Positions 1 through 64,000 of a stretch of DNA of 64,000 nt are shown piece after piece. Location: positions 128,822 through 192,821 of the forward strand of contig JACQBA010000013.1 in NCBI GenBank assembly GCA_016194745.1. The letters are read 5' to 3'. How positions within the stretch are numbered: position 1 is the first letter of the stretch; each line of letters starts with the position of its first letter. The position numbers and the translations under genes are program-made. This DNA comes from Elusimicrobiota bacterium (lineage in GTDB: Bacteria; Elusimicrobiota; Elusimicrobia; UBA1565; JACRDR01). Under the pieces are notes generated by a model. That model saw only the letters and a list, made by a program, of their open reading frames with translations. It ran no database searches and had not been told where the DNA came from.

Positions 1-590
1 GACAGCACCGCGAACCGGTCGTCGCGCACCAGGGTCTCCGCCACCTCGTTGGAGCAGGGGAGCACCGCGAAGGCCTCCTCCGGCCAGCCCGCCGCGGCGA
101 TCGCCTCGGCGAGCTTCCGCGCCGTCTTGGGCGCGTGCGGCGCGGGCTTGAGCACGAACGGCGCGCCGACCGCCATCGCCGGAGCCACCTTGTGGGCGAC
201 GAGGTTGAGCGGAAAGTTGAACGGGGTGATGAAGAGGCACGCGCCGCGCGGGAAGCGGCGCACGAGCGCCACGCGGCCCTCGGTGTTCGCGTCAAGATCC
301 AACGGGAGCCACTCGCCGCCGAAACGCTTCGCCTCTTCCGCGGCCCACCCGAAGGTGAACGTGGCGCGGTCGACCTCGCGACGCGCTTCCTTGAGCGGCT
401 TCTTCACCTCCTCGACGATGAGCGCGGCGAACTCTTCCCTCTGCTTCTTGAGAATCTCCGCGACCCCCGCGAGGGCCGCGGCGCGCTTGTAGGCGGGGAT
501 CTGCGAGGTCCTTTTCGCCGCGCCCGCTACGCGCGCCGCGATCGCCGCCGCCTCCGCCGCCGTCACGTCCTTGCGAGGTTCTTCCGCCAT
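1..590 (-). CDS. NAD(P)-dependent aldehyde dehydrogenase family protein, N-terminal part (gene continues past window start)
   Basis: Manual reverse-complement translation from ATG at 590..588: MAEEPRKDVTAAEAAAIAARVAGAAKRTSQIPAYKRAAALAGVAEILKKQREEFAALIVEEV...CLFITPFNFPLNLVAHKVAPAMAVGAPFVLKPAP, including the ALDH-type PWNFP-like motif (ITPFNFPL). No stop before position 1. Absent from the ORF track because it is truncated at the window edge. Its start lies 5 nt downstream of the hutI stop. Confidence 0.65.
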   Translation of the reverse strand, partial: MAEEPRKDVTAAEAAAIAARVAGAAKRTSQIPAYKRAAALAGVAEILKKQREEFAALIVEEVKKPLKEARREVDRATFTFGWAAEEAKRFGGEWLPLDLDANTEGRVALVRRFPRGACLFITPFNFPLNLVAHKVAPAMAVGAPFVLKPAPHAPKTARKLAEAIAAAGWPEEAFAVLPCSNEVAETLVRDDRFAVL

Positions 591-594
591 AGCC

Positions 595-1863
595 TCAGTC
601 GAACGGCGTCATGTGGGAGGTGGAATGAACGATCTTTCCTTTCTTCATAACCCACGACGCCAGGTTGCCGCCGAAGTAATACGCCGCTTCCCGATAATCC
701 GCGGCGTCGAGCAGGACGAGGTCGGCCTGCTTGCCCACCTCGATCGAGCCGTGCGTCTTGCCCAGGCCCAAAGCCCAGGCGCCGTTGATGGTCGCGGCGA
801 CGAGCGCCTCCTCCGGAAACAGTCGCAGCTGCGTGCACGCCAAAGAGAGGACAAACTGCATGTTCCAGCACGGGGCCGACCCGGGATTGAAGTCCGTGGC
901 CAGCGCGACCGGGACGCCCGAATCGATGATGCGGCGCGCCGCGGGATAAGCCGTCGCGAGGAAATAGTTCGCGGCTGGGACCAAGGTCGCCACGGTGCCG
1001 GACGCCCTGAGCGCCTCGAGATCGTCCGCCTCGGCGCGATCGAGGTGGTCCGCCGAAACCGCGTTGTGCTTCGCCGCGACGCGCGCGCCGCCGGAGCGGG
1101 TCAGCTGCTCCGCGTGCACCTTGGCCTTGAGCCCGGCGCCCGCGCCCGCCGCGAGGACCTTCCCGGCGTCTTCTTCGGAGAAATAGCCTTTCTCGCAAAA
1201 AACGTCGACGAATCGGGCGAGCCCTTCCTTCGCGACCGCCGGGATCATATCCTCGCACACGCGCTTGACGTAGTCCGCCGGCCGCTCGCGCAACTCCGCG
1301 GGAAGCGCGTGCGCGCCGAGGAAAGTCGGGACAAGCTCGAGCGCCGTCAGCTCCGAGGCCCGGCGCACGACGCGGAGCATCTTAAGCTCCGACTCCAGAT
1401 CGAGACCGTAGCCGCTCTTCGCTTCCAAGGTGGTCGTGCCGCATTCGATGAAGCGCAGGCACCAGTCGACGAGCCTCTCGACGAGCTGGCCCTCGGTGGC
1501 GAGCCGCACCTTCCGCACGCTGGAGAGGATCCCCCCTCCCGCCGCTCCGATCTCCGCGTACGACTTCCCGCCGATCCGCATCGCGAAATCCTCGAGCCGC
1601 GGCTCGGCGAAGACGGGATGCGAATGGCTGTCCACGAAGCCCGGCAGGAGGATACGGCCGCCGGCGTCGACGATCCGGGCGGCGTCGGCTCCCGGATGCC
1701 TCATGACGACGTCCCGCAGGCCCACCGCCGCGATCTTTCCGTCCTCGACGAGGACCGCGCCGTCGCGGTAGAGTCCGACCTTGCGCATTTCCTCGCCGGC
1801 GCGGGGCCGGTCGGGGCCTTGGAAGGACAGAACTTGGGCGGCGTTTACGATGAGGAATCGCAC
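595..1863 (-). CDS. hutI: imidazolonepropionase (amidohydrolase superfamily)
   Basis: 422 aa. Metal-binding HxH motif (LLPGFVDSHSHPVF) and ATDFNPGSAP motif typical of HutI; length and overall pattern fit imidazolonepropionase. Confidence 0.85.
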   Translation of the reverse strand: MRFLIVNAAQVLSFQGPDRPRAGEEMRKVGLYRDGAVLVEDGKIAAVGLRDVVMRHPGADAARIVDAGGRILLPGFVDSHSHPVFAEPRLEDFAMRIGGKSYAEIGAAGGGILSSVRKVRLATEGQLVERLVDWCLRFIECGTTTLEAKSGYGLDLESELKMLRVVRRASELTALELVPTFLGAHALPAELRERPADYVKRVCEDMIPAVAKEGLARFVDVFCEKGYFSEEDAGKVLAAGAGAGLKAKVHAEQLTRSGGARVAAKHNAVSADHLDRAEADDLEALRASGTVATLVPAANYFLATAYPAARRIIDSGVPVALATDFNPGSAPCWNMQFVLSLACTQLRLFPEEALVAATINGAWALGLGKTHGSIEVGKQADLVLLDAADYREAAYYFGGNLASWVMKKGKIVHSTSHMTPFD

Positions 1864-1900
1864 GAGGGCATTCTACAACATTGCCTCCGTCGGTAGGACT

Positions 1901-2878
1901 CTACGCCTTCACGAACTCGACGAGGAGGTTCTTCGTGGGATCGCCCTTTTGGGACAGGGGCCCGCGCTCGGCGCGTTTGAAGCCGGAGGCGGCAAGGAGG
2001 CGGCTCCAGTCGCCGATCGAGCGGAACAGGCGCACCTGCTCGCGGTTCGTCTTCCACGGCAGGAACAGACCCGCGTTGAAGACGTCGTGGGCCAGCGCCA
2101 CGAGCGTGTCCTGGTCCTTGCTGTCGACGTCGTGGTCGCGCATGATGAGGCGCCCGCCCGGCTTGAGCACCTTCCGGATGGAGGAAACGAAGCCCTCCAG
2201 CCGGTCGGTCGGCGCGTGGTGCAGGCCGATGAAGTTCGTGACGAGGTCGAGACTGCCCTCCTGGATCTTCGAGCCCGCGAACGGATCGTAGTTGCCCATC
2301 TGGATGAACGTCCCGATCTTGGGGATGCGGCCCCGCTCCATGATCTCCGAGACCCCGTAGGTCGCCGCCGCGTCGTTTACGAGATAAACCGGGCCCTTGA
2401 TCCTCACCCGCTTTCGCAGCTCGCTGACGTAACGCCCCGTCGTCCCGATCTCCAAATACCCGCCGATCGTCGCCGACTTTCCGATGAACTCGATCGTCTC
2501 CCGGGCCATCTCGTCCTTCTGCGCCTTCAGCGCCGGCAGGGCGTAGGTGATCTCCGATCCGGCCGGCTTGATTCCGGGGATGCGCTCGAGCAGCGCCTGG
2601 TATATCTTCTCGTCGGACTTGAGCTCTTGGGTCAATTCGAGGATGAGGGCATGGAACTTTTTCTCGGGATAAAGGTGGAAGACGTTGCTCAAAAACGGGT
2701 AGAACCTCTCGCGCAGGTCGGAGTTTCCATAAATCCGGGCGAAATTGCCCTTCTCGTCGCCGGCGTCCGCCAGGACCTTGGCCCAGTCCCCCGGACCCGC
2801 CAGGAGGACGAGAAGGGACAGCGAGCGCCGCAGGAAGGACCGTCGGTCCAGGCGCCCGTCGTCAATAGTCGTAGACAT
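1901..2878 (-). CDS. class I SAM-dependent methyltransferase-like protein with predicted twin-arginine (Tat) signal
   Basis: 325 aa. N-terminus DRRSFLRRSLSLLVLLAGPG resembles a Tat motif (S/T-R-R-x-F-L) followed by a hydrophobic h-region. Gly-rich motif I-like YLEIGTTGRY; motif post-II/III-like DLVTNFIGLHH and LKPGGRLIM. Its start overlaps the stop of the upstream FAD-oxidase gene by 17 nt. Confidence 0.5.
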   Translation of the reverse strand: MSTTIDDGRLDRRSFLRRSLSLLVLLAGPGDWAKVLADAGDEKGNFARIYGNSDLRERFYPFLSNVFHLYPEKKFHALILELTQELKSDEKIYQALLERIPGIKPAGSEITYALPALKAQKDEMARETIEFIGKSATIGGYLEIGTTGRYVSELRKRVRIKGPVYLVNDAAATYGVSEIMERGRIPKIGTFIQMGNYDPFAGSKIQEGSLDLVTNFIGLHHAPTDRLEGFVSSIRKVLKPGGRLIMRDHDVDSKDQDTLVALAHDVFNAGLFLPWKTNREQVRLFRSIGDWSRLLAASGFKRAERGPLSQKGDPTKNLLVEFVKA

Positions 2879-5264
2879 GGTCGATCGCGACCTCCTTGGC
2901 CAGGCCCGGAATCGCCTCGTGCAGCCGCCCCACGGGGACCGCGATCGCGACGCGCTTGACGCCCGGCTCCGTCAGCACCGGCCATTCCAGGATGACGTCG
3001 CCCCACGCCGACGCCTTGTCCCAACCGGCGGGCGCGACCACCGTCAGGGCGATCGTGCGGTTGCCGGCGATCTCGACGAATCGGACCTTGGCCGCGCTCA
3101 ATGCCGCGAGCGCGTTCCGGAAGTGCTCGTAGCGCAGAATGGAGATCAGCCGCCCTCCTCCCTCCAGCGTCTTGATCGTCCGGATTCCGGGAAACACATC
3201 CGCCGGATCGCGCGGGCTGATCACCCAGGCCTGGATGTCCATGCTCTCCGGCGAATAGGCCGCGCCCGTCGCGTAGCGGATGATGTCGGCCCATACGGTC
3301 TTGCCCGCGAGCAGGAGAGTCAGGAACACCTTGCGCTCCGTTCGGCGGAACGTATAGGGCTCCTGGAACGTCTGCACGTTCCACAGCTCGCCGATCTTCG
3401 GGCCGAACGGGTACTTATACCACGGCGTCGTATGGATGAACGTGGCGTAATCCTGCGCCAGCCGGTTGGCGAAAAAATCGACTTGGCCGCGCTCTCCCGG
3501 CTTTCCTTGGAGCGCCGACTTTTCCACCAGCCGCCCGATCGTGCGCTCGTAGGCCCCGACCAGCCAGTATTCGGCCGTGAAACTGGCGCCGATCGTCCAC
3601 AGCATCGCGCGCGCGCCCCAGTTGGAGGGATAGGCGCCCGACGCTCTGCGGACGCTGCGGTAGATCGTCCAGAATTGGCGAGCCGCGCCGAAGTACGGGA
3701 ATTGGCTCGGCAGGTTTTGCCTGAGGAACTCCGCCTGCTCGTCCGCGCTGAAGACGATGTACCATTCGGGCATGGTCAGAAACGTCTGATCCTCGGGCCG
3801 GGCGTAGCCCTTCGTCGACATGAGCTCGGCGCGCTGCGCCTCCAGCTTCGCGCGCTCGGGGGCGTCGGGAGGAGGCGCATAGCGGTCCCACAACCGGTTC
3901 CGGAACTTGTAGGTCGGATCGAGCTTCTTCTTGAGGACTACGAACTCTCCGGCGTCCGGATACGCCTTCTTGAACTGCCCGGGCGTCGCGACGATCTGGT
4001 ACGGCAGGTAGTACGTGCCCCCGACGGACAAGGCCGCGTCGATGAGCTCGCGCGTCCATGCCGCGACGTCCTCGCGCTCCGCCGCGGAGGTCCCCTGGCG
4101 GTAGTACAGAACGAAGGCGAAGCACTCCTGCCGCGCCCATGCCATGAGGGAGCCGGGATCCTTGCGCGCGTGGCGAATGGACACGTTCAGCGCGTTCACG
4201 TTGCGCTTCTGGAGGATCTCCCGCAGCTTTGGAACGAAGTCGGAGAACCTCTCGATCGGGACGAAATACTCCTGGAGCACGTATGTGCTCTTGGCCCGGG
4301 AGAAGGGTTCGAGCTCCTGGACGTCGTAGCTCGCCTCGTAGTTGCGCCAGACGACCACCGGCCTGCGCAGCCGCCACGGATCGATGTAGCGCATCCGCAG
4401 TTTCTTGCCCCAGGCATAGTCGGCGATCGCGACGTAGACGAGGCGGCTCAGCCAATAACGCGCGCCGTGCTTGTGGAGCCGCGCCTTCTGCGTGAGCGGC
4501 CGGTCGGTGCGCGAGAACGTGATGGCGGAGACCGTATCGTACGCCGGCGGATAAAGGTCCGCGTTGTGAAAGACCGCAGTGAGCGATCCCTTGATGTTGT
4601 CCTCGAAAAAGGTCCGGTAGGCGCCTACGGGCATGCGCAGCGCCTTGCGCTCGAGACGTTCGTTCTTCTCGAGGTCGAAGGTCGCCTCGACGATCACGCC
4701 GAGCCCGCCATAGCCGCCGATCGCGCCGAAGAAGATCTCGGAGTTCCTCTTCGGGTCCGCCTCGACCAGCTTCCCGTCCGCCAGCACGACCTTGATGGAC
4801 CTCACTGCGCGGATGAGCGGCCCTTGGTTGACGTAGCGCCCGTGGCAGTTGACGCTGAGCGCGCCGCCGACCGTGAAGTTGGAAAACGACTGCATGATCT
4901 TGAGCGACAGGTCCTGGGGATCGATGGCGTCCTGGATGGCCCTCCACGTCGCCCCCGCCTCGACGGTGACGGTCTTCTCCTTCGGGTCGATGGAAAGAAT
5001 CCGATCGAGCTTGCGCATGTCCAGGTACAAAGCCCCTTCGGTCGCCGTCTGCCCGCCCATGCTGTATCGGCCGCCGCCGATCGAGATCGGGCCGGAATGC
5101 TTGCGCACCAACCGCTGAATTTCCTCGACGGAGCTCGGCGCGGCGACCCGGTCGACCATGATCGGGTTGATGCCGGTGACGTCGTTTACGACGGCCGCGC
5201 GCGCGGCCGGGGCGGCCGACAAGAGCGCGAGCACGGCCGCCGCACGCAGGAATTGTCGCGTCAT
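2862..5264 (-). CDS. secreted FAD-linked oxidase (PCMH-type FAD-binding domain) with ~330-aa uncharacterised C-terminal domain
   Basis: Start taken at MTRQFLRAAAVLALLSAAPAARA (signal peptide); the ORF-track ORF begins earlier at 5327. FAD-binding region INPIMVDRVAAPSSVEEIQRLV...GGRYSMGGQ is typical of vanillyl-alcohol oxidase/GULO-type flavoproteins. C-terminal ~330 aa has no recognisable family. Confidence 0.75.
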   Translation of the reverse strand: MTRQFLRAAAVLALLSAAPAARAAVVNDVTGINPIMVDRVAAPSSVEEIQRLVRKHSGPISIGGGRYSMGGQTATEGALYLDMRKLDRILSIDPKEKTVTVEAGATWRAIQDAIDPQDLSLKIMQSFSNFTVGGALSVNCHGRYVNQGPLIRAVRSIKVVLADGKLVEADPKRNSEIFFGAIGGYGGLGVIVEATFDLEKNERLERKALRMPVGAYRTFFEDNIKGSLTAVFHNADLYPPAYDTVSAITFSRTDRPLTQKARLHKHGARYWLSRLVYVAIADYAWGKKLRMRYIDPWRLRRPVVVWRNYEASYDVQELEPFSRAKSTYVLQEYFVPIERFSDFVPKLREILQKRNVNALNVSIRHARKDPGSLMAWARQECFAFVLYYRQGTSAAEREDVAAWTRELIDAALSVGGTYYLPYQIVATPGQFKKAYPDAGEFVVLKKKLDPTYKFRNRLWDRYAPPPDAPERAKLEAQRAELMSTKGYARPEDQTFLTMPEWYIVFSADEQAEFLRQNLPSQFPYFGAARQFWTIYRSVRRASGAYPSNWGARAMLWTIGASFTAEYWLVGAYERTIGRLVEKSALQGKPGERGQVDFFANRLAQDYATFIHTTPWYKYPFGPKIGELWNVQTFQEPYTFRRTERKVFLTLLLAGKTVWADIIRYATGAAYSPESMDIQAWVISPRDPADVFPGIRTIKTLEGGGRLISILRYEHFRNALAALSAAKVRFVEIAGNRTIALTVVAPAGWDKASAWGDVILEWPVLTEPGVKRVAIAVPVGRLHEAIPGLAKEVAIDHVYDY

Positions 5265-5386
5265 GAGTTTCAGCGTATATATACCATTTTCCGCGCGGCG
5301 CCCCGGCCGGTAGGCCTTTAGACCCAAGATGGTTGGGATCGGATTGCCCTGGGGAGACCCCCCGGAGGCGGATACCCTGATATCGC

Positions 5387-6334
5387 ATGACTTGGATTCG
5401 CGCCGCCGCCGCAGTGCTCCTGTTGACGCCCTCGGGCATGTCGTTCGCCGGGGTCGCCGATCTTCCCTGGGGCGGGAGCGCCGGCGCCCGCCTCGGCCCG
5501 CTCTCGCCGACGGCCGCCGCGATCCGGCCCTCGGCTCCGGCCGCGGCCGATCGCGGCCTCGCCGCGGCCTGCAGATCCTCCGACCCGATCGTGGTGCTGG
5601 ACAACTTCGCCGGTTCTACGCTCGCGCCGTACATCGACGTGGACGGGGACGGCGTCGCGGACGTCGCCCACGGGGACCTGGTCGCCGCGCTCTATCGCGC
5701 CGCCGGGAAGAGGGTCCTGCCCTTGAACATGGCGGGCGACGGCCAGCTCGACACGCTGGCGGACCTGCTCGAGCCGGTGGCGGACGCCGTCGAACGCGGC
5801 GCTCTGCGCATCTCCGGCATCAACGTCTCGCAAATGGCGGCCGTCTCCGCCGCGGCGATCCGCCGCGACACGGGCCTTCCCTACGGGTCGAGCGACTTCT
5901 ACGCCCGGCGCGGAGAGATCAACGCGGCGGTCATCGCGCTGATGGACACGCACGGCGCTCCGGGCTACGGCCGGCTGTCCCGCCTATTCGCGCGCTTCCA
6001 CCGGCGCGGCATCCCCATCCTCATCGCCGCGGGAAACGGCGGCCCCGCCAAGGTCAGCCTACTGAGCTTTCTCCCAGGCACCTACCCGATCGGCGCGCTC
6101 GGCGCCGACGGCGCGCGGCTGCGGCTGTCGGCCGCCGGCAGCCTGGTCGCGGCGTGGCGGCGCGGAGAGTTCGTCCTCGCCCGCACCTCCGACGGGAACG
6201 TCGACATCGACGGCGACGGCATCGGCGACTTCGACGCGCGGATGCTGAGCGGCCGGAGCGCGAAAGGACTCGGCCGCCCGCGCACGATCCTCGGCACGTC
6301 CTACGCCGCTCCCGCCGTCTGCCTGCGGCGCTGA
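5387..6334 (+). CDS. secreted subtilisin-like (S8 family) serine peptidase, unusually short
   Basis: 315 aa with N-terminal signal peptide. S8 active-site landmarks in order: Asp region DPIVVLDNFAGS, His region HGDLVAALY, oxyanion Asn ILIAAGNGGPA, Ser region GTSYAAPAV. The competing minus-strand ORF 5318..5953 is Arg/Gly-rich junk. Confidence 0.6.
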   Translation: MTWIRAAAAVLLLTPSGMSFAGVADLPWGGSAGARLGPLSPTAAAIRPSAPAAADRGLAAACRSSDPIVVLDNFAGSTLAPYIDVDGDGVADVAHGDLVAALYRAAGKRVLPLNMAGDGQLDTLADLLEPVADAVERGALRISGINVSQMAAVSAAAIRRDTGLPYGSSDFYARRGEINAAVIALMDTHGAPGYGRLSRLFARFHRRGIPILIAAGNGGPAKVSLLSFLPGTYPIGALGADGARLRLSAAGSLVAAWRRGEFVLARTSDGNVDIDGDGIGDFDARMLSGRSAKGLGRPRTILGTSYAAPAVCLRR

Positions 6335-6343
6335 TCCCCGTCC

Positions 6344-6823
6344 GTGACTACCCGCCGGCCGTCGCTTCTCCTGCTCCTGGCGCTCTGCGCATGCGCCGGC
6401 GGCCCCGCGAACCGGCCCCCGGCCGGCGCGCCGGTCGCGGCGTCGGACGAGCGGACCGCGCAGGCGCGCTCCTATATCGAGCGCGCGCTCGAGAATCCGT
6501 CCCATATCCGCTATTTTCATCGCGAGGTCCCCGCGAGCGCCGAAACCTCCCGCATCCTCTCCGCGAGGGTCGACGGCGACAGCCTCGTCGTCACCGTGCA
6601 TGACGGAAAGGGAGGAGCTCCGGTCTCCAAGGCGGTCTCCCTGCGCGGCATGCCCCTCACCCTCGAGGGGGCGTCGCTCGGCGGCCGCAAGAACGCGACG
6701 ATCGTCCTTTCCAAGGACCCGGACTCCTTCCTCTCGATCTACTACAACAAGGGCTCGGCGGTCGCGCCGCTGCTCAAGGCCCTTCAGGCGCTCAAGAACG
6801 GCGCCGCGTCCGGCTCCCGCTAG
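6344..6823 (+). CDS. hypothetical lipoprotein
   Basis: 159 aa. N-terminus MTTRRPSLLLLLALCACAGG has lipobox-like LALC followed by Cys. Begins 10 nt after the subtilase stop. No recognisable family. Confidence 0.5.
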   Translation: MTTRRPSLLLLLALCACAGGPANRPPAGAPVAASDERTAQARSYIERALENPSHIRYFHREVPASAETSRILSARVDGDSLVVTVHDGKGGAPVSKAVSLRGMPLTLEGASLGGRKNATIVLSKDPDSFLSIYYNKGSAVAPLLKALQALKNGAASGSR

Positions 6824-6874
6824 CGCCGCGCCAGGCGTATGGCCCGTCCGCCGCGATTTTCATAAGATAGCCCC

Positions 6875-8164
6875 GTGCCGCGAATCAAGACGGAATCGTA
6901 CTCCTTGCCGAACGGCATGCGCGTCGTCCTCGCGCCGGACCGGACCGTGCCGGTCGCGACCGTCTCGATGATCGTCAACGTCGGCAGCCGCTCGGAGCGG
7001 CCGGGACGCTCCGGATTCGCCCATCTGTTCGAGCACCTGATGTTCGAGGGCTCCCAGAACGTTCCGCGCGGCATGTTCGACAAGCTCCTGGAAAGCTATG
7101 GAGGCGACAACAACGCCTCGACCCACAAGGACTTCACGCACTACTACGAAAACGTCCCTTCCAACGCGCTGCCCGTGGCGCTGTGGCTCGACGCCGACCG
7201 GCTGAACGCGCTGGCCATCACCGATGAGGCCCGGGAGAACCAGATCTCGGTTGTCAAAGAGGAGAAGCGCCTCCGGATCGACAACGAGCCCTACGGCCCC
7301 GCGCTCTACGACGAGATCAGCGCGCGGTCCTACAAGAACTGGCAGAACGCCCATTCCACGATGGGCTCCTTCGAGGAACTGGAGGCGGCCTCGCGCGAGG
7401 ACGTGCAGGAGTTTTTCAACGCGAACTACGCCCCCTCGAACGTCATCCTGGGCGTCGTCGGCGACTTCGAGCCAGAGGAGATCAAGCCGCGGATCGAGAC
7501 GCTGTTCGGGCGCATCCCCAACCGCGGCAAGCCGGCGCCGGTGGACACCCGCGAACCCGACGGAGCGTTCACGTTCGTCAAGGGCTCCATTTCGGACGCC
7601 CACGCGAACCTGCCGGCGGCGGGCATCGCCTGGCGGGGCATGCCCGAGCGCGGGACGCGTGACTTCTACGCGCTGAGCCTGTTAGGCAGCGTGCTCTTCG
7701 GGGGCAAGAGTTCCCGGCTCTACCTCCGGCTGGTCAAGGATTCGCAGACCGCGATCTCGGTCGACGGCGGACTGGGGTTCCCCGAGACCGACTACTCGGA
7801 GTTCAAGGCGCCCGGCATCTTCGGGGCGTTCGTCGTGTACAAGAGCGGCCGCACGGCCGAGGACATCCTTCGGCTCATGGAGGCCGGCATCGGCGAGATC
7901 GCCGCGGACGGCGTCGGCGACGCGGAACTGGCGCGCATCAAGACGAAGTTCCGCTCAGACTGGATCCGCTCGCAGGAAACCGCCCTCGGCCGCGCGGGAA
8001 TGATCCTGCGCGCCGCCCTCCTCGACGGCGACGCCAAGGCCGCCGACGCGGATTTGGAGCGGTACTTGGCGTGCACTTCCGCCGACATCCGCGCCGCGGC
8101 GGCCAAGTACCTGACGCGGGAGCGCGCGATGCTTTTGGAGATCCTTCCCGAGGCCTCCGAATGA
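6875..8164 (+). CDS. M16 family (pitrilysin/insulinase) zinc peptidase, catalytic subunit
   Basis: 429 aa. Inverted zinc-binding motif HxxEH present (FAHLFEHLMFEGS) with a downstream Glu-rich region; typical M16 N-terminal domain. Confidence 0.85.
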   Translation: MPRIKTESYSLPNGMRVVLAPDRTVPVATVSMIVNVGSRSERPGRSGFAHLFEHLMFEGSQNVPRGMFDKLLESYGGDNNASTHKDFTHYYENVPSNALPVALWLDADRLNALAITDEARENQISVVKEEKRLRIDNEPYGPALYDEISARSYKNWQNAHSTMGSFEELEAASREDVQEFFNANYAPSNVILGVVGDFEPEEIKPRIETLFGRIPNRGKPAPVDTREPDGAFTFVKGSISDAHANLPAAGIAWRGMPERGTRDFYALSLLGSVLFGGKSSRLYLRLVKDSQTAISVDGGLGFPETDYSEFKAPGIFGAFVVYKSGRTAEDILRLMEAGIGEIAADGVGDAELARIKTKFRSDWIRSQETALGRAGMILRAALLDGDAKAADADLERYLACTSADIRAAAAKYLTRERAMLLEILPEASE

Positions 8165-9519
8165 CCGCGGACTTCTCGACGCCGCCGATCGTCGGGCCGG
8201 TCAAACCCTATCACCCTCCCCGCCGCACCGAGTTCACGCTCCCGAACGGGTGCGAGGTCCTGGTCGTGAGCGACCGGCGCTTCCCGCTCGTCAGCGTCCG
8301 CCTGGGCCTGCGGCGCGGCGCGCGCCAGTTCCCTCCCGAAGAGGCCGGCGCGATGGACGCCCTGGCCGATCTGCTCACGGAGGGGACGCGCTCGCGCAAC
8401 GCCAAGGAGCTCGCGGAAGAGGCGGACGCGATCGGCGGCGAGATCGGCGCGTCGGCGGGCCAGGATTTCCTCGCCGTGCGCGCGTTCGCCCTCTCGGAGC
8501 ACGCGGACCGGCTCTTCGACCTATTGGCCGATGTCGCGCTCCGGCCCACGTTTCCGGACGGAGAAGTCGACTTGCGCAAGCAGAACATGCTCGAGGAACT
8601 GAAGATCTCCCGCAGCCAGCCCTCGTTCCTCTCGGAGGTCGTGTTCGCCAAGAATCTCTACGGCGCCCACCCGTACTCGATCATCGCGCCGACGGAAGAG
8701 TCCATCGCGCGCATCTCGCGGCGGCGGCTCGCGGAGATGCATGCCGCGATATTCACCCCGAGCCTTTCGGTCATCGTGGTGGTCGGAGACATCGACCCTC
8801 AAGCGGCCGCCGACGCGATCCGCTCCCGGTTCGGCGACTGGACGCGCCGCGACGCACCCGCGGCCGGCAGCCCGCAGCCGCCCAAGGACCGCCGGCGCAG
8901 CGTCTTCCTGCTGGACCGGCCGGGTTCCGCCCAGACCGATCTTCGCATCGGGAACCTGGCCGCGCGGGAATGCGACCCGCACTACGTCCCGCTGCTGGTC
9001 CTCAACAACGCCCTGGGCGGAAGCTTCGCTTCGCGGCTGATGACCGAACTGCGCGAGCGGCGCGGGTTCACGTACGGCGTGAGCACGCAGATCGCCTCCC
9101 AGCAGGAGCTGGCGGCGCTCGAGCTGTCGACGCAGGTCCGCACCGACTCGACGGAAGAGTCGGTCCGGGTCATCCTCGAGCATTTCGAGCGGGTCCGCAG
9201 CGAGACGATATCGGACGAGGAGATCTCCAAGGCCAAGAACGTCCTGGCCGGACGCTTCGTGCGCCGCATGGAGACCCAGCGCGGCGTCGCGGACCAGTTC
9301 CTGCGCCTGAAGCTCTACGGCCTCCTCCCGGACCATCTCGAGACCTTCGTCGGGCGCGTGAACGCGGTCACCCGCGAGCAGGCGCTGGAAGCCGCCCGGC
9401 GCTACGTGCTTCCGGACAGCGTCGTCATTGCGGCGGTCGGCGACGCGTCCCGGATCGAGGCCGGGCTCGCGCTGCACAGCCGCGAGCCCGTGCGCCGCGT
9501 GGGCGTCGGCGGCGAGTAG
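8161..9519 (+). CDS. M16 family peptidase-like protein, non-catalytic partner subunit (no HxxEH)
   Basis: Start taken at ATG 8161 (MTADFSTPPIVGPV...), overlapping the previous stop as ATGA; the ORF-track ORF 8071..9519 begins at an upstream alternative start. M16-like architecture without the HxxEH motif, as in inactive PqqL/MPP-beta-like partners. Confidence 0.75.
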   Translation: MTADFSTPPIVGPVKPYHPPRRTEFTLPNGCEVLVVSDRRFPLVSVRLGLRRGARQFPPEEAGAMDALADLLTEGTRSRNAKELAEEADAIGGEIGASAGQDFLAVRAFALSEHADRLFDLLADVALRPTFPDGEVDLRKQNMLEELKISRSQPSFLSEVVFAKNLYGAHPYSIIAPTEESIARISRRRLAEMHAAIFTPSLSVIVVVGDIDPQAAADAIRSRFGDWTRRDAPAAGSPQPPKDRRRSVFLLDRPGSAQTDLRIGNLAARECDPHYVPLLVLNNALGGSFASRLMTELRERRGFTYGVSTQIASQQELAALELSTQVRTDSTEESVRVILEHFERVRSETISDEEISKAKNVLAGRFVRRMETQRGVADQFLRLKLYGLLPDHLETFVGRVNAVTREQALEAARRYVLPDSVVIAAVGDASRIEAGLALHSREPVRRVGVGGE

Positions 9520-9581
9520 CCCGTCTGCGCCCCTCTTCTATGACCCTCGTCATATGTGCTATACATCCCTAGGTCTTTAGG

Positions 9582-9597
9582 CCTATTGCGCAATAGG
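9582..9597. promoter_or_regulatory. perfect 16-bp palindrome CCTATTGCGCAATAGG in the intergenic region upstream of the hybrid histidine kinase gene
   Basis: Read directly from the sequence. It lies ~30 nt upstream of the 9627 start codon in a ~105-nt AT-richer spacer. Dyad symmetry of this length is typical of dimeric transcription-factor operators. Confidence 0.35.
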
Positions 9598-9626
9598 TCC
9601 TATGCCAGTGTTGATGTCAAGCCGAT

Positions 9627-10793
9627 TTGGATATCGTTGAATCTATGGAACGTCCGGACCGCATCGGGGTCTTGGTCGTCGAGGACGACGAAGACGATCT
9701 GAAGCTGATCCAGCTCTCGCTCCGGCAGGAGGCGCTTCGCGTCGACGGCGCCGGCTCCTGCGCGGCGGCGCGGCGCCTGCTTTCGGCGAACAGCTACGAG
9801 GTCCTTCTCGTCGACCTGCAGCTCCCGGACGGCGACGGCATCGATCTTCTGACGCTGGCGCGCGAAAAGGACCCGGATACGGTCGCCATCGTCTTGACCG
9901 GCCATTCGTCGACCGAGAGCGTGATCGCGGCGCTTCACCACGGCGCGTACGAATACCTCATCAAGCCCTGCCCGCCCAAGCTCATCGCCGCCGCCGTGCG
10001 CCGCGCGGCGGAGCGGCATCGCCTCGCCCGGGCGCTGGCCGAGCGCTCCGCCCAGCTCGAGGCGGTCAACACCGACCTCCAAGGCCGCATCCGCTTCATG
10101 GAAAACCTGGCGCACGAGCTGAAGAACCCCCTCTCGGTCGTCCAGGGCTACACGTCGTTCTTGCTTCACCGGCCGATCTCGGACTGGGAGCCGGTCGAGC
10201 TCGAGCGCGCGATGCAGGCCATCCAGCGCAACTCTGAGTTCATGCACGCGATGCTCGAGGAACTGATGGAAGCCACGAGCGTCCACAAGGGCAAGATGCC
10301 GCTGCGCCCCGAGCCGCTCGACGCCTGCGAGGAGGTCAAGCACGCCGTCGACGCCTTCCGGCTGCAGGCGGAGCAAAAGGGCATCCGGCTCGAGTCCGAG
10401 TGCATGGCGGGCTCGGGGGTCGTCTTCGAGGCGGACCGCCACCGGGTGCGCCAGGTCCTCCAGAATCTGATCGTCAACGCCCTCAAATTCACGCTCAGCC
10501 AGGGACGGGTCGGCGTCAGCGCGAAGGCCGACGGCGACGGCGTCCAATTCACGGTCTCGGACACCGGCGTCGGCATCCCCAAAGAGAATCTAGAGCGGAT
10601 CTTCGACCGCTTTTTCCAGACCGACGCGGGCCAGCGTCAGAAGGGACTCGGCCTCGGCCTCGAGATCGCCAAGGGCATCGTCTCGATGCACGGCGGCCGG
10701 ATCTGGGCCGAGAGCGCGGTCGGCCAAGGCTCGAGCTTCCACGTCACGTTCCCGGTGCGTACCGCGATCGCGACGCCGGTCGGCAAGCCCTAG
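9627..10793 (+). CDS. hybrid signalling protein: N-terminal response-regulator receiver domain fused to histidine kinase (HisKA + HATPase_c)
   Basis: 388 aa. Receiver: VLVVEDDEDDLKLI...LLVDLQLPDGDGIDLL...KP. HisKA H-box: MENLAHELKNPLSVVQGY. HATPase N/G boxes: NLIVNALKFT, DTGVGIP, GLGLGLEI. Confidence 0.85.
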   Translation: MDIVESMERPDRIGVLVVEDDEDDLKLIQLSLRQEALRVDGAGSCAAARRLLSANSYEVLLVDLQLPDGDGIDLLTLAREKDPDTVAIVLTGHSSTESVIAALHHGAYEYLIKPCPPKLIAAAVRRAAERHRLARALAERSAQLEAVNTDLQGRIRFMENLAHELKNPLSVVQGYTSFLLHRPISDWEPVELERAMQAIQRNSEFMHAMLEELMEATSVHKGKMPLRPEPLDACEEVKHAVDAFRLQAEQKGIRLESECMAGSGVVFEADRHRVRQVLQNLIVNALKFTLSQGRVGVSAKADGDGVQFTVSDTGVGIPKENLERIFDRFFQTDAGQRQKGLGLGLEIAKGIVSMHGGRIWAESAVGQGSSFHVTFPVRTAIATPVGKP

Positions 10794-11287
10794 CGGTAGT
10801 TACCGAACTGCAAGTCGACCCCGAAGTCCTTGCCTTTCAGCAGAGTCATCGTCGACTGGAGTTCGTCCTTGGAGCGGCTGACGACGCGGACTTGGTCGCC
10901 CTGGATGCTCGCGGTCACCTTTATCCCCGCCCGCTTGATCGCGGCGACGAGCTCCTTCGCCTTGTCGGTGGGGATGCCGTTTTGGACCTTCAATACCTGA
11001 CGCACGGAACCGCCGAGGGCCTGCTCTAGCTTCTGCGGGACGAAATTCTTGAGCGGCAGGCCGCGCTTGGCGATGCGCGTGTTGAGGATGTCGAGGACGT
11101 TCTTGAGCTTGAATTCGTCGTCGGAGGTGACGGTCAGCGCCATGTCCTTCTGATTAAACTCGATATTGGAGACCGAGCCCTTGAAATCGAAGCGGTTCGA
11201 TATTTCCTTCATCGCGACCTGGACGCACTCCGAGATCAGATTGGGGTCGACCTTCGAGACGACGTCGAACGAGAAATCCTGAGCCAT
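10790..11287 (-). CDS. yajQ: YajQ family nucleotide-binding protein (UPF0234)
   Basis: 165 aa, MAQDFSFDVVSKVD... Strong overall resemblance to YajQ proteins, including the paired ferredoxin-like halves (FDFKGS...; IPTDKAKELVAAIKRAGIKV). Sits immediately downstream of hutU. Confidence 0.8.
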   Translation of the reverse strand: MAQDFSFDVVSKVDPNLISECVQVAMKEISNRFDFKGSVSNIEFNQKDMALTVTSDDEFKLKNVLDILNTRIAKRGLPLKNFVPQKLEQALGGSVRQVLKVQNGIPTDKAKELVAAIKRAGIKVTASIQGDQVRVVSRSKDELQSTMTLLKGKDFGVDLQFGNYR

Positions 11288-11288
11288 G

Positions 11289-12962
11289 CTACCTCCTCAT
11301 CATGGGGATCTTGATCCGCCCCGCCTTCGCTGCGGCGACCGCCTCGTCGTAGCCTGCGTCGACATGCCGCGCGACGCCGATGCCCGGGTCGTTCGTCAGC
11401 ACCCTTTCGATGCGGGCGTCCATCGCCTTCGTCCCGTCGGCCACGGTGACCTGGCCCGCGTGAAGCGAGTATCCGATCCCCACTCCGCCCCCGTGGTGGA
11501 AGCTGACCCAGGAAGCTCCGGACGCCGTGTTCAGGAGCGCGTTGAGGATCGCCCAGTCCGCCACCGCGTCCGTGCCGTCCTTCATGGCCTCCGTCTCGCG
11601 GTAAGGGCTCGCGACGGAACCGCAGTCCAAGTGGTCGCGTCCGATAACGACCGGCGCGGAGACCTTGCCCGAGCGGACGAGCTCGTTGATGCGCAGCCCC
11701 ATCCGGTCGCGCTCGCCGTAGCCGAGCCAGCAGATGCGCGCGGGCAGGCCCTGAAAGCGGACCTTCTTGCGCGCCAAGTCGATCCAGCGCTTGAGCGACT
11801 GATTCTGCGGGAACTGCTTGAGCACCTCGTCGTCGATGGTCGCGATGTCTTTCGCGTCGCCCGACAGGACCGCCCAACGGAAGGGGCCTTTCCCCTCACA
11901 GAACAACGGCCGGATGAAGGCGGGGACGAAGCCGGGGAAGGCGAAGGCGTCCGCGACGCCGGCTTCCTTGGCCATGGCGCGGATGTTGTTGCCGTAGTCG
12001 AACGTGCAGGCGCCTTGACGCATCAGCTCGAGCATGCCCTTCACGTGAACGGCCATCGACTCCATCGAGCGCCGAACGTACTCCTTGGGGTCCTTCGCCC
12101 GGAGCTCCGCCGCACCGTCGAGGCTCAGCCCGCGAGGCACGTAGCCGTTCAACGGATCGTGAGCCGACGTCTGATCGGTCAGCAGATCGATCTCGACCCT
12201 TCGCTTGGCCAGCTCCGGGACGACGTCCGCGCAGTTGCCCACGAGGCCGACCGAGAGCGGCATGCGGCGCTTCTTCGCGTCGAGGACGAGTTCGAGCGCC
12301 TTTTCCAGCGACGTCTCCGCGCGGTCGAGGTAGCCGGTCTTGAGCCGCTTGTCGATGCGCGAAGGGTCGGCGTCGACGCCGAGAAAGGCGGCCCCGTTCA
12401 TCGTCGCCGCGAGCGGCTGCGCCCCGCCCATGCCGCCTAGGCCTCCGCTCACGACGAGGCGCCCCTCGAGCGTCCCGCCGAACTTCTGGCGCGCGGCCTC
12501 GGCGAACGTCTCGTAGGTGCCCTGGAGGATGCCCTGGGTGCCGATGTAGATCCACGAGCCCGCGGTCATCTGCCCGTACATCATGAGCCCCTTTTTCTCG
12601 AGCTCGTCGAAGACCTCCCACGTGGCCCATTTCCCGACGAGATTGGAGTTGGCGATGAGGACCCGAGGGGAGTGCTCGTGGGTGCGGAACACGCCGACGG
12701 GCTTGCCCGACTGGACGAGCAGCGTCTCGTCGTTCTCGAGCGACTCCAAGCTCGCGACGATGGCGTGGAACGCCTCCCAATTGCGCGCCGCTTTCCCCCG
12801 GCCCCCGTAGACGACGAGGTCCTGCGGCCGCTCCGCCACCTCGGGATCGAGGTTGTTCATGAGCATCCGCAGCGCGGCTTCCTGCTGCCAGCCCTTGCAC
12901 CGGAGAGCGCTCCCGCGCGGGGCGCGCACGACCTCCTGCGCGGCCGTGGTCACGAGAGACAT
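11289..12962 (-). CDS. hutU: urocanate hydratase
   Basis: 557 aa starting [20 protein letters not shown]-binding [13 protein letters not shown] motif; conserved along its length with urocanases. The ORF-track ORF 11289..14498 (1069 aa) extends upstream in-frame through the antisense of hutH, so only the C-terminal 557 codons are called. The start overlaps the hutH stop. Confidence 0.9.
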
Positions 12963-14476
12963 TCCTCGACGCGGAAGTCCCCGGCGAGCACCGCCGCCGA
13001 CACCGCCTCGATCGAGGCGTGGAGGGACGCGTCCCCCTCGAGCCTCGGCGCGACGGCACGCAGGCGCCCGAGGGCGCCGGCGACTCCCGTCCCCGGCTTG
13101 AGGGGCGCGTGCATCTCGACGCCCTTGCCCGCCGCCAGGAACTCGATCGCGACGACGTGCGAGACGTGCTCGATGATCTTGGAGAGCTTGAGCGCGGCGC
13201 CCATCCCCATGCTGACGAAATCTTCCTTCTCGGCGGAGGTGGGGATCGAGTCGACGGACGCCGGGTGCGCGAGTCCCTTGTTCTCCGACGCGAGCGCGGC
13301 GGCCACGACCTGCGGGATCATGAAGCCGGACTCGAGCCCCGGGTTTTCGGCTAGGAACGGCGGGAGCGCGTGCACCCCCGAGACGAGCTGCGCGATGCGC
13401 CGTTCCGACATCGAGGCGAGGGAACACAGGGCGATTGCGGCGTAATCGAACACGAAGGCGAGGGCCTGCCCGTGGAAGTTGCCTCCGGAGATGACGCGCG
13501 ATCCGACCACGACCGGGTTGTCGGTCACCGACGCCATCTCGACGCGCACCGTCTCGGCGGCGTGAGCCAAAGCGTCGCGGACCGCCCCGTGCACCTGCGG
13601 GATGCAGCGCAGGCTGTAGGGGTCCTGCACGCGGGGATCGCCCTCGCGGTGGGACTCGCGGATCTCGCTGTCGTGGAGGAGGGACCGCAGCGTCTTCGCC
13701 GCCCACAGCTGGCCGGGATGAGGCTTGAGCTCGACGATCGCCCGTTCGTACGGGACGGGCGTTCCCTTGATGGCCTCGAGGCTCATCGCCCCCGCGGCGG
13801 TGCAGGCCTCGAGCACGGCCTCGGCGCGATGGAGGGCCAAGCCGCCGACAGCCTGCATCGCCTGGGTGCCGTTGATGAGCGACAGCCCTTCCTTGGCTTC
13901 CAATACGACGGGCCTGACGCCCGCGCGCCGCAGCGCCTCGCGGCCGTCCAAGACGGGGCCCCACGACTTCCTGGCCCCGTTCCAGATCCGCGCGCTGCCT
14001 TCGCCGATCGCGAGAAGCGCCGCGTGCGCCTGCGGGGCAAGATCCCCCGAGGCGCCGACCGAGCCCCGGCTCGGGATCACGGGCGTCACGCCGGCGTTGA
14101 TCAATCGCGCCAAGGTCTCGGCCAGCTCGACGCGGCAGCCCGAATGTCCGCGGGCCAGCTCGTTGGCGCGCAGGAAGAGTATCCCGCGCGCCTCCCCGGG
14201 AGCCAACGGCTCTCCGACGCCGCAGGCATGGCTCCTCAAGAGATTGTATTGCAGGGTCCGTACCTGATCTTGCGGAATCCGCCGCGAGGCCAGCTCTCCG
14301 AATCCGGTATTGACCCCGTAGACGGCCCCGCCCGAGGCGGTCGCCGCGCCCAGGGCCTTGCGCGCGGCGAGCACCCGGCGCTTGGCGTCGGGAGGCAGCA
14401 CGACCTTGCGGCCGAGAGTCGATACCTCGACCAAATCGCGAAGGGTGACGTCGCGTCCGAGCGGAAACGGCTTCAT
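12950..14476 (-). CDS. hutH: histidine ammonia-lyase
   Basis: 508 aa. MIO-forming Ala-Ser-Gly motif ([14 protein letters not shown]) and typical HAL N-terminus ([12 protein letters not shown]). Confidence 0.9.
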
Positions 14477-14640
14477 GAGCGAGGATGGATTCTAGCAAAA
14501 CCGGGCAGGCCGCGAGAGCAGGTCGAGACCGATAGGAAGAACCATTTCACATACGGCGATGCGGCGAAAAGGACCGCTTCTGGAGCTAATGCCTTCGCCC
14601 GACTGCCCTTAAGTCCATGGGAGGCCGCGCGGCGGCCCGC

Positions 14641-14806
14641 TATAATATCCGCAAGATGAAGCGAGGCGAGAAGCACCAGATCAATGCCGGACGGGGCTCG
14701 ACCCCTCCTGTAGTCCCGTCCGGCCGAATTGAGCAGCAGCGCGCTCGCTAGATTAGGTCCGGCCAGAATCCTACCCCTCCTGTGATTCTGGCCGGATACT
14801 TTTTTG
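14641..14806 (+). ncRNA. candidate small RNA or structured element: TATAAT box, two hairpins with identical C-rich loop 11-mer, terminal hairpin plus T-tract
   Basis: TATAAT at 14641-14646. Hairpin 1 at 14687-14723: 9-bp stem CCGGACGGG/CCCGTCCGG, loop containing ACCCCTCCTGT. Hairpin 2 at 14759-14795: 12-bp stem CCGGCCAGAATC/GATTCTGGCCGG, loop containing the same ACCCCTCCTGT. Followed by ATACTTTTTTG at 14796-14806, so it reads as an intrinsic terminator on the + strand. No protein-coding gene lies on the + strand here. Confidence 0.3.
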
Positions 14807-14817
14807 CCCGAAAAGAG

Positions 14818-15177
14818 CTATTTCGCCGAGGCCTTCTGGGCGGCGCCGAGCAGCTCGGCGATGGAGAACGGCTTCCCGAGGAACCCGGCGGCGCCGGCGG
14901 CGGTAAGATCCTGCTTGAGATTGTCCTGGGCGTTGGCCGAGATGATCAGGACCCGCGCCTTCGGGTCTAGAGCCCTCAGCGCCTTGAGCACCGTCATGCC
15001 GTCGGCCTTGGGCATCGACAGATCGAGCGTGACGAGGTCGGGCTTCGTCGATTTATAGAGGGCCAGAGCCTGGTCGAGGTCGTCGGTCTCTCCGGCGACC
15101 TCGTTGCCGGTCACGGCAAGCATATCCGAGAGCATGTTGCGCGCGATCGGGCTGTCGTCGATGATGAGAACCTTCAT
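14818..15177 (-). CDS. CheY-like single-domain response regulator
   Basis: 119 aa. MKVLIIDDS...PDLVTLDLSMPKADG...LIISA...GFLGKPF: complete receiver domain with phospho-acceptor Asp and conserved Lys. Start overlaps the thiolase stop (ATGA). Confidence 0.85.
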   Translation of the reverse strand: MKVLIIDDSPIARNMLSDMLAVTGNEVAGETDDLDQALALYKSTKPDLVTLDLSMPKADGMTVLKALRALDPKARVLIISANAQDNLKQDLTAAGAAGFLGKPFSIAELLGAAQKASAK

Positions 15178-16319
15178 TATCGCTCCACCGCCACGGCCAC
15201 CGACTCGCCGCCGCCGAGGCAGATCGCCGCGATGCCGCGCTTCAAGTTCTTCTGCTTCATGGCGTTAAGGAGCGTGACGAGGATGCGCGTCCCGCTGGCG
15301 CCGATGGGATGTCCGAGCGCGACCGCGCCGCCGTACACGTTCACCTTATCGCGCGGGATGCCGACCATCTTCATCGTCGCGAGCGTCACCACCGAGAACG
15401 CCTCGTTGATCTCGAAAAGGTCGACCTCGTCCGTCTTCCAGCCCACCTTCTCGAGCAGTTTCACGATCGCGCCCGCGGGAGCCGTGGTGAACCACTGCGG
15501 CTCCTGGCTGAACGTGGCCCAGCCCTTGATCGTGGCGAGGATCGGCCTGCCCGCGGCCGCCTTCGCCGAGGCCAGCACGATGGCCGCGGCGCCGTCGTCG
15601 ATTTTTGACGCGTTGGCCGCGGTGATCGTGCCGCCGGGCTTGAAGGCGGGCTTGAGCTTCGGGATTTTGTCGAACGCGCCGCGCTTGGGCTCTTCGTCCT
15701 CCACGATGCCGTCGACCGAGACGATCTCGGCGGCGAGGGCGCCGGAGGACTGGGCCGCCTGAGCGCGCTTGTAGGATTCGATCGCGTACTCGTCCTGCTG
15801 CTCACGCGAGATCGAGTGCGTCTCCGCGCAAAGCTCGCCGCAGTCGCCCATGTGGACGTTGCCGTAGGGGTCCCAAAGACCGTCGCGGATGATCGAGTCC
15901 ACAAGCTGCCCGTGCCCCATCCGATAGCCGCCGCGAGCCTTGTCCAAGACGAAGGGCGCCTTGCTCATCGATTCCATGCCGCCCGCCACGGCGATCTTGG
16001 AGTCTCCGAGCTGGATCGACTGCGCCGCCATCATGACGGCCTTCATCCCGGAGCCGCAGACCTTGTTGACCGTCGTCGCGCCGGCGGAAGCCGGGACCTT
16101 GGCGTAGATCATCGCTTGACGGGCGGGGGCCTGCCCGATGCCCGCCGAAATGACGTTGCCCATCACGACCTCGTTGACCTCCTCCGGCTTGACCCCAGCG
16201 CGCTCGAGGGCGCCGGCGATGGCCTTCGCGCCGAGCTGCGGCGCCGTATAGCTGGATAAGGAGCCGTTGAGCATTCCGATCGGGGTGCGGGCGGCGCCCA
16301 AAATGACAACGTCTTCCAT
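15177..16319 (-). CDS. acetyl-CoA C-acetyltransferase (thiolase II)
   Basis: 380 aa. Active-site Cys region VNKVCGSGMKAV; C-terminal catalytic motifs NVYGGAVALGHPIGASG and AAICLGGGESVAV. Confidence 0.9.
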   Translation of the reverse strand: MEDVVILGAARTPIGMLNGSLSSYTAPQLGAKAIAGALERAGVKPEEVNEVVMGNVISAGIGQAPARQAMIYAKVPASAGATTVNKVCGSGMKAVMMAAQSIQLGDSKIAVAGGMESMSKAPFVLDKARGGYRMGHGQLVDSIIRDGLWDPYGNVHMGDCGELCAETHSISREQQDEYAIESYKRAQAAQSSGALAAEIVSVDGIVEDEEPKRGAFDKIPKLKPAFKPGGTITAANASKIDDGAAAIVLASAKAAAGRPILATIKGWATFSQEPQWFTTAPAGAIVKLLEKVGWKTDEVDLFEINEAFSVVTLATMKMVGIPRDKVNVYGGAVALGHPIGASGTRILVTLLNAMKQKNLKRGIAAICLGGGESVAVAVER

Positions 16320-16403
16320 GGCATCCTCCTAAATTCGATGTCGCTTTATTTTATCATTTCGATCCCCCCATACACACGGGAGGAACGGGCGCAGTCCGTG
16401 GAA

Positions 16404-17132
16404 CTAATTCAGGTAGGGCGACGGAGCGTAGTAGATAAGCCGGGCGGCGACGCCGCAGGCGGCGGAGAGGAGGCCGCCGAACGACAGGCTGAACCAGGAG
16501 AAATCCATCACGCGCCTGTATCTCATGTAGAGCAGATTCACCATCCACCCCAGCGCCGGGATCGCCCACCACGTTCCGGGGAGAAGGAAGCACATCATGA
16601 GCACGAGGCGCGCGCCCATCGCCAGATACTTCTCGTCGAAGTTCGGGTAGTTCGCGCCCACCATGTCCTTTTCGAAGAAATACAACAGCACCGTCGCGAA
16701 ATGGGTGACGACGATCCCCAGAATCATCAGGATAGGCCACTTTTCCGGGAACCAGCCCTGGCTCAGGTCGCCCAATCCGATCGGGATGAAGATGAAGATG
16801 CACGCGTAGTGCACCGTCTGGTCCCAGATGAAAAAAAGCGTGTTGTCCGGCGAGTTGTACTTGAAGATGGAGAAGATGCGGAATTCGTCCTCGAGGAAAT
16901 GGAAGATGAAGATCAGCAGGATGCAGGCCCACCCCGGGACTCCCACGCCTTGCACTTGGACCCAGTCTCTCCCCAGATACGGGAAGGTCAGCACGGCGTA
17001 GATGACGGGGTGCATGCCGCAGTGCACGAGCATGCCCCAGACGTTGCGGCGCTTCCACGCGTTGACCGCGTTGGTCTGGAACGTGAAATCCGCGAGCAGG
17101 TGGCCGAGGATGAGGCGCCAGAAGATAAGCAT
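16404..17132 (-). CDS. integral membrane protein, possibly DUF3307-like (N-terminal HLLADFTFQ motif)
   Basis: 242 aa, about 7 hydrophobic segments, Trp/Phe-rich. The gene has visibly lower GC than its surroundings. Its start abuts the stop of the CHASE2 cyclase gene (17132/17133). Confidence 0.55.
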   Translation of the reverse strand: MLIFWRLILGHLLADFTFQTNAVNAWKRRNVWGMLVHCGMHPVIYAVLTFPYLGRDWVQVQGVGVPGWACILLIFIFHFLEDEFRIFSIFKYNSPDNTLFFIWDQTVHYACIFIFIPIGLGDLSQGWFPEKWPILMILGIVVTHFATVLLYFFEKDMVGANYPNFDEKYLAMGARLVLMMCFLLPGTWWAIPALGWMVNLLYMRYRRVMDFSWFSLSFGGLLSAACGVAARLIYYAPSPYLN

Positions 17133-19241
17133 CTACTTGGCGGACAAGTTGAACACGCCGTCCCAGTCGATCGGCGGAATCTGGGAGTAGTCCTCGGCCT
17201 GGTTCTTGTACAAGGTCGACGGCCCGTCGCCGGGGATGATCTTGAGCACCGCGGCGAAATGGTCCCGCGCGTCCGCGAACGACTTCGTGGAGGCGTCCGC
17301 GTCCTTCCGCCGGGCCAGCTCGACCCCCTTTTGGAACGCTTCGACGCCCTTCGTATAGACGGGCAGAGCCTCGCGCCAGCTGTCCTTGAGCTGTCCCTTC
17401 TTGCTCAGGAGCTCGTAGACTCGGATAGGGATCGCCTTGCCGACGACGCGGACGCGTCCGAGCTCGCGCGCCTCGACCGCGTCCGCGGCCTCCTTATAGC
17501 AGCCCTCGCTCACCATTATGCGAGATCCGAAGAACTTGTTGGCGCCCTCGAGCCGGCTCGCCAGGTTGACCTCATCGCCGAGGACCGTGTAGGCGAGCTT
17601 GCGGGCGGAGCCGGTGTTGCCGACGACCATGTCGCCGGAATTGACTCCCACGCGGATAGCCGGCTTCTCCGGGATCGTCGGATCGACGTACTCCTTGTTC
17701 AGGCGCTCGATCGCCTCGATGCATTCGACGGCGGAAAGGCAGGCCAGCACGCGGTGCCTGGGCTCGTCGAGCGGCGCATTCCAGAACGCCATGACGCAGT
17801 CGCCGATGTACTTGTCGACGACGCCCTTGTTGGCCATGATGACGTCGCTCAAGGCCGTGAGATAGTGGTTCAAGAACTGGATGAGCTTCTCGGGCGACAT
17901 TTTCTCCGAGATGGTCGTAAAATGGGCGATGTCGAGGAATAGGACCGTCATGTCGCGCTTGTCCCCGCCCAGGCGAAGCTTGCTCGGGTCCCTCACCAAG
18001 GCATCGACGACCTCGGGCGCCACGTATTGCCCGAAGGTCTGCTTGATGAAGCGCTTTTCCATCTGCTCGGCCCGCGTCTTTCGGATGATGAGGAACAAAT
18101 ACGGCACGAGGACCGCCGCGCAGGGACCGAAGAAGTCGAGGACCAGCAGCCGCCGGAACATGAAGTAGCAGCCGGCCAGCCACCCGCCGAAGAGCATGGC
18201 GGTGATCGCCGACCCGAGGATCACCGGCAATTCGACGGTCCAGACGCTCACGAGGGAGAAAAGGAGGATGAACGCCACGGCGAGAAGCATCGGAGCGTAA
18301 TGGAGCTCGCGGTTGTTGAGGAGGTTGTCGATCACATTGGCGTGCACCTCGACGCCGAGCGCCTGCGAGGCGAACGGGCTCGGGAAGAAATCGAACCAGC
18401 CCTTCGCGGAAGAGCCGATGAGGACGATGCGTCCGTCCAGCTCGGACCGGAGCTGCTCGCGGGATTTCTTGTCGAGGTCTTTGGCCAACAGGCGAGTGGC
18501 GGAGATTCTCGGGATGCCGCGCTCCACTTCATGCGAGTCGTCCTCTTTGCGCTCCCCTCTATAGTTGATGAGGACGGCGTTCGGACGGTTCGTGTACGCG
18601 GAGATCGGCTTGCCTTCAAAGGCGGAGAGGATGGCCAGGGCGAACGACGGGGAGCCTTCCGGATCCTTCTGCCACGAGCTTTGGTCGTTGTAATCCTTGC
18701 CGACCACCAGGTACGATCGTCGGACCTCGCCATCGGGGTCGATCATGAGCTGGTTGACGAATCCGGTCCTCGGCGTGACCTTTTTCAGCGCGGGGAACGG
18801 CTGCCGCGCCAGCCAGCGCAGTTCTTTCGTCCGATCGAGCTCCAAGACGGAAGCGTGAACGATCCGATCCCCCCACTTCTTGGTCACTCCGATCAGCGCC
18901 GCGTCCTCCTCGGCGGTCGACTCCTCGAGGAGCATGATATCCAGCCCGACCACCTTGGCGCCATACGAGAAGAGATTGTTCAGGAGCTCGCGGTAATACC
19001 GCCGAGGTATCGGGAAACGCCCGACGTACTTCAGGGTCGCTTCGTCGATGGCGACGACCACCACCCGCGGGTCCGCCTTTTCTACGCCGCGAAGCCGGAA
19101 CATCTCGTCGGACCATTTCCGGTCGAACTGATCGAGCAGACCGCCGATCTGAAGGACGCTGAGCGCCAATGCGAAAGCGACGGAAAAATAAAGAGGAAAT
19201 CGGCTGCCGACGGGGGACTCCTCTTTCTTGGAATCAGGCAT
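17133..19241 (-). CDS. CHASE2 sensor domain-containing class III adenylate/guanylate cyclase
   Basis: 702 aa. N-terminal TM, periplasmic CHASE2 region (VVVAIDEATLKYVGRFPIPRRYYRELLNNL), three TM helices, then cyclase homology domain (MTVLFLDIAHFTTISEKMSPEKL...KYIGDCVMAFWNAP...VGVNSGDMVVGNTGS...YTVLGDEVNLASRLE). Confidence 0.8.
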   Translation of the reverse strand: MPDSKKEESPVGSRFPLYFSVAFALALSVLQIGGLLDQFDRKWSDEMFRLRGVEKADPRVVVVAIDEATLKYVGRFPIPRRYYRELLNNLFSYGAKVVGLDIMLLEESTAEEDAALIGVTKKWGDRIVHASVLELDRTKELRWLARQPFPALKKVTPRTGFVNQLMIDPDGEVRRSYLVVGKDYNDQSSWQKDPEGSPSFALAILSAFEGKPISAYTNRPNAVLINYRGERKEDDSHEVERGIPRISATRLLAKDLDKKSREQLRSELDGRIVLIGSSAKGWFDFFPSPFASQALGVEVHANVIDNLLNNRELHYAPMLLAVAFILLFSLVSVWTVELPVILGSAITAMLFGGWLAGCYFMFRRLLVLDFFGPCAAVLVPYLFLIIRKTRAEQMEKRFIKQTFGQYVAPEVVDALVRDPSKLRLGGDKRDMTVLFLDIAHFTTISEKMSPEKLIQFLNHYLTALSDVIMANKGVVDKYIGDCVMAFWNAPLDEPRHRVLACLSAVECIEAIERLNKEYVDPTIPEKPAIRVGVNSGDMVVGNTGSARKLAYTVLGDEVNLASRLEGANKFFGSRIMVSEGCYKEAADAVEARELGRVRVVGKAIPIRVYELLSKKGQLKDSWREALPVYTKGVEAFQKGVELARRKDADASTKSFADARDHFAAVLKIIPGDGPSTLYKNQAEDYSQIPPIDWDGVFNLSAK

Positions 19242-19318
19242 GCGGTTGCGTTCCGGCGCGGAGCCGTTATTGGCCCGATAGACTAGCAGGATACCGCGGA
19301 TATTTCAATAGGCCGAAC

Positions 19319-20242
19319 TCAGCGACCGAGCAGATGGCGCAGCGCGGCTCCCAAATTGGGGTGCTGGAATTGAAAGCCCAGATCCAACGCCGCTTTCGGC
19401 ACCGCGTTCTGGCCCTCCAGCAGCATCGAGCTCATCTCGCCCAGCCCGAACTTGAGGGCTAGGGCCGGCACGCGAAATCGGCAGCCCTTTCCGAGGGTAG
19501 CGGCGAGCGCGCGGGAAAACTCCTCGTTCGTGACGGGGCCGGGCGCGACGGCGTTGAACGCGCCGGAAGCCTTCGGATTGTCCATGAGCCAGACGATCAG
19601 GGACGCAAGGTCGTCGCGGTGGATCCAGCTGACGGGCTGCTGCCCGGAACCCAGAGGACCGCCCAGCCCTAATCGGAACGGCGGCAGCATCTTGGCCAGC
19701 GCGCCGCCCTCCGGACCGAGCACGAGCCCGATGCGCAGGCGCACCACCCGCACGCCGAATGCTTCCGCCTTGGCGGCCTCGGTCTCCCACAGCCGACACA
19801 CGTTGGCGAGGAAACCCTCTCCGGCCGGCGCCGTTTCGGCGGCCGGGGAGTCCGCGCGGACTCCATAGAATCCGATCGCGGAAGCGTTGATGAGCACCGC
19901 GGGCTTCTTGGCGGCCTTGGCGATCGCGTTGACGATCGCGCGGGTCGCGTTGATGCGGCTTTCCAAAATGCGGCGCTTGACCGACTCGCTCCACCTCGCC
20001 GATACGACGGACTCCCCGGCCAGGTTGACCACGGCGGAGGTGCCTTCGATCTGCTGCGTCAGGATCGTCGCCGCGGACGCGATGTCCTCGGGCGCCCAAA
20101 TGAGGTAGCGGCAGTTCGGCTGAGACGGCTGGGAGGAGCGGGTCGCGATCGTGATGGACCGCCCATCGGCCAGGAGCTTCCGGCACAGCGCGGAGCCTAC
20201 GAATCCCGTGCCTCCGGCGACCAAGACGGTCTGGTTCTTCAC
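19319..20242 (-). CDS. TIGR01777/YfcH-like epimerase-family protein (atypical SDR with DUF1731 C-terminus)
   Basis: 307 aa. Rossmann motif VLVAGGTGFVGSAL; overall resemblance to the YfcH/SDR39U1 family. Start overlaps the ccdA stop. Confidence 0.7.
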   Translation of the reverse strand: MKNQTVLVAGGTGFVGSALCRKLLADGRSITIATRSSQPSQPNCRYLIWAPEDIASAATILTQQIEGTSAVVNLAGESVVSARWSESVKRRILESRINATRAIVNAIAKAAKKPAVLINASAIGFYGVRADSPAAETAPAGEGFLANVCRLWETEAAKAEAFGVRVVRLRIGLVLGPEGGALAKMLPPFRLGLGGPLGSGQQPVSWIHRDDLASLIVWLMDNPKASGAFNAVAPGPVTNEEFSRALAATLGKGCRFRVPALALKFGLGEMSSMLLEGQNAVPKAALDLGFQFQHPNLGAALRHLLGR

Positions 20243-20243
20243 G

Positions 20244-20978
20244 TCAGTACCCCAGCGCGTTGAGCGCCTTCGTCCATCCCGAGAAGTAGCTCAGCATCCA
20301 CGAGGAGACTCTCGTGAACTTGCCGGACAGAAGGAGAGCGCCCATCAAGGCCAGGCAGACGCCCGTGCCCTTCTCGATCATGGGAAGGATCGGCCCCATG
20401 CGCTTGATCAGGCGCAGGCTGCTCTCGAGCGCGAGGCAGCATAGAAGCAGGGGTACCGCGAGCCCCAACGAGTAGAACGAGAGCAGCAGGATGCCGTAGC
20501 CCACCGAATTGGACTTCGACGCGAGATAGAGGATCCCGCTCAGGACGGGGCCGACGCACGGCGTCCAGCCCGCCGCGAATGCCGCGCCCACCAGGACCGA
20601 GCCGGCATATCCCGTCGGCTTCTGCGCCATATGGACGCGGATGTCCCGGTAAAGAAATCCGATCGGAATGAGTCCCGTCATCCAAAGGCCCAGAACGAGG
20701 AGGAACGCCCCGCCAATCATCTCCACGATCTTTTGGTTGGCGAACAGCAGCTGCCCGACGAAGCTGGCCGACGCTCCTAGGGTGATGAAGACGATCGAGA
20801 ACCCCGCGATGAAGGCCAAGGCGTGGGAGATCGTCCGCCAGCGATGGGAGCCCGTCGCCAGCTCGCCGTAGGTGGCCCCGGTCAGGTAGGCCAGGTAAAC
20901 GGGCACGATGGGGAGCACGCAGGGGGACAGAAAACTGACCAGTCCCGCCATGAACGCGACCCCGATTCCGACGTGCAT
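20244..20978 (-). CDS. ccdA: cytochrome c-type biogenesis protein CcdA (DsbD-family thiol:disulfide transporter core)
   Basis: 244 aa, about 6 TM segments. Conserved Cys-containing motifs FLSPCVLPIVPVYL and AAGWTPCVGPVL typical of CcdA/DsbD. Confidence 0.8.
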   Translation of the reverse strand: MHVGIGVAFMAGLVSFLSPCVLPIVPVYLAYLTGATYGELATGSHRWRTISHALAFIAGFSIVFITLGASASFVGQLLFANQKIVEMIGGAFLLVLGLWMTGLIPIGFLYRDIRVHMAQKPTGYAGSVLVGAAFAAGWTPCVGPVLSGILYLASKSNSVGYGILLLSFYSLGLAVPLLLCCLALESSLRLIKRMGPILPMIEKGTGVCLALMGALLLSGKFTRVSSWMLSYFSGWTKALNALGY

Positions 20979-21011
20979 TTATTCTCCTTGAAAACGCAAA
21001 TTCCTCCTGTT

Positions 21012-21974
21012 ATGCTAAATATATATATGTCGGGCAAGACCCTAGCGTTGCTGGGCGGCGCTTTCGGGGCCCCGGTGGCCCTCGTCGCGCTTCTATTGGT
21101 GATGCGGAACGCGGAATCGGTGCCCATCGCGAAATCCGAGTTCCCCATCGCGGAGGCCGCGGCGGTCCCGGCCCAAGGCCTCGCCCCCAGAACGCCGCCG
21201 CCGGCCGCGAGGACGTTCAACGCGGCAAGATCCACCCAAGACCCCAACTCGTCGTCCATGAACCTCATGCGCAAGACCCCGGCGTTCGCCGCCGATCCCT
21301 CGGGCGAAGCCTCCGTCACGCCGGAGCCGCGGACGGCGCCCCCGAGACCCGCTCCTACGACCGTCGCTCCGGGAAGAGTGCAGCCGTCGAGGGCGTCGAC
21401 CGATCCGCGCGAGCTCGACCTCGCGGCGGACGACTCCTCCCAACGGCGCCTGTCTCCGATGAAAGGATCGAACTTCTCCAGCTTCTCGTTCTCGGGGCGC
21501 AAGCCGAGCGGCTTCGGCGATCCCGGCGGCTCCAGTTTCCGAGACAAGAAGGGCGGCGGCCGCGACCGGGGAAGCTCGGGCTTTCAAGATTCGAGCCTCA
21601 CGAAGCAGGTCAAAAGCAAGCCGCAGAGCGGCATTACTCCCGCACAGGCAAAGCTGGCTAAGGACATGGGAATTACGCCGGAGATGATGCAGCGGATTCA
21701 GTCGGATCCGGCCCTGCGCAAGCAGATGATGGATAAGGCCAAGCGCAATCCCGCGTTCCGCAAGCAGTTCAAGGACATGCAGTCGACGATGGAGGGCAAG
21801 GTCGACAAGAACGCGTTCCAGGCGCCGGTGACGAACACGGCTCCGGCCCCCAACGGCCCCGTCTCGGGCACTCGTCCAGGGCTCGTGGACCCCAACGCCA
21901 TCCAATCAACGCCGCGCGAGACGATGCGCAAGCGCCAGGACGGCGGCGCGCCCATCCTCACCAACGACGAATAA
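21012..21974 (+). CDS. hypothetical low-complexity Pro/Ser/Ala-rich protein with N-terminal TM segment
   Basis: Start chosen at ATG 21012 (or 21027) before the hydrophobic stretch MSGKTLALLGGAFGAPVALVALLLV; the ORF-track ORF begins earlier at 20823 inside ccdA. C-terminus has the repeated motif DPALRKQMMDKAKRNPAFRKQFKDMQ. No family recognised. Confidence 0.4.
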   Translation: MLNIYMSGKTLALLGGAFGAPVALVALLLVMRNAESVPIAKSEFPIAEAAAVPAQGLAPRTPPPAARTFNAARSTQDPNSSSMNLMRKTPAFAADPSGEASVTPEPRTAPPRPAPTTVAPGRVQPSRASTDPRELDLAADDSSQRRLSPMKGSNFSSFSFSGRKPSGFGDPGGSSFRDKKGGGRDRGSSGFQDSSLTKQVKSKPQSGITPAQAKLAKDMGITPEMMQRIQSDPALRKQMMDKAKRNPAFRKQFKDMQSTMEGKVDKNAFQAPVTNTAPAPNGPVSGTRPGLVDPNAIQSTPRETMRKRQDGGAPILTNDE

Positions 21975-22874
21975 TCAGTTCCGGCGGGTGACGAGTTCGC
22001 GCTCGGCTACGGATTCGCCGATCGCGCTCAAGTTCTCGACCATCACGACGCCCGCGGCCTTGAGGGCCTCGACCTTCGAGCCGTGCGTGCCCGCGCCGCC
22101 TTCGATGATCGCGCCTGCGTGACCCATGCGGCGTCCCGGCGGGGCGGTGCTGCCGGCGATGAAGGAGTACACGGGCTTCGTCATCTTGTCCTTGATGAAG
22201 CGCGCCGCCTCCTCCTCCGCGCCGCCGCCGATTTCGCCGATCATAACGACGGCCTGCGTGTCCGCGTCGCCTTGGAACAGCTCGAGGACGTCGGTGAAGC
22301 TCGTGCCGGGGAGAGGGTCGCCGCCTATGCCGACGACGGTGGACTGTCCGAGGCCGCGGCTCGTGAGCTGCCACACCGCCTCGTAGGTCAACGTCCCGGA
22401 CCGCGAGACGACGCCGATCGGCCCCGCCTTATGGATGTAGCCCGGCATGATGCCGGCCTTGCACTGGCCCGGCGTGATGACGCCCGGGCAATTCGGCCCG
22501 ACGAGGCGGACGGGATGGCCCGCCGCGGCGTGCTGGCGCAGCGCCCGGTGCACCTTCGCCATGTCGAGCACCGGGATGCCCTCGGTGATGCAGATGATAA
22601 GACGGATGCCCGCGTCCGCCGCCTCAAGGATTGAGTCGGCCGCGAACGGCGGCGGCACGAAGATGAGAGAAACGTCGGCGCCGGCCAGCTTGACGGCGTC
22701 CGCGACGGTGTCGAACACCGGGACGTTCAGATGCGTCGTCCCGCCCTTGCCGGGGGTCACGCCCGCGACGACCTTCGAGCCGTACTCGATGCACTGCTGC
22801 GCGTGGAAAGAGCCGGCTTGGCCGGTCAGCCCCTGCACGACGAGCTTCGAGTCCTTGTTCAGCAGGATGCTCAT
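21975..22874 (-). CDS. sucD: succinate--CoA ligase [ADP/GDP-forming] subunit alpha
   Basis: 299 aa from [24 protein letters not shown]. CoA-binding and phosphohistidine region ([13 protein letters not shown]). ATG at 22874 overlaps the sucC stop (ATGA). The ORF track lists a longer in-frame ORF 21975..23102; only the C-terminal 299 codons are called. Confidence 0.9.
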
Positions 22875-24073
22875 GACGCCACCGCCATACGCTTCGCTCC
22901 GTTCGCGTCCACGCTCTTGGCGGCGCGCACGGCCTTCTGCGCCGCGTCCCAGAGACTGTCCGCCTGGATCATCGCGAGTCCCGACTTCGCGAGAATCTCT
23001 TTTCCTTCCTCGACCTTCGTGCCCTCGAGCCGAACGACGAGCGGCACCTTGAGTTTGACCCGTTTCGCCGCCGCGAGCACGCCCTCGGCGATCGTTGTGC
23101 ACTTCATGATGCCGCCGAAGATGTTGACCAGGATGGCCCTCACCTTCGCGTCCTTCAAGATGATCTGGAACGCGCGCGTCACTTGCTCCGCGTTCGCGCC
23201 GCCGCCCACGTCGAGGAAGTTCGCGGGACTCCCTCCCGCGAGCTTCACCGAGTCCATCGTCGCCATGGCGAGTCCGGCGCCGTTGACCAGGCAGCCGATG
23301 TCGCCGTCGAGGGCGATGAAGTTGAGCCCGACCTTCTTCGCTTCTTTTTCGAGCGCCGACGCCTCCAGGTCGCCGCGCTTGGCGAACTCGGGATGGCGGT
23401 AGAGCGCGTTGTCCTCGATCAAGACTTTCCCATCGAGGGCGAGAAGCTCGCCCTTCTTCGTGACGACGAGCGGGTTCACTTCGACCAAGGAGGCGTCCAT
23501 ATCGAGATAGAGCTTGACCAACGACTTGGCGAACTTGACGAAGGTCCCGAGGAGCGGCGCCGGAACTTTCATCTTGAACGCGAGCGACCGGGCCTGGTAG
23601 TCCAAGAGGCCGACGCCGGGATCGATGGGAAGCTTCAAAATGGCCTCGGGCCGCGTCTTCGCGAGTTCCTCGATCTCCATGCCGCCCTCGGCGGAGGCGA
23701 TGACGATGGGGCAGGCCTTCGCGCGATCCATCGCGACCGAGACGTACATCTCCCGCTCGATATCGACGGCCCGGTCGATCAGAAGCTCCTTGACGGGGAC
23801 CGCCTGGCCGTGGGACTGGTGCGTCACGAGCTTGAGACCGAGGATGAACTTGGCCTTCTCCCGCGCTTCCTTCGGAGTCTTCGCGATTTGCACGCCGCCG
23901 GCCTTGCCGCGGCCGCCGACGAGCACCTGGGCCTTGAGCACCCAGGGGCCCCTGCCCGCGCGCTTGAGCGCCCCGTTGATCTGCGCGGCTTTCTTGATGA
24001 CGCCGCCCGTCGGCGCGGTCGGAATGCCGCGCGCTCTAAAGAGGTCCTTGGCTTCGTACTCTAGAAGTTTCAT
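22871..24073 (-). CDS. sucC: succinate--CoA ligase [ADP-forming] subunit beta
   Basis: 400 aa. [12 protein letters not shown]... ATP-grasp N-terminus and C-terminal CoA-ligase domain (NIFGGIMKC). Confidence 0.9.
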
Positions 24074-24193
24074 GGGATTGTCGAAAAATTTCGATCCTCC
24101 GCGCCTATTCTACGCAATTGCCGCGGGTTCGGCAAACGGCGACGTATTCGGCTCCCCTTGACAAGGCCTTGGACGGGCGAGATACTATGCCCA

Positions 24194-25054
24194 ATGAAGC
24201 CCCCCTTTCTGATGGCCGTCGCCGCATGGATCGCCGCCGGAGCGCCGTTCGCCGCGGCTGCCGAGGGAAAACAGCCCATCAAGTTCTCGGGCTGCAGCAT
24301 CAGCGCCGTCGCCTACATGAAGGATATGGCCAAGGCGTTCGAGGAAAAGCGCGGCGTCCCGGTCGAGGTCAAGGGCGGAGGCGTGCCCGTCGGGATCGCC
24401 AACACGATGTCGGGCGAGAGCCACCTCGGCGGGAGCTGCCGCCACTTGCTCGATAAGGAGCAGAAAGAGGGCGCGGTGTCGACCGTCGTCGGGTACGACA
24501 TGCTTGTCTTCATCGTCCATCCGACCAACCAGGTCAACTCGCTGACGATGGACCAGATCCGCGGCGTCTTCGCCGGAAAGATCCAAAACTGGAGCGACGT
24601 CGGCGGCCCGAAGGAGCCGATCATTCTGGTCGGGCGCGAGTCTGCGGACGCGGGCGTCTCCACGATGTTCCGCGAGAGGGTCATGCGGGGCTGGGAGGTC
24701 TCGCCGAACACGGTCGACCTCCAATCCACGAGCGACATCGAGAAGGCCATGGAGACCGAGCAGTACCGCTGGGGCATCGCCGTCACGGGCATCAGCAGCG
24801 CGGCGTTGCGGAAGGTCAAGATGCTGTCGCTCAACGTGGTCCGCCCGAGCCGCCAATCCTTCCTCGACGGCAGCTACCCCCTCGCGCGCCCGCTGTATCT
24901 CGTCACGAAGGGTCCGCCCGCGGGGCCGACCCGTGATTTCATCGATTTCGTGCTGGCCCCGGAAGGGCAGAAGGTGATGAGCAAGAATGCGTTCTCGAAG
25001 CAGGAGTACTGCAACCGGCAAGTCGCCCTCACGGGCCGCTGCGACGAGAAATAG
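24194..25054 (+). CDS. PstS-like phosphate-binding protein family periplasmic substrate-binding protein (orphan)
   Basis: Start taken at MKPPFLMAVAAWIAAGAPFAAAAEG (signal peptide). PBP fold resembling phosphate ABC transporter SBPs (GSCRHL..., ILVGRESADAGV). No pstCAB genes are adjacent. Confidence 0.55.
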   Translation: MKPPFLMAVAAWIAAGAPFAAAAEGKQPIKFSGCSISAVAYMKDMAKAFEEKRGVPVEVKGGGVPVGIANTMSGESHLGGSCRHLLDKEQKEGAVSTVVGYDMLVFIVHPTNQVNSLTMDQIRGVFAGKIQNWSDVGGPKEPIILVGRESADAGVSTMFRERVMRGWEVSPNTVDLQSTSDIEKAMETEQYRWGIAVTGISSAALRKVKMLSLNVVRPSRQSFLDGSYPLARPLYLVTKGPPAGPTRDFIDFVLAPEGQKVMSKNAFSKQEYCNRQVALTGRCDEK

Positions 25055-25116
25055 CCCGTGCGGAGACCGGGCGCGAATCCTTCCCTCGGATATTTTTGCT
25101 ACGCTGTAGCCTCCGA

Positions 25117-26397
25117 ATGCCACAGAAAGCCATCCTAAAGTTCGACGGGAAGGAGTACGAGATCCCGATCGTCGAGGGGACAGAGGGAGAGAAGGCCCTC
25201 GACATCTCCAGCCTCAGGAGCCAGACCGGGCTCATCACCCTCGACAACGGCTACATGAACACGGGCGCCTGCACGAGCGCCATCACGTACTTGGACGGAG
25301 AGCGCGGCATCCTGCGCTACCGCGGCGTCCCGATCGAGCAGCTCGCGGAGCAATCGACGTTCGTCGAAACGAGCTATCTCCTGATCTACGGAAAGCTCCC
25401 CAACAAGCGCGAACTCGAGGCCTTCACCAACGGGATCACCCGCCACACGCTGATCCACGAGGACATGAAGCGCTTCTACGACAGCTTCCCGCACGACGCG
25501 CACCCGATGGCGATGCTCTCCTCGGCCGTCAGCACCCTTTCTACGTTCTACCAGAAGCCGGACGCGGCCGCGAGCATGAACCTGACGGTCGCACGGCTCC
25601 TCGGCAAGCTGCCGACGATCGCGGCTCAGTCCTACAAGAAGTGCATCGGGCAGCCGTTCGTCTACCCGGACAATCGCCTCGACTATTGCGGCAACTTCCT
25701 CAAGATGATGTTCGCGGTGCCCGCCGAGGAGTACCACGTCGACCCCGAGGTTTCGCGGGCGCTCGACCTGCTGCTGATCCTGCATGCCGATCACGAGCAG
25801 AACTGTTCGGCGTCCACGGTGCGCCTCGTCGGCTCGAGCCGGGCGTCTCCCTACGCGTCGGTCTCGGCCGGCATCTCCGCCCTCTGGGGCCCGCTGCACG
25901 GCGGCGCAAACCAGGAAGTCGTCGAGATGCTGACCGAGATTCGAAACAGCGGGACGTCGGTCCAGGATTTCGTAGCGAAAGTGAAGACGCGCGAGGGCGG
26001 CGCCAAGCTCATGGGCTTCGGCCACCGCGTCTACAAGAACTACGATCCGCGCGCCACGATCATCAAGCGCGCGACCGACACCGTCTTGAACAAACTCGGC
26101 ATCGACGACCCGCTCCTCGAGATCGCCAAGCGCCTGGAAGAGGCCGCGCTCAAGGACGACTACTTCGTCTCCCGCAAGCTCTATCCCAACGTGGACTTCT
26201 ACTCCGGGATCATCTACCGGGCGATCGGCATCCCGACCAACATGTTCACGGTGATGTTCGCCCTGGGACGACTCCCGGGCTGGATCGCCCAGTGGAAGGA
26301 GATGAGCGAGTCCCCTTCCTTTAGGATCGGCCGGCCGCGGCAGGTCTACACCGGCCCCAACGAGACGAAGTACACTCCGATCGGTCAGCGCGCCTAA
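25117..26397 (+). CDS. gltA: citrate synthase
   Basis: Start taken at MPQKAILKFDGKEYEIPIV. Citrate synthase signature regions (GFGHRVYKNYDPRA; HGGANQEV). 3' end overlaps the convergent DUF2063 gene by 4 nt. Confidence 0.9.
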   Translation: MPQKAILKFDGKEYEIPIVEGTEGEKALDISSLRSQTGLITLDNGYMNTGACTSAITYLDGERGILRYRGVPIEQLAEQSTFVETSYLLIYGKLPNKRELEAFTNGITRHTLIHEDMKRFYDSFPHDAHPMAMLSSAVSTLSTFYQKPDAAASMNLTVARLLGKLPTIAAQSYKKCIGQPFVYPDNRLDYCGNFLKMMFAVPAEEYHVDPEVSRALDLLLILHADHEQNCSASTVRLVGSSRASPYASVSAGISALWGPLHGGANQEVVEMLTEIRNSGTSVQDFVAKVKTREGGAKLMGFGHRVYKNYDPRATIIKRATDTVLNKLGIDDPLLEIAKRLEEAALKDDYFVSRKLYPNVDFYSGIIYRAIGIPTNMFTVMFALGRLPGWIAQWKEMSESPSFRIGRPRQVYTGPNETKYTPIGQRA

Positions 26398-27197
26398 CGG
26401 CGCACGCCCTTAACGACGCCGTTCGAGATCCAGTCTGAAAACCAGCGTTGGACCTCCGACGCCGAGGCATTCACGCGGGAGAGACTGGCGCCGAGCGTCT
26501 CGCCCGCGCGGAGGCGGCAGAGAAGGTCCCACCGTTTCGCGTCCAGTTCCTCGACGCGCACCCAGTCGTCCCGCCACACCAATAGCCGCGTCGGCGCCGG
26601 CCGCCGGAGCGTCCGTCCGGCTCGCCCCGATTCGTCGCGGCTCCGCCACAACCGATGCACCGGCCACCGCAGCCGAAGCAGGTCGACCGTCGTGTCGAGC
26701 GCTATCGCCGAGGCCGCCCAGGCGTCCGCAGGGAGAGCGGCGGTAGCCTCCGGAGTGAACGCCGGCAGCCGGTCTCGATAGAGGCGCTCCAGAGCGGACC
26801 TCTCTAGGAGCGCGAGGTCCGGTAGAAAGCCGAACGTCCGCGCGACCGGATGCTTCCTCAAGAACGTGGGGAAAGCCCCGCCCAGATCCGTCACGTTCGG
26901 GGACGTCGACGGTATCCGGCTCAGGAAGCCGGCGGCCAACTCGCGGAATGCGCGCTCGCCGACGGCGCGCTTGACCGCGCGATAGTCCGAGGCCAGGACC
27001 TCCAGCAGCCGCTCGAAGTAGCCGTCGGCGTAGACGGCGAGCCGCGTATGCCGGTCGATCGGCGGCGCCTCGACGATCCACGGCGCCCCCTCGGGACGGC
27101 GGGAGAGGGCCGCGGAGACCCCGCGCGGCTCGGTCAGGACGTCCGCCAGCCAGCGCTGGACGCGGACGAGCTCAGGCGGCGACGGCGAGCGCCCCAT
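26394..27197 (-). CDS. DUF2063 family protein (partner subunit of DUF692/MNIO enzymes; BufC-like)
   Basis: 267 aa. N-terminal LVRVQRWLADVLTEP region and overall length fit DUF2063 partners. Overlaps the upstream DUF692 gene by 26 nt, consistent with the co-operonic pairing universal for this family. Confidence 0.65.
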   Translation of the reverse strand: MGRSPSPPELVRVQRWLADVLTEPRGVSAALSRRPEGAPWIVEAPPIDRHTRLAVYADGYFERLLEVLASDYRAVKRAVGERAFRELAAGFLSRIPSTSPNVTDLGGAFPTFLRKHPVARTFGFLPDLALLERSALERLYRDRLPAFTPEATAALPADAWAASAIALDTTVDLLRLRWPVHRLWRSRDESGRAGRTLRRPAPTRLLVWRDDWVRVEELDAKRWDLLCRLRAGETLGASLSRVNASASEVQRWFSDWISNGVVKGVRR

Positions 27198-28017
27198 CGG
27201 CGACCTCCCGCGCGCGCCGCGCCTCGGCTTCGAGCCGCTCGAACGCTGGGATATTCCCGTCCCACTCGATCAACGCCGGAACTCCGCCGAAGCGCCGCGC
27301 CGCGTCGCCGAAGAGCGACCACACCGGATCCGAGATGGGATGGTCGTGCGTGTCGATCAAGAATCCTTCGGCGATCGAATAGCCGGCCAAATGCATATAG
27401 CCCACGCGCTCGCGCGGGATGGCTTCCAAGTATCGCCGCGGGTCGAAGCCGTGATTGACCGAGCTCACGTAAACGTTGTTGACGTCCAAGAGGACGCCGC
27501 AGTCGGCGCGGCGGGCGATCTCGGCGACGAACTCCCACTCGGTCATCGTCGAGTGGCCGTAGCTCAGGTAGGAGGAGACGTTTTCAAGAAGGATCCGCCG
27601 GCCAAGGAGGTCCTGGACCTTCCGAACGCGGGAAGCGACATGCTCGATCGCCCCCTCGTCGTAGGGCAGCGGCAGAAGATCGTGGAGGTTCCTCATGTCC
27701 ACGCCCGTCCAGCATAGGTGGTCGGAGACGTGCGCCGGCTCGACCAAGGCGACGAGCGTCTTGAGTCGCTTGAGATACTCCGCGTCGAGCGGGTCGACCG
27801 AGCCCACGTTGAGCGACACTCCGTGCAGCGCTACGGGATAGTCTCGGCGCACCGCCAGGAGCTTCTCGAGCGGCCGGCCGCCTGAGCCGCCCCGCGGTCC
27901 CATATAGTTCTCGGACACAGCCTCGAACCAAGGGACCGCGGGTCGGCGGTTCAGCACGTGCTCGTAATGCGGCGGCCGCAGGCCGAGACCGACCCCGGCG
28001 AGCCGCACCGAGCCCAT
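27172..28017 (-). CDS. DUF692 family protein: multinuclear non-heme iron oxidative enzyme (MNIO; MbnB/TglH/BufB family), TIM-barrel/xylose-isomerase-like fold
   Basis: 281 aa. LAGVGLGLRPPHY...FEAVSENYMG...HGVSLNVGS...DHLCW...LLENVSSY...HLAGYS...DTHDH: conserved His/Asp/Glu metal ligands in the spacing seen in MbnB-type enzymes. Start is 1 nt after the stop of the precursor gene. Confidence 0.8.
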   Translation of the reverse strand: MGSVRLAGVGLGLRPPHYEHVLNRRPAVPWFEAVSENYMGPRGGSGGRPLEKLLAVRRDYPVALHGVSLNVGSVDPLDAEYLKRLKTLVALVEPAHVSDHLCWTGVDMRNLHDLLPLPYDEGAIEHVASRVRKVQDLLGRRILLENVSSYLSYGHSTMTEWEFVAEIARRADCGVLLDVNNVYVSSVNHGFDPRRYLEAIPRERVGYMHLAGYSIAEGFLIDTHDHPISDPVWSLFGDAARRFGGVPALIEWDGNIPAFERLEAEARRAREVADGALAVAA

Positions 28018-28018
28018 G

Positions 28019-28327
28019 CTATTTCTTCTCCTCTTTCTTCGCCTCGACCGGCGTCAGCGACCCGCCCTCGATCGCGAGGCAGGATTCCTTCGGCATCGGC
28101 AGCCAGCCCTGGCCCTTGCACTTATTGGAGCCGGCGCACTCGTGCCCCTTGCCGCTGCACTTGCCGTGTCCGCCGCACTTGTTGACGCCGTAGCATGGGA
28201 CGTTCTTGTCCTTCGCGGCCTTGCCGCCCTTGTCGGACTTCTTCTCGTCCGCCATGCCGGGCGCCGCGACCGCGGCTCCCATGAGTCCCGCCACCGCCGC
28301 GCTGATGAGCATCTCGCGTTTCGTCAT
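28019..28327 (-). CDS. bufferin-like RiPP precursor: small secreted Cys-rich peptide, DUF2282/BufA-like
   Basis: 102 aa. Sec signal MTKREMLISAAVAGLMGAAVAAPGMA|DEKK. Core PCYGVNKCGGHGKCSGKGHECAGSNKCKGQGWLPMPKESCLAIEGGSL has 6 Cys in CYGx/CxG/CAG/CKGxGW spacing like DUF2282 precursors. Directly upstream of DUF692-DUF2063. Confidence 0.7.
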   Translation of the reverse strand: MTKREMLISAAVAGLMGAAVAAPGMADEKKSDKGGKAAKDKNVPCYGVNKCGGHGKCSGKGHECAGSNKCKGQGWLPMPKESCLAIEGGSLTPVEAKKEEKK

Positions 28328-28929
28328 TTCTTGTCTCCTTTAGTCTCCGATTTCTCCTGGAGCAGCCCTTCGATCTCCAGAGTCATCTTCACCTCGTCCC
28401 CGACTAGGACTCCGCCGGCCTCGACCGCCGAATTCCACGTGAGTCCGAAATCTTTGCGGTCGATCTTGCCCGTCGCGGTGAATCCCGCATGCTCGCGCCC
28501 ATACTTGTCCTTCGTGACGCCGTTGATCTCGAGGTCGAGCGGGATCGTCTTCGTCGTCTCGAGGATCGTGAGCTTACCCCAGAGCTTGGCGCGACTTCCT
28601 TTCATGTCCGATATCTTGGTCGAGACGAAGGTGATCTTCGGGTGCTTCTCCACATCGAAAAAATCCGGCGAGCGAAGGTGCCCGTCCCGCTTCTCGACTT
28701 TCGTGTCGATGCTCGCGGCGTCGATCGACGCCTGCGTCTTCCAGGACGCCGGCTTTCCCTTCTCGTACGAAAACGTGCCTTCGAACTTGTTGAACTGCCC
28801 CATGACGTGCCCGACCAAGTGCCGCACGCGGAACATCACCGTGCTGTGGTCCGGATCGATCACATAGTCGGCCGCGCGCAAAGGCGCCGCCGCGGAAACG
28901 AGCAGCACGGCCATCGTCAATCGCATCAT
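28324..28929 (-). CDS. YceI family periplasmic protein (lipid/polyisoprenoid-binding barrel)
   Basis: 201 aa with signal peptide MMRLTMAVLLVSAAAPLRAADY. Typical YceI N-terminus (YVIDPDHSTVMFRVRHL...) and barrel strands. Stop overlaps the precursor gene start. Confidence 0.8.
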   Translation of the reverse strand: MMRLTMAVLLVSAAAPLRAADYVIDPDHSTVMFRVRHLVGHVMGQFNKFEGTFSYEKGKPASWKTQASIDAASIDTKVEKRDGHLRSPDFFDVEKHPKITFVSTKISDMKGSRAKLWGKLTILETTKTIPLDLEINGVTKDKYGREHAGFTATGKIDRKDFGLTWNSAVEAGGVLVGDEVKMTLEIEGLLQEKSETKGDKK

Positions 28930-29118
28930 GTCTGCCTCCTCAACTGAGTGCGCATTGAACCAAAAATGTTACAGGGTGTCATCCGCCGTACGCGCGCCGA
29001 AACAACGCAGGCCCTTGCGCCCATTTAGGACGGTGGCCAACGGCCCCTCCCTCGGGATGCGATCGGCCCATGCCCCGCGGGCGGCGATGTCCTATTCTGT
29101 CGTCGGAGGACGCACCCC

Positions 29119-29637
29119 ATGAACAAATACGCCTTTGCCGTGCTGATGTTTGCCGCCGGTTTTGGACATGCCCAGACGGCCGAGGAGGTCTGGGTCGAGC
29201 AGGCGCCCATGCGCGCCCTCATGAAGAAGGTCATCGATCATGACGACTTCAAGGTCATGCCGATGATGGGCGCGCAGGGATACTACGAGCTCAAGAGGAC
29301 CGTCCCCGACTCCAATGGCGGCCGCGCGGTCGATTTCGTGACCGTCTGGGGCAATCGAGGCGTCGACGGCTTCGGGATCACCGAGGTCCAACTCGGCTCG
29401 GAGCGCTGGTCCGTTGTGGGACCCGATCGCGTCTACGTGGACAACTGGACGTTCGAGCTCTCGCCTAACGGAGAGAAGCGAGGCTTCGGGCATAACTTCA
29501 TGGTCCAAGCGGACGGCGGCCGCGTCGACGAAATAGGCGGACTCTTCCCGCGCCGAGACGGAAGAGTGGACCTCGAAGGCGCCCGCGCCGAGGCGAGGGC
29601 CAAGCTCGCCCAATTGATCGAGTTTTGGAACAAGTAG
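29119..29637 (+). CDS. hypothetical secreted protein
   Basis: 172 aa. Signal peptide MNKYAFAVLMFAAGFGHAQTAEE. Balanced composition, unlike the overlapping minus-strand ORF 29092..29952, which is Arg/Gly-rich junk. Confidence 0.5.
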   Translation: MNKYAFAVLMFAAGFGHAQTAEEVWVEQAPMRALMKKVIDHDDFKVMPMMGAQGYYELKRTVPDSNGGRAVDFVTVWGNRGVDGFGITEVQLGSERWSVVGPDRVYVDNWTFELSPNGEKRGFGHNFMVQADGGRVDEIGGLFPRRDGRVDLEGARAEARAKLAQLIEFWNK

Positions 29638-29709
29638 ACGGCGAAAGACCCATTTCGAGCGGCCCGTTCGGCACTCGCCCGGCGCCCGGCGGGAAGGCAT
29701 AGTATCGAT

Positions 29710-30591
29710 ATGATCCGTCCGAGCGGGAGGCTCCTCCGGTATTTCGCCGCGTGCTGGCTGTTGGCGGCGCCCGCGGCCCTCGCGGCGGAGCCCCGGTTCC
29801 GGATTCTCCTGGCGCCGGACGTCCCCGTCGACGCCAAAGCCGCCGCCGACCTGGACCGCGTCCGCGGCATCCTTCGCGAGACCTATCCGCTCCTGCCGGA
29901 GAACCTCCGTGCCCTCGCGGCCGAGATTACGTACGTGATCCACCGGGAGCATCCGATCTACGCGCCGGCGTGGTCCGCGGAGGACGATCCGGAATACATC
30001 TTCCCGGACACGAACTTGTTCCCGGCGGGGACGATCAAGGTGAACGTCTCAAAGCACTTCCTCGAGTGGGTCGAAGGCCTCGCGGACGCGAGAGCAGCCG
30101 GGACGCAGCCCGCGGTCGCGGCGCGCAAGATCCACGGCACGATCGCCCACGAGCTCGAGCACGCCCGCCGCTACCGTACCGACCCCATCCCCGACCTCAG
30201 GGTCCCGGACGCCTGCCCGGAGGGACTCTGCCGCCTGGACCTTATAGAAGGAGAGGAGCTCAAGTTCCGGCACGAACGGGAGACCGCGGAACTCGAGGAA
30301 TCGCTGTTCCGCGACGGAGCGCTCGTCGACTTTCGCCGCGAGACTAGAAATTACCGCGCCGCCTTCGAGCCCCCCAAACTCGTTTGGGCGGTCAAGCGGG
30401 CCAACGACGCCCTGGAGTCGGGCGGGGCGCAGGCTCGCGAAGGCGCCCCGGTCCGCGTGAAAACCTGGCGCTCGGACTGGGAGTTCTATACGAACGTACC
30501 GCGCGTCCTTGAGGCCCATCCCTACCTGAAGCAGGTCCAAGCGCGATTTGAGGCGGAGATCGCCCGGCACCTGCGCCTCGCCGCCGAATAG
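29710..30591 (+). CDS. hypothetical secreted protein with HExxH motif (putative zinc metallopeptidase-like)
   Basis: 293 aa. Signal peptide (LLRYFAACWLLAAPAALAAEP); HExxH motif in GTIAHELEHARRY with a downstream Glu-rich segment. No family assigned. Confidence 0.5.
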   Translation: MIRPSGRLLRYFAACWLLAAPAALAAEPRFRILLAPDVPVDAKAAADLDRVRGILRETYPLLPENLRALAAEITYVIHREHPIYAPAWSAEDDPEYIFPDTNLFPAGTIKVNVSKHFLEWVEGLADARAAGTQPAVAARKIHGTIAHELEHARRYRTDPIPDLRVPDACPEGLCRLDLIEGEELKFRHERETAELEESLFRDGALVDFRRETRNYRAAFEPPKLVWAVKRANDALESGGAQAREGAPVRVKTWRSDWEFYTNVPRVLEAHPYLKQVQARFEAEIARHLRLAAE

Positions 30592-30703
30592 CCGTCGTCG
30601 AGAGTTTAGGGTCCCGTGCTGGAGAGGTGAGGGCCTGTTTCCTAACATCCTCTCAGACACGCCACTTCACCCGCTGCTCGAACCTGCGACGAGAAACGGC
30701 AGG

Positions 30704-30736
30704 CCGGACCCGCCGAAAGGCGGGTCCGCGCTTTTC
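30704..30736 (+). terminator. rho-independent terminator
   Basis: GGACCCGCC-gaaa-GGCGGGTCC: perfect 9-bp GC-rich stem with tetraloop, followed by GCGCTTTTC. About 115 nt after the stop of the 29710..30591 gene. Confidence 0.55.
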
Positions 30737-30790
30737 ATGGAACTTTTCGGCCGGAACTGTGTCCAATCTCTAGGCGGAAACGCCGGGAGG

Positions 30791-31273
30791 ATGACGATGA
30801 GAACCAGCCCGCTGGACGATATCCGGATCGCCTCGCCCTGCACCGTATCGTGGAACTCGATGGAAGGCGACGATCGCTCCCGCTTCTGCCATCAATGCCG
30901 GCTCAATGTCTTCAACCTCTCGTCCATGACCCGGGAAGAGGCCGAGCGGCTGATCGAAAGCCGCCAGGGCAAGGTCTGCGTGCGCCTGTATCGCCGCCCG
31001 GATGGGACCGTCCTGACGCAGGACTGCCCGGTCGGACTAAAGGCGATCCGCCTTCGCGTCGCCAAGTTCGCCGCTTTCGCCGCGGGCGTACTCGGCATGC
31101 TCGGGTTCGGCGCTTTCCGCTGGACGCGCTACTTGGATCGAAGTACGCCCACCATGGGCCTCATCGCCATGCCGGCGACCGAGATGATCGGAGACGCGGC
31201 CGCCCCCTCAGCCACCCCCTCGGCCGCCCCCTCCTACGACATGGGCAAGATCTCGGCTCCCGGCCGCCCCTGA
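30791..31273 (+). CDS. hypothetical protein with N-terminal Cys-rich zinc-ribbon-like motif and C-terminal TM helix
   Basis: Start taken at MTMRTSPLDD; the ORF-track ORF starts at 30548. Motif ASPCTVSWNSMEGDDRSRFCHQCRLNVFNLSSMTREEAERLI. Hydrophobic segment FAAFAAGVLGMLGFGAF. Ala/Pro/Ser-rich tail. Confidence 0.45.
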   Translation: MTMRTSPLDDIRIASPCTVSWNSMEGDDRSRFCHQCRLNVFNLSSMTREEAERLIESRQGKVCVRLYRRPDGTVLTQDCPVGLKAIRLRVAKFAAFAAGVLGMLGFGAFRWTRYLDRSTPTMGLIAMPATEMIGDAAAPSATPSAAPSYDMGKISAPGRP

Positions 31274-31285
31274 ACCTTCGCCCAC

Positions 31286-32743
31286 CTAGCGCGATTTGCC
31301 ATGGCCGTTGCCGCCGTGCGTCTCGATGCTGAGGTTGACGTCCGCCGGCGTGAAGTACAGCTGCGCCGTGCCGCGGCTCAGCTTGTCGAGCGCCTCCTGC
31401 TTGCGCAGCAGGCGGAACAGCTCGACCTTGTCCTCGGCCGAGAGGGACGGATTCAGGCCGTCGAGAAAGCCGTTGACGCGAAGTGCCTCGGCTTCCCCCG
31501 CCATCTGCCCTTCCGCCTTCACGTGCTCGCGCTGCATCTCGAGCAGGCGGCCGCGCAGGGACTCGGCCTCCATCTCGCCCGACAGCTGCTTGAGCTTCAC
31601 CTCGTTCTCGCTTTCCTGCTTCTGGAGCCGGTTGAGACGGTCCGTGGTCTCCTGGATGATCTCGGCCAGAGTGTTCTGCGTCGCGGCGTCCTTGCAGGAG
31701 ACCGACCGGACCTCCACGGCATGCAGCACCACGCCCCGCTCGGCGTAGAACGCGTCCAGCCGGCCCATCACCGCGTCCCGGACGATGCCGTTGAATTTCG
31801 CCAGGAACTCTTCGAGCGTCGTCTGGGAGACCGCCTGGATGATCGCGCTGCGGGCGTGCGAACACGTGTCCCCCGGCGCGTCGTCGGTCGTGCGGATCAT
31901 TTTCTCCACGTCGACGATCTGCCAGAAGAACGTGATGTCGATGAGGAGCTCGACGTTGTCCTGCGTCCGCGCCGTCATCTGGAACCACATGAACTTGGGC
32001 CGCGTGTCGAGATGCGTGACCTCGAGTCCTCGTTCGTTCTTCAGCACGCCGGTCGACCATCTCATGGAGACCAGCTCGCTGAAGGGAGGCAGGAAAAACG
32101 ACCTCTCCTCGTCCGTACCGCGCCGCAGCGAGAACCGCCCGTCCTTGTCCTTGATGACCACGGTCTCGTGGTCTTCGAGCCGCACGCGCCGACTCACCTC
32201 CACAATCTCCTCGTTGGGAGCCGGGACGAACGCCTGCGGCTCGGTGACGAGCTGCAGGCCGCCGGTGGCCCTGTCGCGGAGGACCACGGCCAAATCCTCG
32301 CCGATATTCACGGCCTCGCACACCATCCGCCTTTGCCCGGGAGCCTCAAGGGCCTTCTCCGTCGGTCCGAGATAGACCGTCTGCTCCCCGCGTTCCACGC
32401 GGATGACGCCGGTCCGCCCGTCCAGGAGACGGACGTATTCCCCCTTCTTTAAGGTAATCGCCGACAGCGTCTCGAGAACCTCCTCGCTCGCCTTGAGGAA
32501 CAATAGAGTAGGGCCTCGGACCATCTTCAGGTCGCCGGTCAACGTGTCCCGGACTCTCGCGTAGTCCATCGGCCCGAGCAGGGTGCCCTTGCGGCGGGTC
32601 ACCCAGTGCAGGGGCGGCGTCACGTAGACCCGAGGACCGTCGATGGTCCAGCGCGTCGTAAGCCCTTCGATCAGGAGCTGCTCGTCTTCCTTCAAGAAAA
32701 ACACCCAAGGGATCATGATTGCCTCCGCCGTCCTGGCAAGCAT
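31286..32743 (-). CDS. SPFH/band-7-like protein with N-terminal repeats resembling major-vault-protein repeats, and C-terminal coiled coil
   Basis: Start uncertain (32743 or 32716; the ORF runs to 32782). Repeated modules of ~50 aa (GEYVRLLDGRTGVIRVERGEQTVYLGPTE; VVIKDKDGRFSLRRGTDEERSFFLPPFSE). SPFH-like core (LLIDITFFWQIVDVEKMIRTT...). Coiled coil (LNRLQKQESENEVKLKQLSGEMEAESLRGRLLEMQREH). Confidence 0.45.
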   Translation of the reverse strand: MLARTAEAIMIPWVFFLKEDEQLLIEGLTTRWTIDGPRVYVTPPLHWVTRRKGTLLGPMDYARVRDTLTGDLKMVRGPTLLFLKASEEVLETLSAITLKKGEYVRLLDGRTGVIRVERGEQTVYLGPTEKALEAPGQRRMVCEAVNIGEDLAVVLRDRATGGLQLVTEPQAFVPAPNEEIVEVSRRVRLEDHETVVIKDKDGRFSLRRGTDEERSFFLPPFSELVSMRWSTGVLKNERGLEVTHLDTRPKFMWFQMTARTQDNVELLIDITFFWQIVDVEKMIRTTDDAPGDTCSHARSAIIQAVSQTTLEEFLAKFNGIVRDAVMGRLDAFYAERGVVLHAVEVRSVSCKDAATQNTLAEIIQETTDRLNRLQKQESENEVKLKQLSGEMEAESLRGRLLEMQREHVKAEGQMAGEAEALRVNGFLDGLNPSLSAEDKVELFRLLRKQEALDKLSRGTAQLYFTPADVNLSIETHGGNGHGKSR

Positions 32744-32915
32744 AGCCGGCCCTCTCCCGGGACTCCATCGGACTATGGTCAACGGGCTCCGTGATTGTCG
32801 TCACGCTCCGATCGTGGAAACGGAGTTTCGCCTGCGAAGGACCCAAGCTTCGAAGACCCTCTCGGCTCATGCGCCCCGCCTCCGATAGAGGTATGCTCTG
32901 GAAAAGGAGCCTTGA

Positions 32916-33455
32916 ATGAAACGCTTCGCGCTGATCGCCGTATTGACCTCGCTCGGTCTCGCCGAGAGCGCCGCCGCGCAGATCACCCGCCCGGAATATT
33001 CGAGTCTCGCGGGGTGCCCCGTGATCTCTCACGGACCGGACTGGCATTACGTGGACTGCGGCGGCGTGCGCGGCTATAAGATTCTCGTCGCCCACTCCTG
33101 GGGCAGGCCTGGATTGGAGCTCAAGACGCCGGACGGGGGCAAGCTCGGATCCCTCAATTTCGACTTCTTCGGTCCTTTGAGCAGCCGCCTCAGCTGGGAC
33201 ATCGGCGACCGAGCGGAATGGCGCATCCGCGGCGACGAGTCCGCCGCGGCTCCCGTCGCCCTGATCGTCCGTGTCACGCTTCGGTACTACCCCGAGAACG
33301 GTCGCGGCAGACCCTCCTATCTGACCGTGTCCAAGATCGGCCCCGACGGCACGTGCGTTACGGACTCCATTCCTCCGGGCCCCCAACAAGAGATGCTCGC
33401 CGCTCAAGCCGCCGAAACAGCGCCGTCTAGGAACTGCCTGGCCGCCGGAAAGTAG
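32916..33455 (+). CDS. hypothetical secreted protein
   Basis: 179 aa. Signal peptide MKRFALIAVLTSLGLAESAAAQ; 4 Cys; no family recognised. Confidence 0.5.
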   Translation: MKRFALIAVLTSLGLAESAAAQITRPEYSSLAGCPVISHGPDWHYVDCGGVRGYKILVAHSWGRPGLELKTPDGGKLGSLNFDFFGPLSSRLSWDIGDRAEWRIRGDESAAAPVALIVRVTLRYYPENGRGRPSYLTVSKIGPDGTCVTDSIPPGPQQEMLAAQAAETAPSRNCLAAGK

Positions 33456-33523
33456 CGGATTGGAACAATCTTCCCAAGGCCGGCCCTGCGCGAATTTGGT
33501 ATCATGGAGGCGTTCGTCCTCCG

Positions 33524-33994
33524 ATGTCCATTAAAACCGTCGCTCTGAAGGAAAAGCTCGGGCACATCGACAGCCTGGTAATTCCCATCGTTGTCGACGA
33601 GTCTGCCACCTATAAGGAAGTCGTTTCCAAGATGGCGGCTCAGGACCGCGGCTCGGTCATCGTCACCAGGAAGGGCGCCGTCGTCGGCATTTGGACGGAA
33701 CGTGACCTGCTATTCAAGTGCGTGCTGGAGAAGGTGAAGGCCAGCACGCCGATCGGCGAGTTGATGACACCCAAGCCGATCATCCTGCGCGAAGACGACA
33801 CGCTGGGCAAGGCGATCGAAGTCATGCACGAGAAGGGCGTGCGCAACCTGCCGCTCGTCGACGCCAAGGGCAAGCCCAAGGCGATCGTGACGGTCGGACG
33901 GGTCATCCGCTACCTCGCGGACCATTTCCCGGCGGAGGTCGTCAATCTGCCGCCGGTACTCAATCAAGTGACGTCGGACCCCGAAGGGGCCTGA
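33524..33994 (+). CDS. CBS domain pair protein
   Basis: 156 aa. Two CBS motifs (VIVTRKGAVVGIWTERDLL; VRNLPLVDAKGKPKAIVTVGRVIRYL). Ends 10 nt before korA. Confidence 0.8.
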   Translation: MSIKTVALKEKLGHIDSLVIPIVVDESATYKEVVSKMAAQDRGSVIVTRKGAVVGIWTERDLLFKCVLEKVKASTPIGELMTPKPIILREDDTLGKAIEVMHEKGVRNLPLVDAKGKPKAIVTVGRVIRYLADHFPAEVVNLPPVLNQVTSDPEGA

Positions 33995-34004
33995 CACCAA
34001 ATCC

Positions 34005-35858
34005 ATGGAAACCACCACTACAAAACCTGTTGAAGAGATCGATTCAGTCACCATCCGCTTCGCCGGCGACTCAGGAGACGGCATCCAGCTGACCGGCGGC
34101 CAATTCACGACGGCCACGGCCTTGGCCGGCAACGACCTGAGCACGCTGCCCGACTACCCGGCCGAGATCCGGGCCCCCGCGGGAACTCTCCCGGGCGTCA
34201 GCGGCTTCCAGATACATTTCAGTTCGCGCGACGTCCTGACGCCCGGCGACGCGCCGCAGGTGCTGGTCGCGATGAACCCCGCCGCGCTCAAGGCGAACAT
34301 CAAGGACCTGGAGGCGGGCGGAACCATCCTCGTCAATACCGACGCCTTCAACGCGACCTCCTTCAAGAAGGCCGGCATCTCCACCAATCCGCTCGAGGAC
34401 GGCAGCCTCAAGGGCTTCCGCGTCATCCCGATCGCGCTGACGACCCTCACCGACAACGCGCTGAAGGGCATGAACATGACGCGCACGCAGGTCGACCGCT
34501 GCAAGAACTTCTTCGCGCTCGGCATCATGTATTGGCTTTATGAACGGCCCATCGAGTCTACGATGAGCTGGATCCAGAAGAAGTTCAAGAAGGTCCCGGA
34601 GATCGCCAAGGCGAACACTCTCGCGCTCCAGGCCGGCCACGCGTACGCGGAGACGACGGAGATCTTCGAGCACCACTACCGGGTCAAAAAGGCCCCCATC
34701 AAGCCCGGACGCTACCGCAACATCATGGGCAACGAGGCGGCCGCGCTGGGACTCATCGCGGCCTCCAAGCTCTCCGCGCGGCCGCTCTATTACGGCTCCT
34801 ACCCGATCACGCCGGCCTCGGACATCCTCCACGAGCTCTCCAAGCACAAGGCGTTCGAGGTAAGGACATTCCAGGCGGAGGACGAGATCGCGGCGATCGG
34901 AGCGGCCATCGGCGCGTCGTTCGGCGGCCACTTGGCGGTCACCGGCACGAGCGGACCCGGCGTCGCGCTGAAAAGCGAGGCGATCGGCCTGGCCGTCATG
35001 ACCGAGCTGCCGCTCGTCATCGTGAACATCCAGCGCGGAGGCCCGTCGACCGGACTTCCCACGAAGACCGAGCAGGCGGACCTGCTCCAGGCGCTCTTCG
35101 GCCGCAACGGAGAATGCCCCGTCCCCGTCGTCTCCGCGGCGACGCCCGGCGAGTGCTTCACGATGGTGATCGAAGCGTGCCGCATCGCGCTGAAATACAT
35201 GACGCCCGTCTTCTTCCTCTCGGACGGCTATCTCGGCAACGGCTCCGAGCCGTGGCTGGTGCCCGACGTCTCGAAGCTGCCCAGCCTCAAGGTGGCCAAC
35301 GCGGTCAGAAGCGACGAGAAATTCCTTCCGTACAAGCGCGACCCCCAGACGCTCGCGCGGCCGTGGGCGGTCCCCGGAACGGCCGGACTCGAGCACCGCA
35401 TCGGCGGGCTCGAAAAGCAGGATGTCACGGGCAACGTCAACTACGAGCCCGACAACCACGAGCACATGGTCCGCACGCGCGCGGCGAAGGTCGCCGGGAT
35501 CGCCAAGGACATCCCTCCGACGCCGATCCTCGGGCCCAAGAAGGGCAAGGTGCTGATCGTCGGCTGGGGCTCGACCTACGGCGCCATCACGGCCGCGGTG
35601 CGCGAGTTCCACGCGAAGGAGGACTCGGTCGCGGCGATCCACCTGCGGCACTTGAATCCCCTGCCGCCGGACCTCGGCGAGATCCTCTTCAACTACGAGA
35701 AGGTGCTCGTGCCCGAAATGAACATGGGGCAGCTGCTGATGCTGCTCCGCTCGAAGTTCCTCGTCCCGGCGATCGGACTCAACAAGATCAAGGGACAGCC
35801 GTTCAAGATATCCGAGATCCGGAACAAGGTCCAGGAGCTCCTGGACTCCAAGGAGTAG
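34005..35858 (+). CDS. korA: 2-oxoacid (2-oxoglutarate):ferredoxin oxidoreductase subunit alpha
   Basis: 617 aa. Fused gamma/alpha-type KorA (RFAGDSGDGIQLTG...; GYPITPASDILHEL; transketolase-like C-terminal domain). Confidence 0.85.
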   Translation: METTTTKPVEEIDSVTIRFAGDSGDGIQLTGGQFTTATALAGNDLSTLPDYPAEIRAPAGTLPGVSGFQIHFSSRDVLTPGDAPQVLVAMNPAALKANIKDLEAGGTILVNTDAFNATSFKKAGISTNPLEDGSLKGFRVIPIALTTLTDNALKGMNMTRTQVDRCKNFFALGIMYWLYERPIESTMSWIQKKFKKVPEIAKANTLALQAGHAYAETTEIFEHHYRVKKAPIKPGRYRNIMGNEAAALGLIAASKLSARPLYYGSYPITPASDILHELSKHKAFEVRTFQAEDEIAAIGAAIGASFGGHLAVTGTSGPGVALKSEAIGLAVMTELPLVIVNIQRGGPSTGLPTKTEQADLLQALFGRNGECPVPVVSAATPGECFTMVIEACRIALKYMTPVFFLSDGYLGNGSEPWLVPDVSKLPSLKVANAVRSDEKFLPYKRDPQTLARPWAVPGTAGLEHRIGGLEKQDVTGNVNYEPDNHEHMVRTRAAKVAGIAKDIPPTPILGPKKGKVLIVGWGSTYGAITAAVREFHAKEDSVAAIHLRHLNPLPPDLGEILFNYEKVLVPEMNMGQLLMLLRSKFLVPAIGLNKIKGQPFKISEIRNKVQELLDSKE

Positions 35859-35862
35859 CGCC

Positions 35863-36894
35863 ATGGCCGACACGCTGACCGCTTCCCCCGCCCCGTCCGC
35901 GCCGATGAACCGGCAAGACTTCGTCTCCGACCAAATCGTGCGCTGGTGCCCCGGCTGCGGCGACTACGCGATCTTGGCCTCGGTGCAGAAGCTGATGCCT
36001 TCCCTCGGCATCCCGCGCGAGAAGATCGTGTTCGTCTCCGGCATCGGGTGCTCGAGCCGTTTTCCGTACTACATGAACACCTACGGGATGCACTCGATCC
36101 ACGGCCGCGCGCCGACGTTCGCGACGGGGCTCAAGAGCGCACGCCCCGACCTTACCGTTTGGGTCGTCACGGGCGACGGCGACGGGCTGTCGATCGGCGG
36201 CAACCACCTCCTGCACGCGCTGCGGCGGAACGTGGACCTAAAGATCCTGCTCTTCAACAACAAGATCTACGGCCTGACGAAGGGGCAGGCGTCCCCGACG
36301 TCCGAGCTCGGCAAGAAAACGAAGTCCTCGCCGTTCGGCACGATCGACCGGCCGATCAACCCGCTGCGTTTCGCGCTGGCGGCCGAGGCGCCGTTCGTGG
36401 CGCGCACGGTCGACACGGACGTGACGCACATGGGCCAGGTCCTCGAGCGCGCCGCCAAACACAAGGGCTCGGCGTTCGTCGAGATCTATCAGAACTGCAT
36501 CGTCTTCAACGATGCCGCCTTCCCGGGCGTGCAGAGCCGAGACACCCGCGACGACGCGGCGGTCAAGCTCGAGCACGGCAAGCCGATGATCTTCGGCAAA
36601 GCAAAGGACAAGGGCGTCAAGCTCAACGGCTTCAAGCCCGAGGTCGTCACCTTCGACCCCGCCAAGCCCCCGTCGGACCTCCTCGTGCACGACGAGAAGG
36701 CGAATCCGGCGGTCGCCTACATGCTCACGGAGCTCGAGGGCGACGACTTGCCCGTCGCGATGGGCGTGTTCCGGGACGTCGAGTCCCCGACCTTCGACGG
36801 CCTCATGAACCAGCAGATTGCCGAGAACGCCAAGCCCGGCGCGGACGATCTTCAGAAGCTCTTGACGGGATCAGACAGCTGGGAGGTAAAGTAG
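35863..36894 (+). CDS. korB: 2-oxoacid:ferredoxin oxidoreductase subunit beta (TPP-binding)
   Basis: 343 aa. WCPGCGDY...; TPP-binding GDGDGLSIGGNHL. Begins 5 nt after korA. Confidence 0.85.
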   Translation: MADTLTASPAPSAPMNRQDFVSDQIVRWCPGCGDYAILASVQKLMPSLGIPREKIVFVSGIGCSSRFPYYMNTYGMHSIHGRAPTFATGLKSARPDLTVWVVTGDGDGLSIGGNHLLHALRRNVDLKILLFNNKIYGLTKGQASPTSELGKKTKSSPFGTIDRPINPLRFALAAEAPFVARTVDTDVTHMGQVLERAAKHKGSAFVEIYQNCIVFNDAAFPGVQSRDTRDDAAVKLEHGKPMIFGKAKDKGVKLNGFKPEVVTFDPAKPPSDLLVHDEKANPAVAYMLTELEGDDLPVAMGVFRDVESPTFDGLMNQQIAENAKPGADDLQKLLTGSDSWEVK

Positions 36895-36965
36895 TTGTCG
36901 GAGTCCAACGCACGAAGTTCAGCCGAGCGCCTTTGCTGAATATCCGACTCCGATCGCCGAACTCT

Positions 36966-37460
36966 ATGAGATGCCCTGATTGTGGTTCCGAGAATCTTGC
37001 CGGCGCCGAAGACTGCGTCTCTTGCAGCGCGCCGATCGCCTCCTACGCCGCTCAGGCCACGGGGAAGGACCAGAAGCGCATCCTCGAGGGCACGATCCGG
37101 GATTTGAAGCCCCACGACGCGATCGCGCTGTACCCGAGCCGCACCGTCACCGAGGCCGTCGAGCTCATGCGCACGCACAAGATCGGCTGCGTGGTCGTGG
37201 CGGAAAAAGGCGGCAGCCTGGCCGGGATATTCACCGAGCGCGACCTGCTTCGCAAGGTGGCGGGCCGCCTCGATCCCTCGAAAACGAGGCTCGCCGCCGT
37301 GATGCGCGCCGATATCGAGCCTTTGCACGAGGGCGACACGGTCGCCTTCGCCTTCCACAACATGGCGGTGCACGACTACCGGCACATCCCGGTCGAGTTC
37401 GACGACGGCAGCCTGGCCGTGATCACGTCGCGCGACCTGCTCCGCTACCTTTGTAAGTAG
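36966..37460 (+). CDS. zinc-ribbon plus CBS domain pair protein
   Basis: Start at ATG 36966 (MRCPDCGSENLAGAEDCVSCSAPI), a Cys4 ribbon followed by two CBS motifs (GCVVVAEKGGSLAGIFTERDLL; HIPVEFDDGSLAVITSRDLLRYL). The ORF-track ORF 35946..37460 is in-frame upstream junk. Confidence 0.7.
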   Translation: MRCPDCGSENLAGAEDCVSCSAPIASYAAQATGKDQKRILEGTIRDLKPHDAIALYPSRTVTEAVELMRTHKIGCVVVAEKGGSLAGIFTERDLLRKVAGRLDPSKTRLAAVMRADIEPLHEGDTVAFAFHNMAVHDYRHIPVEFDDGSLAVITSRDLLRYLCK

Positions 37461-39399
37461 AGTCTCCCAAGGCCTCCGCGGCGGGCCAAAAGCGCTCGGG
37501 CGGGTGAAATTCCGCTGACACGCGTCGCGCGCTGTCACGGTGGCACTTCTCGATGATCGACGCCGCATGGACCCGCTCCGCGGCGCCCGCCGAGTTCGAC
37601 AATGCCACCGCCGCGTCGCAGGCCGGCACTCCGACCGTGTAGCCCGCCGGAAACACCTGCGCCAGGCGCTGCGTCAGAAGCAGCCGCGAAGGCCCCACGC
37701 CGTCGTCCTGCTTGAAGAGAAGGGCCACGGGCGCGCCGTCCTCCCGCGCGAGCGTGAACGACGCGAGTTCCGGAGAGATGCGCTTGAGATTCTCCATCGC
37801 GATCGTGCGCCAGCGCAGGCCTCGGCCCTCCCAGAACGCGGCGAGCTCGGCGCCCACGTAGCGGCGCATCCTGTTGGGCATGAGCACCGCCCAGGCGACC
37901 ACGAGACCCGGCACGCCGACGGGAGCCGTGATGTCGGTCTTTCCCTTCAGGGCCTCGGCGAGCTCGTAGACGGGCACGAGCTCGTGGATGGGAAGCGCGT
38001 CGAAGGCCACCTTCCCGAGGCGCTCGATCTCCTCGGGAGTCGGCTGGCGAAGCACCGCCTTGGCCGCCTGCGCCTCGACGCGATCGAGCGCCTCGGCCGC
38101 CTTGGCGTGTCGTTGCCCCGCGGCGAGGCGGAGCCACCGCGCGGCTTCCGGCAAGTCCTGCTCGACGCCGAGTCCCTTTTCGTACGCTACGCCGAGCTCG
38201 TACTGCGACCGGGGATCCCCCCGGTCGGCGGCCGTCTTGTGCCAGTGGAGCGACTTGGAGAAGTCCTGCGGCACCCCGTCGCCGCTCCGGTAGAGCTCGG
38301 CGAGATCCTGGCATGCCCCGAGATGCCCCTTGAGCGCCGCCTTACGGAGCCACTCGGCTCCCGCCTCGGCGTCCCGCGTCACGCCGTCGCCCCGCACCAA
38401 TCGCGCCCCCAGCGCGCGCTCGGCGTCCGGATAGCCCTGCTCCGCCGCCTTGCGGAGCCAGTCGAGCGCTTTCCGCAGATCCTTCGCGACGCCGCGTCCG
38501 TCGCGATGCGCCTCGTACAGGGAGAACTGGGTGTCCGCGTCGGCGGCCTCCGCGGCGGCCGGGACGCTCGCCGGGGCCTCCGCGGGTTCGGCCGAAGCCG
38601 GCGCGGGCGGGGCGGCGCTCGGAAGAGCGGCCAGCGCTTGGCGGGCCTCTGGATGCCCCTGCCGCGCCGCCTTGTCGAACCAAAGCCTCGCCTTCTCGAT
38701 GTCCTTGGGCACTCCCGCGCCCGCTTCGTACATGCGGCCCAAGTTGAACTGCGACTCCGCGTGGCTGCGCTCCGCGGCGCGCTCGTACCATGCCGCGGCC
38801 TCCGTCAAGTTCGCGTCCACGCCGATCCCCGTCTGATACATCCAGCCCAAGTTGTACTGCGCCGCGGGGCTCCCGGCCTTCGAAGCGGTCTTGAACCAGT
38901 CGATCGCTTCGAGCGGATCGCGCCGGACTCCCTCGCCGGCGAGGATCAAGCAGCCCATGCTGCTCGTCGCCGACGCATGCCCCTGTTTCGCCGCCCGTTT
39001 GAACCACTGCGCGGCCTTTTCGAAGTCTCGATCGACGCACTTGCCCCGGTAGTGCATGCCGCCGAGCACGAACTGGCCGGAAGGATCCCCATGCTTCACG
39101 GTGAGCCTCGCCGATTCGATGGCCTTCTTCCACCACATCCCGCCGATACCCTCGTCTTTCTCGACGCCCTCGCCTTCGTCGTAGCGGCGGGCGAGGTAGT
39201 ATTGCGCCTCGGGATTCCCCCGTCCGGCCGAGAATTGGATTGCCTCGAGGACCGCGTGCGCCGGCCTCCAGCAGTCGTTCGGCGTCGACTCCGGAAGGAC
39301 GAGGCGGTCGAAGCCGAACTCCGGCGCGCGCACGAGATCCGGGATCTCGTACGGGCCGTCGGGCGTCTCGCCGTCGATGTCCAGAAGAAAGTAGCGCAT
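37423..39399 (-). CDS. Sel1-repeat (TPR-like) protein with ~230-aa uncharacterised C-terminal domain
   Basis: Start at ATG 39399 (MRYFLLDIDGE); the ORF-track ORF 37423..40218 extends upstream as Arg-rich junk. About 9 Sel1-like repeats (AQYYLARRYDEGEGVEKDE; AQYNLGWMYQTGIGVDANLTEAAAWYERAA; ...). Confidence 0.75.
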   Translation of the reverse strand: MRYFLLDIDGETPDGPYEIPDLVRAPEFGFDRLVLPESTPNDCWRPAHAVLEAIQFSAGRGNPEAQYYLARRYDEGEGVEKDEGIGGMWWKKAIESARLTVKHGDPSGQFVLGGMHYRGKCVDRDFEKAAQWFKRAAKQGHASATSSMGCLILAGEGVRRDPLEAIDWFKTASKAGSPAAQYNLGWMYQTGIGVDANLTEAAAWYERAAERSHAESQFNLGRMYEAGAGVPKDIEKARLWFDKAARQGHPEARQALAALPSAAPPAPASAEPAEAPASVPAAAEAADADTQFSLYEAHRDGRGVAKDLRKALDWLRKAAEQGYPDAERALGARLVRGDGVTRDAEAGAEWLRKAALKGHLGACQDLAELYRSGDGVPQDFSKSLHWHKTAADRGDPRSQYELGVAYEKGLGVEQDLPEAARWLRLAAGQRHAKAAEALDRVEAQAAKAVLRQPTPEEIERLGKVAFDALPIHELVPVYELAEALKGKTDITAPVGVPGLVVAWAVLMPNRMRRYVGAELAAFWEGRGLRWRTIAMENLKRISPELASFTLAREDGAPVALLFKQDDGVGPSRLLLTQRLAQVFPAGYTVGVPACDAAVALSNSAGAAERVHAASIIEKCHRDSARRVSAEFHPPERFWPAAEALGDSTYKGSGAGRAT

Positions 39400-39492
39400 G
39401 GATCCGCCGCGTCCTCGCTTCCCGTCTAGGATAGCCCCGCTCCAAGACCGGCGCAAGGCCGCTCCCGCAGCGCTTTTTGCTATCCTCGGCGC

Positions 39493-39996
39493 ATGAAACC
39501 CTATCTTGCCGCCGCCCTGCTGTCCTTCGCCCATTCTCTCCTGGCCGCCGACGCGCCGTCGATCAGCCGCGTGGAGATCGTGGAGAAGGGAAGCTATGAG
39601 GCAGAGATCATGCAGAAATCCGACGTCGCCGGAAGCCCCTCGGGCTCGCACGTCGTCTCGCGGAACTTCCGTCTCGTCAAGAAAGGAGATCGAGTGGACG
39701 CCAAGGTCGGCGCCCGGTTCGGCTTCCGCTTCAACGTCCATGGAGCTCCCGCCAACGCGGTCGTCACCGTCAAGGAAGTGACGATCTTCCCGAAGGCGGG
39801 TATCCGGGATCCGGAGCGGAAGAAGACGTTCTTCCAGGAAGAAAGCGCGAAGGCGGTCCGGATCGGCCAGAACGCCTACCGCGGCTATTTGCTCGAAAAG
39901 GACTGGGAGGTCGTGCCGGGAGACTGGGCCTTCGAGATTTGGTACGGCGACAAGCGGATCGCGCGCGAGGTATTCACCCTTGAGGCGCCGCGCTAA
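39493..39996 (+). CDS. hypothetical secreted protein (possibly DUF3859-like)
   Basis: 167 aa. Signal peptide MKPYLAAALLSFAHSLLAADA. C-terminal WAFEIWYGDKRIAREVFTLE. Family assignment is from memory only. Confidence 0.45.
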   Translation: MKPYLAAALLSFAHSLLAADAPSISRVEIVEKGSYEAEIMQKSDVAGSPSGSHVVSRNFRLVKKGDRVDAKVGARFGFRFNVHGAPANAVVTVKEVTIFPKAGIRDPERKKTFFQEESAKAVRIGQNAYRGYLLEKDWEVVPGDWAFEIWYGDKRIAREVFTLEAPR

Positions 39997-40499
39997 CGCT
40001 CGGCGGGCTTGTCCGGGCTGGATCCGAACAGGCCCAGGCGCAGGATCCCGCCGACCGGCCTGGTGCGGAAATCGCCGTGCTGCAGGCCGTTGGCGGCGTC
40101 CTCGATGGGGAGCAGCAGCATCAGCGTGACGTCCTGCTGCCGCCAGATCGGAGCGGTGAGCGTCTTGTTCTGTATCCGGTCGTCGAGCTCGCGCTTGGCG
40201 AAATAGCTCGTCCCCCAAAGGCCGATCCCGTAGGCGATGTCAGCGCCGCCGTAGCCCGTCGGCCCGCCGAACTCCGAGAACAAGCTGTACCCCGGGACCG
40301 CCGCGCGCATCAGGGACTCGGTGAGCGGCAGGTCGAGCTTCGTCCCCACGAACACGTGCGGTCCGATGCGCGGCTTGCGCGCGCGCTTCTTGACCGGCGC
40401 TTTAGGCCGCGGGGCGTCCCGGTATTCGAGCCTCGGCGAGGCCGCTGCCAGGAGCAGCGGAGCCAGGAGCGCCGCCGTCAGACGAGCGAATCGCCTCAT
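39993..40499 (-). CDS. hypothetical secreted protein
   Basis: 168 aa. Signal peptide MRRFARLTAALLAPLLLAAASP; basic stretch KKRARKPR; convergent with the previous gene (4-nt overlap). Confidence 0.45.
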   Translation of the reverse strand: MRRFARLTAALLAPLLLAAASPRLEYRDAPRPKAPVKKRARKPRIGPHVFVGTKLDLPLTESLMRAAVPGYSLFSEFGGPTGYGGADIAYGIGLWGTSYFAKRELDDRIQNKTLTAPIWRQQDVTLMLLLPIEDAANGLQHGDFRTRPVGGILRLGLFGSSPDKPAER

Positions 40500-40533
40500 C
40501 CATCCATTATAGCCTTTGACGCGGGATCGGACG

Positions 40534-41658
40534 TCACTTCCTGCAGGCTTGCTTCTTGCCCAACCGGCACGCCTCGCGCAGGTCGTCCTTCGCCCAGACC
40601 TTGTCTCCGCGCCTGGCGTTGACGCCGGCTCGGCGATAGTAGCAGTCGGGAAGATCGAACTCCGTCCGCCAGCGCGCCTGCGGAGTCTCCGAAGAGGCGT
40701 CGATCGCCTTCGAAAAGTCGCCCGCCGCCTCGAGGAGCTTCTTGCGCCTCTCGCGCGCGATGCCGCGCCAGTAGAAGGCGAGGATGATCTCGGGATTCAA
40801 ATTGTCGTAGGTAAGGATCGAGCCGCCCGCCGTAGTCTCTTCTCCGACTCGAGACGCCGAGCCCGCCATCCGGTCGATGTTCTCCTTCGCGCCCAACTGC
40901 GTGCGGATGAACTTCGTGAAATGCCCATCCGCCTCCCCCTTGCCCCACCGAAAGTAGCACTCCCCCAGGTCGAACTGGACGCGCGGGCTGTCCTTGCTGC
41001 CCACGAGGCCGCGCAGGATGGCGAGTCCCTGCTGGTACTTCTTCAGCTTGCAGAGAGTCCTCGCCTTGAAGGCGGTCGCCTCGTAGGCGCCTCGAGGGTC
41101 CTTGGCCTTGCGGGCCAGGCTCGCCGCCGTCGCCAGGTCGGGGAATCCCTGCTCCGGCGTTTTGAGGCAGTTGATCCTGTCGTTGGCGCGGTTGAAGTAG
41201 TAATGCCAGCTGACCGGCCCTTTGCGCGACTTGTCGTCCTCCTCGGATTTTATCGCCGCCGTCCGCGCTTCGATCGCTTCGTCGCAGCGTCCCATGGAAG
41301 ACAGGATGGCTCCCCGGATGTCGAGGGAATAGCCGTTGCCGGGAACGAGCTCGAGAGACTTGTCGATGTCCGCCAGCGCGGGCTCGAACTCGGCGATGTC
41401 GTGGTAGGCGTTGGCGCGGAGCTGATAGATCCACGCCAGCAGACTCTTGCCCTCCGGCTCCGTCCACGCCTCGATAGCCTTGGTGGTGAGGTCGATGCGG
41501 GCCTGGTTGTCCTTCGCCTCGTCGGCCTGGCGCTTGTATTCGCTCGCGGTCGGTCCCGCGTACGACAGGCATGGCGCGACAAAGAGCGCGACGACGAGCA
41601 GGGAAAGGCTCTTGGATCCGCCAGGGACAAGCGCCGAGTAACGGCCGTTGCTCATCAC
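40534..41658 (-). CDS. TPR-like repeat secreted/lipoprotein-like protein
   Basis: 374 aa. N-terminal hydrophobic signal (LSLLVVALFVAPCLSYAG) and helical-repeat composition. Downstream of the FHA gene in the same orientation. Confidence 0.5.
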   Translation of the reverse strand: MMSNGRYSALVPGGSKSLSLLVVALFVAPCLSYAGPTASEYKRQADEAKDNQARIDLTTKAIEAWTEPEGKSLLAWIYQLRANAYHDIAEFEPALADIDKSLELVPGNGYSLDIRGAILSSMGRCDEAIEARTAAIKSEEDDKSRKGPVSWHYYFNRANDRINCLKTPEQGFPDLATAASLARKAKDPRGAYEATAFKARTLCKLKKYQQGLAILRGLVGSKDSPRVQFDLGECYFRWGKGEADGHFTKFIRTQLGAKENIDRMAGSASRVGEETTAGGSILTYDNLNPEIILAFYWRGIARERRKKLLEAAGDFSKAIDASSETPQARWRTEFDLPDCYYRRAGVNARRGDKVWAKDDLREACRLGKKQACRK

Positions 41659-41677
41659 TCGACGCTCGGCGCCGGCG

Positions 41678-42412
41678 TCAGGCCGCGGCGCCTTCCTTGA
41701 TGTAGAATTGCATCGTCGTGCCGCCGCAGTCGATGATGTCGCCGTCCTTGAGGACGACCTGGTCCGCCACGGTCGAGCCGTTGACCACGGGGTAGCCGGA
41801 CTGCACCGCCTTGAGGACGAATCCCTCGGGCTTTCGGTGGATCGACGCGGCGACTTCGGGGGCGGAGCCGAACAGCCCCGTGCCCTTGATCTGCACCTGG
41901 ACGCGGTCGGATTTTCCGATATAGGTGGACATGCCCTTGAGTTCGTACTCGGGATTGGACACCACGCCCTTGAGGATGCGCAGCCCGCCGACTTTCTCGG
42001 GCTGACCGGCTCCGGCCGAGGCGGTACCTGCCTTCGCCATCTCGGCCTGCTTCTCCGGCGACAGCATCATCGTCGCCTCGGCGGCGGGAGCCTTCTGCAC
42101 GGGCGCCGTCTCGGCGGCCGGCTTGTCCTCCATGAACACCAGGACGTGCTTGGTCGCCAGGCCGACCACGTCGTTGTGGTGCAGGCCCGCCTTCATGATC
42201 CGTTTTTCGTTGACGTACGTGCCGTTCGTCGACTCGAGGTCCTCGACGTAGAACGTGTCTCCCTGCAAGGAGATCTTGCAATGGTGCCCGGACACCGCCG
42301 GATTGTCGATCACGACGTCGTTGTCGGGCTTGCGCCCGATCGTGAACGAGGGCTTGTCCATGGCGTACTCTTTGATGACCGCGGCGTTGAACTTGAGCAG
42401 CAATTTGGGCAT
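41678..42412 (-). CDS. FHA domain-containing protein
   Basis: 244 aa. N-terminal FHA (FTIGRKPDNDVVIDNPAVSGHHCKISLQGDTFYVEDLESTNGTYVNEKRI) plus a second degenerate FHA-like C-terminal half. Confidence 0.8.
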   Translation of the reverse strand: MPKLLLKFNAAVIKEYAMDKPSFTIGRKPDNDVVIDNPAVSGHHCKISLQGDTFYVEDLESTNGTYVNEKRIMKAGLHHNDVVGLATKHVLVFMEDKPAAETAPVQKAPAAEATMMLSPEKQAEMAKAGTASAGAGQPEKVGGLRILKGVVSNPEYELKGMSTYIGKSDRVQVQIKGTGLFGSAPEVAASIHRKPEGFVLKAVQSGYPVVNGSTVADQVVLKDGDIIDCGGTTMQFYIKEGAAA

Positions 42413-42449
42413 CTCTCGTCTCCCTGGCTCGGTGCGGCCTAAGTTCCGT

Positions 42450-43262
42450 CTACGTCCCGAAAATCTTCCCCAACAATCCCTTCATTCCCGGCTTCTTCGC
42501 GGAAAATGCGGCGACGACCGTGATGTTGTCCACCCCTCCCGCGGCCCTCGCCGCGGCGATGAGGCTGTCGCACGCCGACAGAGCCGTCGGCGACGACGAA
42601 AGCGTCTTGGCGATCTCGGCCTCAGAGACCATTTTCGTGAGCCCGTCCGTGCATAGGAGCAGGACGTCGCCCGGCAGGACCGGATAGTCCTGCAGGTCGA
42701 CGACGACGTTCGGCTCGGTGCCCAGGGCGCGGGTCAAGATGTTCTGCATCGAGGACTTCTCCGCCTGCTCCGCCGTGATGAGGCCCCGCCGGACCTGGTC
42801 CGCGACGAGGGAATGGTCCTCCGTCAGCGCCTCCAGCGCTCCGCGCCGGAACAGGTACAGCCGGCTGTCCCCCACGTGGGCCACGGTCGCGGCGCCGTCG
42901 TCGGCCAAGACCGCGACGACCGTCGTGCCCATGCCGTGATCCTGGGGGATGACGCGGGCTTTCTCGAAGATCAAAGTGTTGGCGGTCTGGACGAAGTACT
43001 CGAGTTGCCGGGCTTTGACGGACTTCGACGCGTCCCCCCCTTCCGGGATCATCTGCTTGTCGCCCCCGATCATCTTCCGGGCGTAATCGAGGATCGTTTC
43101 CGTCGCCATGCGGCTCGCCACCTCTCCGGCGTTGTGGCCGCCCATGCCGTCGGCGACGACGAGGAGTCCCAGCCTCAGGTCCACCGCCAGGCTGTCCTCG
43201 TTGTTTTCACGGACACAGCCTGGGTCCGTTTTTCCGGCGATGTCCCAGGAAAGCTTGCTCAT
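42450..43262 (-). CDS. PP2C-family Ser/Thr protein phosphatase (Stp-like)
   Basis: Start at ATG 43262 (MSKLSWDIAGKTDPGCVRENNEDS); the ORF-track ORF extends to 43598. Motifs VADGMGGHNAGEVAS, DNITVVA. Start overlaps the kinase stop. Confidence 0.85.
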   Translation of the reverse strand: MSKLSWDIAGKTDPGCVRENNEDSLAVDLRLGLLVVADGMGGHNAGEVASRMATETILDYARKMIGGDKQMIPEGGDASKSVKARQLEYFVQTANTLIFEKARVIPQDHGMGTTVVAVLADDGAATVAHVGDSRLYLFRRGALEALTEDHSLVADQVRRGLITAEQAEKSSMQNILTRALGTEPNVVVDLQDYPVLPGDVLLLCTDGLTKMVSEAEIAKTLSSSPTALSACDSLIAAARAAGGVDNITVVAAFSAKKPGMKGLLGKIFGT

Positions 43263-46132
43263 GCGGGCTCCTTCGGCGTCGTCAGGCGGATCGTAGAATC
43301 CGCCGAAGCCGGCGCCGGCGCTGGTGCCGCCTGCGGGGCCGGCTGGACGTCCACGGCGGGCAGCTGTATCTGCGTCACCGTCTTCTCGACCGGCTGAACC
43401 GGCACGGGCGTCGTACCGTCGCTCGGCGGGGCGATGATGGACGCGGCGAGCTCCTCCGGCGTCATCGCCGATGCGGCCGCGACGGCGACGGCCGCGGGCA
43501 GCTCGGCAGTCGGAACCGGCATGGTCGTCGACGCGGGAACGGAAGCGGCCGCCGGGGCGGGTGCCGCGGCCTCCGCGGGTTTGGCTCCGGACAAGCACGT
43601 CCTGAGGTCGGCTGCCATCTGGGACCCGCGCTGATAGCGCTCGTCCGGATTCTTCTTGAGGGCCTTGTGGATCACTTGGCTCAAGCCCGGTGGGACGTTT
43701 GCGTTGACCTGCGTCGGCTCGGGCTCAGGATCGTTGGCGATCTGAAAGAGCAAGGTACCGATGCCTTCGCCGCCCTTGAAGGGCTTCTCCCCGACCGACA
43801 TCTCGTACAGCGCGACGCCCAGGCTGAAGAGGTCGGAACGCCCGTCCACCTTCTTGCCGGCGACCTGCTCGGGGCTCATGTACGACGGCGTGCCCATGAC
43901 CGTGCCCGTGGCTGTCTTGGACGAGGCGGTGATTCTGGCGATGCCGAAGTCGGCGACGCGCACGGTCCCGTCCTTCAAGTGCATGATGTTGGCCGGCTTG
44001 ATGTCCCGGTGGACGATGCCCTGCGCATGGGCGTAATCGAGCGCCTCCGCGACCTGCGCGAAATACTCGACGAGCTTGTCGAGCGGCAGGAGCGCCTCCT
44101 TCGCCGTGTACTTCGTGAAATCGTGCCCGTCGAGGAGCTCCATGGCGATGTAGCAGACGTCGTGCTCCTCGCCGGCGTCGAAGATGCGGATGATGTTGGG
44201 ATGGTTCAGGGTGCCCGCCGACTCGGCCTCGCGGAAGAAGCGCTCCTTGGTCTCCTTCACCGCGGCGGCGTCGGTCCCCTCTTCCATCATCATCGTCTTG
44301 ATTGCGACCTTGCGGTTGATCTTCGGATCCTTGCCCAGATACACGATGCCCATGGCGCCGCGGCCGAGTTCCTTCTCGATCTCGTAGCGGCCCAACGTCG
44401 GCTTCGAGGCGCCCCCCGACATGAGGACGGTGCCTTCCTTGTGCCCGCCGCCGATGCCGCCGAACACCGCGCCTTCGGACGCCTGCTTCAGCACCTTTAT
44501 CTTGTCCTGGATGTCCTTGTACTTCGGGTCCTTGGTCGCGATGTGCTCGTAGACGGCTACCGCCTTGTTGTACTGGCGCTTGCGCTCGAAGTCGAGCGCG
44601 AGGTTGTAGAGGAGGTCCTTCAATTGATCGTCGATCGGGCAGAGGCGGAACTTATCGAACGAAAGATCGAGCATGCCCTGCCCCTGGAAGGACAGGCCAA
44701 GCATCTTGTTCGTCTCGATGGCCGACGCCTCGACGAGTTCCTTGCCGCGCTCGGTGAAGATGAAGCGCTTTGTCTGGATCACGACGTAGCCGACGCCGAG
44801 TAGGAAGGCCGGGTAGGTCACCTTGAGCCATTGCCCCTTGACGAACAGGTACGTCCCGGCGCCGTACAAGGCCACGACGAAAAGCAGCGAAATCGCCGCG
44901 CCGCTGAAAGCCCGCATCCGGGGGAGGAGGAACATGATGAAGAGCCCGATGAAGACCGTCGCGCCGAGCTCCGCGTTGAAGGCCCACTCCGGCCGCACCA
45001 GGAACTTGTGGGACAGGATGTTCTCGATGACGTTCGCCTCGACCTCCATGCCGGGCAGGCTTCGCGAAACGGGCGTCACGTACAGCGTCGCCACGCCGGC
45101 CGCGGTCGCACCCAGGAGGACGATCTTGTCCTTGAACACGTCCATCGAGACCTTGCCGTTGAGCACGTCGAAGAACGAGTAGCTCCGAAATCCCGTGGAG
45201 CCGCCGCCGTTGTACGTGAACGTCACGAGCATCTTGTTATTCTCGTCGAGCGGAACCTTCGTATTGCCGAACTCGATCATCTTGCCGGGGCGCACTTTGA
45301 CGTCGGAGTGCTCGAAACCCAGGTAGCGCGCGACGAGCTCGAGCGGGAAGGACGGCAGGAACTTGCCGTCGTACTTGACCGTCGGATACACGGCCCGGAC
45401 GACGCCGTCGAAATCCTGGTACAGGTTGTCGTAGCCGACTCCCTTGGCCCCTTCGACGAAGGAGGTGATGGGGATGATCGGCTTGGCTCCCTCGAGCTCC
45501 GGCACCGCTCCGAGGCCGGCTTCCTCCGCGCTCGCGAGCTTCACGGACAGCGTTCCGCTCGACAGCGCCGGAGGCAGAGGCTCCGGCTTGGCGCCGACGG
45601 GCCCGCCGCCGGAGAAGTACATCGGCAGCACGACGTTGCGCGCGGCGGCGATGGAGGCCCGAAGCTTCTCGTCCGAGTTCAGCCTCACGGCCGAGGAGGA
45701 GAACTCCAGACTGAAATTGGAGCCCTTGTCGATCAGCTTCTTCGACTTGATCAGCTCGTCGTAGCGCGCTTGGAGCGCCTGGATCTCGGCCAGGCCCTGG
45801 TTCTGCTCGCTCTCCGACAGAAGGATGCTCAGCCCGATCACTCTCGCCTTCGCCGTGACCAGGTGATCGATCATCTGCGCGAGCCGGGCCCTCGGCCACG
45901 GCCAGCGGCCCAGGCGCGCCAGCGACTCGTCGTCGATGGCGATCAACGCGATATCGGCCCCCCCGGCATCGATCGAATCCCGGAGCGCCGATCGTTTGTC
46001 GTAGGACTTGAGCTCGAGCGCCTCCGTCAAAGAGCCCGCGATCGACCCCGGCGCGACGTAGCCGAAGAGGACGAATAAGGTCAATGCGAGGCCGATGAGG
46101 GCCTCGACCCACAAGGACTTACTTTTCATCAA
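43259..46132 (-). CDS. CHASE2 sensor domain-containing Hanks-type Ser/Thr protein kinase
   Basis: 957 aa. N-terminal TM + CHASE2 (LIAIDDESLARLGRWPWPRARLAQMIDHL) + TM helices + kinase domain (LGRGAMGIVYLG...VAIK; HRDIKPANIM; DFGIA; GTPSYMSPE) + Ala/Pro-rich tail. Confidence 0.9.
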   Translation of the reverse strand: MMKSKSLWVEALIGLALTLFVLFGYVAPGSIAGSLTEALELKSYDKRSALRDSIDAGGADIALIAIDDESLARLGRWPWPRARLAQMIDHLVTAKARVIGLSILLSESEQNQGLAEIQALQARYDELIKSKKLIDKGSNFSLEFSSSAVRLNSDEKLRASIAAARNVVLPMYFSGGGPVGAKPEPLPPALSSGTLSVKLASAEEAGLGAVPELEGAKPIIPITSFVEGAKGVGYDNLYQDFDGVVRAVYPTVKYDGKFLPSFPLELVARYLGFEHSDVKVRPGKMIEFGNTKVPLDENNKMLVTFTYNGGGSTGFRSYSFFDVLNGKVSMDVFKDKIVLLGATAAGVATLYVTPVSRSLPGMEVEANVIENILSHKFLVRPEWAFNAELGATVFIGLFIMFLLPRMRAFSGAAISLLFVVALYGAGTYLFVKGQWLKVTYPAFLLGVGYVVIQTKRFIFTERGKELVEASAIETNKMLGLSFQGQGMLDLSFDKFRLCPIDDQLKDLLYNLALDFERKRQYNKAVAVYEHIATKDPKYKDIQDKIKVLKQASEGAVFGGIGGGHKEGTVLMSGGASKPTLGRYEIEKELGRGAMGIVYLGKDPKINRKVAIKTMMMEEGTDAAAVKETKERFFREAESAGTLNHPNIIRIFDAGEEHDVCYIAMELLDGHDFTKYTAKEALLPLDKLVEYFAQVAEALDYAHAQGIVHRDIKPANIMHLKDGTVRVADFGIARITASSKTATGTVMGTPSYMSPEQVAGKKVDGRSDLFSLGVALYEMSVGEKPFKGGEGIGTLLFQIANDPEPEPTQVNANVPPGLSQVIHKALKKNPDERYQRGSQMAADLRTCLSGAKPAEAAAPAPAAASVPASTTMPVPTAELPAAVAVAAASAMTPEELAASIIAPPSDGTTPVPVQPVEKTVTQIQLPAVDVQPAPQAAPAPAPASADSTIRLTTPKEPA

Positions 46133-46244
46133 TGCGATTGGACTGCGCCCAACAACTCAATTAGTCTAGCCCCACCGTCATTTTCTGTCAATGGGATTTC
46201 AGTTACAAGAATTCGCGCGCTAGTGTATCAGTTTTCCCGCGATT

Positions 46245-46289
46245 TTTCGCTTTTGGGGAAAAGAAAGGGGCCCCGCCGAAACGGAGCCC
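46245..46289 (-). terminator. rho-independent terminator downstream of the DUF2147-like gene (possibly bidirectional)
   Basis: Minus-strand RNA: GGGCUCCG-UUUCGG-CGGGGCCC (8-bp stem including one G-U pair) followed by CUUUCUUUUCCCC. It lies in the AT-richer spacer 46133..46315, which must also hold the promoter of the kinase-PP2C-FHA operon. Confidence 0.45.
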
Positions 46290-46315
46290 TGGCTTTCTTT
46301 AAGGAAAGGGACGAC

Positions 46316-46813
46316 TTACGGAATGCGCGTATATTCCTTAGACTTGCATTGGTCCCCAATGAGGAAGATGCTGATGCAGCCTTCGAGGCGCAGCTTCCCG
46401 TTCTCGAGATAAGCGCTGCCCTTGTACCACGAGTTCTCCTCCGACTTCATGACCTGCCCGCCCGTCCATTTCCCGGAACCCGCCGCGCGCATTCCGCGCA
46501 CGACCTGGGCGCCGACCCGCTGAAGCGCGGGATGGAGCACGTCCGGATTGGCGATCGTGTCGATCACGCCGCCGACCACTCCGCCCGTTTCCTCCAGCCG
46601 GATGATGTTGCCCGTCTCGTCCGACCGCCAGCGCCCGACGATCGAGGTTTCGGCGCCGGCTTGGACCTGCTGAAGCTCCGCTCGCTCGGACGCGAATCCT
46701 TGGACCGCGGGCGCGGCCTGCTCGTACGCCCGAATGATGCCGTTGAGTCCTTCCTCCGCCGACGCCGCCTGGACCGCCAGCGCCGACGCGAGAACCGCCA
46801 ATGCCATCTTCAT
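46316..46813 (-). CDS. hypothetical secreted protein, possibly DUF2147-like
   Basis: Start taken at MKMALAVLASALAVQAASAEE (signal peptide); ATG at 46813 or 46807. C-terminal WYKGSAYLENGKLRLEGCISIFLIGDQC resembles the DUF2147 signature. The upstream in-frame part of the ORF-track ORF was ignored. Confidence 0.45.
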   Translation of the reverse strand: MKMALAVLASALAVQAASAEEGLNGIIRAYEQAAPAVQGFASERAELQQVQAGAETSIVGRWRSDETGNIIRLEETGGVVGGVIDTIANPDVLHPALQRVGAQVVRGMRAAGSGKWTGGQVMKSEENSWYKGSAYLENGKLRLEGCISIFLIGDQCKSKEYTRIP

Positions 46814-47003
46814 GATCTCCTGCCCCCCGGATGAACGACATGACGAAGGAGATGTCGCAGCCCTCCTGCGATGTCTTGCGAAATGCTCCTTCCTACGAGA
46901 CCAGGATATCGCCAAGGTCGGGGCTCGCCCAGGCCGAAAGGACCCAGTCCCGCGCAGGGCTAAGGGAGGAGGATATTCGCGGGTGCTCTCGTCGAGGTCC
47001 GCG

Positions 47004-48488
47004 TCAGGCGCCGGCCTTGGCGGTGAAGCGGTCGGCGGCGGGGCTGTCCGCGCGCGCGAAGACGTCCTTAAGAAGGTCCGCAGGCTGCCGGTAGCCGCTC
47101 GAATGTACGCCGCTCCACCGGAGATCGAGTCCGGGGAACCGCTCTCCCACCCGCTTCAGAGTCCGCTCGTACACCATGACGTGGTGGTCCGCGGCGCCCG
47201 CGAGAAGGACCGCAAAGCCTCCGGGCGACAGCGCGCAGACGTAGTCCGACGAGCGAAGCGCCCCTCGCACCGCCGCGACGATCGCCCTAAGGTCCGCGTC
47301 GCCTGAGATGTGGAACACGGCGACGCTCGCGCTCGGCGTCCGCAGCGCCTCGACGCCATAAAGATCCGTCAAGTAGCCTTCCAGGGCGCGCGCGTCGCTG
47401 CCGATCGCCGGCCCGAGCAGGCCTCCGTCCGGCCGGCTGAAGGAGCGGCTGAGAAAGGCGGCGATGACGTGCTGGGTCACGCCCAAGATCGCGGCCGGGA
47501 GCGTGACGAGCGGCATGTGCGCGAAGCTCGAGGCGCCGACGGCCATCGCGACGCCGTGGTCCCGCATCCCGCTTGCGTAGACGAGGGCGATCGCGTCCTC
47601 GCGCCAAAGCCCGAAGTAGCGCGCCATGCGGATGCCGGCCCAAAAGCAGACCAGGTTGCAGAGGAAAGTCAGGATCAAGGCGGACACGAAGGCGTCGCCG
47701 GTGGCGGCCAGCTGGGCCTTCGCGCCGGCCGCCGAAATCAGCGCGACCGCGAGAAAGCCGAGCGTTCCGAGCGCCGAGAGAGCCGGCTCCCACCGCTGCG
47801 CAAGTCCCGGGCGCGCGTTCGCGGCCGCGCCGACGACGACGGGTATCGCGACGGCGAGGATCAGTTGGCGGGCCAGATCCCCCACCGGCACCCGCACCAT
47901 CGACGGTGCCGAGCCGATGATCAGATGGAGGTAGGCCGGGATCGTCAGCGCGGCCGCGCCCGCGCCGACGACGGCGAGCGCGAGCACCAAGGGAAGAAAG
48001 CCCCGATTGACTCGGACCCAGAACGAGGAGGAGACCGCCACGGGCATCACGGCCACAAAGACGAAGCCCATCTGCAGCTCGTGGTTCGATCGGCCCTCGA
48101 GAAAGGTCCTCGCGATCAGGCTCGCGATGAACGCGACGATGGGGATGACCGCGAACACGCCGCCCAAGGTGATCCAGCCCGCGCGGCTCCGCGACAGGAG
48201 GCCCTTCCACGACGCCGCCTCGCAGCGAACGCTCGCCGACAGCACGACCAGCGCCAGCGCGAGTGTCGGGAGATCGATCGCCCAATGGACGCCGGGAATC
48301 TCGAGGAAGCGCAGGCGCTTGAGCGCCATGCCGTGCTGCGGCCGCAGAAGTCCCCAGGCGATGACGCCGATCACGATCTCGTTGACATGCTCCTTCGTCC
48401 ACGCGTTGAATCGTACGAGCCTGCCTAGGATCGCGCGATCGGAGACTGCGCCGGATGCGGTCGTTTCGACGGCCATGGTCGACTCCAC
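47004..48488 (-). CDS. bile acid:sodium symporter (BASS/SBF-like) family membrane transporter with C-terminal cytoplasmic degenerate GGDEF-like domain
   Basis: 494 aa. About 10 TM helices with the duplicated-repeat pattern typical of the BASS/ACR3 fold. The C-terminal ~140 aa contain RSSDYVCALSPGGFAVLLAG, where GGDEF is replaced by SPGGF. The overlapping same-strand ORF 47287..48402 is Arg-rich junk. Confidence 0.55.
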   Translation of the reverse strand: MESTMAVETTASGAVSDRAILGRLVRFNAWTKEHVNEIVIGVIAWGLLRPQHGMALKRLRFLEIPGVHWAIDLPTLALALVVLSASVRCEAASWKGLLSRSRAGWITLGGVFAVIPIVAFIASLIARTFLEGRSNHELQMGFVFVAVMPVAVSSSFWVRVNRGFLPLVLALAVVGAGAAALTIPAYLHLIIGSAPSMVRVPVGDLARQLILAVAIPVVVGAAANARPGLAQRWEPALSALGTLGFLAVALISAAGAKAQLAATGDAFVSALILTFLCNLVCFWAGIRMARYFGLWREDAIALVYASGMRDHGVAMAVGASSFAHMPLVTLPAAILGVTQHVIAAFLSRSFSRPDGGLLGPAIGSDARALEGYLTDLYGVEALRTPSASVAVFHISGDADLRAIVAAVRGALRSSDYVCALSPGGFAVLLAGAADHHVMVYERTLKRVGERFPGLDLRWSGVHSSGYRQPADLLKDVFARADSPAADRFTAKAGA

Positions 48489-48578
48489 TTCGGAAGTCGA
48501 GTAAGTCTAACCCTCGATGGCCGGGATGTCAATATTGAGGGTCTTCCGGAACGACGCGAGCGACGATATGAGGCGGGA

Positions 48579-49172
48579 TTACTTCCGGCGCGCCCGGCGT
48601 CCCAGAAGCTTCCAGCCGGCGGGCAGCGCGGCGGCGGACAAGCAGGACTTGAACAGGTCGCCCGTGATGAACGGGAACAGGCCGAAGGAAAGGAGCTTGC
48701 CGGCCGGCACGAAGCGCGCGAGGCCCGCGAGGCCGAAAGCGAAGATCACCGCGCTGCCGAGCAGCATCATGGTCGCGGCGCTGAACGGCGTGCGGCCCCA
48801 GCCCCGCTCCGCCAATCGGCCGACGCACCACGCGGCCGGAATGAATCCGAGAATGTATCCCCCGGTCGGCCCGAGCAGGACGGCGGCGCCGGCGAATCCC
48901 CCGGCGAACACGGGCAGACCCATGCAGCCTTCCATCACGTACATCGCGACCGACAGCGTGCCCCAGCGGCTTCCCAAGAGCGCGCCCGAGTACAAGACGC
49001 CGAGCGTCTGACCCGTGATCGGGACCGGAGTGAACGGAAGAACGATCTGGATCTGCGCGAGGAGCCCGATGAGGAGGCTCAGGCAGACGGCCTCCACGAA
49101 ATAGACCGTACGGGACTGCTCCGGCAGCATCGCTTCAAAAAAGGTGGGGATCGTCGCGGCTTGGCTTGTCAT
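48579..49172 (-). CDS. bioY: biotin transporter BioY
   Basis: 197 aa, about 6 TM segments. Conserved BioY stretch ITGQTLGVLYSGALLG...GPTGGYILGF. Confidence 0.8.
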   Translation of the reverse strand: MTSQAATIPTFFEAMLPEQSRTVYFVEAVCLSLLIGLLAQIQIVLPFTPVPITGQTLGVLYSGALLGSRWGTLSVAMYVMEGCMGLPVFAGGFAGAAVLLGPTGGYILGFIPAAWCVGRLAERGWGRTPFSAATMMLLGSAVIFAFGLAGLARFVPAGKLLSFGLFPFITGDLFKSCLSAAALPAGWKLLGRRARRK

Positions 49173-49239
49173 AGGCCTTCTGGCCCCATTATCGCAAATT
49201 TCCGGGATTTCGTGTCGACAATTTTTGGGACCTTCGGAC

Positions 49240-52200
49240 CTAACGACCGGCGTCGTCCGGCTCGCCGGCGCGCGGCAAAACCCGGCGCGACACGATCTTG
49301 ATGCCTGTCTTGGAAGAGGCCTTCGGCGCGCGCGCGCGGTGCTCTGCGCCGGAGGCGGCCACGGGCTGAGCGCCCTTCTGCGTCGCGGCGTTCTCCAGTC
49401 TTTTGACCTTGAAGTGAGCCCAGAATGTGCCCATGAGGAATACCGCAGAGACGCCGGCTCCCGCCGTGAACTGGAGGGCGCTGATCGCGCCGTTGCTCAA
49501 CAAGAATCCGAAAACCGGGATGCTCGAGGCGCTTCCGTAGAGGCTTCCCAACAGCAGCATCCGCTTTTTCTCAATGAGCGACTGCGGTATGGCGGCCAGG
49601 TTGCCGGAAGCACCCAAGAGCTGACTGCGGATGTCGATCCCCTCGATGGTTTCTCGATGGAAATACATCTGGCCGAAAAGCGCGGGGAGCCCGTAAAACA
49701 TCATCACGATCCGGTTCACCGTGACGATATTGTCCCAGCGCAGCGCCTTCCGCCAGCGCGAGACCTCCGAATCTCCGGTGCGGCTCCAGAGCATCGCCCC
49801 GCCCACCGCCAGTGCGGCGAGTCCGGGCAGAAACGAAGCGTTTCCATCCACGAGGAACGCAAGGCCTTGACCGAGCGCAGCGAAGCCCGTCAACTCCGTC
49901 GCGCGCACGATCTGATTCCAACGGCGCTCGCTCATCCATCCCCTTTCCTTTAAGAAGTAAGCCGCGACGTTTGTCACCTGCAGCCCGACCACCGGCACGG
50001 CCGCGACCATCGCCCAGGCCGGCATGATGAGCGCCGCGCCGGCCGGCGCCATCCACTGGCCGAGCCAGAGCGTTCCCACGATGAAGGAGGCCGCGACGAC
50101 AGCGGAGGCCTGCATCACCGGGCCGGCGACGGAAAGCTTGTTGATGAGGCGATCCACCCAGTTGTGCTCCTCTATCACCTTCGGCTTCTCCCTCGCGTAG
50201 TCGTGGAGCACGTGGAGGTTCACGAAATTGCCGATCACGTACGCCGCCCACGGGATCGCGGCGAGTTTCGTCACGGCGGCGGCCGTTCCCTGGTACAGCA
50301 GGTCGACGTTCGTTAGGAACTGAGGGATGTGGATTCCCATGAACGCCAGCGTTCCGCCCGCCAAGAGGATGACCGCAGCGGCGCGCCACGTCCGGATGCC
50401 AGCGGGCGCCGCGGGACGGATGCCGCCGGGCCGCGACGGCGGCTCGGGCGTGCGGCGGATGTCGTCCTTCGGCGCGGCCGGCTCCGGCTTGTCCTTCGCC
50501 GGCGTCTCGTCGAATCGCGCCCCCTTCAAACTGCGCGCGGGACCGTAGACGCGGTACGCGAGCTCGGCCAGGTCCGGCCTAGAGCGCAGGAGCGAATCGA
50601 GAGTCGAGATGCGCCGCCCCCAGTCCGACAGGATGTCGAAGTAGGCGGACGTCAGCTGCGCGAAGAGCTCATGCTCGTCCTGTTTCGCGTAGGTCCCGAG
50701 CATGTCCTTGGCCGGGATCTCCTCGGTCATCTTGAACGCGGTCTTGACCTCGTGGTCGGAGACGGGGTCCCGCGACGCGTCCTTCGCGAGCCGGTCCAGC
50801 CGAGCGAGCCGGCCGCCAGTCCGCAGGCGATCGGCGACGCCGGAGAACCGCTCCGACCACGTCGGCCGGCGCTGGCCGAAGTCCCTCTTGCCGGCCCACT
50901 CCAGAATCGGCGTCATGCCGTGCATGTGGACCATGTGTCCCAATTCGTGCACGAAGACCTCGTTCGTCTTGTAGCCCTCGTGCGTCTTCATCAGCGTCCT
51001 CTCGCTGACGACGAAGGCGTATGAGCCGTCCTCGGCCTTAAATTGGAAGGCGACCCCATCCAGGTCCCGATACAGGCGGCCGTCCTTGGTATGGACGGGA
51101 AGGTTGCGCGCGATGGTGAGATCGGTCAGACTCCACCGCTCCGGAAACACGATCGCCGTGACCCGATTCACGACCATATTCTTCAAAATGAGCGGGTCCA
51201 CCCGACGCAGCACCTCCTGCATCAGGAACCGAGCCTGCAGTAGCGCTTCCTCTTTGACGCCCCACTCCTTGCCCGTGATCCTGTCCTGAAGGATGGCGAT
51301 GTTAGCGTCGCGGTCGTACTCGGCGGCGGCGCGGCGCTCCCCGACCCATTCGCGGAGGAACGCCCCGTACTGCACCCCAACATCGCGCCGCGCGGAGCCG
51401 AGAAGCTCCATGACCCCGTCGTAGATCCTAGTCTTCGCCGGATCATTGCGGAGTTCCCTTAAGAACCGGGTTCCTACGTCGACCGGCGCCTGCTCGAGCA
51501 GGCGCACGCGCATCATCGCGGCATCCAGGATTTCGTTGCGCTCCATGATCGCGTTCGTCGGACGCTCCGCAGGGCGGTTCCACCAGATCCACATCGACTG
51601 CAGCGGCTCGGCGATCGACAGCCTTCCGTCTCGGTCCCTGACGAACTCCATCTCGTACCCTCGGCGATCGTGACGGGAGTTAGGATAGACAGAGGAATCG
51701 CCGCGCAGCCGCCCTAGGAACTCTTCCAGGTCCCTAAACGACGCGTCGGTGACGGGCCATGTCCGATCGCCGACGACCTTATCGGTCACCAGGAAGAGCC
51801 TCCCTTCCGGCGACTCCCATACGCCATGAAACTCAGGCGAAAGCCCCTCGGCCGCAATCGTCTCCGCGGTCCTCGCCTTCCGGGCGAGAGTCTGTTCCCA
51901 GCCCTCCGTCCCGAGAAAGTCCTTGTAGAACGGATGGAGCTCGACGGTCCGCCCGTCGCGAAGAACGCCTTCCAGGACGCTCCAGTCCCACCGGCTCTCG
52001 TAGCCCGTCCTCAACGTGACGCCCGTCATCCGTTCGACGGGCGCTTTCGGGACATCGTCGAACGTACGGAAAGTCCTAACGTCGCGCCGCGGACGAGGAC
52101 CGCCGCCGGTCGGACCTTCCTCCGGACGCGGCAGCATCGCCGGCAGGATGATCGACGCCGTCACGAGCCCGCCTGAAACCGTCGAATCGATGAGAGTGAG

Positions 52201-55200
52201 CGCGCCGGCCGCGCCTAGAACCAAGGCAATCCCTACGCCTCGCGATACGCGGCCGAACGTCGCGCGAGATTGCGCCGGGCGGTTCTGCGCCCCGTTCACG
52301 TACTCTGAAAGCTGAGCATGAGTGAGTCCAGTCGCCTCGGGCTTAGCCGAGACGGCCTTGTCGACCCAGACCTCGAAGCGGGCGCGATCAAGCCCGGCTA
52401 CGCCGCTGTCCCGGAGCCAATTGGCCGTCTGAAGCAGGAACCGCGCGGGAGGCTCATAGTGGCCGGACCGGTCGTTAAAGACCACGCCCTCGCCGCCCAC
52501 GACAAACTCCCCCACCCCGGCGACTTTCCGGCCGCCGGAGAGCGAGCTGTGCTTCCATTCGCGCCGGTCCGGCACGAGCCGCGCGATCCAGCGCCCGATC
52601 GCGGTCCGAGACGCCGGCGCAGGCGCGTTCATCGCCACCGCGTAGAGGCCGAGCGGATGATCGGCGCTCGGCACGAGGACGAACAGGTAGCGGCCCCTCG
52701 GGAGCTTTTGGCCCGCCGCATCGACGGGATCGCCGAACCGGTCGAAGGAGACCCGGTACGCCTTTCGCTGCGCGTCGCCCAAGCCGTATTCCCTGCCCGC
52801 GAAGAGCTTCTTGTGCATTAAATAGATGCCCTGATTTCCTTCCATGGCCCGCCACTCGAGGCGCCCGAATTCCGGCGCGCTCCGCCGCTTGCCGAACACG
52901 GGGGCGCCGGGCGCCGCCGCAGGCGCGCGGACCGCGCCCGAGGCGGACGGTTCCGAAATCCGCCGCGAGGAGAGGAGGCTCCGCACGCCTCGGACGACGG
53001 CTACGACGGCGATCGTGGCGAGCGCGGCCGCGCCGAAGTCGACCAGAAGCGACGCGTCGATGAGATGCCGGACGCCGAACTCCGCCGCATGGGCGCCGCC
53101 GATCATCTTCGGGCCAAGGAGTCCCCCGAAGGCGCCCCACGCCGCCAAGGTCGCCATGCCGCGCCACCTGCCTCCGGCGGGGCGAGGCGGCTCCGGCGCG
53201 GGCCGGCTCGTCGCCGGCGCCGAGCTCTCCGGGGCTACATGCTCCTCGGGATGCGCCATATGCACGCGACCCAGCGCCACCATGCGCTCGTAGGCCCGGC
53301 GCAGCGGCATGGGATCGACGCCTAGGAGCTTCGCGTACTCATAGATGTGCCGCGTGAAGATCGCGTTCTGCTCCGCCGGAATTTCGCTGCGATGGGGAGG
53401 CGCTTCGGTCGAGTCGAAGTCGAACGCGACCCACAGGTTCATGTTGTCGCGGCTTCGCACCGTGGAGATCCCCTCGCGGCCGGTATAGAGGCCCAGGCGT
53501 GTATTGATGATGTGGGAGAAGACGGCGTACTGAGCCGCCGACCGGAGCAGCAGCCGGTTGGCCGCGGCCTTGAACTTGGGCGAGCCGTGGTCGCCGGAAT
53601 ACTCGAGACCCATCCGGCGGAAATACGGCGCGAGGAGCTCCGGCTCGCGCAGAATCTCCGCGAGCCTTGTGGGCAAGAGCGCGCTGTAGGCCGTCAGCGT
53701 ATGCGTATCGACGATCCGGCGCGGGACAGAACCGATATGCTCCAGCGCGGCGCCGTGTCGTACGATCACGACGCCCTTCGGCGCGGCGACGCCCTTGATC
53801 TGGAATCGCTCGCGCCAAGCCCTGCCGGCGTCGGTCTCGTGCTCCACGAAAACGGGCACGCCGATCGGCTTGAAGGCGGCGGCGGGATTGATGAAAACAT
53901 CCGAATTGCCGCCGAGTTTCCGCGCCGCGCGGAGCGCCCAATCCCCGCTGCGCTCCGCCACCTGGTACGTCGCCTCCATCTCGGAGAGCTTGAGCTCCGG
54001 CGCGTGGCTCTCCTCCTGGCCGCCTCGGAACGCCTGCGTGTTGATCCTCGCGCTGGCGTCGTAGCGGAAGCCGAGCACGAGGCCATCGCGGCGCGCCTTA
54101 TCCTCCTCCGCTTTGACTCCGACTCCCTTGACGACCGTATGCCACGGCGCCGGAGGCCCGCTCGCCTTGTCTTCGGAATGCAGGGAGCGGTTGTGAGTCC
54201 TGCTGCCGACATACGGGCTAGGGTCCTGTAGCGGCACGAGGAACACGTCTTTGACGTCCGTGTTGCCCGCCGCCAGATACTCCGAGAGCGCCTTGGGATC
54301 GGCCCGCCAGAGAATCTCTCCCTTTCTACCGAGCTGATCGGAGAGCGGGATCACGTGACCGTTGCGGATCATCTCGGCAAGCCGCACCTCGTCGAAGATC
54401 CGGTCGATCCGCGCCGGGACCTTCACCGAGCCCGGGATCTCGGTCCCGATGCCCGCGTCCGGGTGGGTCGTGTCCTTGAGTGGCGGGAGGTTCGGGAACT
54501 CCGCGTCGATCGCGAGCTGCGTCAGGCGCAACAAGTTCTCGCCCGGCCGCCCCGTCATGAGCGCACGCACGTCCGACTCGAACCGGGAGGATCCCGCCAT
54601 CAATCCCGGGGCCGCCAAGACGACGTCGAGAAGCGCCGGCTCGTTCGCGGCGAGCTCTCGCGCGGCCGCGAAGGCGCGGACAGTCGCCTCGAATTGCGCT
54701 TCGCTGAGCCCGGATTTCGAAAAGCGCTCGGCGAACGCCTCGACCGACGGTTCCGCGGCGCGAGTCCACCTGTAGCGCCAACCCATATCGTCGTCCCGCA
54801 CGACCACGTCTCCGCCTACTTCGAGCCCCACCGTCGCCGAGCGAGTACGGTGGTTCGAGGGGAGCGTCTGTACGAGCTGGAGGTCCCTGAATACCCGGAG
54901 GCGCTGAGCCCGATCGAGGACGTAGACGTCACCGCGCGGATCGGAGGCGATCGAGAGAATCCGGTCGAAATGGGCGTCGTCTAGACCCGTCTCTCCGACC
55001 TTGCCGAATACCGCCACGCGCTTCAACCGGGCCTCGCGTCCGCTCTCAAGTTCGAAGACCTGGACCATGTGAGTCTCCGGCATCATCACATGGATCCGAT
55101 GCTTGCCGTCGACCACCGCGTCCGTGATCAACCCGGTCCGCTCGTTTCCGAAATCCGGCGAGGCCGCACCGATCCTCTTGAACTCCCCGCCGGACGCGGC

Positions 55201-58200
55201 GCCATCGTGGATCACCACGCTTCCGGCGCGGGAAACGACGACGATCCGTCCCTGGGAGTCGACGAACCCGGTCCGCCAGTTGCTCCGCTGGAAGTCCTTG
55301 ATCACACCCGCCGGCTTTAGCTCCGCGTCGAAGACGTCGATTTGGGCGTAATAGTTGTTCGGCACGAACAGCCGGCCGCGGCCGTCGACGAAGCCGTGGT
55401 CGCAGTGGAGGCACTCGAGCAGCGGAAGTTTCGACTTGCCGTCGGCTTCGAAGACGCGCACGCCCTTCAGCTCGGCGTCGTACCAGAACGACCGGCCCGC
55501 GCGATCCGTGGCGATGTGCTTCAGGCTCGAAAGCTTGTCGACGCGCTCGACCGGTTCGAGGCGGGACGCGCTCGCTGTCCCCTCAGGACCCTTGAGCGCC
55601 GCGCGAAGCTCGGAGGCGCGGACATCCGGGGGCTTAGCTTGGACGGTCGTCGTTTCGCGCGGTGCGACTGAGACTTCGCGATCGGCGTCTGCGCGATCCT
55701 GCGCCGCACGAGGACGAGCGGCCAGGAACAAGAATCCGCTGCGGCGGTCCACGCCCAAGAAACGTTGCCGCGAGGAACCGCGCATGCCCGGCCGCGAGAA
55801 GATCGCGGCGCCGGAGAAAGCAGTCTCCTTCGTTTCGAATCTGCCCTTGAACTGCTCCGGGCCGGCGCCGTCGCTGAACGACCAGTAGACCCCGTTGCGC
55901 GTGAGTTGGGCGTCGACCGCGGCGACGAGCTGGTCATGATCCCCTACCGGTAGCCGAGCGAACATGAGATCGGCCTTGGGCACGAGCGCTCCGGCCTCGG
56001 CAGTATGATGGACGCCGACGCCTCGCGGCGGGAAGCTCGTCATCGCTCGGTCCGGGATCACGGACACTCGGCGACGCGCGTCCCTGTAGAGAGTCCACGG
56101 ATTGAGGTACTTGAGTCCCCCGCGCAGCAGCACGTCCGGATTTCGCGCCAGCATCTCCCCCCACACGCCCACTAGGAAGCGCGGGAAGCTGGTGACCTGA
56201 CCATACGCTCCGCCCCATCCCTGGTTGCCGGGCTCGCTGACGACGATTCGGATGTCCGGACGCGCCATCAGCGGGATCGTCCACTCGTAATGGTCGTTGC
56301 CGGTGCCCGTCGCGTGGTATACCCCGTTTTGCGGGAGGAGACTGCGGTCCCGGAATATATCGTAGAGGACGCGCACGACGCCCTTGCCGGACAGGATATG
56401 CGCGTTGAAGCGCTCGACGTGGGCGTCAACGGGCCGCTGCTGCGCGTTCCCGGACTCGCTTCGTCCCGCGCGCTCGGCGCCGCGGCCGAACGCGTAGGAG
56501 AGGAGCCGCCTCGCCGCCCAGACCGCGCCGAGGGCCGCCAGGCCGAGCCCGCCGCTGACGAACCAGTCAGCGGCCACCATGGCCGGCGTCGACTCGAACC
56601 CGGCCTGCGCGACGCCGATGAATTCCCTCGCGAAGGTGAGCGCGCCGCCCGCGACGCCGAGCCACGCGAGCGCGTTCTTCGCCCGCACCGCGCGGTGCCA
56701 AACGTCCTTGTCGGTCCGAGCGGGGATATTGTCCGCGTCGAGCATGAAGTCGTCGTACATCTTGCCTTCGCCGAGGCCGTTCAGGCGGTTGATGCGGCGG
56801 CTTGCATTGCTCCACTCGGAGCTCAAGTCGACGCGGCCGCCGAAACGCGTCGCCATGAACTGCTCCGCCATTCCGAGCGGCCTCGAGAAGCGGGCTTCGA
56901 TCGAGTTGAGCAGGGCCTCGGCCGCGGGGCCCGTTCGCTGACGGAAGTAGAGATTGAGAAGCGTCGCCGGCTTGCCCTTCTCATTGAGAGCGAAGCCGCC
57001 GAAGGCGAAGCCGATCGCTCGCGTGCGGCCGGTGCCCGGGATCGGTTCCTCGACCAGGAACACAAAGGAGAGCGGGTCCCGCCACAGCATCGGCACGTGC
57101 GTCCTGCCGTCCGCCTTCCCGCTCGAGAAGCAGCAGGTCACAGCGTCGCCGAAGCGCATGAGCGGCAGGAGGTCCGCGGCCTTGTCCAAGTAGCGCAGAG
57201 TGACGGTCTTCGGCATCGTCGCCTTGCCGCCCGCGCGCGCCTTCTGGAGCTCGGCGAGCTGGCGGAACGCGTCGTTGAGCTCCCGCTCGACGCCGATCAG
57301 CCGCTCGCGCGCGAACGCGGGCACGCCCCGCTCGAACATCGTGGAGAGCAGGTATCCCAGCAAGGTCCCTGGCTCCACGGCGTTGTTCTTGCGTCCGATC
57401 TCGTCGTGGCGTTCCTCGACCCTGGCTCGGTCCTGGCCGGCGCGTTGGCGCACCTCGCGAGCGATCGCGGCGCGCTCGGAGCTGAGGCGGGCCAGGAGCG
57501 CCGCGGCGGGAGTCGCGTTGCGGTCGGACTCGAGCACGGATTGGAGCGGAAGATCGGGCAGCCCTTTCTTCACCCCGGCCTGCCAACGGGATTCCAGCCG
57601 GCGGACCGCCTGAGCGGCGAGGTCGGGGTGCTCTTCCTCGGCTCGGCGGAGCGCCGCGGCGAGCGTGGCCCCGTCCTTCGCGCGCTCGATCGCCTCCGCG
57701 GCCGACGCGTGAGCGGCGGCGCGCAGCGCCTCGACATAGGCGACGGACTTGAGCAGCGCCCCCACGGCGCCGCGGCCCAGGACCTCCCCGATCTGCTCTT
57801 CCAAGAGCCGGAGGGCTTCCGCGTCCGAGACGTCGATGCGGACCTGCCATTGCCGCTCCTCTCCCAGAGGGAACCGACCCTCGCGCAGGCGGTTGACGAT
57901 CTCCTTGGCCTTTTCGGACGAGAGACCTTGGGCCGTCAATGCGGCCTCGAGTTCACGCGCGGGACCCTCGACCCTCCAGCCCCGGCTCGCGTTGTTCAAC
58001 CGCTCCTGGAACTCGCCGAACGTGAAGTCGTGCGACAGAAACTCCACTTGGCCGCCCTTATAAAGGAAGTAGGCGACCGATTCCGCTCGGGAGGTCATGA
58101 GCCTGCTCAGCAGAGCGTCCGGGTCGCGAATGCCGGAGAGCTCCCGCCCGATCTCCGCCGCGCGGTCCAGGACGGCGGCGGGCTCTCGGCCGATGTCGAG

Positions 58201-61200
58201 CGCCGCGCCGGAGGCCGACTTCCAGGGGGCCGTTTGCAGCAGCTCGAGCATCGCCTTGTCCGGCAGGACCCGGTACCGCTCCACGACGAGCCTCAGGAGC
58301 GCGAGGTCCTGCTCCTCGAGCTTTACCTTCAGCGCATCCCTATCGCGAGAAGACAGCTCCCCGGCCTGGGCGACCACCCGGCCGCGCCGCGCGGCGAGGT
58401 ACGCGGAGAGTCCCTTCTCGACGTAGCCCGCTTGCTCGAGATTGCGGAGCAGGAGCCAGGCGACGTGGCGCGGCATCTCGGCGGAACCGAACCCGCCTTC
58501 GCCCGATGCCGCGCGGGCGAGCGCCGGAGCAGCTCCCGTCCGCGTCAGCGCATACAGGATCCGGTCGAGCGCCGCGCGCGATCCGCCCGCTGCCGCCGCG
58601 TCTGCGGCCTCGATCATCGACTCGATCGACTGCTGAGTCCCCAAGCGGACTTGGGCGTTGGTCGCCTCCTTAAGACGCCGATCGGATTGAGGCGATTTCT
58701 CGGCCAGCGCGCCGGCACGGACTTCCGCCGCGACGCGTCCCGCCAGGCTGGAGCGGTCGCTTCCGGGCGCGAGACTGCGGCCCGAGCGGAGCAGCATCCC
58801 CGCCCACGCGCGATCCGCGGCCGGAAGGGTCCGAAGCAGGGCTTCGTGCCGCTCCAGCGGGAGCCACAAGCCCAGCGCCCGGACGCCCCTCTCGTCGCGC
58901 GCGGCCGCCGACGCGGCGAAGCGCGCGGCGATCTCTCCGGTCCCGACGGCCGTCCGATCGGGCGAGAACCGGCGGAAGGCGCTCGACGCCCGCCACGCCT
59001 CTGCGGAGAGGCGCGCGGCGGCCGCTTCGTCCTTTGGATCCACCTGCGCGCCGCGCCGATACGGTTCCGGCTTTGCCGAGAGAGCCGCCTGCTCGTAGCG
59101 GGCGATCCTGGCGAAGTTCTTCGCCTGGCTTGGAGAGGTCATGGTGCGCCCGGCCGCGGCGATCGCGCGTTCGAAATAGGGCGCAGGGTCCAAGCCGGCC
59201 CGCATCGAGTAATCAGCGACGCGGAAGTAGGAGGCGGCGGCGTCGTAGTACTTGCTGTTCTTGGACCCATGGTCCGTATTCGGCATCAGCCCGGCGACCG
59301 AGCGGAAGGCGTCCTCGGCGCGAGCAAGCCAGTAACCCCTAGGCCGGCGGGTAGCCGCCTCGATCGCCGCCGCGGCCTGGGCGAGGAGCGGCGCGGCGTT
59401 GCGCCCCGCTTTCTGCTCGACCAGCGCCAATGCGGCGAGAGCCGCGGAGTGGTGCTCGACGGAACCTCTCTCGCGCTCCGGAATCTCCGCGGCCGACCTG
59501 ACGACGCCCGCGCGGATCTCCAGTTCGACGACGGTGCCGAAGGCGCGGTCCTTGACGATCGAATGGTGCTGGTTCTGCCACGCGCGCGCGACGCCCAGCA
59601 CGCGCGCGGCGTCGAGGCCCAAGTCCAGGTAGGCCGCCGCGAGATGCGCGTAGCTCTGGGTCCGGCCCTCGGGCGTCGGCCCGTATCCCGCTTGGTCCGA
59701 GGCGACCAAAGCCTCCGCCTCCCGGAGCGTCGCCGCCGGATCGAGCCCCTCCCTCTTTTCGGCGGCGGCCAGGCGGATCAGCGAGTCCAGCCGGTCCCGG
59801 AAGGACAGTCGCTGGATCGTACGGCGCGCCGCGTCGAAGTTGCCCGCGGCGAGCTCCGCCTCGAAGAAATCCTTGAAGACCGAGGAACGGCCCCATCCGT
59901 TCGACAGCTCACGGGGAGCCCGCTCCCGGAGCCGCTCCATCGCCTCGGCCGCGGCGAAACGGACCAAAATCGGATCGCCCCCCTCGAGTTCGGCGGCTCG
60001 GCGGTCCGGCGTCTCCGAAGGCCTCGCCGCCGACTCCGCGCCTCGAGCCATCTCCGGTCGGGCCGCCGGCCGCAGCACCCGCCTGGCCGCGGCGACAAGG
60101 CCGTAGACCGCGGCGGCCGCGACGACCCCGACCGCGAACGTCCCGGTCCAGTCGGCCGCCATCCCGCTAAAGACCTGGGCGCCGGCCGAGTCGGGCGTGA
60201 GCGCGCGGGCCAAGACCGCGAAAGCCGCGAGGACGCCCGCGCCGCGGCCCAGCTTTTGCAGCAGCGCTCCCAGCGTGCTGCCCCGCATGGCCGCGACCTG
60301 GGTGGCGAGGTCCCTCCGGGAACGGACCAGGAGTTCCACGGCGTCCTCAGGCTTCAAGTCCGAAAGAAGGTGGCGCGCGCTCCCCAACGCCTTGCTCAGC
60401 ACGTCGAATTCATCGCGGAGCGTCCCCTTGGAGGCCTCGACAAGACCGAGGAGGTTCATCAGCTTCTGCGCCGACGCGTCCTTCCCCAGGGCGATGGCCC
60501 GTACCTGTCTGATTGGGATCGAAACGTGGCGCGAACTCATCCTCGCCAGGATCGCGGCAGCTTCCGAATCGCTCGGCACTCCGATCCTCGTCTGCGCCAG
60601 CAGGCGGGCCGGGGCCGGAAGGCCGTTCAGAAGATCCTTGTAGGCGTAGAGCGCCAGGCGCAGCAGCGCGTCGCGGTCCGGCGCCGACAATCGTCCTACG
60701 AGCCCCAGGTCGATGAGGCTTATGCGTCCGTTCTTGTCGATGATCGCGTTGCCGCCGTGAAGGTCCGCGTGGAACACGCCGTCGAGCAGCACCTCCGCCA
60801 GGAACTCCCGCGCCAGGGCGCGCCGCACCTCGGCCGGTTCGTGCCCGAGCGCGCGGACCGCGGCCTCGTTGCCGACCACCGTCCCGTGGACGAGCTCCTC
60901 GACCATCACCAGGTTCCCGCCGAGGATCCTCGCCTGCGGGACGTAGAATTCGAAACTGCGTCGCGGCGACGCCGGGAGTCCCAGCGCCGCGAACACGGCC
61001 TGCGCGGCCTGGTCGAATCCGAGGCCCTCCTCTGCCTGCCGGGCGGCCACGTGGGCGCCGATCTCGATCTGATTGGCCTGTTCCTGCTTGAAGTCCAGCT
61101 CCTGCACGATCATCCTGCGGACGCGCTCCACGGTGTCGTCCGGGAGGCGGATCTTCTGGGATCGCAAGTACGCGTCCAAGGACTCGATGACCCCGCGGAG

Positions 61201-64000: not shown

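Follow-up and report, generated by a model that had tools for sequence, protein, structure and literature searches.

The 341-nt spacer between hutH and the gene of a CheY-like receiver, both encoded on the minus strand, may well contain an independent plus strand sRNA of about 150 nt, the loops of which would pair with AGGAGG ribosome-binding sites. Overall, the observation amounts to a credible, unproven, single-genome sRNA candidate of known design. The region had been described in the earlier note as a discrete plus strand sRNA with two anti-SD-like loops; promoter, terminator, fold asymmetry, loop accessibility and covariation all favour this description, short of proving it.

Locus and predicted features

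The candidate lies in a window of 64,000 nt (the whole stretch of DNA that was analysed; G+C 66%) from an uncultured Elusimicrobia MAG. The start of hutH at 14476 and the stop of the CheY gene at 14818, both on the minus strand, were where the earlier note had put them. CHASE2-cyclase and DUF3307 genes are also located on the minus strand of the same neighbourhood. Base for base, the region was identical in two independent Logan assemblies (L001, L002), and the candidate RNA locus is known from one organism in three assemblies. The features are given in positions of the window:

11289-12929, minus strand: hutU
12950-14476, minus strand: hutH, with its start at 14476
14489-14497, minus strand: probable extended -10 element of hutH, TGCTAGAAT, forming the left boundary of the unit and divergent from the putative sRNA promoter
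14641-14648, plus strand: putative -10 box, read as TATAAT (14641-14646) or as the overlapping TAATAT (14643-14648)
14653-14806, plus strand: predicted primary transcript of about 150 nt, its 5' end placed at 14653-14656 by the spacing from the -10 box and its 3' end in the T-tract
14656-14751, plus strand: 31-codon ORF, MKRGEKHQINAGRGSTPPVVPSGRIEQQRAR, beginning 7-9 nt after the -10 box, with a TAG stop 6 nt before hairpin H2
14660-14668 with 14740-14742 and 14744-14749, plus strand: predicted long-range helix P1 of 9 bp, enclosing hairpin H1, in both the MFE and the centroid structure
14686-14724, plus strand: hairpin module 1 (H1), 39 nt, 13 pairs including one G-U, 13-nt loop
14701-14711, plus strand: copy 1 of the loop motif ACCCCUCCUGU, with CCUCC as anti-SD core
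14757-14797 (core 14758-14796), plus strand: hairpin module 2 (H2), doubling as terminator stem, 13-14 bp, 13-nt loop
14773-14783, plus strand: copy 2 of the loop motif ACCCCUCCUGU
14800-14805, plus strand: T6 tract of the intrinsic terminator, completing H2
14818-15177, minus strand: CheY-like receiver, 119 aa, its start overlapping the thiolase stop
15177-16319, minus strand: thiolase

Paired hairpin modules

Both hairpins reported earlier are present on the plus strand, but the extents and the stems of 9 and 12 bp given for them were too small, each module spanning 39 nt with 13 pairs. In the H2 core all 13 pairs are of the Watson-Crick type, and a 14th is obtained with G14757-U14797. The identical 11-mer noticed in the two loops was recovered at 14701-14711 and 14773-14783. 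Its DNA form, ACCCCTCCTGT, has these two copies only in 64 kb with one mismatch permitted. Folding energies were -27.1 kcal/mol for H1 on the plus strand (-21.4 on the minus strand) and -25.1 kcal/mol for H2 (-23.8 on the minus strand). The loop core ACCCCUCC, which holds 6 C in each loop, was predicted to be unpaired with a probability of 0.88-1.0 in loop 1 and 0.80-1.0 in loop 2.

H1 and H2 were aligned over 39 nt without gaps, with the motif at equal offset and the CCGG...CCGG stem base common to both. Among the 13 pairs compared, six were changed on both sides, one was changed on one side (G-U vs A-U) and none was broken. The two modules differ at 13 of 26 stem positions and are identical at all 11 positions of the loop motif. 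Shifting the pairing register by 1-3 columns lowered pairing from 100% to 18-50%. The stems had been called unrelated; aligning in register and with nearly half of the pairs (6/13) replaced on both sides, they look like diverged duplicates instead, which strengthens the RNA reading. The basis of this covariation is two paralogous hairpins inside one sequence, and Watson-Crick compensation is symmetric between the strands. Compensated divergence of the stems together with an invariant loop indicates that selection has acted on a hairpin of RNA (or of a single strand) and on its loop, rather than on a site in duplex DNA.

Scored with a covariance model of the module (R1), H1 reached 58.3 bits and H2 57.3 bits, compared with 14.7 bits for the highest-scoring unrelated site of the window; no third module was found with this model in the 64-kb window.

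Fold of the two strands

The sequence 14656-14806 was folded at -72 kcal/mol (z = -5.96), and over the plus strand folds z ranged from -6.0 to -6.2, with 0/200 shuffles as stable. For the reverse complement of 14650-14810, z was -2.19 and 6/200 shuffles were equally good. H1 is 5.7 kcal/mol more stable on the plus strand than on the minus strand, in part because its G-U pair becomes a C-A mismatch on the latter. Promoter box and U-tract are confined to the plus strand of the unit. The helix P1 around H1 is a single-sequence prediction.

An antiterminator was considered and rejected. The segment GTCCGGCC is common to the 3' arm of H1 and the 5' arm of H2, but the alternative helix formed through it comprises just 8 bp, as against hairpins of -25 to -27 kcal/mol, and no plus strand protein gene, which such a switch would regulate, was found downstream of the hairpin unit.

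Putative promoter and terminator

TATAAT is present at 14641-14646 of the plus strand, as reported earlier. The hexamer is perfect and has just two occurrences on the two strands of the window; the second, at 40511 on the minus strand, is followed after 6 nt by the ATG of a 168-aa ORF. Neither a -35 element nor a TGn extension was recognisable upstream of the box at 14641, and the other apparent promoters of the genome likewise consist mostly of a -10 box alone. From the sequence we infer that the box functions as a promoter, and likewise that the unit of about 150 nt is transcribed and where its 5' end lies.

An imperfect GC palindrome, GGGAGGCCGCG/CGCGGCGGCCC (14619-14638, plus strand), occupies the expected -35 position of the putative sRNA promoter and could be an operator. 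The segment GGCAGGCCGCG at 14504-14514, near the hutH promoter, is related to this palindrome.

The canonical plus strand terminator after H2 was confirmed: a GC-rich stem of 13-14 bp is followed, after 2-3 nt, by T6, the sequence directly after H2 (14796-14806) being ATACTTTTTTG. The T6 at 14800 is the sole run of at least 6 T on the plus strand of the window. Five terminator-like sites were counted on both strands of the window, and H2 with its T6 has the longest stem of these (14 pairs). It had been missed by a standard terminator scan, the loop limit of which is 8 nt compared with the 13-nt loop of H2.

The probable hutH promoter and the minus strand

As a finding that would speak against an sRNA, the earlier note had named the possibility that the region is simply the long 5' UTR of hutH. 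This was ruled out by a conserved promoter adjoining the hutH start. The motif TTTGCTAnAAT stands 6-22 nt ahead of hutH, both in the window and at three loci of relatives (L203, L204, L211), in the form TTTGCTA(G/A)AAT(C) at 14486-14500 (minus strand) in the window, at about 9985-10000 in L203, at about 8335-8354 in L204 and at 1232-1246 in L211. The lineages sharing it have just 64-66% HutH identity, and it is probably the hutH promoter. Since the hairpins are located upstream of it, they are not part of the hutH 5' UTR, and on the minus strand they could be transcribed only by read-through from cheY. With promoters and terminator placed in this way, a divergent promoter pair results, one member of which would serve hutH on the left and the other the small unit on the right; the terminator of the unit faces the end of the thiolase-cheY operon.

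Read on the minus strand, the AT patch that contains the plus strand TATAAT gives TATTAT at 14642-14647, matching a -10 box at 5/6 positions. An additional, more distant promoter of hutH could lie here, 166 nt upstream of the gene, and the hairpins would be upstream of this promoter as well.

Were the minus strand the functional one, the hairpins would lie in 3' UTR or intercistronic RNA after cheY, where they might serve as RNA stabilisers, as a terminator without a U-tract or as protein-binding sites. The thiolase-cheY operon does read into the region on this strand, and the Watson-Crick compensatory changes are equally valid there. The minus strand loops read ACAGGAGGGGU, which mimics an SD and agrees with the ACA-GGA loop motif of CsrA type as well; both carry (U/C)ACAGGAGG. 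The CsrA SELEX consensus is RUACARGGAUGU, a lead and not a test for the minus strand reading; nothing on CsrA in the host was found in the literature. What was seen of Csr/Rsm-type features on the minus strand fell short: just two GGA sites, one per loop, whereas Csr/Rsm sponges carry many, no terminator, neither hairpin being followed by a U-tract, and no strong fold, its stability being barely above that of shuffles (z = -2.2, 6/200 as good). The mismatch that replaces the G-U pair of H1 also counts against the minus strand, as does the finding that neither loop is followed by a start codon at SD distance. Moreover, hutH is served by a promoter of its own, located downstream of the hairpins, and TATAAT and T6 on the plus strand would be left unexplained. 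The minus strand was therefore rated as rather improbable.

The small open reading frame

The AUG of the 31-codon ORF is at or adjoins the predicted transcript start, a reading that the earlier note had missed. The unit might be a leaderless small-protein gene or a dual-function RNA, with a 31-aa basic peptide as product and H2 as merely its terminator; this was considered unlikely. In its favour, the ATG at 14656 is preceded by TAATAT plus 7 nt, or by TATAAT plus 9 nt, a spacing that matches the 4-9 nt between -10 box and start ahead of ORFs of 168-422 aa in the window and in relatives, and the frame stays open for 31 codons, ending 6 nt ahead of the terminator hairpin. The coding properties argue the other way. 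The codon score of the ORF (-0.045 bits per codon) is below 98% of 31-codon windows of real genes and equals that of an antisense frame, and its GC3 is 0.71, compared with 0.85-0.9 in real genes. For a 44-aa extended form, no homologue was found among 1.84 billion representatives, and the exact peptides of both forms were absent from a collection of 15 billion proteins. A hairpin of -27 kcal/mol is located inside the ORF, and a function of the peptide alone would leave both the repeated 11-mer in the non-coding terminator loop and the stem covariation unexplained.

Hexamers resembling a -10 box were seen 4-12 nt ahead of a start, with no SD, at 1875, 14494, 24183, 28021, 29700, 40511 and 63927 of the window as well as in L203-L205. 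Sequence suggests that leaderless mRNAs are widespread in this Elusimicrobia clade, other genes of which carry strong AGGAGG SDs.

Distribution and search for homologues

The next-best HutH is about 66% identical, and the relatives compared at the thiolase-hutH junction have 64-68% identity. At this syntenic junction the hairpins were absent in all five loci inspected, the contents of which were as follows:

L205: nothing inserted
L203: a divergent AAT-family gene
L204: a gene for 242 aa of no assigned family
L211: a non-orthologous receiver, 26% identical to that of the window, with a 56-nt spacer
L210: a 52-nt spacer

Judged by these sequences, the junction is a variable slot with different content in each lineage. 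As its contents differ among the relatives and never include the hairpins, the segment of cheY plus RNA looks like a lineage-specific insertion. Beside CheY homologues (up to 63% identity) no hairpins were found either; the context there is another one, and another gene follows directly. The module was likewise not found in 80 metagenomic hutH loci (HutH up to 58% identity), in three viral contigs and a plasmid collection, or in 1.4 Mb of other loci.

A genome collection was scanned with the pattern CCCCTCCTGT N47-77 CCCCTCCTGT, which gave at least 120 matching stretches, the source genome not being among the matches listed. Among these listed matches (at least 120 genome loci), neither hairpin modules nor any similarity beyond the motif was found, and they were rejected as homologues, being either chance matches or C-rich repeats, tandem or dispersed, without relation to the element. 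Among the viral and plasmid sequences searched, L213 contains the 15-mer three times, without stems. In the genome matches L053, L060, L061, L063, L078, L095, L107 and others, repeats with CCCCTCCTGTCAT(C/T)C... as their basic motif were seen, many of which terminate in a GC hairpin; they are tandem or dispersed, occur in very different bacterial MAGs and are unrelated to the hairpin modules.

The restriction of the element to one lineage, in a slot that takes different inserts in each relative, and the failure to find homologues in any collection searched would fit hairpins without a dedicated function. Such hairpins might have arisen when a palindromic terminator was recently duplicated in place, or might be what is left of a REP-like or mobile-element hairpin that acts as DNA or ssDNA; TATAAT would then be fortuitous. 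This reading was regarded as quite improbable. Half of the stem positions have diverged and all 11 loop positions as well as 13 pairs have been kept, which is unlike neutral decay, and palindromes bound as dsDNA would be expected to conserve their arms, not their centre. Instead of the many dispersed copies of REP/BIME-like elements, two adjacent modules only were present within 64 kb, and no transposase, RAYT or reverse-transcriptase gene adjoins them. The view in the earlier note that the loops point to a functional RNA and not a repeat copy is favoured by this count of two; the stems, which it took as unrelated, look like diverged duplicates.

Proposed mechanism and targets

For the plus strand sRNA, the following mode of action is proposed. 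An independent gene, flanked by the divergent promoter of hutH on one side and by the convergent end of the thiolase-cheY operon on the other, would be transcribed into an RNA that folds into a basal helix around H1, followed by H2, which would double as intrinsic terminator. Both hairpins would expose ACCCCUCCUGU in their 13-nt loops. One or both loops would base-pair with the Shine-Dalgarno region of target mRNAs and block translation initiation, possibly also altering the stability of the target mRNA, and selectivity for targets would come from the flanking bases (A, CC, GU). The loop core CCUCCU(G) is complementary to AGGAGG-type SDs, which are used by leadered genes of the clade, including thiolase (AGGAGG), hutU (CAGGAGG) and several genes in L203-L205. 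We infer both action in trans and the anti-SD mechanism. The assignment to Hfq/ProQ-type sRNAs made in the earlier note was dropped, as nothing supports this label.

Complements of 7-8 nt of the loop were searched for in the window as targets; they occurred at about the rate expected by chance, and none stood out. The 8-nt complement ACAGGAGG was observed after an AT-rich box in the 5' region of a DsbD_TM/CcdA-like gene (20979-21030, minus strand). It is located near 21010, 30 nt before the AAGGAGA that serves as SD of this gene. The gene is a possible target, but such matches are found at chance frequency; like it, the CAGGAGG ahead of hutU is a lead only.

Combining the ORF with the loops, a bifunctional switch between translation modes was also conceived, in which the leaderless 31-aa peptide is made while the loops titrate or block AGGAGG-led mRNAs, and expression would be shifted from SD-led to leaderless genes, both of which appear common in the genome. 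If true, this would be an undescribed kind of global regulator in a phylum without known sRNAs, but it was deemed highly improbable.

Comparison with known small RNAs

With Rfam 15 families at gathering thresholds, 0 matches were obtained in the whole window. The covariance search (Infernal/Rfam) suggested in the earlier note thus yielded no family; the best Rfam alignment was a local one with ErsA / Pseudomon-1 (RF01719), which likewise has a terminator hairpin, its loop being C-rich and of the CCCUCCCC type, and UUUUGCC after it. At 15.2 bits (gathering threshold 50, E = 1.7) this similarity is at chance level and was not taken as family identity.

In design, the candidate sRNA is closest to experimentally verified RNAs of the cuckoo/CcsR family, which consist of 2-4 hairpins of 24-50 nt with variable stems and loops of 9-27 nt, all carrying CCUCCUCCC (PMC4615179). 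Members are CcsR1-4/RSs0680a-d of Rhodobacter as well as C14/A6/sm7 and alpha-r14 of Sinorhizobium (PMC4615179). Shared are adjacent hairpins, one identical anti-SD-like C/U-rich loop motif, freely varying stems, and a small stand-alone or clustered transcript with a terminator at its end; the cuckoo architecture is found here as two 39-nt hairpins with 13-nt loops and 13/26 differing stem positions. The differences are as clear. Only CCUCC is common to the loops (ACCCCUCCUGU here, CCUCCUCCC in cuckoo RNAs), the hosts are Elusimicrobiota here and Alphaproteobacteria there, and no covariance-model match was obtained even at E ≤ 10. The candidate has hutH and a CheY-like regulator as neighbours, in place of a DUF1127-type neighbour or a conserved neighbourhood, its H1 is enclosed by an extra long-range helix, and a single copy is known.

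In the 6C sRNA (B11) of Actinobacteria, two C-rich loops are the working seed on multiple mRNAs (PMC6486639). Like the candidate, it has two stem-loops with C-rich loops and belongs to high-GC genomes in which leaderless mRNAs are also common. It differs in phylum and loop sequence, no Rfam 6C match was obtained, and 6C is conserved across its phylum whereas the present RNA is known in one organism.

RsaE/RoxS and UCCC-loop sRNAs (RNAIII) of Firmicutes, summarised in PMC4615179, pair with SD regions through unpaired C-rich repeats, thereby blocking translation. The likeness lies in repeated C-rich motifs in unpaired regions, directed against G-rich SDs; no match in sequence or structure to the present RNA was found. 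The motifs of RsaE, RoxS and RNAIII are shorter (UCCC/CCCC) and their architecture is another one. By sequence and predicted structure, the candidate resembles cuckoo/CcsR, 6C and RsaE in design only and is a member of none of these families.

Elusimicrobiota are known mostly from metagenomes, and no paper on small RNAs in this phylum was found in the literature. Were the RNA real, the design of multiple hairpins, one anti-SD loop and free stems would have arisen independently in a deep-branching lineage, and would be supported as a general solution for translational repression, as in cuckoo/CcsR, 6C and RsaE. The motif and hairpin descriptor (stem of at least 10 bp and a 9-20-nt loop with CCCCUCCU, at least 2 such modules within 120 nt) would then be a handle for sRNAs of uncultured phyla. 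Practical value is limited, as no cultured host, homologues or targets are in hand.

Other observations in the window

An 11-bp hairpin at 46849-46877 has the minus strand loop CAGGAGGG, 19 nt ahead of the ATG of a 167-aa ORF, and could be an SD-sequestering structure. A giant ORF of 4890 aa with coding-type GC3 extends over 49240-63912 on the minus strand. Its sole Pfam match is an ABC1 atypical-kinase domain (residues 831-1091), and a TATTAT box is located 9 nt ahead of its GTG start.

Follow-up and report, generated by a model that had tools for sequence, protein, structure and literature searches.

A dedicated yceI gene travels with Buf2 bufferin operons in many bacterial phyla, and this linkage is the one unreported feature of the locus analyzed here, which lies within a 64,000-nucleotide stretch of an Elusimicrobiota bacterium genome (GCA_016194745.1 JACQBA010000013.1:128822-192821, hereafter the window). 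Judged by its genes, the locus is an ordinary member of the described Buf2 family, bufA2-bufB-bufC, from an Elusimicrobia genome and with yceI in front. The first-pass annotation had seen a bufferin-type RiPP operon with a Cys-rich Sec-exported precursor, a multinuclear non-haem iron oxidative enzyme (MNIO) and a DUF2063 partner, and this is supported by our finding that the precursor and the enzyme pass the BufA2 and BufB models. It had also suggested that six cysteines and a missing DoxX gene may mark a variant subtype, but both are published hallmarks of Buf2: the Buf2 (BUF_6/12Cys) group and the Caulobacter buf2 operon (CCNA_02999-03001) have six cysteines and no DoxX gene (PMC11626156, PMC12452194). 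Because these two traits already define Buf2, two of the three novelties claimed earlier fall. The third, yceI heading the operon, is genuine on the evidence of the compared loci: a conserved accessory that has gone essentially undescribed.

The four tightly packed minus-strand genes described earlier are borne out by the ORF list and the sequence (Table 1). The yceI/bufA2 junction is a 4-nt ATGA overlap, bufA2 and bufB are separated by a 1-nt gap (TAG c ATG), bufB and bufC overlap by 26 nt, and a Shine-Dalgarno-like GGAG/GAGG element can be read 5-10 nt before every one of the four start codons. Three of the products gave strong profile matches and the peptide has 106 homologues with conserved cysteines, so the four ORFs are not chance. 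No DoxX gene is present in the cluster in the window, where bufC is followed by a convergent citrate synthase gene whose stop overlaps that of bufC by 4 nt; related loci likewise showed no DoxX-like hydrophobic ORF 3' of bufC. The locus is flanked by housekeeping genes, none of them for metal resistance.

Table 1 Features of the yceI-bufA2-bufB-bufC locus, with positions counted from the first letter of the window
Feature	Position	Strand	Description
Region upstream of yceI	28930..29118	-	189 bp, common to divergent gene; presumed operon promoter
yceI	28324..28929	-	201 aa, YceI-family periplasmic lipocalin (polyisoprenoid/quinone-binding fold), N-terminal Sec-type signal
bufA2 ORF	28019-28327	-	102-aa precursor, predicted Sec signal, six Cys
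bufA2 signal peptide, residues 1-26	28250..28327	-	Predicted cleavage after APGMA; read from sequence
bufA2 core, residues 27-102, and stop codon	28019..28249	-	Lys-rich linker, then six-Cys region
bufB	27172..28017	-	281-aa MNIO
bufC	26394..27197	-	267-aa DUF2063 partner protein

In the 189-bp region upstream of yceI we found neither a sigma-70-like site nor a match to the sigmaF-type motif GTAACC-N16-CGAA, and the window as a whole showed no sigF/nrsF genes. Since the window yielded neither a promoter nor a regulator, copper regulation at this locus is unproven. Elsewhere, 6 of 43 yceI-led operons have the sigmaF-type motif upstream of yceI, and 7 of 39 loci without a full-length yceI have it upstream of bufA2, the control rate being 10 in 3710 windows.

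The comparison set consisted of the 80 genomic loci closest to the BufA2 peptide. Of the 77 nearest genomic relatives whose upstream DNA reaches at least 700 bp, 40 have yceI immediately upstream in the same orientation, across about ten phyla, and this 52% holds for the loci closest to the window peptide, not for the whole Buf2 family. Wherever a YceI ORF is carried, it is on the operon strand (43 of 43 loci), and apart from bufB and bufC no other neighbour is widely conserved. The gene fills a large BufB subclade that takes in Omnitrophota, Planctomycetota, Myxococcota, Binatia, Thermodesulfobacteriota, Bdellovibrionota, Leptospira and part of Elusimicrobia. It adjoins bufA2 despite permuted gene order: locus L020 reads bufA2-yceI-bufB-bufC, L029 and L094 read bufB-bufC-bufA2-yceI, L018 has yceI-bufA2 alone, and in Leptospira bufBC is inverted with the yceI-bufA2 adjacency kept. 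In a tree that includes 80 unlinked YceI proteins, each of the 45 linked YceI has a linked nearest neighbour; the linked proteins form their own clade, apart from the most similar unlinked YceI, and the window YceI falls inside it. The yceI-first layout, which had been noted as a difference, thus stands after the conservation check. The closest Elusimicrobia relatives are mostly without yceI and one retains a deletion remnant, implying that the core system can do without yceI.

In the bufferin literature YceI comes up a single time, in a supplementary figure legend on one Legionella genome, where a YceI gene lies within a bufferin cluster (L. pneumophila subsp. fraseri CA927_RS07990; PMC12452194). 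That single reported case comes with a cytochrome b gene, whereas the window has no adjacent cytochrome b, and the linkage seen here extends to about half of the nearest relatives and to a dedicated YceI clade.

The YceI of the window begins with the hydrophobic Sec-type signal MMRLTMAVLLVSAAAPLRA, followed by AD, and passes Pfam PF04264, the profile of the eight-stranded lipocalin-like domain (E 5e-49; 166.9 bits, cut-off 23.7). Its best solved relatives are TT1927b (1WUB, E 5e-40 over 167 residues) and E. coli YceI (1Y0G), which share the YceI fold family with BcnA/LcoA of Burkholderia (PMC9113575) and Neisseria GNA1030; all of these bind isoprenoids or ubiquinone-8, are found in the periplasm or secreted, and have been connected with envelope or oxidative stress. 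Binding of ubiquinone-8/polyisoprenoids and a tie to protection against lipid peroxidation have been described for the family (PMC9113575, PMC8981238). The usual partner gene of YceI is cytochrome b561, as for BcnA/LcoA, whereas the partner here is a RiPP cluster and the protein belongs to a separate clade. At the family's conserved DPWGN motif the window protein reads DKYGR. It has no cysteine and no extra conserved metal motif, and the buf2-linked YceI proteins have neither a cysteine nor a diagnostic metal-binding residue.

The precursor BufA2 begins with MTKREMLISAAVAGLMGAAVAAPGMA, followed by DEKK, in which a charged n-region and a hydrophobic core (12-residue Kyte-Doolittle mean 2.0) lead to an A-x-x-x-A type site. 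Relatives keep both the AP-x-x-A site and the hydrophobic core (alignment A1), which together with the sequence itself points to cleavage after A26 (APGMA). The cysteines are residues 45, 51, 57, 64, 70 and 83, spaced C-x5-C-x5-C-x6-C-x5-C-x12-C; in a 31-sequence alignment five of the six Cys columns are at least 90% conserved, and C57 is kept except in a single sequence with a gap at that position. The earlier description of a 102-residue peptide with six cysteines was right and the Sec signal it named is probable, but its motif was wrong by one residue twice, the sequence having x5-ECAG instead of x6-ECAG and x7 instead of x8 between CKGQGW and the last cysteine. The peptide passes NCBIfam NF050166 (Cu_RiPP_BufA2) with 62.5 bits against a cut-off of 60, a marginal pass of 2.5 bits, and six relatives scored 60.8-73.5 bits on this model. 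In Buf2, each of the four central cysteines shows a change of -4.03 Da, and CysI and CysVI are unmodified and probably disulfide-bonded (PMC11626156); by analogy, C45/C83 are predicted to be the disulfide pair and C51, C57, C64 and C70 the thiooxazole sites. The AlphaFold2 model of the peptide is of low confidence (pLDDT 60), which leaves both fold and disulfide pairing unconfirmed. Precomputed tables of a newer Pfam release assign PF10048 (BufA1) to the peptide, implying that the BufA2 and DUF2282/PF10048 families overlap at the profile level. Some homologues are named 'DUF2282 domain-containing protein' by NCBI.

Pfam searches agreed with the DUF692/MNIO and DUF2063 claims of the first-pass annotation. 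BufB passes PF05114 (MbnB_TglH_ChrH; E 1e-106, 356.2 bits against a cut-off of 25) and NCBIfam NF050167 MNIO_BufB (365.6 bits against 310), and is below every cut-off of the NCBIfam HvfB, ApyH, MbnB and ChrH models; HvfB is the second-best NCBIfam model (259 bits against 360), and MbnB gave 73.7 bits against 325. All nine MbnB iron ligands are present (H65, H100, E145, D178, N181, H209, D222, H224 and E251) and are invariant or nearly so, in at least 66 of 68, among 68 BufB relatives. BufC has an N-terminal DUF2063 domain (PF09836, E 4e-19, 69.1 bits against 27.2) and a C-terminal domain with a weak RRE-like match to NGO1945_C (PF22106, E 0.0015, 19.4 bits against 27); the NCBIfam HvfC model gave 60.4 bits, under its cut-off of 142, and a sequence comparison of BufC with the PDB gave no match.

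The closest described system is buf2 of Caulobacter vibrioides (bufA2-bufB2-bufC2, CCNA_03001-02999), which is copper-induced and gives a growth benefit under copper (PMC11626156). The window locus resembles it in its six-Cys precursor with a probable Sec signal, its BufB-type MNIO and its DUF2063 partner, in the order A-B-C and in having no DoxX gene; it differs in that yceI is translationally coupled ahead of bufA2, that the host is an Elusimicrobia MAG rather than a proteobacterium, that neither a sigmaF-type promoter nor sigF/nrsF turned up in the window, and that it is known from sequence alone. With Caulobacter buf1 (bufA1B1C1D1), whose published function is periplasmic copper buffering, it seems to share the MNIO and DUF2063 enzymology and a small folded Sec-exported precursor. 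The Buf1 precursor, in contrast, has four cysteines and passes DUF2282, and buf1 ends in the membrane protein DoxX, whereas the window has the soluble periplasmic YceI in the accessory slot. Oxazolin/HvfABC of Haemophilus influenzae pairs an MNIO and a DUF2063-type partner with a Cys-rich copper-binding secreted protein, as is predicted here, but the Hvf precursor has EGKCG repeats, none of which are in the BufA2 peptide; with the HvfB and HvfC cut-offs missed as well, the locus does not qualify as such a system. Nor does it qualify as a methanobactin system, given the MbnB score and a partner that is DUF2063, not MbnC.

Several other readings of the locus were weighed. That it is a new subtype of Buf1/DUF2282 bufferins with six cysteines, no DoxX and YceI present, as first proposed, could draw on a weak DUF2282 match of the BufA2 core (E 2.8e-4) and on the two database labels above, but the profile scores already contradict it and we give it almost no credence. 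The core alone reaches 21.2 bits, under the 22.4-bit gathering score of the Pfam copy searched, the full-length peptide has no match in Pfam, contrary to the DUF2282-like precursor claimed earlier, and the peptide lies above the BufA2 cut-off; by its published definition Buf2 has six cysteines rather than four and a bufA2B2C2 layout that lacks DoxX, and the peptide does not qualify as Buf1/DUF2282 (PF10048). It is also very unlikely that the MNIO makes oxazolone-thioamide pairs, the modification found in methanobactin and originally suggested for oxazolin/Hvf, instead of 5-thiooxazoles. The enzymes are homologous, with HvfB second among the NCBIfam models, and the two products are described as equal in mass and hard to distinguish. 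Nevertheless, BufB passes its own cut-off and fails those of HvfB and MbnB, NMR of Buf1 supported thiooxazoles (PMC11626156), and later preprints are reported to support 5-thiooxazoles in bufferins, even for the Haemophilus protein. A service to another metal (mercury, cadmium, chromate-related stress) or a redox/thiol-stress role, rather than copper buffering, we consider unlikely. The Caulobacter buf operons were first sighted through induction by chromate, dichromate and cadmium (PMC3511200), MerC-bufferin fusions exist (PMC12452194), and a MerA-like disulfide oxidoreductase, a radical-SAM/methyltransferase or an AhpD-like gene lies near some related loci; but each of these metal-related neighbours is found in 5-7 of the 80 loci and none in the window, Caulobacter reporter fusions responded to Cu but to none of Fe, Zn and Mn, and Buf2 alone aids growth under copper (PMC11626156).

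More serious, though still doubtful in our view, is the possibility that YceI is a co-regulated bystander, a general envelope stress lipocalin that shares the promoter since both respond to metal or oxidative stress and that has no physical or chemical interplay with the bufferin. YceI proteins do work elsewhere, one case being their action with cytochrome b561 against lipid peroxyl radicals (PMC9113575); bufA2 is directly downstream in only 1 of the 64 most similar metagenomic YceI loci with enough downstream DNA; several close relatives have lost yceI with bufA2BC intact; and no bufferin-specific residue was found among the linked YceI. On the other hand, the linked YceI are not scattered among free YceI but cluster together, and yceI keeps specifically to bufA2 where bufBC is inverted, where an insertion parts bufA2 from bufB and where bufBC no longer lies nearby. 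Partners typically show such a pattern more than mere regulon members do, although it does not prove contact.

The best explanation, which we hold to be probable, is a Buf2 pathway for a copper-binding modified peptide with YceI as a periplasmic helper. Its chemistry, modified cysteines, export and copper binding are taken from the Caulobacter work. BufA2 would be made with a Sec signal peptide and presented in the cytoplasm by BufC to the iron enzyme BufB, which with O2 would oxidise C51, C57, C64 and C70 to 5-thiooxazoles. The peptide would then leave via Sec, lose its signal after A26 and form a disulfide between C45 and C83, and the small folded bufferin may bind copper in the periplasm and buffer copper stress. 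For YceI we hypothesize a supporting role: exported with the bufferin, and a lipocalin barrel like those that carry isoprenoid quinones or lipids, it would most likely assist the same stress response from within the periplasm, where it may curb copper-driven damage to membrane lipids or act as a small redox or carrier partner of the bufferin.

All four minus-strand ORFs predicted by the first-pass annotation lie where it had placed them, and they are as tightly packed as described: the yceI stop overlaps the bufA2 start (ATGA), a single base separates the bufA2 stop from the bufB start, and the bufB and bufC ORFs overlap by 26 nt. Each of the four starts is preceded at 5-10 nt by a GGAG-type motif. 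The stops of bufC and of a convergent citrate synthase gene also overlap, so that no terminator would fit between the two. The G+C content of the window is ~66%. The same four-gene set recurs in two independent sequencing-run assemblies, and an Elusimicrobia MAG encodes a protein identical to the BufA2 peptide.

Features of the window and of related bufA2 loci (L-numbers, loci from other genomes); positions are those of the window unless a locus is named
Feature	Position or loci	Strand	Length	Basis
ORF 1 (yceI)	28324-28929	-	201 aa	ORF list and sequence
ORF 2 (bufA2)	28019-28327	-	102 aa	ORF list and sequence
ORF 3 (bufB)	27172-28017	-	281 aa	ORF list and sequence
ORF 4 (bufC)	26394-27197	-	267 aa	ORF list and sequence
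Overlapping stops of bufC (-) and citrate synthase (+)	26394-26397		4 nt
DKYGR, YceI residues 141-145	28495-28509
Divergent ORF	29119-29637	+
Divergent ORF with HELEH	29710-30591	+
ORF with Band_7/SPFH and MVP matches	31286-32782	-	498 aa
ORF in final quarter	49240-63912	-	4890 aa
Remnant of yceI upstream of bufA2	L005:7777-7990
SigmaF-type motif upstream of yceI	L008, L015, L022, L035, L038, L074
SigmaF-type motif upstream of bufA2	L040, L046, L050, L058, L059, L075, L077

Several other ORFs of the window were recorded. Two divergent ORFs beyond yceI begin with signal-like sequences and match nothing in Pfam; the second, with its HELEH (HExxH) motif, may encode a secreted metalloprotease-like protein. 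A further minus-strand product combines Band_7/SPFH and MVP "shoulder" matches with a weak match to the Major Vault Protein repeat, a domain mix unusual for a bacterium, and a single ORF occupies the final quarter of the window.

The first-pass annotation suggested that the locus may be a variant of the buf1 type, with a DUF2282-like precursor, set apart by its YceI, its six cysteines and the lack of DoxX. Two bufferin operons have been described in Caulobacter: buf1, in which a four-Cys DUF2282 precursor is encoded together with an MNIO, a DUF2063 protein and DoxX, and buf2 (CCNA_02999-03001), which lacks a bufD1-like gene and whose precursor carries a Sec signal and six Cys (PMC11626156). 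The latter family was first named BUF_6/12Cys and is now called Buf2; its two outermost Cys stay unmodified, probably paired in a disulfide, the four central Cys each lose 4.03 Da and the chief product is shifted by -18 Da (PMC11626156). A follow-up survey found six conserved Cys in 90% of Buf2 precursors (PMC12452194). Since six Cys and the absence of DoxX define Buf2 itself, two of the three supposed departures vanish, and the window locus is a routine new member of this known family in an uncultured Elusimicrobia genome. Its likeness to Caulobacter buf2 is judged from the family profile and the published description.

The precursor has a signal-like N-terminus, read from the sequence as ending in APGMA, and Cys at residues 45, 51, 57, 64, 70 and 83 (spacers x5, x5, x6, x5 and x12); the overall Cys pattern given previously was thus right, but two of its spacers were off by one. 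A Pfam scan of the whole peptide returned no match and the core alone scored 21.2 bits against DUF2282, just below the gathering score of 22.4, so that the DUF2282 assignment was not borne out, whereas the NCBIfam model "BufA2 family periplasmic bufferin-type metallophore" was passed by the peptide (62.5 bits, cut-off 60) and also by its relatives (60.8-73.5 bits). Precomputed tables based on a newer Pfam release label the peptide PF10048 BufA1, a conflict accounted for by the empty whole-peptide scan and the sub-threshold core score; together with the BufA2 pass, this label shows that the two precursor families overlap at the profile level. AlphaFold2 gave a model too weak to serve as evidence (31-sequence alignment, pLDDT 60), with C45 in a strand and C83 in a short helix, an order of secondary structure that matches the published description, and a Foldseek search of this model against the PDB found no match. 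Tandem bufA2 duplicates behind one yceI were seen at L012, L049, L061, L062, L064, L073 and L074, in agreement with the published note of two precursors in some clusters.

The calls of DUF692/MNIO for ORF 3 (MbnB_TglH_ChrH/MNIO, E 1e-106) and DUF2063 for ORF 4 (E 4e-19) were upheld by Pfam. The MNIO passed the NCBIfam BufB model "MNIO family bufferin maturase" with 365.6 bits (cut-off 310), and identities as HvfB, ApyH, MbnB or ChrH were rejected by the NCBIfam models. The nine iron ligands in the MbnB crystal structures (His54, His90, Glu133, Asp163, Asn166, His192, Asp208, His210 and Glu239; PMC9060507) align with H65, H100, E145, D178, N181, H209, D222, H224 and E251 of BufB, the last after a two-residue shift backed by an ERD/EWD motif common to 3BWW, and across 68 BufB relatives each of the nine is fully or almost fully conserved (in at least 66 sequences). 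With these ligands kept, the enzyme looks catalytically competent. Searching PDB sequences with BufC gave no meaningful match.

The remaining departure, yceI at the head of the operon (Pfam YceI, E 5e-49), proved to be a conserved position. We aligned 31 peptide homologues, took the 80 most similar loci, one genome per species, and used the four window proteins as queries against them. yceI lay directly upstream of bufA2 on the same strand in 40 of the 77 loci having at least 700 bp of upstream DNA, and elsewhere in the cluster in three further loci. When all ORFs within about 5-6 kb of the 80 loci were clustered without supervision, only BufA2, BufB, BufC and YceI emerged as widely shared families (BufB and BufC clustered together with overlapping ORFs), the YceI family being on the operon strand in every one of its 43 loci. 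The next commonest family was an ECF sigma factor (17 of the 80 loci, either strand), in contrast to the published survey, which reported sigma factor genes to be absent from Buf2 clusters (PMC12452194). Even permuted clusters retain yceI adjoining bufA2: bufA2-yceI-bufB-bufC in L020, bufB-bufC-bufA2-yceI in L029 and L094, yceI-bufA2 with bufBC inverted in Leptospira, and yceI-bufA2 with no bufBC within 8 kb in L018. The arrangement yceI-bufA2-bufB-bufC is an undescribed architectural variant defined by a conserved accessory gene.

In the BufB tree, yceI-bearing loci fill one large subclade comprising Omnitrophota, Planctomycetota, Myxococcota, Binatia, Thermodesulfobacteriota and a Leptospira/Bdellovibrionota group, and yceI was not found in the Acidobacteriota, Proteobacteria and Polyangia branches of the surveyed loci. 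Among the Elusimicrobia loci, yceI is present in the window and in L003 and missing from four relatives; one close relative, L005, retains an in-frame deletion remnant (residues 36-75 joined to 166-195), which points to recent loss.

No conserved DoxX or cytochrome b561 neighbour was found beside the related operons. In L031, L032, L037, L042 and L054, all yceI-bearing, the gene directly after bufC on the same strand encodes a protein (PF00510) resembling subunit III of the copper enzyme complex cytochrome c oxidase. Other accessory genes, each in 5-7 loci (L009, L013, L026, L028, L031 and L062 among the carriers), encode an AhpD-like CMD protein, a PHO4-type transporter, an 841-aa radical-SAM/methyltransferase fusion that ends in a Cys-rich tail, and a pyridine-nucleotide disulfide oxidoreductase whose C-terminal Cys-Cys pair recalls mercuric reductase.

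The reciprocal search gave a different picture. Among the 80 most similar metagenomic YceI loci, fetched with an alignment of bufferin-linked YceI, bufA2 lay directly downstream of yceI in only one of the 64 with enough downstream DNA, and that locus was the best match; one more locus had a permuted cluster. Most YceI of similar sequence are thus not bufferin-linked, and the simple notion that YceI as such is a bufferin partner was rejected, a specific subclade being preferred. In a tree of 125 sequences, the nearest neighbour was linked for all 45 linked YceI and free for 77 of the 80 free (unlinked) ones, and one clade of 36 leaves contained 35 linked sequences, the 36th being on a contig that ends 1 bp past yceI. 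This clean split shows that the linked YceI are a distinct lineage inherited along with buf2. They contain no Cys and retain the general motifs common to TT1927b and E. coli YceI; no strictly diagnostic residue was found, only graded differences such as A/G versus Y/F/L at position 114. The window YceI has DKYGR where nearly all family members, TT1927b and E. coli YceI among them, have DPWG(N).

A literature search found no paper on YceI together with DUF692 and none relevant on YceI with MNIO or bufferin, the sole mention of the linkage being a supplementary legend of PMC12452194. That survey counted an unrelated gene only if the intergenic gap did not exceed 10 bp, while in most relatives about 20-360 bp separate the end of the YceI tblastn match from the start of the bufA2 match, which may explain why the linkage went unnoticed.

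A sigma-70 promoter scan of the operon region found no site. A relaxed form, GTAACC-N15-17-CG(T/A)A, of the Caulobacter sigmaF motif (GTAACC-N16-CGAA; PMC3511200) occurred upstream of yceI in 6 of 43 yceI-led operons and, among 39 loci without full-length yceI, preceded bufA2 in 7, compared with 10 of 3710 control windows (0.27%); the window itself had no match. Where the motif precedes it, yceI would be promoter-proximal, in line with co-transcription.

By analogy with Caulobacter, BufB and BufC would modify the BufA2 peptide in the cytoplasm, Sec would export it, a disulfide would then form, and the thiooxazoles would chelate copper in the periplasm. YceI could enter this scheme in two ways. 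It may be a co-regulated envelope protector: YceI lipocalins bind ubiquinone-8 or polyisoprenoids and one of them, BcnA, guards with cytochrome b561 against lipid peroxyl radicals (PMC9113575). Alternatively, it may act on the bufferin directly, as a redox or carrier partner; YceI-like quinone-binding domains are also part of proteins proposed to supply electrons to copper enzymes (PMC8981238). Because the adjacency is specific to bufA2 and the linked YceI form a dedicated clade, we favour a real functional tie between YceI and the bufferin, with physical contact only putative. That this subfamily is a dedicated periplasmic Buf2 partner in many non-proteobacterial phyla, setting the redox state of the thiooxazole/copper centre through a bound isoprenoid quinone or carrying the bufferin, is a tentative and rather doubtful proposal. 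If it is true, YceI would fill, as a soluble protein, the place that the membrane protein DoxX has in Buf1 clusters, and YceI proteins, whose physiological role remains debated, would have a defined partner.

Bufferins were recognised only recently as a means by which bacteria cope with copper and are very widespread, and the clusters so far described consist of a precursor, an MNIO, a DUF2063 protein and sometimes DoxX. The window locus by itself adds little to this, and the lead is testable and modest rather than surprising. With a fourth recurrent component in a large Buf2 branch, the bufferin field gains a periplasmic partner to examine and the YceI lipocalin field a defined genetic context.

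What the first reader, a model, noticed from the sequence alone, without database searches (positions are those of the whole stretch)
60463..61575. ABC1/UbiB-family atypical kinase domain embedded in the giant protein
Motifs GSASIKVVYEA (nucleotide-binding Lys region), FHADLHGGN (catalytic loop) and IDLGLVGRL (DFG-equivalent) match the ADCK/UbiB/ABC1 atypical kinase family. These kinases are normally stand-alone proteins involved in quinone/lipid homeostasis. Here the domain sits ~780 aa from the visible N-terminus of a >4900-aa membrane protein. That is an unusual context for this fold.
Basis: partly seen in the sequence, partly recalled or inferred. Interest (0 to 1): 0.55.

Follow-up and report, generated by a model that had tools for sequence, protein, structure and literature searches.

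The report
UbiB-type kinase-like module inside giant protein
A complete, apparently active UbiB/ABC1-type ATPase module, normally a free-standing protein of about 550 amino acids, sits inside a membrane protein of at least 4,919 amino acids in an uncultured Elusimicrobiota bacterium, and the same fusion recurs in a small clade of relatives, so its conserved partner domains may hint at what this poorly understood enzyme family does.

Summary
On the minus strand, window 60640-61422 matches Pfam ABC1 (PF03109) at 115 bits, E=3e-33. All UbiB hallmark residues are present: the KxGQ motif, the P-loop Ala, the beta3 Lys, the HxDxxxxN catalytic loop and the DxG Asp. An AlphaFold model (pLDDT 79) superposes best on human COQ8A. 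The domain lies in one ORF (49240 to beyond 63999, at least 4,919 aa) with GC3 near 0.85 throughout, and the N-terminus is outside the window. A two-helix membrane hairpin follows the domain, as in free-standing bacterial UbiB, so a whole UbiB-like unit was captured.

This is not a one-off. Relatives occur in Elusimicrobiota and candidate division FCPU426: 6,992 aa (complete), 2,235 aa (complete) and several truncated ones. They share a colinear block of about 1,300 aa (upstream region, ABC1, anchor). In relatives that extend further upstream, an intact M48 peptidase lies about 1,300 aa before the ABC1 domain. Their ABC1 domains form a separate clade (100/100 bootstrap) from the 500-700 aa stand-alone proteins. 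After the anchor, the giants share no detectable similarity.

The module is not a UbiB orthologue (148 bits against a cut-off of 487). The most likely function is a membrane-surface ATPase on the cytoplasmic face, but this is inferred. I rate it a new variant of a known kind, of moderate interest.

The parts
49240..63999 (-). Giant ORF of at least 4,919 aa. The stop codon is at 49240-49242 and the frame is open at the window end, so the N-terminus is outside the window.
   Evidence: GC3 is about 0.85 in all 250-codon blocks. The 3' 6 kb is identical in two independent assemblies.
61555..63999 (-). Conserved upstream block (aa 1-815) of unknown fold, inherited together with the ABC1 domain in all clade members.
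   Evidence: BLASTP: window aa 2-1304 aligns with L030 aa 2583-3888 at 36% identity over 1,342 aa, 838 bits, and with L029 at 39%. Alignments A3 and A4. No Pfam hit, no PDB profile hit and no hit in the 5.8-billion-protein database.
60265..61554 (-). UbiB/ABC1-type atypical kinase-like module (aa 816-1245): KxGQ helical extension, kinase-like core and C-terminal helices.
   Evidence: Pfam core at 60640-61422. TIGR01982 alignment starts at aa 791. AlphaFold model and Foldseek match to COQ8A.
61480..61494 (-). IKFGQ, the KxGQ motif. K837 and Q840 correspond to COQ8A K276 and Q279.
61288..61314 (-). GSASIKVVY, the A-rich nucleotide-binding loop. A898 corresponds to COQ8A A339. The clade has G/S at the first two Ala positions and V..Y in place of the canonical Q.H.
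61231..61257 (-). IAKIKRPDV, the beta3 strand. The invariant catalytic Lys K917 corresponds to COQ8A K358.
61069..61104 (-). QELDFKQEQANQ, the conserved ELD(F/Y)xxE motif carrying the invariant Glu residues.
60748..60774 (-). FHADLHGGN, the catalytic loop. D1079 and N1084 correspond to COQ8A D488 and N493. This protein has Leu where relatives have Pro.
60688..60714 (-). IDLGLVGRL, the DFG-equivalent. D1097 corresponds to COQ8A D507, the metal/ATP-binding Asp.
   Evidence: D507N abolishes ATP binding in COQ8A (10.1101/149823).
60085..60243 (-). Membrane hairpin 1 (aa 1253-1305), directly after the ABC1 module. It has Arg/Lys-rich flanks and an acidic loop.
   Evidence: Hydropathy and charge. 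It is equivalent to the C-terminal two-helix anchor of stand-alone relatives and of E. coli UbiB (10.1101/149823).
56512..56673 (-). Membrane hairpin 2 (aa 2443-2496).
55711..56388 (-). Class I (Rossmann) methyltransferase-like module (aa 2538-2763).
   Evidence: Homologues are stand-alone proteins of about 280 aa. AlphaFold pLDDT 66. Foldseek gives SAM-dependent methyltransferases (E 2e-6, TM about 0.5).
53305..55392 (-). NHL-like beta-propeller (aa about 2870-3090) plus an unknown conserved domain (aa about 3190-3565).
   Evidence: The HMMER scan of 1.84 billion representatives gave P0043 at 199 bits spanning both domains. None of the ten hits scanned has a Pfam match covering this region; only P0053 matches Pfam at all, elsewhere in the protein. 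The PDB profile search found NHL repeats only.
52993..53157 (-). Membrane hairpin 3 (aa 3615-3669).
52129..52239 (-). Membrane hairpin 4 (aa 3921-3957).
50638..50949 (-). HELGHMVHMH followed about 90 aa later by EHELFAQLTSAYF, a possible zincin metallopeptidase motif pair.
   Evidence: Sequence only. Pfam and PDB are silent. The resemblance to MtfA/M90 is from memory, not tested.
49417..50382 (-). C-terminal polytopic membrane domain (aa 4540-4861, about 6-8 hydrophobic segments).

Best explanation
The feature is a genuine UbiB/ABC1-family atypical kinase-like module with a complete catalytic set. It includes the family-specific KxGQ extension that in COQ8A folds over the active site. It is followed by a two-helix membrane anchor like that of free-standing bacterial UbiB proteins. 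An entire UbiB-like gene was therefore incorporated as an internal module of a lineage-specific giant membrane protein in Elusimicrobiota.

The module is inherited as one unit with at least 800 aa (about 1,300 aa in relatives) of conserved upstream sequence of unknown fold. In relatives whose sequence reaches that far, an intact soluble M48 zinc peptidase lies further upstream. The parts after the anchor differ completely between lineages.

Inferred mechanism: the module sits on the cytoplasmic face of the membrane. There it hydrolyses ATP and uses that cycle to bind, extract or hand over a hydrophobic membrane ligand, or to gate the neighbouring modules. It probably does not phosphorylate proteins. 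It is not the ubiquinone-pathway UbiB.

Shown here: family membership, fold, intact catalytic residues, recurrence and clade structure (confidence about 0.95). Inferred: topology, ATPase rather than kinase activity, and any ligand. The stated confidence of 0.55 is for the whole statement including the mechanism.
For: - Family and fold: Pfam ABC1 at 115 bits against a cut-off of 22.9. AlphaFold pLDDT 79, pTM 0.80, best PDB matches COQ8A 7UDQ/5I35/4PED, then Rv3197 and MSMEG_1954.
- Residues: K837/Q840 (KxGQ), A898, K917, D1079/N1084 and D1097 map to COQ8A K276/Q279, A339, K358, D488/N493 and D507. Apart from the KxGQ lysine (QLAQ in L031 and L005), they are invariant across six clade members that share only 28-41% identity, which argues for selection on catalysis.
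- Anchor: a hydrophobic hairpin follows the domain in the window and in P0001, and a cluster of hydrophobic segments follows it in L030. Stand-alone relatives end in the same kind of hairpin. E. coli UbiB has C-terminal TM domains (10.1101/149823).
- Topology: the flanks of the four hairpins carry about 30 Arg/Lys against about 3 in the loops, so the positive-inside rule places the soluble modules in the cytoplasm.
- Recurrence: a colinear block of 1,342 aa at 36% identity with the complete 6,992-aa L030 protein; 39% with L029; 25-28% with L031 and L005. The contig of the FCPU426 relative L006 is open at both ends.
- Clade: ABC1 domains of these proteins group at 100/100 bootstrap, apart from 33 stand-alone proteins.
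- M48: present with HExxH, ExxxD and GTHPQ motifs in L030, L031 and L005.
- ATPase model: COQ8 and UbiB show conserved ATPase activity, the KxGQ Gln positions a water molecule, and COQ8 extracts CoQ intermediates from membranes (10.1101/149823; 10.64898/2026.02.03.703536).
Against: - No biochemistry exists for any clade member.
- The P-loop differs from the canonical one (GSASIKVVY against AxASIAQVH), with unknown effect. A P-loop Ala-to-Gly change at a different position raises autophosphorylation in COQ8A.
- The KxGQ Lys is replaced in L031 and L005 (QLAQ).
- The complete short relative L031 starts with what looks like a cleavable Sec signal peptide (MLKTPLAVLTLVSFLVTGIVGPMPAYA|QE). That would put its ABC1 domain outside the cytoplasm, away from ATP.
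- L029 and L031 have no anchor after the domain.
- Topology rests on hydropathy and charge counting only. The first helix of hairpin 1 is short (15 residues) and contains an Arg.
- No ligand can be named, and the window holds no quinone-pathway genes.
Confidence: 0.55

Rival explanations
1. The module is a true protein kinase. It phosphorylates the giant protein itself or partner proteins, as reported for some plant ABC1K proteins, and so regulates the other modules.
For: The full kinase catalytic set is present. AtABC1K6 is reported as a Mn2+-dependent kinase (PMC8956952, listed). The clade-specific P-loop has a Gly (GSAS), and P-loop Ala-to-Gly raises cis-autophosphorylation in COQ8A. A Ser/Thr kinase, a PP2C phosphatase and an FHA protein lie 3-7 kb downstream.
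Against: The KxGQ extension, which in COQ8A occludes the substrate cleft and favours ATPase activity, is conserved. The Gly is at the A337-equivalent position, not A339. The neighbouring signalling genes are not conserved next to relatives.
Confidence: 0.2
2. The clade proteins are exported or delivered conflict proteins, such as multi-module effectors or toxins. The UbiB-like module then acts on the membrane or lipids of another cell, where ATP is available, and the M48 peptidase processes the protein.
For: L031 has a signal-peptide-like N-terminus. L031 lies beside an integrase and a TrwC relaxase, and L029 beside a Dcm methylase, a SMODS cyclase and a ThiF-like protein. A conserved core with lineage-specific C-terminal modules resembles polymorphic toxin logic. 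Elusimicrobia are listed among phyla rich in huge proteins that are linked to host association (PMC11573180).
Against: The charge distribution around the window protein's hairpins points to cytoplasmic modules. There are no PADLOC hits. The window neighbourhood is ordinary chromosome with no mobile-element genes. Only two anecdotal neighbourhoods support the idea. The window protein's N-terminus is unseen.
Confidence: 0.12
3. It is simply the organism's ubiquinone or menaquinone-pathway UbiB that happens to be fused to other genes and keeps its canonical role.
For: TIGR01982 UbiB is the best NCBIfam hit. A methyltransferase-like module lies in the same protein, and quinone pathways use methyltransferases.
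Against: The score of 148 bits is far below the equivalog cut-off of 487.55. The clade is separate from stand-alone proteins at 100/100 bootstrap and shares only 20-26% identity with them. The methyltransferase module is not shared with L030. The window shows 2-oxoacid:ferredoxin oxidoreductase and no quinone genes.
Confidence: 0.08
4. The giant ORF is an artefact, caused by mis-assembly, a chimeric contig, or a long open frame produced by high GC content, and the ABC1 domain is really a normal short gene.
For: The window has 66% GC and carries long spurious antisense ORFs, for example 56290-62151 on the plus strand, 1,953 aa. The protein has no self-hit in the protein database.
Against: GC3 is uniform at about 0.85 in the coding frame over all 4,919 codons. 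The colinear 1,342-aa alignment crosses both edges of the ABC1 domain in an independent genome of 37% GC, where the ORF is 6,992 aa with a defined start. Independent assemblies are identical over the 3' 6 kb.
Confidence: 0.02

Closest known systems
Bacterial UbiB / eukaryotic COQ8A (ADCK3), Pfam PF03109 ABC1 family
   Same: It shares the protein-kinase-like fold with the KxGQ N-terminal extension, an Ala-containing P-loop, the beta3 Lys, the HxDxxxxN loop and the DxG Asp. Like bacterial UbiB, it has a two-helix membrane anchor after the domain.
   Different: It is embedded at least 815 aa (probably more than 2,000 aa) from the N-terminus of a protein of at least 4,919 aa, rather than being a protein of about 550 aa. 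It forms a separate clade and scores far below the UbiB equivalog cut-off. The P-loop has V..Y in place of Q.H and G/S in place of two Ala. It is coupled to a conserved unknown region and, in relatives, an M48 peptidase.
Mycobacterial ABC1 proteins Rv3197 / MSMEG_1954 (PDB 5YJZ, 7CY2)
   Same: These are the best sequence-profile matches in the PDB (71.7 and 65.8 bits) and are among the top fold matches.
   Different: They are stand-alone proteins of about 440-450 aa with no giant context. Identity to the modelled segment is only about 16-18%.
Giant multi-transmembrane, multi-enzyme proteins of Omnitrophota ('Archaeovorins', bioRxiv 10.1101/2023.11.21.568195)
   Same: It is a very long protein in which clusters of transmembrane helices alternate with divergent enzyme-like modules, most of them invisible to HMM libraries. 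One window domain is shared with a 2,695-aa protein that carries HATPase_c and PPDK_N, domain types listed for those giants.
   Different: It comes from a different phylum. It is about ten times shorter than the proteins of over 30,000 aa in that study. No SecA DEAD domain was detected. Neither ABC1/UbiB nor M48 is mentioned in the later Omnitrophota preprint, and ABC1/UbiB is not mentioned in the first (M48 was not searched there).
BepA-type soluble M48 peptidases with helical extensions
   Same: Relatives L030, L031 and L005 carry a soluble M48 domain with HExxH, ExxxD and GTHPQ motifs followed by a long region. L031 has a signal-like N-terminus.
   Different: The comparison with BepA rests on memory. 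The M48 part is not in the window. The following region has no detectable TPR or other known repeat and ends in an ABC1 domain.

Membership tests
UbiB/ABC1/ADCK atypical kinase family (Pfam PF03109) | Profile HMM match above the curated gathering score | tested here: met
   115.3 bits against a cut-off of 22.9, E=3.2e-33, covering profile positions 2-233 of 244.
UbiB/ABC1/ADCK atypical kinase family (Pfam PF03109) | KxGQ motif in an N-terminal helical extension | tested here: met
   IKFGQ: K837 and Q840 align with COQ8A K276 and Q279. The model shows four helices before the first beta strand.
UbiB/ABC1/ADCK atypical kinase family (Pfam PF03109) | Ala-rich nucleotide-binding loop in place of the Gly-rich loop | tested here: met
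   GSASIKVVY keeps the A339-equivalent Ala (A898) and the invariant Ser. It is a clade-specific variant: G/S at the first two positions, and the Q and H of the canonical QVH are replaced.
UbiB/ABC1/ADCK atypical kinase family (Pfam PF03109) | Catalytic Lys, Glu, HxD Asp, Asn and DxG Asp | tested here: met
   K917, E967/E973, D1079, N1084 and D1097 lie in columns that are invariant across the 35-sequence alignment and the 6-member clade alignment.
UbiB/ABC1/ADCK atypical kinase family (Pfam PF03109) | COQ8A-like three-dimensional fold | tested here: met
   AlphaFold pLDDT 79, pTM 0.80. The top 12 Foldseek PDB hits are all COQ8A, Rv3197 or MSMEG_1954, with E from 1.5e-12 to 2e-8. RIO and Hanks-type kinases score E of about 1e-4 or weaker.
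UbiB/ABC1/ADCK atypical kinase family (Pfam PF03109) | ATPase activity stimulated by membranes or phenolic lipids | not testable with these tools
   This needs biochemistry. The literature basis is 10.1101/149823.
UbiB orthologue of the ubiquinone pathway (NCBIfam TIGR01982 / NF003404 equivalogs) | Score at or above the equivalog cut-off | tested here: not met
   148.2 bits against 487.55, and 98.9 bits against 667.
UbiB orthologue of the ubiquinone pathway (NCBIfam TIGR01982 / NF003404 equivalogs) | Stand-alone protein of about 500-700 aa with a C-terminal anchor, in a quinone-pathway context | tested here: not met
   The anchor is present, but the protein is at least 4,919 aa. No quinone genes were found among the 20 annotated window genes. 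The rest of the genome was not available.
Omnitrophota-type giant membrane proteins (Archaeovorins) | Numerous transmembrane regions alternating with divergent enzyme domains | tested here: met
   Four hairpins plus a C-terminal polytopic domain, with ABC1, methyltransferase-like, propeller and zincin-like modules.
Omnitrophota-type giant membrane proteins (Archaeovorins) | Divergent SecA DEAD helicase domain; length over 30,000 aa | tested here: not met
   No SecA hit in Pfam at E<=5 on any segment. The visible length is 4,919 aa and the largest relative is 6,992 aa. The unseen N-terminus could not be checked.
Known anti-phage defence proteins (PADLOC-DB 2.0) | Match to any defence-system model | tested here: not met
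   No families at E<=0.1.
Polymorphic / multi-effector toxins | N-terminal secretion or trafficking domain, releasing peptidase, variable C-terminal modules | tested here: inconclusive
   The C-terminal parts are variable and relatives carry an M48 peptidase. The window protein's N-terminus is outside the window, no known toxin or secretion domain was detected, and the hairpin charges suggest cytoplasmic modules.

The most novel reading that the evidence does not exclude
The conserved M48-peptidase, ~1,300-aa unknown region and UbiB-like unit may be a previously unrecognised machine in which a UbiB-type ATPase works on something other than quinone intermediates. One possibility is that it extracts or inserts hydrophobic segments or lipids for an attached protease. 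Another is that it acts as an exported, mobile-element-associated effector that attacks the isoprenoid lipids of another cell. In that case the giant forms would be lineage-specific expansions that bolt further enzyme modules onto this core through membrane hairpins.
Probability: 0.12. Interest if true: 0.8.

Novelty: new variant of a known kind. Interest (0 to 1): 0.5.

Why it matters
UbiB/ABC1 proteins are ancient and widespread and are linked to human disease through COQ8A and COQ8B. Outside coenzyme Q biosynthesis their function is still largely unknown, and they are almost always single-domain proteins, which gives few clues from fusion partners. This clade provides a conserved fusion of an intact UbiB-type module to a soluble M48 metallopeptidase and about 1,300 aa of uncharacterised sequence, in anaerobic Elusimicrobiota where no ubiquinone role is evident. 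That is a 'Rosetta-stone' lead for non-quinone functions of the family. It also extends the pattern of giant proteins built from enzyme modules separated by transmembrane segments from Omnitrophota to Elusimicrobiota, at a size (5,000-7,000 aa) that is more tractable for experiments. The caveat is that everything beyond domain identity is inference from uncultured genomes.

Tried and rejected
- A whole-protein search of the 5.8-billion-protein database timed out.
- Searches with the upstream 800 aa and with the C-terminal 970 aa found nothing, not even the protein itself. The giant is therefore not in that database, and I could not build alignments acceptable to the structure predictor for those regions.
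- The first genome scan, with the N-terminal 400 aa, found nothing.
- Pfam at E<=5 on ten segments found only ABC1. NCBIfam found only UbiB, below cut-off. PADLOC found nothing.
- PDB sequence and profile searches of the upstream block, the HExxH region, the 3080-3620 region and the 1880-2450 region gave nothing significant. An ankyrin-like hit at E=1.3 was rejected as noise.
- Self-BLAST found no internal repeats, and relaxed BLAST found no similarity to L030 beyond the shared block.
- No tRNA or Rfam features are present in the window, and there are no tRNAs next to the relatives.
- The AFDB fold library was unavailable.
- I considered and rejected the plus-strand 1,953-aa ORF at 56290-62151 as a high-GC antisense artefact.
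- I could not recover the N-terminus. BioY look-ups returned only short Logan contigs, although the source is a 386,545-bp NCBI contig.
Full report
**Observation**

They lie in one very long ORF, 49240-63912 from the first GTG. Its frame stays open to the last base of the window, so at least 4,919 codons are visible and the N-terminus is outside the window. I number residues from window base 63999.

The ORF is real coding sequence. GC at third codon positions is 0.80-0.93 in every block of 250 codons, while second positions stay at 0.37-0.61. The long antisense ORF at 56290-62151 is the usual high-GC artefact. Two independent Logan assemblies are 100% identical to window 44700-55315, which covers the last 6 kb of the gene. 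Exact look-ups of ten neighbouring proteins show that the window comes from an NCBI Elusimicrobia/Elusimicrobiota MAG, on a contig of 386,545 bp.

**Identity of the domain**

Pfam finds exactly one domain in the 4,919 aa. It is ABC1 (PF03109) at aa 860-1120, with 108.5 bits on the whole protein and 115.3 bits (E=3.2e-33) on the isolated segment, against a gathering score of 22.9.

An AlphaFold model of aa 780-1250, built with 34 homologues, has pLDDT 79 and pTM 0.80. Its twelve best PDB matches are all UbiB-family structures:
- COQ8A 7UDQ, 5I35 and 4PED (E about 1e-12, target TM-score 0.75);
- then Rv3197 and MSMEG_1954.
RIO and Hanks-type kinases follow seven or more orders of magnitude behind.

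A profile of the clade aligned to COQ8A gives this residue map:

| Window residue | Motif | COQ8A equivalent |
|---|---|---|
| K837, Q840 | IKFGQ (KxGQ motif) | K276, Q279 |
| A898 | GSASIKVVY (P-loop) | A339 |
| K917 | IAKIKRPDV (beta3) | K358 |
| D1079, N1084 | FHADLHGGN (catalytic loop) | D488, N493 |
| D1097 | IDLG (DFG-equivalent) | D507 |

**The module brings its own anchor**

About 155 residues after the DxG Asp there are two hydrophobic segments, aa 1253-1267 and 1284-1305, separated by an acidic loop and flanked by Arg/Lys. The stand-alone homologues recovered here end in the same kind of two-helix hairpin. E. coli UbiB is described as having C-terminal TM domains (10.1101/149823). 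What is embedded is therefore a whole UbiB-like unit, not just a kinase fold.

**Is the context unusual?**

Yes. Of the 42 best hits in the 5.8-billion-protein database, 41 are complete proteins of 502-668 aa. The exception, P0001, is a contig-truncated Elusimicrobia protein that also has ABC1 followed by a hairpin. In the genome scan, all 21 loci outside the clade encode proteins of 509-702 aa.

**It recurs**

Scans seeded with clade-specific peptides found the following relatives.

| Locus | Source | Length | Notes |
|---|---|---|---|
| L004 / L030 | Elusimicrobia bacterium RIFCSPLOWO2_02_FULL_39_32, 37% GC | 6,992 aa, complete | in-frame stop upstream of the start; ABC1 at aa about 3,460 |
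| L031 | metagenome contig | 2,235 aa, complete | |
| L005 | Ca. Elulimicrobium | at least 2,178 aa | 73% identical to L031 |
| L028 / L029 | metagenome contigs | at least 1,692 aa | open at the contig start |
| L006 | candidate division FCPU426 | at least 1,612 aa | a single reading frame spans the whole 4.8-kb contig and is open at both ends |

Sources for the lower rows are.

Window aa 2-1304 align colinearly with L030 aa 2583-3888, at 36% identity over 1,342 aa and 838 bits. They align with L029 at 39%, and with L031 and L005 at 25-28%. The conserved unit is thus the whole visible upstream region, the ABC1 module and the anchor.

Where sequence reaches further upstream (L030, L031, L005), a soluble M48 peptidase with intact HExxH, ExxxD and GTHPQ motifs lies about 1,300 aa before the ABC1 domain. 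In the window that position falls beyond base 64000.

After the anchor, the window protein and L030 share no detectable similarity, even at E=10. A neighbour-joining tree places the clade's ABC1 domains together in 100 of 100 bootstraps, apart from 33 stand-alone proteins. Most catalytic residues are invariant across clade members that are only 28-41% identical. The exception is the KxGQ Lys, which is replaced in L031 and L005 (QLAQ).

**The rest of the giant protein**

Pfam, NCBIfam and PADLOC are silent on the remaining 4,400 aa or so. Hydropathy shows four hairpins and a C-terminal polytopic domain. L030 has a comparable pattern of TM clusters between soluble stretches.

A full HMMER scan with aa 2490-3620 found three sub-domains with relatives.
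- A module of about 230 aa has stand-alone relatives of about 280 aa. Its model (pLDDT 66) matches class I SAM methyltransferases.
- An NHL-like propeller.
- An unknown domain of about 375 aa that co-occurs with the propeller in P0043. It also occurs in a 2,695-aa protein carrying HATPase_c and PPDK_N, domain types listed for Omnitrophota giants.

An HExxH motif with a downstream EHELFAQLTSAYF lies near the C-terminus. The resemblance to MtfA-type zincins is from memory only.

The upstream conserved block has no match in Pfam, the PDB or the protein database. I could not model it because locus-derived homologues are not accepted by the predictor.

**Surroundings**

Immediately downstream on the same strand are BioY and an SBF-family transporter. 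These are followed by a CHASE2 Ser/Thr kinase, a PP2C phosphatase, an FHA protein, a TPR protein and 2-oxoacid:ferredoxin oxidoreductase. Further away are citrate synthase, succinyl-CoA synthetase, M16 peptidases, histidine ammonia-lyase and others. This is ordinary chromosome, with no mobile-element, tRNA or Rfam features and no quinone-pathway genes.

**Mechanism**

Shown: a UbiB-family fold with a complete and conserved catalytic set and a membrane anchor.

Inferred topology: the flanks of all four hairpins are Arg/Lys-rich (about 30 positive charges) and the loops are not (about 3). The positive-inside rule therefore places the soluble modules, including ABC1, in the cytoplasm.

Inferred activity: in COQ8 and UbiB, the KxGQ extension and its Gln favour ATP hydrolysis. 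Activity is stimulated by membranes and phenolic lipids, and COQ8 extracts CoQ intermediates from membranes in an ATP-gated manner (10.1101/149823; 10.64898/2026.02.03.703536). By analogy, I think the module most likely acts as a membrane-surface ATPase that handles a hydrophobic ligand or gates neighbouring modules.

It is not the pathway UbiB, because TIGR01982 scores 148 bits against a cut-off of 487.55.

**Open problems**

- The clade P-loop differs from the canonical one, with unknown effect.
- L031 begins with a convincing Sec-type signal peptide, which conflicts with an ATP-dependent cytoplasmic role for that short form.
- L031 sits beside an integrase and a TrwC relaxase. L029 sits beside a Dcm methylase, a SMODS cyclase and a ThiF-like protein. 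This keeps an effector or conflict-system reading alive, at low probability.

**Comparison and novelty**

The domain is a member of the ABC1/UbiB family; all testable defining features are met. The architecture is what is new. Full-text searches found no paper combining UbiB with Elusimicrobia. Three papers on giant proteins do not mention ABC1 or UbiB. One of them does list Elusimicrobia among the phyla prone to huge proteins.

The overall layout, with TM clusters alternating with divergent enzyme modules, resembles the Omnitrophota giants, but no SecA DEAD domain was detected and the protein is an order of magnitude shorter. I classify the finding as a new variant of a known kind, with moderate interest (0.5). 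Domain identity is certain and the fusion is conserved and unreported in what I searched, but function remains inferred.

Noticed in passing
window 55711-56388 (-): A module of the giant protein (aa 2538-2763) has stand-alone relatives of about 280 aa, most of them with hydrophobic N-termini. It carries the motifs HVxGPGxNxxEW..RPDxK..VSE and ADL..R.P. Its AlphaFold model (pLDDT 66) matches class I SAM-dependent methyltransferases. No Pfam family covers it or its relatives.
   Followed up: partly
window 53305-55392 (-): An NHL-like propeller and an unknown domain of about 375 aa form a unit that is also seen in P0043 (1,024 aa, 199 bits). The unknown domain also occurs in P0053 (2,695 aa, with HATPase_c, PPDK_N and PEP-utilizers), a domain set reminiscent of Omnitrophota giant proteins.
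   Followed up: partly
window 50638-50949 (-): HELGHMVHMH is followed about 90 residues later by EHELFAQLTSAYF. This looks like a zincin metallopeptidase motif pair, possibly MtfA/M90-like (from memory). Pfam and the PDB are silent, and no homologues were found in the protein database.
   Followed up: partly
L031 849-7556 (+) and flanks: This complete 2,235-aa relative (M48, unknown region, ABC1) starts with a Sec-type signal peptide (MLKTPLAVLTLVSFLVTGIVGPMPAYA|QE). It lies next to a phage-type integrase, a DUF234 ATPase and a TrwC relaxase. An exported UbiB-like ATPase would be hard to explain.
   Followed up: partly
L029 6229-11400: The relative of at least 1,692 aa is followed by an HTH-Dcm cytosine methylase, a SMODS nucleotide cyclase and a ThiF-like protein. 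Together these look like a restriction-modification plus CBASS-type defence island.
   Followed up: no
L031 C-terminus (aa about 2170-2235) and L005 C-terminus: The two relatives share a C-terminal tail, GGIDL(T/N)...(I)xF/L..DP..L..L...G..P.I..I.P, of unknown meaning.
   Followed up: no
window 41678-46132 (-) and 17133-19241 (-): A Ser/Thr signalling cluster lies 3-7 kb downstream of the giant gene: a CHASE2-domain Ser/Thr kinase (957 aa), a PP2C phosphatase and an FHA protein. A second CHASE2 protein lies further away.
   Followed up: no
window 56290-62151 (+): A 1,953-aa ORF runs antisense to the giant gene, across the ABC1 region. It is a by-product of 66% GC and carries no coding signal.
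   Followed up: yes
window 49240-63999 (-): The giant protein gave no self-hit in the 5.8-billion-protein database with any of three segments, although its neighbours are all present as NCBI proteins (MBI35496xx). It may be unannotated, or marked as a pseudogene in the source record, or left out of the database.
   Followed up: no
L030 2255-23233 (+): The complete 6,992-aa relative also carries weak matches to a cyclic-nucleotide-binding domain (aa about 5,480) and to a DEDDh exonuclease C-terminal-like region (aa about 6,220); both score just below the Pfam cut-offs. A second HExxH motif lies at aa 1563.
   Followed up: no
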